Assembly: GCA_029856105.1 (NCBI GenBank)
Contig: JAHQWH010000195.1
Span: 1 to 19,120 of the forward strand
Reading direction: 5' to 3'
DNA from: Promethearchaeia archaeon
Lineage (GTDB): Archaea; Asgardarchaeota; Lokiarchaeia; Sigyniarchaeales; SOKP01
Length of the DNA: 19,120 nucleotides
Below the pieces are notes generated by a model. The model worked only from the letters and a program-made list of their open reading frames with translations, had not been told where the DNA came from and did not search any database. This document shows, one piece after another, positions 1 to 19,120 of this stretch (the stretch's first letter is position 1; every line of letters starts with the position of its first letter). A program made the translations under genes and the position numbers.

Positions 1-565
1 AGAAGGAATCGGCAAAATCGATTTGATCGCTTAAAAGTAGCTCCTTACGGAGTTTAGAAATAACTTGAAATACTTCAAATTCATCACTAATCCCACTTTT
101 ATAGCATTCAACCCTAACTGAGGGAATGTCCTCATCGTTATAAAAACTAGAGGTAGTGATATTATCGAATCCTGTATTATCCAATAGTTCGATTAAGAGG
201 AACGGGGGAAAACATAATTTATGCTGTAAACCTTTATGAGGAATTCCATACAACCAACCTAATATCTCTTTTTTCTGTTCTCCGTTTGCTTTTAAATAAT
301 GCTGACAAGCTTTCTCGAGATCAGGAGTTTCAAGGATTAATTTCCCATTAGGTTCTAATACTCTAAAAAATTCACTAAGAGCATAAATAGTTTCAAAAAA
401 ACTTAAGTGTTCAATTATATGAATCGCTTTAATTTCATCGCAAGTATTGTCATCAAATTCTAGGTTAAAAGCTGACATCAGTCTATCAGCCACTAAATCT
501 TCATACAAATCAATATTACAATAATCGGGATCGTATTTTTTTCCGCAACCAATATTAAGCTTCAT
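1..565 (-). CDS. Class I SAM-dependent methyltransferase (Methyltransf_11-like), partial, runs off the left edge; missing from the ORF track
   Basis: Manual translation from ATG at 565-563 is open to the window edge: MKLNIGCGKKYDPDYCNIDLYEDLVADRLMSAFNLEFDDNTCDEIKAIHIIEHLSFFETIYALSEFFRVLEPNGKLILETPD... It has motif I (LNIGCG), HIIEH and the RVLxPxG motif. The ATG overlaps the TGA stop of the upstream peptide gene (ATGA). Confidence 0.9.
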   Translation of the reverse strand, partial: MKLNIGCGKKYDPDYCNIDLYEDLVADRLMSAFNLEFDDNTCDEIKAIHIIEHLSFFETIYALSEFFRVLEPNGKLILETPDLEKACQHYLKANGEQKKEILGWLYGIPHKGLQHKLCFPPFLLIELLDNTGFDNITTSSFYNDEDIPSVRVECYKSGISDEFEVFQVISKLRKELLLSDQIDFADSF

Positions 566-810
566 TTTTTTTTATCAAAGTCTTTTATTTTTACAGTTGA
601 ATATTTTGTTCCGCTAGGATAAGTGTTGCTTATTGTCGATTCAATAAATAATCCAATAAAATAGCCCACAATTGAGAACATTATAATTAAAATAATCAGT
701 AATATGACGCTATTCTTAACATTATCATAGAATAAAACTTTGTTAACTTCTTTTTTAGATAATCCTAGTTCTTTCCCGATTTTATATAGTTGAATAAAAT
801 CTTTCGTCAT
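562..810 (-). CDS. Small single-pass membrane peptide, paralog 3 of 3 (candidate rSAM substrate/precursor)
   Basis: Shares LYKIGKELGLSKKE and YPSGTKYSTVKIKDF with the two neighbouring ORFs. The start is probably ATG at 810 (MTKDFIQ..., 82 aa, matching paralog length, with an SD-like GAGTGA upstream) rather than GTG at 825. Confidence 0.85.
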   Translation of the reverse strand: MTKDFIQLYKIGKELGLSKKEVNKVLFYDNVKNSVILLIILIIMFSIVGYFIGLFIESTISNTYPSGTKYSTVKIKDFDKKK

Positions 811-908
811 TTTCTCAATAATCACTCATAATTTGATGTTAATTTAAATTTTATATTTTTACCATCAGATTAAAATTACATGATTTCTTTAAGAAAAAAT
901 TGTTGAAT

Positions 909-1154
909 TTACTTTTTTTCATTGAAATCTTTTATTCTAATAGTAGAATAGTAAGTTCCTGCTGCATAAGTATTTCTAGAGGCTTCTATTCCTAATATTA
1001 TTATTATAATACCAAAAAAAACAAATGATATTATCAATAGGCTTTTGTATAACAAAATATGTTTACTATTCTCAAATATTAGTACCTTATTAATTTCTTT
1101 CTTATTTAATCCCAATTCTTTACCGATTTTAAAGAGCTTAATTATATCTTTCAT
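909..1154 (-). CDS. Small single-pass membrane peptide, paralog 2 of 3 (candidate rSAM substrate/precursor)
   Basis: 81 aa: LFKIGKELGLNKKEINKV, a hydrophobic segment, then EASRNTYAAGTYYSTIRIKDF. An AGGTGA SD-like motif lies upstream at about 1169-1174 on the minus strand. Confidence 0.85.
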   Translation of the reverse strand: MKDIIKLFKIGKELGLNKKEINKVLIFENSKHILLYKSLLIISFVFFGIIIIILGIEASRNTYAAGTYYSTIRIKDFNEKK

Positions 1155-1193
1155 TATTTTCTAAATATTCACCTATAATTTAAAATTTATCAC

Positions 1194-1442
1194 TTATTTT
1201 TTACCTTTAAAATCCTTTATTTTTACAGTAGAATATAATGTTCCAGCAGGATAAATATGTCTTGAGGCTTCAATTCCTAATATAATAATCATAATTCCAA
1301 AAAAAATAAAGACGATTATCATTAGGATTTTGAAAAATAATGGATATCTACTATCGTCAAATAAAAACACTCTATTAATTTCTTTCTTACTTAATCCTAA
1401 TTCTTTACCGATTTTATATAATTGAAAAAAGTTTTCTAACAT
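1194..1442 (-). CDS. Small single-pass membrane peptide, paralog 1 of 3 (candidate rSAM substrate/precursor)
   Basis: 82 aa: LYKIGKELGLSKKEINRV, a hydrophobic segment, then EASRHIYPAGTLYSTVKIKDF. GGAGG SD at 1453-1457 on the minus strand. Confidence 0.85.
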   Translation of the reverse strand: MLENFFQLYKIGKELGLSKKEINRVFLFDDSRYPLFFKILMIIVFIFFGIMIIILGIEASRHIYPAGTLYSTVKIKDFKGKK

Positions 1443-1476
1443 TTTTAAGATGCCTCCATTAAATTCTATTATTAGA

Positions 1477-2580
1477 TTATTTGAATATTAAGTTGTGATA
1501 CATATTTTTTAATATTGAAATTGTTGAATCCAATTTCCCTTTAATTGGTAATTGTTTCGATGAAAACATTTTATTTTCGATTGCTCTTAGGCAATATGGC
1601 TCATCAAATTCTTTTAAAGCATAAGATGATCCCAAACATCCTCCCCGACATATTTTTACCATATCACAATCTACGCAATAGCCTTTTAACTGTTTTTGCT
1701 TTAATCTTATCTTTTCTAAAATAGTTTTCAAACTCTGCGTTCTAATATTTCCTTCGATAAAACCATCTGGGAGCGTTAAACACCCTTTAATATTTCCATT
1801 GCTCTGAATACCTAAAACTGATAATCCCGCTTGGCATCCCACCCATGGATCCAACCCTAAATTTGGTAAGAACCTTGAAAAATGACCGAAACAATGAGCA
1901 CCAATAACGGGTAATCTTTTATAGGAATACTTTTTAACATTTATTGCAATGAATAATGCAACAGCGTAAAATTCCTCCCTTGAAATCGTTAATTCTCTTG
2001 GAAAGCGCCCAATAGGGATAGCTATCTGGATTTGCCAAGCAATATTTCGATCTAATAATATTTTTTTTATCTTATCTAATTCATTTAAATTAGTTTTACT
2101 TACTGCTGTAATAACACTGACTGGTAATTTTTCTTCTTTTAACCTGTTAATCGCATTTAGTGTTTTTTCAAATGCTCCTGGAATGCCTCTAAGATAATCG
2201 TGGACTTTGGCCGACCCTCCATCTAAACTTAGCGATACGCAGTCAACTTTTAGGCTTTTTAATTTTTGAATGTTATCAATCAAAGTTAATCCGTTAGTAA
2301 CAATTGATAATTCCATTTTATTTTTTTTAATTTCTCTCGCAATTTCATACCAATCGTCTCTAATTAATGGTTCTCCTCCCATTAAAGCAACTCCTTTGTA
2401 ACCACAATCACGGATTTCCCTAACTAATTTTAAAGATTCTTCGGTATTTAGTTCATCAAGACGAGCTTTTCCTGCAGATGATCCACAATGAATGCAATTG
2501 CTATTACACTTTAATGTAATTTCCCATACAGCGCAAGAGGGTTTAATTCTTTGGGATATTAGAGAAGTAATGCTTGGCAT
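1477..2580 (-). CDS. Radical SAM/SPASM-domain protein, resembling the PlpX/PcpX (splicease-type) peptide maturase clade
   Basis: CxxxCxxC (AVWEITLKCNSNCIHCGS), GGEP, SLDG and AWQIQ motifs. SPASM cysteines: GCQAGLSVLGIQSNGNIKGC...GNIR...CVDCDMVKICRGGC...PYC. Confidence 0.93.
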   Translation of the reverse strand: MPSITSLISQRIKPSCAVWEITLKCNSNCIHCGSSAGKARLDELNTEESLKLVREIRDCGYKGVALMGGEPLIRDDWYEIAREIKKNKMELSIVTNGLTLIDNIQKLKSLKVDCVSLSLDGGSAKVHDYLRGIPGAFEKTLNAINRLKEEKLPVSVITAVSKTNLNELDKIKKILLDRNIAWQIQIAIPIGRFPRELTISREEFYAVALFIAINVKKYSYKRLPVIGAHCFGHFSRFLPNLGLDPWVGCQAGLSVLGIQSNGNIKGCLTLPDGFIEGNIRTQSLKTILEKIRLKQKQLKGYCVDCDMVKICRGGCLGSSYALKEFDEPYCLRAIENKMFSSKQLPIKGKLDSTISILKNMYHNLIFK

Positions 2581-2664
2581 ATCTTTAATTTGGACTCAAT
2601 ATACTAAATTATATGTTATTAAGTAAATTATTAAATGTTTCCATCCAAAATACATAACTGTTGA

Positions 2665-2805
2665 AAAATTGCTATTTGCCAGAAGGATTCTGTCTTCATA
2701 CTTAGTATGGATTATACATAAACATATCGATTTTACAATGTGGTGGATGGTTTCCCCGATTGGACTGGAGAGAAATTAATCAATAATAAGGAATTCAATG
2801 GATAA
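2665..2805 (+). pseudogene. Possible degenerate fragment of a rhodanese-like domain
   Basis: Stitching frames gives roughly IAICQ-GF--SYLVWIIHKHIDF-NVVDGFPDW, reminiscent of rhodanese C-x-x-G-x-R-S...NVxGGxxxW. It needs several frameshifts and has no start codon. Confidence 0.2.
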
Positions 2806-3690
2806 TCAATAATCTATGGGCCATTCGAGCAAGGATACAATTAAATTTTTGTTAGATAATCCTCCTCGAGTAAGTGTACCTACAAAATTTTCTCGTTTAA
2901 ACATTTTTTTTAAAACATACTTTAAAAGTTGCTTATCCAGAAGTCCTTTTTGTTTAGCTTCATTTTGAAATCTATGAGCTTTCAGATGTAGTGAATTAAT
3001 CTCATCCATTTTATCTTTTAAAAACGATCTGCCTTTAAAAACGCCCTTCCCAGTAGTAAAGAGAAGCAAGTTGTCCATTCCCTTTGTGAAATCATACAAT
3101 TTTTTAATTGATTGAAATATAAGGGAGATATCTTCGGGAATGTCTGTGTCTTTACCAAATATCATTCGATATTTTGGCATTACTACATCGTTGATAAATG
3201 CCCACTGTTGTTTTCGTTCAACTAAACTAATTAGTTCAGGAGCATGTCCAGGCGTATCCATTATATCAAAAATATATTTACCTGACTTAGAATTAATTGA
3301 ATCTTTTAATAGTTCAGCCTGAAACGGTTGGTAGTCTACGCCCCAAGTCATTTGTCGATAATCGGGATATGCTTTTTCTTTCATTAATAGTGGAATAGCC
3401 AGCTCACTAGCGAAAACGGGAATGTTAAATTCTTCTTGGAGCATACGACCACCACCACAATGATCTTCGTGGTTATGTGTAATTACACACTTCTCAATCA
3501 TATTCTCGGAATCAAGAGTTTTTATAAATTTGCGTAAATCTTCTACTCCTCCTGGAGCACCTGCATCAATTAATAACCCGTCAACTAAAAATGCTGAAGT
3601 CCAAAAAGGTTGTGGCATTAATTCGCTGTCTGAAGACCATTTCCATTCTAATATCTCGTTATTACAGTGATAAATTATTTGAACAACCAT
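2806..3690 (-). CDS. MBL-fold metallo-hydrolase
   Basis: LIDAG, THNHEDH (HxHxDH) and TPGH motifs. Confidence 0.9.
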   Translation of the reverse strand: MVVQIIYHCNNEILEWKWSSDSELMPQPFWTSAFLVDGLLIDAGAPGGVEDLRKFIKTLDSENMIEKCVITHNHEDHCGGGRMLQEEFNIPVFASELAIPLLMKEKAYPDYRQMTWGVDYQPFQAELLKDSINSKSGKYIFDIMDTPGHAPELISLVERKQQWAFINDVVMPKYRMIFGKDTDIPEDISLIFQSIKKLYDFTKGMDNLLLFTTGKGVFKGRSFLKDKMDEINSLHLKAHRFQNEAKQKGLLDKQLLKYVLKKMFKRENFVGTLTRGGLSNKNLIVSLLEWPIDY

Positions 3691-3833
3691 AATTTTCTCA
3701 AAAGTGTAGTTCTGTTGAGTCTATTTAAAAAATTTTGATATTAAATAATAGTGATACCTATTTAATTGGTTATATTGTTCGTGTAAATATTCCTATATAA
3801 AACGTTTAAACAGTTTTAAAGTTCGATTAAATT

Positions 3834-3849
3834 AAAAAAAGAAAAAAAA
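3834..3849 (-). terminator. Putative archaeal oligo-T terminator downstream of mscL
   Basis: T8-C-T7 run on the minus strand about 25 nt after the mscL stop. Confidence 0.45.
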
Positions 3850-3874
3850 GTTATATTTGAAAATCAAATCTTTT

Positions 3875-4252
3875 TTATTCAATACCGAGTTTTGCTGTGT
3901 ATTTTATCAACAAAAAGATTACAAAAGCCACAATGATAAAAGTTATAAGGTCTCCTAAAAAAGCCCCTATTCGAAAAACCCAAAGCGTGAATTCCTCCCA
4001 TGGAATATTAGCCGGTAAGAAAAAAGTGACTAAAGGCATTACTAGATTATCTACAAGCGACTGAACAAGGTCCCCGATATATTGACCCATAATAAAAGCA
4101 ATAGCTAAACCTAAGACCTTATATTTCATTATAAAATCTTTAAATTCTTCTAAAAGACTTTTCTTTTTTCCAGGCTCCTTAGGAGGCGGAGTAGGTGCTA
4201 ACGCTTCTCTAATTTTCTTTAATTCTTCTAACATTTCTGAATCTGTCGTCAT
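3875..4252 (-). CDS. mscL: Large-conductance mechanosensitive channel MscL family protein
   Basis: S1/TM1 pattern EEFKDFIMKYKVLGLAIAFIMG...LVQSLVDNLVMP and TM2 pattern IGAFLGDLITFIIVAFVIFLLIK. Confidence 0.9.
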   Translation of the reverse strand: MTTDSEMLEELKKIREALAPTPPPKEPGKKKSLLEEFKDFIMKYKVLGLAIAFIMGQYIGDLVQSLVDNLVMPLVTFFLPANIPWEEFTLWVFRIGAFLGDLITFIIVAFVIFLLIKYTAKLGIE

Positions 4253-4465
4253 ATTATTTCACTTAACAATTTTTGATTTGGATTAATGTTTTTTTAAATT
4301 TAATTTGGTGTTAATTTTTATTTCGTTTAGTTTTAATTAAATATTTTTTTAATAATTTATTAGATGGGGTTGAAAATTAATTCGAAAGCTAACTTAAAAA
4401 AAAAAAACCCAATCTTTTTACAATTAGTCAAAAAATATTTAATTCTAAATTGATTTCATTTAATT

Positions 4466-5320
4466 ATGAGTAATACTGGATTTAATCAATTTCAAGGAGA
4501 TGTTAATACTGAAAGGATCAAATATATTGCTGATCCTCAACTAAAAAACATCGTTAATGTTTCAATTGCCTTAGCTCGACCTTTAATAGTAAAAGGAGAG
4601 CCCGGTACAGGGAAAACTTTGTTATCCCACGCTATTGCCGAATCTTTAGGAAAACGATTAATTGTATGGAATGTAAAAAGCACAACGGAAGCAATTGATG
4701 GTTGCTACATGTACGATACCGTCCAGAGATTAAACGATAGTCGATTTGGAAGCGATGATCGTAACGTAAATAATATTAAAGATTACATTACACTTGGACC
4801 GCTAGGGGAAGCCTTTGACTCTGAGGAGCAAGTCGTCCTTCTTATCGACGAGGTTGATAAGGCAGATATCGAGTTTCCAAACGATCTTTTACAGGAATTA
4901 GATGTAATGGAATTTTACGTTAAAGAAACCAAAGAATTTATTAAAGCTAAAACTCGACCTATAGTTATTATTACTTCAAATAACGAAAAGGAACTTCCTG
5001 ACGCGTTCTTACGCCGATGTGTGTTTCATTGGATAGAATTTCCTTCAAAAGAATTTATGGCAGACATCTGTAATCTTCACTATCCACATCTGAAACAAAA
5101 CCTCTTAGATCAATGCCTTAAAAATTTCTATGCGTTAAGAGCGATCACAAAATTAAGGAAAATGCCCTCTACATCTGAACTTCTGGATTGGATCGGTGTC
5201 TTATTGAAAAGTGGAATAAGCCTAGACGAACTGAAGCACGGAATTCCATTCCTTGGAGTGCTCCTTAAAAAGGAAAAAGATCTCGAAATAGCTTTAGATA
5301 AAATTAAGTTCCCTACATGA
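4466..5320 (+). CDS. MoxR-family AAA+ ATPase (CoxD-like)
   Basis: Walker A GEPGTGKT, YDTVQRLND, Walker B LLIDEVDKAD, and ITSNNEKELPDAFLRRC. Confidence 0.93.
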   Translation: MSNTGFNQFQGDVNTERIKYIADPQLKNIVNVSIALARPLIVKGEPGTGKTLLSHAIAESLGKRLIVWNVKSTTEAIDGCYMYDTVQRLNDSRFGSDDRNVNNIKDYITLGPLGEAFDSEEQVVLLIDEVDKADIEFPNDLLQELDVMEFYVKETKEFIKAKTRPIVIITSNNEKELPDAFLRRCVFHWIEFPSKEFMADICNLHYPHLKQNLLDQCLKNFYALRAITKLRKMPSTSELLDWIGVLLKSGISLDELKHGIPFLGVLLKKEKDLEIALDKIKFPT

Positions 5321-5355
5321 TCTATTTTAAAATATTTGGTTATAGGATTAAATAA

Positions 5356-6588
5356 ATGTTTGTTGAGTATTTTTATTACCTAAAAGAAAGGTTACCGGTA
5401 AGTATTACGGAGTATATGACCCTTATGGAAGCCCTTGAAAAAGGCCTTATTCATAACATGGTCGAGTTCTACTATATTTCGAGATCTATATTATGCAAGA
5501 ACGAACATCACTTTGATATTTACGATATTTCGTTTGCTAACTTTTTCAAAGACGCATCTTTAAAGTTTCCAGAAGAAATCAAACAAGAAATATGGGATTG
5601 GCTTCAAAAAGATATTAATCCACCAGAATTACCTGACGGATTTCAGGAATTTCTTAACCAACATTTTGATATCGAAGAATTACAAAAACACTTCGAAGAA
5701 TTACTTAAAAAGCAGGATGAGGAGCATAATTTTGGAGATCAATGGATTGGAACTCAAGGTTTTTCTCAATTTGGTCATTCGGGGCAAAACCCAATGGGCA
5801 TGAGGGTAGGTGGCTCGTCCGGTATGCGTATGGCAATACAAATCGCCCAAAAAAGAATTTTTGCCGATTACAGAAAAGATATCGTTTTAGACACACGCCA
5901 AATTAAAGTAGCATTGAAGCGTCTAAAAAAATTGGAAGAGATCGGGAAGCAAGACGAGTTAAACATGGATAAAACAATTGATGAAACTGCTAGAAATGGT
6001 GGAGACATTGAACTTATTTTCGAGAAAAAAAGGAAAAACAACGTTAAACTTATCCTTCTTATGGATGTTGGGGGTTCAATGACCCCCTACGCTCATCTTG
6101 TCAACCTACTTTTTTCTGCTGCCAACAACATGTCACATTGGAAAGACTTTAAGTTTTACTACTTCCACAATTGCGTATATGACCAACTATATTTCAATGC
6201 CCAAAGAAATTCTGACGAGGCTATAGATTTCGACGATCTTTTGAAAAAATACGATAATAAGTACAAAGTAGTTATCGTTGGCGACGCTGCTATGGCTTCT
6301 TGGGAGCTTACGGAAAGATATGGTTCGATTTATTATTACCATAGAAATGAGATGCCCGGAATTTATTACGTTAAAGAAATAGCCAATCACTTCAAGAACA
6401 ATGTTGTTTGGTTAAACCCTGAATTAATTCGTTTAGAGTGGGTACCATGGACGAGGAAGATTATTTCGAGCCTTATCCCTATGTTTAACTTGACGATTGA
6501 AGGAATCGAAGAAGCGATGAATTATCTAAGAAACAGCGGGAAAAACCAATTTACCACAGTTCATAGACTTAAGGGACTGAATTATTGA
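5356..6588 (+). CDS. VWA-domain CoxE-like protein, partner of the MoxR ATPase
   Basis: WIGTxGxSxFGHSG, LLMDVGGSM (MIDAS variant), YFHNCVY, VGDAxM and WLNP motifs; directly downstream of the MoxR gene. Confidence 0.88.
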   Translation: MFVEYFYYLKERLPVSITEYMTLMEALEKGLIHNMVEFYYISRSILCKNEHHFDIYDISFANFFKDASLKFPEEIKQEIWDWLQKDINPPELPDGFQEFLNQHFDIEELQKHFEELLKKQDEEHNFGDQWIGTQGFSQFGHSGQNPMGMRVGGSSGMRMAIQIAQKRIFADYRKDIVLDTRQIKVALKRLKKLEEIGKQDELNMDKTIDETARNGGDIELIFEKKRKNNVKLILLMDVGGSMTPYAHLVNLLFSAANNMSHWKDFKFYYFHNCVYDQLYFNAQRNSDEAIDFDDLLKKYDNKYKVVIVGDAAMASWELTERYGSIYYYHRNEMPGIYYVKEIANHFKNNVVWLNPELIRLEWVPWTRKIISSLIPMFNLTIEGIEEAMNYLRNSGKNQFTTVHRLKGLNY

Positions 6589-6597
6589 AAGATATCT

Positions 6598-8262
6598 CTA
6601 AGCTATCTTTCTCAATACTTCTTTCTCAATAGTTAAATCGTAAGAATCGTAAAAAATTGAATAGTATTTTTGGTAAAATTCTTTTTTCTTTGTTAAAACC
6701 AATTTTGAATCTTCCTTTTCTGCTTTTCCTGAAGCCCAAAATATTTTTCCTGAACCATTCATATTAAATTTCTCTTGGTTTTTGATAATTTCTCCTGACT
6801 TTATCACGAATTCTATGTTTTCAAGCGCTTTCTTTAAAGTTTCAACATCTTTCAAAACATCGACATCGTTTAAGTTCAAATTCAAAACATTCAGGTCACC
6901 ATCAGCACCTAAACCTAAATTACCTTTTATGCTTCCAATACCTAGCGATTTAGCTGGGCTCGAACGAGTTAAAATTACGAAATCGTTAAAAGTCAGTACT
7001 TTGTCATTACTGGATAGAGAATTATCTTTTAAAAAGTCGGCATCCATATCTTTCATATAACTTTCACGAGCTTTGTTGCTCAATAACCAAGTTGCGATTT
7101 CAGGAACTTTAGTTATATTTGCATAGTTCGGGTAGTTGACTGAGAATTGCATTTGCCACGGGTCAATATTTAACGCTAAATCAATAGCGTTTGCCCACAA
7201 AATACAATCGCTTCCCTTTTTTTTACTAAATTTTCTTAGAGTTACAAATGAATCTCCTTCTGATTCTACCGATGATCTAATTAGTTTATACGCGTTTTCC
7301 GAACTTATTAGATTATTTACCAAATGACGGTCAGATGTAATTAACGGATTCAACTTGTCAAATCCAATAAAACCTAAATCCATGTCAAAATCGTGGTTCT
7401 CGTTGAAAAATTTAATCAATTCTGAGTTATCTCCGTCAGAATTATAAGCTGAAACGTGTGCAAGGTGAAATATTTGAGACCTTTTAATTTCAAGGGAGTT
7501 GTTTGTGTTAGGTTTTAAGCCAAGCGATTTGATCTTGTTTAGAATTAACACTAAATTCTCTTTAGAAAGAGCAGATTCGTAACCTTCGATATGGGCGTGA
7601 ATAGAATGAGGTAGACCTAAAGACTCTACAAATTTAGTGAGATTTTCGTAAGCATCCATAGGAGTAAAGTTAAATAACCTTCCCTTTTCGGTTAGGCTTT
7701 TTCTAACCTTCTTCCAATTCCAATATTCCGCTTCGAAGGGATTATAGGCTTTGAAGCCAAATCCTTTAACTTTATCTAAGAGATCTGACAAAAAAACGGC
7801 ACCTTCTTCAACCTTTCCCCGCTGAAATTCGAGTTCTAAAGCCCATAAATTACTGGTGTTTAATAAAAATGCTTTATCTAGCACTGGCAATCGTTTAAAA
7901 TCAAATATCGTCTGTTTTGAGAGGGACGGGAAAACATTAGCTTCGAGAATAAATGTATATCCGTTCGAAATATAACTTTTAGCAATGTTTTCTAAAGTTA
8001 AACCTTTCCATATATCTTGGAACTCTTTATTTTCAGATCCCAACAATCGCGCCCAGTTAACTTGCTGGGAAGCTATGTGAGTGTGCGTATCCACTGCCGA
8101 CGGAACAACCGTTTTTCCTTTAGCGTCGATTTCTTTAAGATCGTTTTTGTTAGTAAACTTTTCCACTATTTTTCCGTTTTCAATTAAAATATCTTTTATT
8201 TCTCCTTCAATATTGTTTATCGGGTCAAAAACAAAACCATTTTTCACAAGGAGCTTAGCCAT
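6598..8262 (-). CDS. fwdA: Formylmethanofuran dehydrogenase subunit A-like amidohydrolase
   Basis: LLVKNGFVFDP N-terminus, DTHTH, GFKAYNP, LGLPHSIHAH, TRSSPAKSLG and KGNLGLGADGD. The start is probably ATG at 8262 (MAKLLVKNG), just after the fwdD stop, rather than 8301. Confidence 0.88.
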   Translation of the reverse strand: MAKLLVKNGFVFDPINNIEGEIKDILIENGKIVEKFTNKNDLKEIDAKGKTVVPSAVDTHTHIASQQVNWARLLGSENKEFQDIWKGLTLENIAKSYISNGYTFILEANVFPSLSKQTIFDFKRLPVLDKAFLLNTSNLWALELEFQRGKVEEGAVFLSDLLDKVKGFGFKAYNPFEAEYWNWKKVRKSLTEKGRLFNFTPMDAYENLTKFVESLGLPHSIHAHIEGYESALSKENLVLILNKIKSLGLKPNTNNSLEIKRSQIFHLAHVSAYNSDGDNSELIKFFNENHDFDMDLGFIGFDKLNPLITSDRHLVNNLISSENAYKLIRSSVESEGDSFVTLRKFSKKKGSDCILWANAIDLALNIDPWQMQFSVNYPNYANITKVPEIATWLLSNKARESYMKDMDADFLKDNSLSSNDKVLTFNDFVILTRSSPAKSLGIGSIKGNLGLGADGDLNVLNLNLNDVDVLKDVETLKKALENIEFVIKSGEIIKNQEKFNMNGSGKIFWASGKAEKEDSKLVLTKKKEFYQKYYSIFYDSYDLTIEKEVLRKIA

Positions 8263-8263
8263 C

Positions 8264-8641
8264 TTATTCGATACCTCTGATTTTTTGGATAATTTCTTCA
8301 AATTTCAGTATTGGCTCGCGCGTCGCTTCCACGCTTACTACTATGTTTTTATAAACGAGTTCATCATTTAATATTTCTGTTAATTGGTTTGACCATATTG
8401 ACACGGGCATCGTTATGGTTCCTTCAGGTACATTATCGTCTTTTTCAATTTTTACTATAATATTCCTTTGATTATTCGATATTTTTAAATGTAAGCTTGA
8501 AACTAAATTGAGTTTGTCAAAATCTTTTGGATTAATAAATGATATCGCTAAGTTTTCTTCTAAGGATTGTTTGTTTCCAAAACTATGTTCTTTTACTTGA
8601 TCGTTGTCAATTTTTCTCATAGTATTTAATAGGAAATCCAT
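8264..8641 (-). CDS. fwdD: Formylmethanofuran dehydrogenase subunit D-like (molybdopterin dinucleotide-binding domain)
   Basis: LLNTxR N-terminus, INPKD, VPEGTITMP..WSNQL and V-x-V-E C-terminal strand; lies between fwdB and fwdA. The start is probably ATG at 8641 (MDFLLNT), 1 nt after the fwdB stop, with GGAGG upstream. Confidence 0.82.
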   Translation of the reverse strand: MDFLLNTMRKIDNDQVKEHSFGNKQSLEENLAISFINPKDFDKLNLVSSLHLKISNNQRNIIVKIEKDDNVPEGTITMPVSIWSNQLTEILNDELVYKNIVVSVEATREPILKFEEIIQKIRGIE

Positions 8642-8642
8642 A

Positions 8643-9947
8643 TTATTTCGCGCCTCCATTTAATTTTTCAATCAATTGGTTCAGTAGTTCTTCGTCCGAA
8701 GGAATGTTATTAGGTGGATTTAAAATTTTTTTTAATTCAACGGGTACTTGATCTATACGATAAGCGAGTCCACTACTTTCAATTCCCGTTATTGCTGTTG
8801 GTAATACTATATCTGCTATGCGTGAAGTTGCTGAATTATGGTTATCTATGAGTATAAGTGGTTTTTTTGCTAATTTGGAGCTTAAAGAATGTGGTAAATG
8901 TGAGATAGGATCGGTTCCGACGATAATAGAACAATCGAAGTTTTCTTTATTAATTTTTGAAATGATTGTGTCTTCTGACTTAACTAATTTTTTACTTTCA
9001 AATTGTAATTTACCGCTTACTCCGTATGAGGAAAGCGCTACATGATCGAACCCTGCCATGTTAAAGTGCCCTCCCAATAAAAGCAGCGATATTCGACCTT
9101 TTACCTGCCTTGTATTTATCAATTGTAACAAGTCTAGTAATTCCTCCATAAGATCGTAATCAGCGTGAGGTTGTATTACGCCCTGTCCAAGAATAATTAC
9201 GCCGTTTTCTGCACCAGTTAGGTGGAGCAGCAAACGCTTAAGATCGTTTTTATCTACTCCGGCAACACCTCCAGATGGGATGCTATCGGCACTACAACAT
9301 TCTTCTTTTAACATCTGAATTAATTCAATATCTTTATCTGGTTCAATAATTAATGCTAGATCTCGCACGCCCATTACATTGAAAGAAGCGGTTTTTACAG
9401 GATCTATAATTACTAGCGTCTTTATTTCTCTGCCAGTCATGCGAAATTTACCTCTGGAAAAAAGAACTTTATTTAGAAGGCGAGGAATCGTTTCAGCTGG
9501 ATTTGCCCCCCATAAAATAATCAAGTCTACTTTGTTAATAATTTCTGTAATCGTTGTCAAATTTATTCCTTGCGCTTTTGCTTTATTTAAAATCTTTCCT
9601 TGACAAATTGAAGCGTTTGAATCGATAAATCCGTTTATTTCTCTTGCTAAATCCATTCCAGCTCTTTGAGCCTCACAGGTTACGTTTGAAAACCCATAAA
9701 GCAATGGAGCGGAAGAATTTTTGATGATTTCGACAGTTTTTGCTAACGCTTCTTCCCATGATGTATTAATCAATTCGTCGTTTTTTCGAATCATCGGACT
9801 TGTAATTCTATTCTGAGCGCTAACTTGATCAAATCTTTCCTTTCCTTTTAAACAGGCTCCAATAACCTCATCAATAAATAGACCATCGCTCTTAACTATT
9901 ATGTCATCACACAATAATGAGCAACCAGAACAAGGGTATCTTTTCAT
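8643..9947 (-). CDS. fwdB: Formylmethanofuran dehydrogenase subunit B-like molybdo/tungstopterin protein
   Basis: CSGCSLLCDD...ACLKG [4Fe-4S] motif, PLLYG, DSNASIC, WGANP, GHFN, GTDPISHLP and PTAITGIESSGLAYRIDQVP. Confidence 0.9.
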   Translation of the reverse strand: MKRYPCSGCSLLCDDIIVKSDGLFIDEVIGACLKGKERFDQVSAQNRITSPMIRKNDELINTSWEEALAKTVEIIKNSSAPLLYGFSNVTCEAQRAGMDLAREINGFIDSNASICQGKILNKAKAQGINLTTITEIINKVDLIILWGANPAETIPRLLNKVLFSRGKFRMTGREIKTLVIIDPVKTASFNVMGVRDLALIIEPDKDIELIQMLKEECCSADSIPSGGVAGVDKNDLKRLLLHLTGAENGVIILGQGVIQPHADYDLMEELLDLLQLINTRQVKGRISLLLLGGHFNMAGFDHVALSSYGVSGKLQFESKKLVKSEDTIISKINKENFDCSIIVGTDPISHLPHSLSSKLAKKPLILIDNHNSATSRIADIVLPTAITGIESSGLAYRIDQVPVELKKILNPPNNIPSDEELLNQLIEKLNGGAK

Positions 9948-9984
9948 AATTAAATCCTTAATAATTTTTTATAAATATAAATCG

Positions 9985-10452
9985 TTATACATATTCAATT
10001 TTAATTGCTTCGCGAGGACAGTAAGTTTCACATACGCGACATTCTCTTTCTCGGCCCTCCGAGTCCAACCTTCGACAATGTTCAAGGTTTAATAATTCAC
10101 ACTTTCCTCCTATCACTTGAAAGAGTTGGTGTTTCTCAGGGGGATATTCTGGAGCTTTACCGCTTAAACTAGGGGGACAATATCTTGCGTTTACAGGACA
10201 TATGGTCACACAAATTCCACACCCATCGCAAAGGTCTTCGTCTACATTTATTCTCAGTTCTTTTTGTTGCCCTTCTTCGGAACCAAGCATTTCCTTTAAT
10301 TTATCGTATTGCTTTTTATATTTTGGTTTTAAAAGGGGAGGACAATCGTCTATTTTAGCTTTACCCTGCAATAAATCTAAACTGAAAGCCATGCAAGTGG
10401 GCTTCCCGCACTCTTTACAATTAGTTTTAGGCAAAAACTTGTACAATTCCAT
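9985..10452 (-). CDS. FwdG-like ferredoxin: N-terminal FeS (PF04060-type) domain plus 2x[4Fe-4S] domain
   Basis: LPKTNCKECGKPTCMAF...CPPL, CDGCGICVTICP and C...CRVCETYCP; first gene of the fwd operon. Confidence 0.82.
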   Translation of the reverse strand: MELYKFLPKTNCKECGKPTCMAFSLDLLQGKAKIDDCPPLLKPKYKKQYDKLKEMLGSEEGQQKELRINVDEDLCDGCGICVTICPVNARYCPPSLSGKAPEYPPEKHQLFQVIGGKCELLNLEHCRRLDSEGRERECRVCETYCPREAIKIEYV

Positions 10453-10632
10453 GAAATTTTGAACTGGTATGTTAATTCACCTTAGAATTATTAATAATAT
10501 CGAGTCCTACGATTAATTAATATTTAAACTTATTAATTTCTTTAGATTATTGAATATAAAATAGTGCACTCTCGTACATAATTAATCATATATAATGTAA
10601 AGTATAAAAAATCAACAAGAGATAATTGCATA

Positions 10633-12060
10633 ATGTTTGTTAAAATTCTTGATGATGAACAGATTGATAAAATTCACCAAAAATCGCTACATATTCTTGA
10701 AAATATTGGTGTGATCGTACCTCACGAAGAAGCGTTGGTGCGTTTTGCTACTTTTGGAGCAAATGTGGATAGCAAAAGAAGTTTGGTAAAAATACCTTCA
10801 GATTTAGTTATGGAGTTCATTTCAAAAGCGGGAAAGAAGTTCGCTATTTACGGGCGCGATCTTTCTAAAAAGGCAGAATTTGGCGTTGGAAAGCGCAATT
10901 ACAATACTTCTGCTGGTCAAACCTTTTGGGTTGATAATATCGGCGATCAAAGAAGACACTCGACTCTCAACGATGTTAAAGAAGCTGTAAGATTTGCTGA
11001 TGCCTTAGACCAAATAACGATTCCAGGTGCTATGTCAGATCCTCTTGAAATCCCCATAGAATGGAGGTGCTTGCAAGTTGCTTTTGAGATGGTATCTCAT
11101 ACAGATAAACCGATTTATTTTTGGTTTAATGATAGAAACTCAGCAAAACAACTTATCGATTTTCTTGTAACTCTTAGGGGAGATGAGAAAAACGCTCAAA
11201 AATACCCTTTATTTTATCCTTTATTTGAGCCTGTTAGTCCTTTAAGCTTTCCTTTTAACGGGATTGACCTACTTTTTGAAACCGCTCGACTTAACTTACC
11301 GGTACATATTGGACCGATGGCCCAGATGGGAGTTTCCGCACCCGCTACTATTGCAGGAACTTTAGCTCAGGAAAACGCGGAGATTTTAGCAGCTATTTGC
11401 ATTACTCAGATTATCCGTGAAGGGATGCCTATTTGTTACGGTGGTATTTGTCACGCATTTGATATGAGAACAGCACAAATAATATTTGGCGGTCCAGAAC
11501 AAGCCATTTTTAGCATAGCAACGAGCCAGATGGGGAAACACTACGGATTTCCAGTTTATATCAACGCCGGATTAACCGATTCTAAGAGACCAGATGCTCA
11601 AGCTGGTCTTGAATGTGGAATTACACTCTCGTTGGGAATAGCTTCTGGAGCGGATATTTTTGGCCATATGGGGATTTGTGGTATGGACCAAGGTGCTTCT
11701 CTGGATATTCTTGTTATGCAATCAGAAATCATCTCTTATGTAGAAAGCGCAAATAGAGTATTAAATTTCGACGAAGATGATTTTGCCATGGACATTATTG
11801 ACGATGTTGGACCCAAGGGAACCTTTCTTAACAAACGCCACACGGTTAAAAATTTTAAGAAAGAATTATGGTTCCCAACGCTCTTAGATAGGAAAAATTA
11901 CGGTAATTGGCTAAAGACTGGAGCTAATGGGATGGAAAAACGATGCCGAATACGTAAAGAAGAGATTCTTTCAAAGCATAAAACAGAACCTTTAGCTGAT
12001 GATATTAAAACTGATCTTGAAAAAGTTATAGAAAATGTAAAAAAAAATCTTACAACTTAA
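10633..12060 (+). CDS. Trimethylamine methyltransferase (MttB/MtgB) superfamily protein, non-pyrrolysine
   Basis: IHQKSLHILENIGV, PVSPL, APATIAGTLAQENAEILA, FDMRT, GGPE, GLTDSKRPDAQAGLE and VGPKGTFL motifs; no in-frame amber codon. Confidence 0.93.
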   Translation: MFVKILDDEQIDKIHQKSLHILENIGVIVPHEEALVRFATFGANVDSKRSLVKIPSDLVMEFISKAGKKFAIYGRDLSKKAEFGVGKRNYNTSAGQTFWVDNIGDQRRHSTLNDVKEAVRFADALDQITIPGAMSDPLEIPIEWRCLQVAFEMVSHTDKPIYFWFNDRNSAKQLIDFLVTLRGDEKNAQKYPLFYPLFEPVSPLSFPFNGIDLLFETARLNLPVHIGPMAQMGVSAPATIAGTLAQENAEILAAICITQIIREGMPICYGGICHAFDMRTAQIIFGGPEQAIFSIATSQMGKHYGFPVYINAGLTDSKRPDAQAGLECGITLSLGIASGADIFGHMGICGMDQGASLDILVMQSEIISYVESANRVLNFDEDDFAMDIIDDVGPKGTFLNKRHTVKNFKKELWFPTLLDRKNYGNWLKTGANGMEKRCRIRKEEILSKHKTEPLADDIKTDLEKVIENVKKNLTT

Positions 12061-12109
12061 TCTTAAAAGATGATTTTTCATTATATAAATAAAAGAAAGG
12101 TGAATTATT

Positions 12110-12943
12110 TTGGATTCTAAAATTTTAAATGTCGTAGCAATATTCGCCCATCCAGACGATCTTTCTATTTTTTGCGCTGGTACTTTAGCGAGATGGGCAG
12201 AAGAAGGTCACAACGTGTACGCGTTATGTTGCACGAGCGGTGAAGTGGGAACGTTAAGACTCGATTTGACTAAAGAACAAGTTGCCGACACTCGCGAAAA
12301 GGAATTACGAGCAGCTAACGAAATAATTGGAGTAAAAGAAACGATTATCCTTGATTATCCTGATGCTGGATTTATAAACGGTCCAGAACTACGCGAAAAA
12401 CTCGTTTTTTTCGTGAGGAAATTAAAGGCAGATCGCGTAGTAACCTTCGATCCTTGGGTATCTTACGAAGTTCACCCCGATCACGTAATTGTCGGAAGAA
12501 TGGCGGCAGAGGCAGCGGCGTTTGCTGCTTTTCCTTTGCTTTATCCCGAACAAAGAAAAAAAGGCGTAGAACCTTACGCGTGTTCCGAAGTTTGGTTTAT
12601 GGGGCTCCTAGGTCACAAACCTAACTATTTTGTTGATATAACATCGACATTAGAAAAAAAAATAGAAGCCGCTTTAAAGTTTGAAGCGACGCTCGAACTT
12701 TTAGCTCAGTTATTTGCCCCAAAAATCGACCCGGCGAATGTATCTACAGATGAACTGAGGAAACTCACTAAATACGCAAATAGACTTTATCGTTCGTTAG
12801 CAACCGCAATTGGGAGTAAAGTGGACTTGAAAGCAGCTGAAGCTTTCTTTGTTCAAAAGACCTTGCCCGGACATTTTGATAACTTCCAACAATTAACATC
12901 AGAAATGTTAGGAAATCCACCCGAAAAGCCTAAAATTTATTAA
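12110..12943 (+). CDS. PIG-L/LmbE family deacetylase
   Basis: AHPDD, TSGE, R-x-x-E, HPDH and VDITSTLEKKIEA motifs; TTG start preceded by an AGGTGA SD. Confidence 0.92.
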   Translation: MDSKILNVVAIFAHPDDLSIFCAGTLARWAEEGHNVYALCCTSGEVGTLRLDLTKEQVADTREKELRAANEIIGVKETIILDYPDAGFINGPELREKLVFFVRKLKADRVVTFDPWVSYEVHPDHVIVGRMAAEAAAFAAFPLLYPEQRKKGVEPYACSEVWFMGLLGHKPNYFVDITSTLEKKIEAALKFEATLELLAQLFAPKIDPANVSTDELRKLTKYANRLYRSLATAIGSKVDLKAAEAFFVQKTLPGHFDNFQQLTSEMLGNPPEKPKIY

Positions 12944-12954
12944 AATCGAAATTA

Positions 12955-12966
12955 TTCTTTTTTCTT
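12955..12966 (+). terminator. Putative oligo-T terminator after the deacetylase
   Basis: TTCTTTTTTCTT shortly after the stop codon. Confidence 0.35.
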
Positions 12967-12983
12967 AAAATTTAGATTTTTAT

Positions 12984-13024
12984 TCATCAAATTTTCTTAG
13001 TGAATAATCTTTATAAAAAAGCTT
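12984..13024 (+). repeat. Imperfect direct repeat, copy 1 (contains TATA-like TTTATA)
   Basis: TCATCAAATTTTCTTAGTGAATAATCTTTATAAAAAAGCTT; 35/41 identical, ungapped, to 13888-13928 (counted by hand). Confidence 0.8.
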
Positions 13025-13117
13025 ATAAATAGATTTTATTTAAAAAATTCTCTATTATTCGGAATTTTATTCTTATTCTCATTTCATTTATTAGTATAAT
13101 TAAATATTAATAATATA

Positions 13118-13465
13118 ATGATCCATAGATTAAAGGAAGCTAAAGAAGAACATTTATATAATTTGCAAGTAGAATTAAATCGAATCAAATCAAAATTAAT
13201 TGAAATGGGTGCTCATAAGATAATTTTATTTGGCTCAGCCGCTCGGGAAGAATTAGGACTTATGAGTGATATTGATTTAATAGTGGTTATAGATTCAAAT
13301 AAAGACTTTATTGAAAGATTATCTTTTTTTTATCAAAAAATCCAGCCCATAGATGCTGATCTTTTGATTTACACTCCACATGAGTTTATTCGAATGATGG
13401 AAAATAATTTATTCATACAACACATATTAAAACAAGGTAAAATAATTTTTGAGCGAACCAAATAA
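13118..13465 (+). CDS. Minimal nucleotidyltransferase (MNT), putative antitoxin
   Basis: ILFGSAAREELGLMSDIDLIVV, an exact GSx10DxD motif, plus a third acidic residue in DLLIYTP. Confidence 0.92.
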   Translation: MIHRLKEAKEEHLYNLQVELNRIKSKLIEMGAHKIILFGSAAREELGLMSDIDLIVVIDSNKDFIERLSFFYQKIQPIDADLLIYTPHEFIRMMENNLFIQHILKQGKIIFERTK

Positions 13466-13862
13466 ATATTATAAAGAAGCAAAAAGATGGATTGAACAAG
13501 CTAAAGAAGATTTAAGTAGTGCTAAAATCCTTTTTGATGCTAAACGGTATTATTTAGTATGTTTTCTCGCTCAACAAATTGCAGAAAAAGCTTTAAAATC
13601 TGTGATTTATTTTAATAAAGAAGATTTAGTATTAGGTCATTCTGTTAGAAAATTAGTAGAATGGGCAAGTAAGTTTGATAAGAGATTTAAAGATCTTATT
13701 AATGAAATCTCTATTTTAGATAGTTATTACATTCCTACGAGATATCCTAATGGATTACCTGATGGGATTCCAGCAGAGATTTTCAATCGAGAGGCTGCAG
13801 AAAGTGCTTTTAAATTAGCAGAATCCACCATTAAAATTGTTACCGATTATCTTGATTTCTAA
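13449..13862 (+). CDS. HEPN domain protein (PF05168/COG2250 type), MNT partner
   Basis: W..QAKEDL..A, CFLAQQIAEKALK, GHS and YIPTRYP motifs; TTG start overlaps the MNT gene by 17 bp. Confidence 0.92.
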   Translation: MSEPNKYYKEAKRWIEQAKEDLSSAKILFDAKRYYLVCFLAQQIAEKALKSVIYFNKEDLVLGHSVRKLVEWASKFDKRFKDLINEISILDSYYIPTRYPNGLPDGIPAEIFNREAAESAFKLAESTIKIVTDYLDF

Positions 13863-13887
13863 AATTTATTATTAGCACTATTTTATC

Positions 13888-13928
13888 TCATTAAATTTAC
13901 TTAGTGAGGAATCTTTATATAAAAGTTT
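13888..13928 (+). repeat. Imperfect direct repeat, copy 2 (contains TATA-like TTTATA; probable MFS promoter region)
   Basis: TCATTAAATTTACTTAGTGAGGAATCTTTATATAAAAGTTT; matches 12984-13024. Confidence 0.8.
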
Positions 13929-13995
13929 GGTAGAGAATAATTTAATTTGAAATTTAATAAAAAAAAAATAAAAAATTAAAAAAAGTGATACATGA

Positions 13996-15408
13996 ATGAA
14001 TGAAACAACCGAACAATTGTCTTATAAAGAACCCTCAATACTCAATACACTTTCTTACGGAGCAGGTGGTTTTTGGTATACATTAGCATTTGGAGTATTT
14101 GATGTATTTCTACTGTACTTTTACGAGACTGTCGTTGGATTAGATATAGTTTATATATTTTCGGCGATGGTTATCTTCACATTATGGGATGCAATAAATG
14201 ATCCTTTAATTGGCTTTCTTACTGATCGAATAACGAAATATACAAGAAAGGTGGGAAAGCGATTCATTTGGATTGTAATTGGCATAATTCCCGCAAACTT
14301 TGTCCTTGCTCTCGTATATATGCCCCCCGCAGGAAGTGCTGCAACAGATCCTCTACCATTTTTTTTCTGGATAATATTTACAACTTGTTTATTCGATAGT
14401 CTTACAACGCTCTGTTTTGTTAATGTAGACGCACTTTTTCCTGACAAATTTCTGACTGAAAAATCTCGTAGAAAGGCTAGAGGTTGGGGAACCCCTCTTT
14501 CTATACTAGCTCTACCCGTTGCTAATATTGTACCTCCAATAATCCTTAATCTTTATGGGGGATTAGACGTTCAAGCAGCTTACATACCGATGGTATGGCT
14601 TATGGTTGCCACAATAGCACCGATCTCTTTACTATTCCTCCCAGGTATGCGCGAGAATAAAGAAATGATTGAGAGATACTACATAAGTAAAGAGAAACCT
14701 CAAAGTTTCATAAACGCATTAAAATCGAGCTTAAAACAGAAAAGCTTTATTTACTATATTATTTTGGCTTTCGGATTTCAAGTGGTAATCGGGTGTTTAA
14801 CAGCTTCAATACCTTATGCTGTCGATTTTGTATTACCAGAATTACCATTTGGCGATTATGTTAACATGATAATATTGTTCGCGACATTTTTAAACGCTGC
14901 TGTTATTTCGGTTCCCATTTGGATATGGCTCGCGAAAAAAATCAAAAATAACAAGAAAATGGCGTTAATAGGGGGTTGTTGTTTGACTGTAGGAACGCTT
15001 TTAACAGCTTTTTATGTAAATATCTTTGATTCCATGATATATCAATCTATTTTAGGATTTACTATGGGCAACTTTTGGGCTTTAATGACAATTTATTTCT
15101 CAGATGTTATGGATGAGAGAATAATATTAACAAAAACTCCGAATAGGGGTGCAACAGTAGGCATTTCAAAGTTCTTTTCTCGATTATCTCGAGCTGCAAT
15201 TTATGCTATATTTACACTTGTGCATATCCTCACTGGCTTCGACGAGAATAATATTATTCCTTCTGCGCAAATAGGCATTCGTTTACATATGAGCGTTATC
15301 CCTGCAATAATATTACTCATCTGTACTATAATATATTGGAAATATTATCCCATTACACCGGAAATATGGATGCAAAATAAGCAAAAGCTCAAAGAACTTG
15401 GATTCTAA
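13996..15408 (+). CDS. MFS transporter, glycoside-pentoside-hexuronide (MelB/GPH) family
   Basis: WDAINDPLIGFLTDR...GKR motif, about 12 hydrophobic segments, SDVMDE and C-terminal YPIT. Confidence 0.9.
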   Translation: MNETTEQLSYKEPSILNTLSYGAGGFWYTLAFGVFDVFLLYFYETVVGLDIVYIFSAMVIFTLWDAINDPLIGFLTDRITKYTRKVGKRFIWIVIGIIPANFVLALVYMPPAGSAATDPLPFFFWIIFTTCLFDSLTTLCFVNVDALFPDKFLTEKSRRKARGWGTPLSILALPVANIVPPIILNLYGGLDVQAAYIPMVWLMVATIAPISLLFLPGMRENKEMIERYYISKEKPQSFINALKSSLKQKSFIYYIILAFGFQVVIGCLTASIPYAVDFVLPELPFGDYVNMIILFATFLNAAVISVPIWIWLAKKIKNNKKMALIGGCCLTVGTLLTAFYVNIFDSMIYQSILGFTMGNFWALMTIYFSDVMDERIILTKTPNRGATVGISKFFSRLSRAAIYAIFTLVHILTGFDENNIIPSAQIGIRLHMSVIPAIILLICTIIYWKYYPITPEIWMQNKQKLKELGF

Positions 15409-15424
15409 TAAAAAATAGTTTTAA

Positions 15425-15440
15425 TTCTTCCTTTTTTTTT
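15425..15440 (+). terminator. Putative oligo-T terminator between the convergent MFS and ATPase genes
   Basis: T-rich tract ending in T9 (15432-15440) after the MFS stop. Confidence 0.45.
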
Positions 15441-15448
15441 AAATTTTG

Positions 15449-16372
15449 TTATAATTTTGAGAGAATGAGTTTTAATCTTGCATATATTTTGTTAATAGCC
15501 TGACTGGCCACTGATTCCGGGGCATATTCTACGACAGGTTCTGCGTAAGACATAGCTTTAGGAATAGATAAATCAAAATTAATTCTACCTAAAATATCAA
15601 AACCTGCTTTATCAATGTATTTGTTTAATAGCTTTTGGCTCGCGCTTTTTAAATCTGCTTTATTAATCACAATCCCGAAAGGAATGTTAAACTGGTTAAC
15701 CATCTCAATCGCTCGTTTCATATCGTGCAATCCTGAGGGAGTTGGCTCTGTTATTGCAACTATATAGTCTAGACCTGAAACTGTAGCAATTACGGGACAA
15801 CCAATTCCTGGAGGTCCATCAATTAAAATAAGATTTGCATCGTTGAACTCTTTGAGATTTGTAGCGTGCTGCTTAACTTCTGAAACTAATAATCCCGAAG
15901 TGGTGCTCCCTAGCTTAGTTTTGCCGTAAATTAAAGGAAATCCCGCATCTGTTTCATATGTTATTATTTCTCCACTTTTAACCGAATTGATTTCAAACGC
16001 ATCCTCAGGGCATAAAACTCTACACGCTCCACAACCTTCACAAGCTAAATAATCGATAACAGGAATGTTATTGTCCTCATCCCAATTTAACGCTTTAAAT
16101 TCGCAAAAATGGTCGTCATAACATTGTTTGCAATTCACGCATTTTTCCTCTAAGAATGTGGCCTTTTTTGTAGTAAACGTGTCTTGAGTTAGTACGTCTT
16201 CCTTAGATTTCGGTGGTAGTATTAAGGCTAAATTAGGGGCATCCACATCGCAATCTAATATAATAAGATTAATGTCCTGATCTTTATGTGCTATGCTTGC
16301 TAGAGAAGCTACGAGCGATGTTTTCCCAACACCTCCCTTTCCAGAAATCACAGCAATCTTTTTTCTATTCAC
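15449..16372 (-). CDS. MinD-superfamily P-loop ATPase with inserted ferredoxin domain (COG1149)
   Basis: SGKGGVGKT, DCDVDAPN, CVNCKQC....C, CEGCGACRVLCP, DGPPGIGCP, TEPT and NKAD motifs; GTG start overlaps the upstream stop. Confidence 0.92.
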   Translation of the reverse strand: MNRKKIAVISGKGGVGKTSLVASLASIAHKDQDINLIILDCDVDAPNLALILPPKSKEDVLTQDTFTTKKATFLEEKCVNCKQCYDDHFCEFKALNWDEDNNIPVIDYLACEGCGACRVLCPEDAFEINSVKSGEIITYETDAGFPLIYGKTKLGSTTSGLLVSEVKQHATNLKEFNDANLILIDGPPGIGCPVIATVSGLDYIVAITEPTPSGLHDMKRAIEMVNQFNIPFGIVINKADLKSASQKLLNKYIDKAGFDILGRINFDLSIPKAMSYAEPVVEYAPESVASQAINKIYARLKLILSKL

Positions 16373-17286
16373 TTTGAAATTTCACCCCATTTTATTAGAT
16401 TCTCAAAAATTATTTCAAACGATTTGTAGCCTGCTCCATCCCTATCAAATTTGCTTTTTTCTTCCATTAACGGAATACCTTGACAATACGAACTAACAAT
16501 TTCTTCGTCTAAAGGAATGTCGCCTAAAATTTCTATACCAATTTCTTCTAATTCTTTCAAAAATTTATCTTTGTAACCTAACAACGACGATCGATTCACA
16601 ATAGCCTTGTGTTCTTTCTTCAATAAATCAATCAATTCTATAATTCTTAACAAATCAAGCTTTCCGAATCTCGTAGGTTCTGTAACTGGTATGACAAGAT
16701 CAGCCCCACTAAGTAATTCTTCTACGTCGCAATGGGCTCCAGGCGCAGTATCCAATATAACGATGTCGTATTTTTCTGGTTCTGTTTTTATAACATTTTC
16801 TAAATTTTCCATCAATTTATTTACAATTACGGCTGAGCGCGCTTCTGCTGGTTTTAATTCGCCTAGAAAAAGATCTATGTTAAATGCGGAGGCCGTGTAA
16901 GTCCATCCAATAACTTTTAAATCCGGTTCAATTGCATTAGTCGGACAAATCTTATAGCATAATTTGCAACCTGAACAAACTGTCGATATTGGAATTGGAT
17001 AGGAATCTTTGATGTATAAGAGTGCGTGTGTTTCACAATTTTCTGCGCACAATCCACACTTAGTACATTTATCTTCTATTATTTTTGGTAGGAAATAAAG
17101 AACTTCCGTTTTATTCTTAAGCTTTGCGTTTAATAATAAATAAGTATTCGGGTTCTCAACATCTCCGTCGATAAGAAGTACTTTAAAACCACGATTCTTA
17201 AACAATATTGCCAAATTCACGGCAACCAGCGTTTTCCCCGTCCCGCCCTTGCCACCTGTAACACAAATGATTTTAGGTTCGACCAT
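16369..17286 (-). CDS. MinD-superfamily P-loop ATPase with inserted ferredoxin domain (COG1149), paralog
   Basis: GGKGGTGKT, DGDVENPN, CTKCGLCAENC, CSGCKLCYKICP, DTAPGAHC and VTEPT motifs. Confidence 0.92.
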   Translation of the reverse strand: MVEPKIICVTGGKGGTGKTLVAVNLAILFKNRGFKVLLIDGDVENPNTYLLLNAKLKNKTEVLYFLPKIIEDKCTKCGLCAENCETHALLYIKDSYPIPISTVCSGCKLCYKICPTNAIEPDLKVIGWTYTASAFNIDLFLGELKPAEARSAVIVNKLMENLENVIKTEPEKYDIVILDTAPGAHCDVEELLSGADLVIPVTEPTRFGKLDLLRIIELIDLLKKEHKAIVNRSSLLGYKDKFLKELEEIGIEILGDIPLDEEIVSSYCQGIPLMEEKSKFDRDGAGYKSFEIIFENLIKWGEISK

Positions 17287-17338
17287 TTTTAGCCTTGCTT
17301 TTTATAAATAAGTTATTTAAATTAATATTATTAGTTAG

Positions 17339-17794
17339 TTAAAATTGTCTTCCTTGACCGCCACCGCCACCGCCCATTCCTCGACCGCCACCGCCCATTC
17401 CTCGACCTCCGCCTCCACCCATACCTGCGTGAGCTCCAACGTTTGAAGTCGCAAGAACTTGCAATTTACCACCTAAAAGCAAATCTATTAATTCTTTCAC
17501 AGTTCCACCTTGTGATTGATAAATTTTAATATTTAAAGCGCTTAAAGAATTCGACGCGTTAGGACCTAAATTGCCTACAATGACCTCTGTGGCTCCGTTA
17601 TTACCAATAATTTGAGCAGCTTGAATTCCCGCACCACCCATCGCACCTTGCGCAGCGTTTGCAACGGATTTAACTTCTACTATTTCGTTATTCTCAATTG
17701 TAACAAACGTGAAGCTAGAGCACCTTCCAAAACGATTATTCATAACCTCATTCAAGCCTTTATCTCCAAATGTAGGAATACCAACTATTACCAT
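17339..17794 (-). CDS. NifB/NifX-family (dinitrogenase FeMo-cofactor biosynthesis-like, COG1433) protein with Gly/Arg-rich tail
   Basis: RFGRC, GGAGIQAAQ and GNLGPNA motifs; C-terminal GMGGGGGRGMGGGGRGMGGGGGGQGR. Confidence 0.9.
   Translation of the reverse strand: MVIVGIPTFGDKGLNEVMNNRFGRCSSFTFVTIENNEIVEVKSVANAAQGAMGGAGIQAAQIIGNNGATEVIVGNLGPNASNSLSALNIKIYQSQGGTVKELIDLLLGGKLQVLATSNVGAHAGMGGGGGRGMGGGGRGMGGGGGGQGRQF
17363..17404. repeat. Two perfect tandem 21-bp repeats (ACCGCCACCGCCCATTCCTCG), encoding RGMGGGG on the minus strand
   Basis: Read directly from the sequence; flanked by degenerate partial copies. Confidence 0.9.
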
Positions 17795-18033
17795 TTTTTA
17801 TATATCACCTTTTTTAGTATGATTAAACTAAATTTTGATAGAATTTAAATTTTTTTGAATAATTATCAAAAATGATTTCCTCTAAATAATTATAATTTAT
17901 AAGCATCTTGTTTAAAAATAGATTTGATTTTAAGTTAAGAATAACAAAAAGTTAGGAAAGGTTTAAATTTCCTTAAGATTACCTTATTTTGAGCTATAAT
18001 TTCTAAAAGTATGATTTAGAACATCATAGTTTT

Positions 18034-18426
18034 TTATCTTTGCCCCATTTCAGCACCTTTTATAAGCTCTGCTGATTTGGTCATATTTAATTTTCCATCT
18101 AGGTAAAGATTCGTTAATTCTTTTATTGTAATTTCTTGATCAGGTCCTTGAAACGTTTTAATATTCAAGGAACTTAATGCTTTGGAAGCATTTGGTCCTA
18201 ATTTGCTAACAATTAACTTATTACCGCCATTATCCTTAATCAATTTAGCTGATTGCGTACCAGCACCTCCTGGTTCGTCAGCTGCAAAATTTTTGATTAC
18301 TTTAACTTGTATAATTTCATTATTATCTAAGGTTATAAATGTAAAGCTGTCACATCTACCAAATTTGAGATGGAAAATCTCATTTAATCCTCCTTCTCTA
18401 TAACTCGGTACTGCTATTATTTCCAT
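18034..18426 (-). CDS. NifB/NifX-family protein (COG1433), paralog lacking the Gly-rich tail
   Basis: KFGRC, GGAGTQSA and LGPNA motifs; clearly paralogous to 17339-17794. Confidence 0.88.
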   Translation of the reverse strand: MEIIAVPSYREGGLNEIFHLKFGRCDSFTFITLDNNEIIQVKVIKNFAADEPGGAGTQSAKLIKDNGGNKLIVSKLGPNASKALSSLNIKTFQGPDQEITIKELTNLYLDGKLNMTKSAELIKGAEMGQR

Positions 18427-18653
18427 ATTGGTTTTACCTTTTTTTTTAAAAACTTTTAATTAGCTCGAATTATATTTTGATTCATTTCTATAAAAGTTTA
18501 CTTATTGCATAACATAAGCTTAATTATAGCTTTTAATTATAAATGAAATTGCTAAAAGTATAGATTAGATTATACATATTATTATTATTATAGGTTTTTA
18601 AGTATCTTAAATCATATTAAAGCTTTAGTAGTACAATCGGTTGGGGATAATAT

Positions 18654-19120
18654 ATGGGTGCTTTAAGGAAAATATTATATAAAATTTGCATAGTAGGAGA
18701 CGGAGGCGTCGGTAAAACTACTATTCTTCACCAGTATGTTGATGGCAAGTTCGTAGAAGATACTCAACTGACTATAGGAACAAATTTTTTTATAAAAGAT
18801 ATCATTTTAAAAGAATTTGATGTGAGTATCAAATTGCAGATTTGGGACCTTGGGGGACAAGATTATTTTGCTGCGATCCGCTCGAGTTTTTATAATGGAG
18901 CGAGGGGAATTATTTATGTGTTTGATTTGACGAGATTAAGTACTTTTAACAATTTAATTGATTGGAAAAACGAAGTTAATAATGGTGTGACAGAAGAATT
19001 CTCTAGGGTTTTAGTTGGAAACAAATTAGATTTAATCAACGAAGAAGATCGGGAAATAAATCTTGAAAATGTTTTGCTCATGAAAGAACAATTGAGTGTT
19101 TCAGAATACTTCGAAACGAG
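18654..19120 (+). CDS. Rab-like small GTPase (Ras superfamily), partial, runs off the right edge; missing from the ORF track
   Basis: Manual translation: MGALRKILYKICIVGDGGVGKTT...TIGTNF...KLQIWDLGGQ...FYNGARG..YVFDLT..STF...W...LVGNKLDL...YFET. G1 to G4 and the start of G5 are present, with Rab-like IGxxF and KLQIW motifs. Confidence 0.95.
   Translation, partial: MGALRKILYKICIVGDGGVGKTTILHQYVDGKFVEDTQLTIGTNFFIKDIILKEFDVSIKLQIWDLGGQDYFAAIRSSFYNGARGIIYVFDLTRLSTFNNLIDWKNEVNNGVTEEFSRVLVGNKLDLINEEDREINLENVLLMKEQLSVSEYFET

Follow-up and report, generated by a model that had tools for sequence, protein, structure and literature searches.

A putative archaeal protein maturation cassette combining a radical SAM/SPASM enzyme, a methyltransferase-TPR protein and small proteins with a tyrosine tail

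What is the function of a radical SAM (rSAM)/SPASM enzyme encoded next to three related small membrane proteins and a methyltransferase in an Asgard archaeon? This arrangement was found at the beginning of the window, the whole stretch of 19,120 nucleotides analysed here (Promethearchaeia archaeon, assembly GCA_029856105.1, contig JAHQWH010000195.1, positions 1 to 19,120). An earlier note, made from the sequence alone, had proposed an undescribed RiPP-like system in which the small proteins (P1, P2 and P3) would be the precursors. The results presented below suggest that the cassette is probably a peptide or protein maturation system, with the rSAM enzyme acting on a tail tyrosine together with the methyltransferase-containing partner, and that its product is more likely a modified membrane protein than a released natural product.

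Organization of the cassette and its surroundings

The five genes of the set, rSAM/SPASM, P1, P2, P3 and the methyltransferase, were all present and co-oriented on the minus strand, with the short spacers and the ATGA overlap described in the earlier note (Table 1). The spacers measured 34, 39 and 83-98 nt, a GGAGG/GGTGA-like motif was located 5' of each start (GGAGG in the case of P1), and the ATGA overlap joined P3 and the methyltransferase at 562-565. The frame of P3 also allows a GTG start at 825 (87 aa); the ATG at 810 was the one chosen by the gene callers on near-identical contigs. The identity to P1 was 62% for P2 and 50% for P3, and a fourth small-protein paralogue was found in near-identical contigs after the methyltransferase, just past the end of the contig studied here. 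Since the peptide profile retrieved 391 clusters at 90% identity and 54 representatives at 50%, these small ORFs are real genes and not chance ORFs.

Table 1. Coordinates of the cassette features in the window
Feature	Position	Strand	Details
rSAM/SPASM enzyme	1477..2580	-	367 aa; CxxxCxxC motif 2485-2508; Cys-rich SPASM part 1591-1836
P1	1194..1442	-	82 aa; leader-like block 1368-1421; one hydrophobic helix; Tyr tail 1209-1253
P1 Tyr70 codon (invariant Tyr)	1233-1235	-	
P2	909..1154	-	81 aa; leader-like block 1080-1136; Tyr tail 924-968; Tyr69 codon 948-950
P3	562..810	-	82 aa; leader-like block 736-789; Tyr tail 577-621; Tyr70 codon 601-603
Methyltransferase + helical-repeat (TPR), first 188 aa	2..565	-	cut by contig end

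The last gene, named a methyltransferase in the earlier note, does carry a Methyltransf_11/23 domain according to Pfam, but it also matches TPR_2, and the window holds only its first 188 aa. The full-length protein, taken from 99.8%-identical contigs (L008/L009), is a fusion of 439 aa between a methyltransferase and a helical-repeat (TPR) part, referred to below as MT-TPR. Its AF2 model (pLDDT 89.5) consisted of a Rossmann methyltransferase domain (residues 1-156) and an all-helical domain (residues 161-426), and the motifs GCG, NxD, AD and EH did not vary among 12 homologues, the most distant of which shared 22% identity. A fold search carried out with this model retrieved generic class I methyltransferases only (E ~5e-5, 12-20% identity), which gave no clue to the acceptor. 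MT-TPR, found in nearly every locus, is an obligate partner; its role as a tailoring enzyme is putative.

No protease, RRE or conserved exporter was found in the extension of the contig. Hence, the RiPP of the earlier note, understood as a released natural product, was not supported. Several other neighbouring genes were considered as parts of the system and discarded. The upstream metallo-beta-lactamase gene adjoins the cassette in close relatives only, and the upstream MscL gene is near it only within the Loki family, both being absent from distant loci. The convergent downstream ABC-2 transporter, considered as an exporter, was near the rSAM-MT pair in 2 of about 14 lineages only. Finally, the downstream genes d178 and d103, each with a Y-S-T, were rejected as extra substrates; homologues of d178 are located far from the rSAM gene and occur as well in a genome that does not have the system.

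The radical SAM/SPASM enzyme and its nearest named families

A Radical_SAM domain (E 1.4e-27), beginning at residue 20, and a SPASM domain (23.4 bits, cut-off 21.5) were identified by Pfam in the enzyme. The three cysteines of the CNSNCIHC motif at residues 25-32 (C25, C29 and C32) were invariant in 31 homologues, as were C249, C267, C302, C305, C311, C315 and C330 of the SPASM part; both Cys sets are complete. In SPASM domains, about seven C-terminal cysteines serve two auxiliary clusters. An RRE/PqqD-like leader-binding domain is present in many rSAM/SPASM peptide maturases, not in all of them; no such domain was detected by Pfam or NCBIfam in the rSAM or in the neighbouring genes.

The best NCBIfam matches of the enzyme were TIGR04103 (203.1 bits, cut-off 725) and TIGR03913 (176 bits, cut-off 591.75). 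Eight relatives of the rSAM matched TIGR04103 with 187-219 bits, and this family ranked first or second among the NCBIfam matches of each clade member tested. Judging by these sequence scores, the enzyme comes closest, among named families, to the tyramine spliceases (TIGR04103) and the GDL-motif maturases (TIGR03913), which act next to Tyr-Gly/Ala peptides. The Nostoc TIGR04103, GDL/DUF1843 and Tropicibacter enzymes formed a 100/99 clade in a maximum-likelihood tree, and all 23 members of the archaeal clade fell outside it, in a tree whose long outgroup branches leave the deeper order unsure. Therefore, the rSAM belongs to neither the splicease nor the GDL family, its scores being far below the cut-offs, its position outside their clade and its site Tyr-Ser rather than Tyr-Gly.

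Spliceotide systems have been described as type I, with the tyramine spliceases PlpX/PcpX and a Y protein, and as binary, with RhaX/RhaA, RcsX and RasX; the splicease acts at an XYG site and, in the binary systems, the enzyme is bound by the leader helix (PMC11414181, PMC11626197). The cassette resembles them in having an rSAM/SPASM gene beside several small precursor genes and a putative target Tyr followed by a small residue and, as in the binary systems, it contains no RRE. A Nostoc TIGR04103 locus was found to have the layout known from publications, in which a Nif11 precursor, here ending in ...LYGLPPELF, accompanies a Y-like gene, here of 71 aa; no Y-like gene was found at the cassette, where the conserved N-terminal helix block is present. 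Compared with a Nif11-type leader, this block showed no significant similarity (hhalign E 0.12, probability 0.5%); the register against one Nostoc precursor was the expected one at this E value, and the other Nostoc precursor gave no match. Furthermore, the cassette differs from the spliceotide systems in the obligate MT-TPR, in its archaeal hosts, and in putative substrates that are membrane-anchored, with no indication that a leader is removed or that they are exported.

The GDL-motif (DUF1843) systems, which to our knowledge are themselves uncharacterised, were the first or second NCBIfam match (176-235 bits), and their loci also contain several tandem small paralogues with Tyr-Gly/Ala near one end. 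Nevertheless, the scores were below the 592-bit cut-off, the peptides are unrelated, no DUF1843 is present in the cassette, and its Tyr lies in the C-terminal part. A class I methyltransferase is encoded directly 3' of the rSAM in one Aureibacter GDL locus, but it was ruled out as a homologue of MT-TPR, as no BLAST similarity was obtained.

The system had been called undescribed, and this held within the curated libraries and the papers searched, among which no paper on this peptide family was found; a 2022 genome-mining survey of spliceases in Chem, which reportedly covered bacterial and archaeal genomes (PMC11626197), lies outside that scope.

The small proteins and their linkage to the enzyme pair

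The N-terminal blocks of the three peptides (LYKIGKELGLSKKEINRV, LFKIGKELGLNKKEINKV and LYKIGKELGLSKKEVNKV) and their C-terminal blocks (YPAGTLYSTVKIKDF, YAAGTYYSTIRIKDF and YPSGTKYSTVKIKDF) were exactly those quoted in the earlier note and, in agreement with it, P1, P2 and P3 contain no Cys. Their tails end in K-D-F-x-K-K, and no Pfam match was obtained for any of them. When 49 diverse type A sequences were aligned, Y70 was the sole invariant column, and G12, G16, L17, Y64, G67 and D77 were conserved in at least 90%. The type B relatives, of about 150 aa and with two or three membrane helices, have just G50, a Y-P pair and the Tyr of the tail in common.

Of 166 members of the window's family, 159 have Ser directly after the invariant Tyr, 5 have Gly and 2 have Ala, the sites in the window being L-Y-S, Y-Y-S and K-Y-S. 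This position was occupied by G, A, N, D, E or F in other lineages, with Y-G in the Thermoplasmatales and Thor relatives. Given this variation, conservation does not extend to the canonical XYG site. The peptides of Thermoplasmatales are soluble, have 57-67 aa and the same N-terminal block, and end in ...Y-G-[TS]-x-S-I-K-D-F. In distant lineages the membrane helix changes, multiplies or vanishes, but both the N-terminal and the Tyr block stay, as would be expected of a recognition leader and a modified core, the roles that the earlier note had suggested for the two blocks. One ORF of 126 aa consists of two leader and tail units in tandem. A protein with six TM segments bears the tail motif at its C-terminus; the Y-A-S of the six-TM protein was discarded as a substrate site, as it is not conserved. 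No longer or fused forms of the peptides were found in a large protein database, which is weak evidence, one fused form being present at a genome locus.

The rSAM and MT-TPR pair was detected in Asgard archaea, Thermoplasmatales, one Aenigmatarchaeota MAG and three bacterial MAGs. A phylum scan of 400 genomes, 134 of them from the window's family, located the peptides in 55 of these 134 (about 40%). The co-occurrence with the rSAM, which the earlier note had proposed to examine by an HMM search, was nearly complete in this family: all but two of the 56 peptide-bearing genomes, that of the window included, had an rSAM orthologue (at least 60% identity). One of these two has the peptide at the very end of its contig, and in the other a weak fragment with a stop was present. 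The peptide and rSAM genes were side by side wherever their coordinates were compared, the misses being located at contig ends, with one orphan copy of the peptide, and in the genomes with two rSAM genes the peptides adjoin each copy. Additionally, in 32 of 35 diverse loci of rSAM homologues, the HMMs detected a small protein of type A or type B within 5 kb. Two of the three remaining loci hold related soluble peptides on inspection, which raises the number to 34, the exception being a bacterial locus. The small proteins of these 34 loci have in common an IGxxLGL..E-I N-terminal helix block and a tyrosine tail.

The order of the genes, their conservation and co-occurrence, and the invariance of the motifs are direct observations. 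The small proteins are likely to be substrates of the cassette, and it is moderately likely that Y70 is the modification site. The complex prediction of the rSAM with P1 gave a score of 0.46 (runs 0.44, 0.46 and 0.63; best of three controls 0.01) and is to be read against a mark that 58 of 80 solved complexes reached, as did 2 of 110 mismatched pairs, with only 7 of the 80 solved complexes but both mismatches scoring 0.60 or less among those reaching it. At least 78% of the contacts were shared between the runs, and the pLDDT of the partner was at least 62. This prediction is weakly supportive of a substrate relation.

Candidate chemistries and membrane topology

In the mechanism proposed, the cytoplasmic rSAM/SPASM enzyme would recognise the conserved helix block near the N-terminus (IGKELGLSKKEI) in P1-P3 and in the fourth paralogue, and radical chemistry would take place at the invariant tail tyrosine (Y70 in ...GT-x-Y-S-T-V...), with the possible involvement of the second conserved tyrosine (Y64, 'YP'). 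MT-TPR would hold the peptide by its helical domain and/or add a methyl group. The leading candidate for the chemistry would be a backbone edit similar to tyramine splicing at x-Tyr-(Ser/Gly/Ala). Tyramine splicing is the loss of C8H9NO (about 135.06 Da), which produces an alpha-keto-beta-amino residue; its assignment to this cassette is tentative. It is equally tentative that this distinct archaeal rSAM clade, with MT-TPR, might install a non-canonical Tyr-derived residue at x-Tyr-Ser/Gly in envelope-retained, tail-anchored proteins with the tail on the cell surface, a ketoamide/beta-amino edit or an undescribed chemistry being the candidates.

Instead of a backbone excision, the rSAM could form a C-C or C-O cross-link, either as a three-residue cyclophane between the Tyr ring and the beta-carbon two residues on (Y-S-T, Y-G-V or Y-G-T) or as a Y64...Y70 link. 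We consider this unlikely. The second residue past this Tyr is in every case T, S or V, which fits the aromatic-X-X cyclophane motif of the triceptides, but the families of triceptide-type maturases were outside the best 25 NCBIfam matches, in which the splicease family ranked first. Two tyrosines are conserved in type A and in type B; however, those of type B are separated by about 70 residues and by one or two membrane helices, which would be awkward for a Tyr-Tyr link. A cross-link would also be in accordance with a Gly that is not fixed right after the Tyr, and with the fact that SPASM enzymes often make such links; the PDB sequence search with the rSAM yielded no close solved relative, the nearest ones being SkfB, PqqE, CteB and SuiB.

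It is improbable that the small proteins are not substrates but anchors, chaperones or regulators of an rSAM and a methyltransferase acting on a small molecule (a tetrapyrrole, a lipid or a cofactor). The tail motif is portable and tandem-repeated, the presence of several paralogues at each locus and of one sole invariant Tyr suits a substrate better than a scaffold, the top-scoring named families are peptide maturases, and no tetrapyrrole or lipid genes were conserved near the cassette in the loci compared. Moreover, anchoring cannot be the common role, since soluble versions of 57-67 aa do not have the membrane helix. In favour of this reading are the conservation of the rSAM-MT pair, which is deeper than that of any other unit, both genes abutting in several lineages where the small genes occupy other positions of the locus, the presence of the heme-pathway rSAMs AhbD and NirJ among the better NCBIfam matches (130-168 bits), and the resemblance of the N-terminal block to a helix-turn-helix.

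Finally, a Tyr-derived peptide redox cofactor in the manner of PQQ (PqqA/D/E) or mycofactocin (MftA/B/C), membrane-tethered in Loki or free in Thermoplasmatales, is very improbable. In its favour, PqqE, which aligned over the full length, and MftC (122.6 bits with the rSAM, cut-off 265; 123-148 bits with clade members) are SPASM relatives acting on the Tyr of a small ribosomal peptide, the distribution in anaerobic archaea is wide and vertical and not patchy like that of antibiotic clusters, and several type B tails are Y-G-V-Y, to be compared with the G-V-Y end of the mycofactocin precursor. Against it, the scores were below those of the splicease and GDL families, neither the MftB or PqqD chaperones nor homologues of PqqB/C, MftD/E, a peptidase, a flavoenzyme or other cofactor-tailoring genes were conserved in the loci, the Tyr is not C-terminal, and the system is carried by only about 40% of the genomes in the window's family, a low share for a core cofactor.

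Should the tail Tyr be edited by the enzyme, as preferred here, the rSAM editing of peptide backbones or side chains would reach beyond bacterial secondary metabolism, to a protein modification that is widely inherited in archaea. The hosts would include the closest prokaryotic relatives of eukaryotes, and the substrates would be membrane-anchored, the outcome being a genetically encoded modification of membrane proteins instead of a natural product for secretion. The cassette would also provide a new clade of enzymes that prefer a Tyr-Ser site and come with a partner protein built in, of interest for protein engineering, in which spliceases are already used as tools.

With regard to the membrane step of the editing proposed, we infer a topology and order of events in which the modification would take place first in the cytoplasm, followed by an insertion like that of tail-anchored proteins, with the N-terminus in and the modified tail out. 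The modified proteins would be neither cleaved nor exported as free peptides, and the product probably stays membrane-anchored. If the tail faces outward, the action of a cytoplasmic enzyme has to precede insertion, which is plausible for proteins of 82 aa and less so for the multi-TM type B of 150 aa. No TM segments were present in the rSAM or in MT-TPR. The small proteins resemble the tail-anchored ones in their single hydrophobic helix near the C-terminus, an analogy restricted to the membrane step and to proteins other than the type B relatives with two or three helices, and such a build would leave a cytoplasmic time window for the modification. Modification in the cytoplasm before insertion is probable given the short length of the proteins, their tail of about 25 residues and the greater number of K and R on the N-terminal side of the helix. 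In 164 members of the family, the K+R content within 15 residues of the helix had a mean of 3.5 on the N-terminal side and 1.2 on the C-terminal side, with a median tail of 25 aa.

Gene cassette and its continuation past the contig end

The five genes of the cassette share one orientation in the window, a GGAGG/GGTGA-like motif precedes the start of each small gene, and an ATGA overlap joins P3 to the methyltransferase gene. The five-gene layout given in the earlier note was confirmed, the two sequence blocks quoted there were exact in P1, P2 and P3, and all three peptides lack Cys, as had been stated. Pfam recognized Radical_SAM and SPASM domains in the enzyme (rSAM) and Methyltransf_11/23 in the last gene, while no Pfam or NCBIfam family matched P1-P3.

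Positions of the cassette genes, of other genes in the window and of comparison loci
Feature	Position	Strand	Details
rSAM/SPASM enzyme	2580..1477	minus	367 aa
P1	1442..1194	minus	82 aa
P2	1154..909	minus	81 aa
P3	810..562	minus	82 aa; GTG at 825 also possible in open frame
Methyltransferase	565..2	minus	incomplete, runs off contig
MttB-family homologue	10633-12060	plus	475 aa
Nucleotidyltransferase and HEPN genes	13118-13862	plus	ends overlapping
P-loop ATPases, then Nitro_FeMo-Co proteins	15449-18426	minus	two of each
Ras/Roc-family small GTPase	18654-19118	plus	truncated by contig end
Resumption of the locus, same assembly	G000:C92:5165-5646		end of contig C92
Orphan small protein, genome G219	L149:3028-3306	plus	contig C71, 8.9 kb
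Tandem-unit soluble ORF	L066:2199-2579	plus	126 aa; Euryarchaeota UBA33 / Thermoplasmatales-type contig
Three Lys-rich soluble ORFs, genome G128	L051:6521-7034	minus	46/54/65 aa
6-TM protein homologue, genome G218	L040:1816-2472	plus	partly masked (X)
GDL-type locus, plasmid pAT1	L142:1704-4474		Aureibacter tunicatorum

The window is an entire contig of a genome assembly that is 92% complete, and metagenome contigs 99.8–99.9% identical to its positions 1-11442 prolonged the locus past the contig end. The full-length methyltransferase (MT-TPR) comprised 439 aa, with a class I methyltransferase domain fused to an all-helical TPR-like domain (Pfam TPR_2; AF2 model with pLDDT 89.5 and pTM 0.86). 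In the near-identical contigs it was followed by a fourth paralogue of 89 aa, more divergent and with both sequence blocks kept, then by a 6-TM protein and two more ORFs without assigned function. The window's own assembly breaks within the methyltransferase gene and the locus resumes about 2.3 kb further on; the missing 2.3 kb take in the remainder of MT-TPR together with the genes for the fourth paralogue and the 6-TM protein. The extended locus showed no protease or RRE, nor any other recognizable maturation gene. Of the two ORFs after the 6-TM gene, the second (178 aa) was rejected as a part of the system, since it lies elsewhere in other genomes, including one without the system.

Linkage of peptides and enzyme, and their spread across lineages

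The P1-P3 profile retrieved 391 clusters when proteins were clustered at 90% identity, and 54 representatives at the 50% level; those with a name come from Promethearchaeota MAGs. When 400 genomes of the phylum were scanned, peptides were found in 55 of the 134 genomes of the window's family, and all but two of these also held an rSAM orthologue (at least 60% identity). In one exception the contig breaks off at the peptide; in the other, a weak fragment containing a stop is all that was present. Three further genomes presented an rSAM piece truncated at the contig end, and the peptide was not found. Wherever coordinates were compared the peptide and rSAM genes adjoined each other, and genomes with two rSAM copies had peptides beside both. 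A single orphan small-protein copy, in genome G219, had neither rSAM nor MT-TPR within 3 kb; a complete cassette was present on another contig of this genome.

As judged by sequence comparison, the conserved core of the system is the rSAM + MT-TPR pair. Full-length MT-TPR with a neighboring rSAM was found in Loki-, Thor-, Hod- and Heimdall-type Asgard MAGs and, outside Asgard, in Thermoplasmatales/Thermoplasmata, an Aenigmatarchaeota MAG, and one bacterial MAG each of Elusimicrobiota and WOR-1. The small proteins beside the pair showed three architectures. Type A (window, Thor, Elusimicrobiota) has the N-terminal block, a single membrane helix and the tail Y-P-x-G-T-x-Y-x-T-V-x-x-x-D-F. The soluble forms of Thermoplasmatales (57-67 aa) correspond to type A minus the hydrophobic helix and end exactly in ...Y-G-[TS]-x-S-I-K-D-F; one soluble ORF (L066) carries two units of leader block and Tyr tail in tandem, and at this locus and four related Thermoplasmatales-type loci two tandem rSAM genes precede the MT-TPR gene. 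Also soluble are three ORFs located between the methyltransferase and rSAM genes in G128, a 5.8-Mb Asgard genome, which have tails ...P-P-x-Y-G-V-Y with G-Y-P-F/Y upstream and no N-terminal block; two large TPR-only genes adjoin the methyltransferase there. Type B (other Asgard lineages, Thermoplasmata, Aenigmatarchaeota) comprises proteins of 120-170 aa with two or three helices, a related N-terminal block, Y-P after the first helix and a tail ...Y-x-[VT]-[YF]. The membrane helix is thus dispensable.

A type A or type B HMM match was located within 5 kb, mostly less than 500 nt, in 32 of 35 diverse rSAM-homologue loci; on inspection, two of the three loci missed proved to have soluble relatives, and the third is the WOR-1 locus. 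The tail motif was also detected at the C-terminus of a homologue of the 6-TM protein (...Y-A-T-G-T-K-Y-S-S-I-G-V-K-D-F, in G218).

Among 49 diverse type A sequences, Y70 (P1 numbering) was the sole invariant residue, and G12, G16, L17, Y64, G67 and D77 were at least 90% conserved. A portable N-terminal block and a portable Tyr tail around a freely varying middle form the pattern expected if the former is a recognition leader and the latter the modified core, and this comparison supports the leader/core interpretation of the earlier note.

Radical SAM enzyme and candidate chemistry

The cassette probably belongs within radical SAM/SPASM peptide maturation. The rSAM has the complete radical SAM motif and, in its SPASM part, seven invariant cysteines, and no RRE was found in it. 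Its best NCBIfam matches were TIGR04103 (nif11-class maturase 3, 203 bits) and TIGR03913 (GDL-motif maturase, 176 bits), also the top two for eight distant clade members, but neither score comes near its curated cut-off (725 and 592 bits, respectively). Spliceases such as PlpX cut out a tyramine unit at X-Tyr-Gly, and in the binary systems, without Y protein, the leader helix docks on the enzyme (PMC11414181, PMC11626197, PMC11002830). A TIGR04103-annotated gene of a Nostoc plasmid showed the published spliceotide layout, with a Nif11 precursor ending ...LYGLPPELF and a 71-aa downstream gene, and GDL/DUF1843 loci had Tyr-Gly or Tyr-Ala near one end of tandem peptides; therefore, both nearest named families adjoin Tyr-small-residue peptides. 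The bacterial layout on plasmid pAT1 resembles the archaeal cassette, with three tandem DUF1843 peptides beginning x-Y-G/A, a GDL-type rSAM and, directly downstream, a class I methyltransferase, although the latter is unrelated to that of the cassette.

A maximum-likelihood tree grouped the Nostoc splicease-family enzyme with two GDL/DUF1843 enzymes and one from Tropicibacter (support 100/99), and each of the 23 enzymes sampled from the MT-TPR-linked group fell outside this clade; the outgroup had very long branches, and the tree does not settle the deeper branching order. The residue after the invariant Tyr was Ser in 159 of 166 Loki-family members and G, A, N, D, E or even F outside this family. 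The cut-offs, the tree and this residue speak against simple membership in the splicease or GDL families, so tyramine-type splicing was kept as the leading candidate, a tentative one, and not as established. The main alternative is a Tyr cross-link, e.g., a Y-x-T/V cyclophane, in place of splicing.

The docking of P1 on the rSAM was addressed in a single complex prediction, with both proteins entered as alignments and SAM and three 4Fe-4S clusters carried along. The pair scored 0.46 (runs 0.44, 0.46 and 0.63) against 0.01 for the best of three controls, graded as weak support; the prediction gave no interface and the score is silent on which block binds. In calibration, 58 out of 80 solved complexes attained the docking mark, as did 2 out of 110 mismatched pairs, and the range at 0.60 or under held seven of the 80 solved complexes and both mismatches. 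At least 78% of contacts agreed between runs, with a partner pLDDT of at least 62.

Methyltransferase, probable fate of the product and other genes

The SAM-binding signatures GCG, NxD, AD and EH were invariant in 12 methyltransferase homologues, down to 22% identity, and hence the domain is probably active. A fold search with the MT-TPR model returned generic class I methyltransferases only. The constant fusion to the helical domain and the absence of an RRE from the rSAM suggest that MT-TPR may also help to hold the peptide.

In 164 family members, Lys and Arg within 15 residues of the helix averaged 3.5 on the N-terminal side vs. 1.2 on the C-terminal side, and the post-helix tail had a median of 25 residues. 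The positive-inside rule predicts a cytoplasmic leader and an outside tail (N-in/C-out). TM segments are absent from both enzymes and, given the predicted outward tail, modification would come before membrane insertion, as with tail-anchored proteins; this order fits less easily with the multi-helix type B proteins. The compared loci revealed no conserved protease or exporter, which makes a modified membrane protein the more likely product than a released peptide. A nearby ABC-2 transporter was rejected as exporter because it recurs in just two lineages.

No curated family covers the peptides, and the cassette was not described in the full-text literature searched on Asgard RiPP/radical SAM and archaeal spliceotides. 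The 2022 splicease genome-mining survey is said in a later paper (PMC11626197) to span bacterial and archaeal genomes, and for this reason part of the archaeal clade may already figure there as predicted systems.

Elsewhere in the window, the nucleotidyltransferase (Polbeta/NTP_transf_2) and HEPN genes form a typical MNT-HEPN toxin-antitoxin-like module, located in the most AT-rich kilobase (GC 0.25). Two MinD/ParA-type P-loop ATPases with inserted 4Fe-4S ferredoxin motifs are followed by two small proteins of the dinitrogenase FeMo-cofactor-binding family. The Ras/Roc GTPase is a eukaryote-like signature protein expected for an Asgard genome. The homologue of the MttB family (trimethylamine methyltransferase) has no in-frame stop and is thus presumably a non-pyrrolysine member; beside its gene, the opposite strand encodes a split molybdopterin oxidoreductase, an FeS protein and an amidohydrolase.

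Follow-up and report, generated by a model that had tools for sequence, protein, structure and literature searches.

How might a radical SAM enzyme that resembles the spliceases act on neighbouring peptides in which the splice motif is missing? This question is raised by one end of a stretch of 19,120 nucleotides from a Promethearchaeia archaeon, the whole of which we call the window. In the available literature, spliceases are the only radical SAM route reported to build beta-amino acids and electrophilic ketoamides into ribosomal backbones by tyramine excision (PMC9811515, PMC11002830, PMC11626197); other routes to beta-residues exist, such as methylation-driven isoaspartate formation (PMC9811515). 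The spliceases described in these studies are bacterial only and act at X-Tyr-Gly only, the splice sites reading X-Y-G throughout (PMC9811515, PMC11002830, PMC11626197). The YG pair is insufficient alone, as the DYG site of RcsA is left unmodified (PMC11626197). Our literature search found no publication on archaeal or Asgard spliceases. Here we establish the gene content, homology, conservation and phylogenetic position of the cassette, and propose that it is an archaeal-branch splicease variant free of a Y protein, which would act at X-Y-S in membrane-anchored substrates with a methyltransferase-TPR partner. From sequence comparison we judge this explanation, on balance, to be the probable one.

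The enzyme, a splicease-like 'X protein', is encoded at 1477..2580 on the minus strand by a 367-aa ORF with the Pfam domains Radical_SAM and SPASM. All of the motifs by which it was first noticed are found in this ORF, namely CAVWEITLKCNSNCIHCGSSAG, NIAWQIQ, GCQAGLSVLGIQSNGNIKGCLTLP, EGNIRTQSL, CVDCDMVKICRGGC and EPYC. Across 48 homologues the cysteines of the CX3CX2C motif (C25, C29 and C32) and all seven SPASM cysteines (C249, C267, C302, C305, C311, C315 and C330) are invariant, and the enzyme carries what is expected of a splicease, CX3CX2C together with a complete SPASM domain bearing both cysteine sets for auxiliary clusters. An RRE domain is missing from its N-terminus. The AF2 model (pLDDT 84) has disordered residues 1-13 and a helix at 352-366, and the C-terminal helix, approximately residues 340-367, is specific to the clade. 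The two top-ranked NCBIfam models, TIGR04103 (203 bits; cut-off 725) and TIGR03913 (176 bits; cut-off 591.75), are both of the splicease type, but both scores fall far short and the enzyme passes no curated NCBIfam family cut-off. Against TIGR04103 the related archaeal and tier-3 enzymes reach 209-235 bits. AhbD ranks third with 162 bits, and the other scores are 130 bits for NirJ2, 123 for MftC, 115 for NirJ and 70 for PqqE, where the cut-offs are 500-650 bits for the AhbD/NirJ families, 265 for MftC and 381 for PqqE.

The phylogeny places the enzyme with the spliceases. In a maximum-likelihood tree of 72 rows, whose outgroups are thin and hold no verified NirJ, PqqE, MftC or TIGR03913 members, the archaeal clades and the TIGR04103 spliceases are united with SH-aLRT 97, while the AhbD-like proteins and the other radical SAM/SPASM paralogues of the genome stay outside. 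The two cyanobacterial relatives in this group (L069 and L078), which were fetched by homology, score 814 and 797 bits, above the TIGR04103 cut-off of 725, and adjoin Nif11 precursors with PLYGV sites. A topology joining the window enzyme with the AhbD-like proteins, which themselves score 320-341 bits and lie under the AhbD cut-off of 500, is rejected by the AU test (delta lnL 81.7, p-AU 0.0007). The tree has no PqqE row because a search with TIGR02109 of 61 genomes of the phylum of genome G002 gave zero matches; the control genomes were silent too. The earlier note had taken the enzyme for a splicease relative rather than a heme enzyme of the AhbC/D or NirJ type and had proposed a phylogeny as the check; HMM ranking, tree and AU test all bear it out, and the contrary grouping with heme enzymes, tested with the AhbD-like rows, did not occur. 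The likeness to AhbD and NirJ (TIGR04545, TIGR04051/54/55) goes no further than the overall SPASM fold and HMM scores of moderate size, and unlike those systems the cassette has no heme-pathway neighbours; scores, tree and AU test together reject membership in these families. Membership in PqqE/MftC also fails, with scores under the cut-offs and no RRE neighbour among the scanned ORFs. Members of the TIGR03913 (GDL-trio, 'rad_SAM_trio') family are said to excise tyramine, and their peptides read Y-x10-GDL; our literature search found no support for tyramine excision by this family. The window enzyme does not belong there, as its score is low and its three neighbour peptides lack a GDL motif. 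Within the splicease group, the window clade forms a monophyletic group (SH-aLRT 100) nested among clades whose peptides carry YG, which makes Ser after the Tyr the derived state.

The three paralogous small proteins share one architecture of about 82 aa, in which a leader helix is followed by a transmembrane (TM) helix and a Y-x2-G-T-x-Y-S-T...KDF tail. Small protein A (1194..1442, minus strand, 82 aa) has a GGAGG approximately 10 nt upstream of its ATG, its strongest hydrophobic 19-mer at residues 39-57 and the tail ...YPAGTLYSTVKIKDFKGKK with X = Leu. Its N-terminal leader helix (LYKIGKELGLSKKEINRVF; 1365..1421, minus strand) is the candidate enzyme-docking or activating helix, and its tail motif Y64...F78 (1209..1253, minus strand) holds the candidate site L69-Y70-S71, with the Y70 codon at 1235..1233. 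Small protein B (909..1154, minus strand, 81 aa) ends in ...YAAGTYYSTIRIKDFNEKK with X = Tyr, and its tail motif Y63...F77 (924..968, minus strand) holds the candidate site Y68-Y69-S70. Small protein C (562..810, minus strand, 82 aa) ends in ...YPSGTKYSTVKIKDFDKKK with X = Lys, and its tail motif Y64...F78 (577..621, minus strand) holds the candidate site K69-Y70-S71. The mechanically called ORF of protein C, 825..562, opens at a GTG at 825; we prefer the ATG at 810 as the likely true start, because the resulting length of 82 aa agrees with paralogues and orthologues. The X-Tyr-Gly splice motif was not found in the window peptides, whose sites read L-Y-S, Y-Y-S and K-Y-S. YG is absent from all three, just as first observed, and each has Y-x-x-G-T-x-Y-S-T with two Tyr residues (64 and 70).

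Aligning 44 small proteins shows no variation at Y64, G67 and Y70, and at least 90% of the sequences have S71; the tail motif is the most conserved portion of these proteins. In the leader, G12, L15, G16 and L17 are invariant. Splicing would account for one invariant Tyr only, with Y64 and Gly67 left over. A small-protein HMM detects 1-4 copies adjoining the enzyme wherever the sequence of a related Asgard locus is long enough, so the pattern in the window is not due to chance. Loci with several copies typically pair X = Leu with Tyr/Phe and Lys/Arg, X varying as it does at known XYG sites. Because leader and tail are separated by a single TM helix, they should face opposite sides of the membrane; modification would then have to come before insertion, which counts against the explanation favoured here. 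Release by signal peptidase at GIEA-SR was considered and rejected, since this junction is unconserved across the small-protein family. The comparison of orthologous peptide genes yielded too few synonymous and nonsynonymous changes to be informative.

What then takes the place of X-Y-G in these peptides? Our alignments reveal that the second invariant Tyr coincides with the canonical X-Y-G splice site of homologous precursors in the sister clades. In the window clade the motif is Y-P-x-G-[TAS]-x-Y-S-[ST]-[VI]-x-x-[KN]-D-F, where 73 of 74 copies have Ser after the second Tyr (+1) and the remaining one has Gly; in the sister clades the same aligned motif has Gly (8) or Ala (3). The homologous precursors in Thermoplasmatota, Thorarchaeota and bacterial relatives read Y-x-P/A-G-T-x-Y-G-[ST]-I...DF; in a Pseudomonadota relative the peptide reads ...YAPGTYYGLAKR, and in Melainabacteria ...TTLYGVQDIKDF. 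In some soluble peptides of Thermoplasmatota the core YKAGTxYGT[IV]SPxD[LV] occurs 3-6 times in tandem, as is typical of multi-core precursors, and the leader block (L/I)Y.IG..LGL.K.(D/E)I also opens the soluble YG peptides of this phylum. When 1.84 billion representatives were searched independently with a profile, the small-protein family came out as 73 clusters, membrane-anchored YG forms among them; in the 63 clusters with an aligned site Tyr the +1 residue is S (41), G (17), A (3) or N (2). Judged by alignment, the Y-S site is therefore equivalent to the X-Y-G site of the sister clades. The earlier note had offered three options, non-YG splicing, a Tyr cyclophane or crosslink, and a different substrate. 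The first is now favoured, because the second invariant Tyr occupies the X-Y-G position of sister-clade precursors; a cyclophane or crosslink has become less favoured, and the alignment of the Tyr argues against a different substrate.

The most serious competing explanation is that the enzyme modifies the tail without tyramine excision, by a C-C or C-O crosslink or cyclophane that involves Y64, Y70 or residues next to them, by a Tyr-Ser link or by MftC-like oxidation, so that the change from Gly to Ser and the active-site substitutions mark a switch of reaction. Such chemistry would make sense of two invariant Tyr with an invariant Gly between them, where splicing explains one Tyr. The enzymes of the window clade also have substitutions of their own, Ser27 inside the cluster-binding CX3CX2C loop (Leu elsewhere) and Leu98 (Phe/Tyr elsewhere), which could signal changed chemistry rather than mere accommodation of Ser. 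Furthermore, the scores lie far under the splicease cut-offs, and an identity of 33-38% to TIGR04103 members (cyanobacterial relatives), together with 203 against 725 bits, marks a distance at which radical SAM chemistry can change. The SPASM enzymes nearest in fold include the crosslinkers SuiB, SkfB, PqqE and CteB. However, these fold matches are generic to SPASM enzymes; sequence and fold searches of the PDB returned only such generic enzymes, and there is no solved splicease for comparison. Conservation of Y64 and G67 is just as strong in the Y-G sister clades and the bacterial Y-G relative (YAPGTYYG), so the two residues are part of a shared recognition motif rather than a novelty of the Y-S clade, and a variable X beside an invariant Tyr is the signature of a splice site. 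We consider a reaction other than splicing to be unlikely, if worth serious attention.

The gene order in the window is the enzyme, the three small proteins and the start of a methyltransferase, whose ATG overlaps the stop codon of protein C (ATGA). This methyltransferase-TPR-like protein (2..565, minus strand; Pfam Methyltransf_11/23) is cut by the contig end after its first 188 aa; the window begins at contig position 1, and the rest of the gene was sought elsewhere in the assembly and not found. The fragment is 60% identical to the N-terminus of a 447-aa protein of another locus (L001), which puts the full length at approximately 447 aa. The AF2 model of a full-length orthologue (L007:8017-9360; pLDDT 91) has a class I methyltransferase fold, and its C-terminal half is helical and weakly matches Sgt2-TPR; the fold search returned generic class I methyltransferases only, with no clue to the substrate. 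Enzyme, 1-4 small proteins and a methyltransferase of approximately 440 aa co-occur in all related Asgard loci of sufficient length, and the linkage extends to loci of Thorarchaeota and Thermoplasmatota, where the enzymes share 44-50% identity with that of the window. No RRE or PqqD-type domain was detected in the 16 neighbouring ORFs scanned. The absence of a PlpY-like or RRE partner, already remarked on in the earlier note, therefore holds for these ORFs but is not odd, because the known binary spliceases (type II and later) manage without a Y protein, relying on a leader alpha-helix (PMC11414181). The cassette is present in 33 of the 201 Asgard genomes sampled (E <= 1e-80), and this tally rejects the idea of an Asgard-wide housekeeping gene. 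The form seen in the window occurs only in the window's own GTDB family, in 14 of 40 genomes, and in 9 of 16 genomes of its genus, a tally by GTDB family even though some of these MAGs bear the NCBI labels Hod-, Thor-, Odin- or Hermod-. The cassette is accessory. An MBL-fold hydrolase (2806-3690), MscL and AAA/VWA genes were rejected as parts of the system, since they are absent from other cassettes and reflect local synteny in close relatives only.

Comparison with known systems indicates which features of the cassette are shared and which are its own. Type I spliceases such as PlpX and PcpX (TIGR04103, IPR026482) work with PlpY and Nif11/NHLP precursors, as PMC9811515 and PMC11002830 summarise from Morinaka 2018. 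The window enzyme is of the same lineage by HMM ranking and tree and has the same full SPASM cysteine set, but its cassette lacks a Y protein, a Nif11/NHLP leader and a GG cleavage motif, and Ser replaces Gly after the Tyr. The binary systems of Rheinheimera, RhaX/RhaA, RcsX/RcsA and RasX/RasA (PMC11414181, PMC11626197), which we compared by description, share features of design with the cassette: a radical SAM/SPASM enzyme without separate PlpY or RRE, encoded directly beside precursors that have an N-terminal helix and an invariant Tyr after a variable X near the C-terminus. They are bacterial, with soluble peptides and X-Y-G sites, whereas the window has an archaeal host, X-Y-S sites, a TM helix between leader and core, three paralogous substrates and a conserved methyltransferase-TPR partner. 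A third comparison is with the uncharacterised archaeal Y-G cassettes of Thermoplasmatota and Thorarchaeota (L006, L038-L050), with enzymes 44-50% and methyltransferase-TPR proteins 30-39% identical to those of the window, the same leader block and tail motif and, in some cases, the same leader-TM-tail order. In contrast to the window, they have Gly (or Ala) at +1, many soluble, multi-core peptides, often two tandem radical SAM paralogues, and enzymes without the C-terminal extension of approximately 30 aa.

Taken with these precedents, the explanation we favour would run as follows. The radical SAM/SPASM enzyme would bind each small protein of approximately 82 aa, its probable substrate, through the conserved N-terminal helix, which would substitute for the missing PlpY/RRE as in binary spliceases; the helix is a candidate for a docking or activating role by analogy with the leader helix of RhaA, which has been proposed to dock on and activate its enzyme (PMC11414181). 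The enzyme would then target the second invariant Tyr of the C-terminal tail (X-Y70-S71), Y70 being the presumed site of modification. By homology to X-Y-G systems, the most likely reaction is splicing that cuts out a tyramine equivalent (C8H9NO, about -135.07 Da). The methyltransferase-TPR protein may add a further methylation, at a guess on the invariant Asp77, on Lys76 or at the C-terminus, or hold the substrate, and the central helix would keep the products anchored in the membrane. The cassette would thus be of a four-gene type, in which a first and a second modifying enzyme flank three paralogous substrates.

It could also be argued that the small proteins give rise to a diffusible or cofactor-like product, following the logic of PQQ or mycofactocin: the tail, once modified and cleaved off, would act as redox cofactor or signal and might be tied to the nearby Fwd-like molybdopterin enzymes. 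SPASM enzymes do produce peptide-derived cofactors, the MftC and PqqE models score 123 and 70 bits here, and the cassette has Fwd-like/molybdopterin genes in its vicinity in the window (6598-10452) and as direct neighbours in L001, L002 and L035. The copies in L001 and L002 share only 32-33% identity with those of the window, however, so that their proximity does not reflect conserved orthology, and we reject a functional link. In addition, the conserved genes of the cassette include no protease, PqqD/MftB-type RRE or transporter, the GIEASR junction is unconserved, the patchy distribution within one genus (9 of 16 genomes) is unlike that of a core cofactor, and three paralogues with differing X favour a side-chain-specific product over a single cofactor. 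A cofactor precursor is accordingly quite improbable.

Pairing of enzyme and small protein was also modelled. When the enzyme was co-folded with protein A in the presence of SAM and three 4Fe-4S clusters, the median ipSAE was 0.39 (runs 0.49, 0.39 and 0.05), in a range of scores (0.60 or less) where only 7 of 80 solved complexes passed our calibration and where both of the mismatched passes (2 of 110) fell; for this pair, the best ipSAE of the controls was 0.00, partner pLDDT was at least 58 and runs agreed in at least 71% of contacts. These models, which came without a list of contacts, hint weakly that the two may pair. That the small proteins are instead membrane anchors or regulators, with the radical SAM enzyme and methyltransferase acting on a lipid, a cofactor or another protein, is the least probable explanation of all: linkage by itself is no proof of a substrate relationship, the ipSAE is low and a central TM helix is unusual in a radical SAM substrate, but soluble Thermoplasmatota homologues without TM and with tandem YG cores are sensible only as substrates, the bacterial enzyme relatives adjoin classical YG precursors, and the most conserved part of the small proteins is the tail motif.

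If the proposed splicing takes place, we speculate that its products are membrane-displayed ketoamide inhibitors of proteases with three P1-like specificities. The full form of this idea, which we put forward as a possibility short of probable, is that Asgard archaea make membrane-anchored proteins in which X-Tyr-Ser splicing installs a ribosomally derived alpha-keto-beta-amino acid (ketoamide) as a warhead, with a panel of beta-Leu, beta-Tyr and beta-Lys residues serving as covalent protease inhibitors or reactive handles of P1-like specificity tuned by the methyltransferase-TPR protein; this would be the first archaeal splicease and the first natural non-Gly site. The sister Y-G and Y-S clades, with their differing enzyme residues (Ser27, Leu98, Arg332 and the C-terminal helix), constitute a natural experiment on +1 specificity. 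Archaeal X-Tyr-Ser splicing, if true, would widen the sequence rule for splice-tag engineering and make splicing a feature of cell-bound proteins rather than of secreted natural products. It would also give Asgard archaea a defined post-translational modification, in a cell-surface biology that is of interest for eukaryogenesis.

The cassette is encoded on the minus strand and comprises, in order, the radical SAM/SPASM gene (2580..1477, 367 aa), three paralogous small genes and a partial methyltransferase gene (565..2), of which the initial 188 codons are present and the remainder lies beyond the contig end. The genes for proteins A (1442..1194) and B (1154..909) are preceded by the Shine-Dalgarno-like sequences GGAGG and GGTGA, respectively. 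The mechanical ORF of protein C runs from a GTG at 825 to 562, but an ATG at 810 is most likely its start, because the resulting 82 aa equals the length in relatives. Its stop codon is overlapped by the methyltransferase ATG (ATGA, 562-565), so these two genes, at least, are translationally coupled. The small proteins show 50-62% identity to protein A and share an N-terminal conserved block (LYKIGKELGLSKKEINKVL; a leader helix with invariant G12, L15, G16 and L17), a single strongly hydrophobic helix of ~20 residues (19-residue Kyte-Doolittle mean, 2.9-3.4) and a tail of the form Y-x-x-G-T-x-Y-S-T-[VI]-[KR]-I-K-D-F-x-x-K-K. The earlier note had described three peptides that lack YG and carry two Tyr in YxxGTxYST, which holds for proteins A, B and C. 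Charge counts do not settle the membrane topology; a single transmembrane helix is expected to place leader and tail on opposite membrane faces, so that modification would need to precede insertion.

Judged by alignment, the Tyr-Ser (Y-S) of the window clade is the same site as the Tyr-Gly (Y-G) of its homologues. The window-clade tail reads Y-P-x-G-[TAS]-x-Y-S-[ST]-[VI]-x-x-[KN]-D-F with both Tyr invariant; at the position after the site Tyr (+1), 73 of 74 copies have Ser and the remaining one has Gly. Sister clades share the leader block and the aligned tail, as in YVPGTRYGSISPKDF and YKAGTYYGTISIRDF, but carry Gly (8) or Ala (3) at +1. Since the Y-G clades have both Y64 and G67, these residues appear to be part of a common recognition motif. 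Some soluble Thermoplasmatota peptides carry the core YKAGTxYGT[IV]SPxD[LV] three to six times in tandem behind one leader (loci L041:5612-5869 and L006:4506-4889), and the cores of multi-core RiPP precursors are likewise repeated. A Pseudomonadota relative encodes ...YAPGTYYGLAKR, and Melainabacteria have signal-peptide proteins with the end ...TTLYGVQDIKDF... An independent search with a profile across 1.84 billion protein representatives yielded only 73 clusters, all of 53-174 aa, including leader-TM-tail proteins that bear Y-G; among the 63 clusters with an aligned site Tyr, +1 was S (41), G (17), A (3) or N (2). The window clade, which is monophyletic (SH-aLRT 100), nests within a set of Y-G clades, so its Ser is derived from the canonical Gly of the splice site. 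The X residue that precedes the Tyr varies; in known systems it turns into a beta-amino acid (PMC9811515). The usual multi-copy mix is Leu, Tyr/Phe and Lys/Arg, and the window's own three are Leu, Tyr and Lys.

We consider it somewhat more probable than not that the window enzyme would splice the small proteins at X-Y70-S71. Judging by the net splicing reaction, Gly lies outside the bond rearrangement, and a co-evolved enzyme could thus plausibly accept Ser. Type I systems depend on the small Y protein, but binary systems do without it, and in these an alpha-helix of the precursor leader is predicted at the Y protein's site on the enzyme (PMC11414181). The G12/L15/G16/L17 helix would be the obvious candidate for this docking role. 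In functional terms the window cassette appears comparable to a binary spliceotide system. When the enzyme was co-folded with protein A, SAM and three clusters, the signal was weak (ipSAE 0.49, 0.39 and 0.05, with a median of 0.39 against 0.00 for the best control); partner pLDDT was 58 or more, and the runs had at least 71% of contacts in common. In the calibration, passes this low came from 7 of 80 true complexes and also from both of the two mismatched pairs (of 110) that passed. The main rival, which keeps the pairing of enzyme and small proteins and assigns it another Tyr chemistry, is clearly less probable, at roughly one chance in four; readings in which the small proteins are cofactor precursors or are not substrates have small odds. 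Window-clade enzymes have features of their own: Ser27 within C25-N-S-N-C29, where all Y-G enzymes have Leu; Leu98 after the TNG motif, where they have Phe/Tyr; Arg332, where they have His/Tyr; and a conserved C-terminal extension of ~30 residues (~335-367; window 1477-1580; P.RGK.DS..SK.KNLY), predicted helical at low confidence and an alignment gap in most Y-G-clade enzymes. Each of these three residues, and likewise the C-terminal helix, may serve to accommodate Ser or may mark a change of reaction; the extension may also contact the membrane or a partner.

All enzyme motifs cited in the earlier note are found in ORF 2580..1477, which has Pfam Radical_SAM and SPASM domains; across 48 homologues, the 3 radical-SAM and 7 SPASM cysteines never vary. 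The structural model has the radical SAM core from ~residue 15 and residues 1-13 disordered; an N-terminal RRE is absent, and no PqqD-like/RRE domain was found among the scanned neighbours; the note had likewise seen none. The enzyme reaches no NCBIfam cut-off: the top model is TIGR04103 (nif11-class maturase 3, PlpX/PcpX family; 203 bits vs cut-off 725), then TIGR03913 (176 bits vs 592), with AhbD behind at 162 bits. Cyanobacterial relatives reach 714-814 bits with TIGR04103, two of them (L069 and L078) above the cut-off. They adjoin Nif11-type precursors with ...PLYGV... sites and are thus ordinary type I spliceases. A maximum-likelihood tree of 72 rows took in the remaining rSAM/SPASM paralogues from the window's genome and AhbD-like proteins from Thermoplasmatota (320-341 bits on TIGR04545). 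One clade (SH-aLRT 97) unites the TIGR04103 spliceases with every archaeal relative and the other bacterial ones, and outside it fall the AhbD-like proteins. Joining the archaeal and related clades with the latter was rejected (81.7 log-likelihood units worse, p-AU 0.0007). The grouping with heme-type enzymes that the note had set against a splicease relative thus did not appear, in a tree whose outgroups contain no verified NirJ, PqqE, MftC or TIGR03913 sequences; a search for a PqqE outgroup found none. By lineage and cofactor motifs the cassette agrees with spliceases, but it departs from them in two defining features, the curated cut-off and the XYG motif.

In every related Asgard locus with sufficient DNA, the small-protein HMM finds 1-4 copies beside the enzyme; its matches in Thorarchaeota and Thermoplasmatota loci are weaker homologues. 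The same loci encode a ~440-aa homologue of the partial methyltransferase (46-62% identity in Asgard, 30-39% in others). The full-length orthologue from the closest relative (model pLDDT 91) combines a class I methyltransferase fold at its N-terminus (Foldseek E ~1e-5) with an all-helical C-terminal half that weakly matches Sgt2 TPR sequence (E about 1e-3). MBL hydrolase, MscL, AAA and VWA neighbours were rejected as system parts, being common to close relatives only. In that closest relative (L007:3492-4679; enzyme 96% identical), an IS605 OrfB/TnpB-type gene lies between the AAA and MBL genes, where the window has MscL. A 58-62% identity subclade (L001:7767-8765, L002, L035, L036) has a DNRLRE/CBM96-domain protein with a zinc ribbon after the methyltransferase; none was observed among nearer relatives of the window, which itself stops short of that position. 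Elsewhere in the window, a formylmethanofuran-dehydrogenase-like set (6598-10452, minus strand) encodes an FwdA-like amidohydrolase, FwdD-like Molydop_binding, FwdB-like molybdopterin and Fe-S proteins. In L001, L002 and L035, Molybdopterin/Fer4 clusters adjoin the cassette on its upstream side, but they share only 32-33% identity with the window's set, making a link to the cassette doubtful. The genes at 10633-13862, for an MttB-superfamily methyltransferase (475 aa, PF06253, E 6e-95), a PIG-L deacetylase and a nucleotidyltransferase with a 137-aa ORF after it, show no relation to the cassette.

In the literature that our incomplete search found, spliceases are reported from bacteria only, and archaeal homologues (of which an earlier mention may exist), Y-S sites, membrane-anchored precursors and a methyltransferase-TPR partner are unmentioned. 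The nearest homologues of the enzyme (58-96% identity) are exclusively from Asgard archaea MAGs; Thorarchaeota, Thermoplasmatota and one contig labelled Patescibacteria follow at 44-50%, Melainabacteria/Gastranaerophilales, Elusimicrobiota and Pseudomonadota mostly at 37-44%, and cyanobacteria and myxobacteria at 33-38%. The Patescibacteria contig (L047, JASEJS010000080.1; 2.7 kb) carries an archaeal-type enzyme, a methyltransferase and a small protein broken by an N run, which could reflect misbinning or transfer. Many Y-G-type loci (L006, L041-L045, L048, L057-L062) have two rSAM/SPASM genes close together; in Thermoplasmatota both copies fall within the splicease-like clade, and the second Melainabacteria copy belongs to a very divergent long-branch group. 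Among 201 sampled Asgard genomes, 33 have an enzyme match at E <= 1e-80, and the window-type form (E < 1e-150) is confined to the GTDB family of the window, where 14 of 40 other genomes have it, as do 9 of 16 in the window's genus. By these counts the cassette is accessory and patchily distributed, and serves no core function in these archaea.
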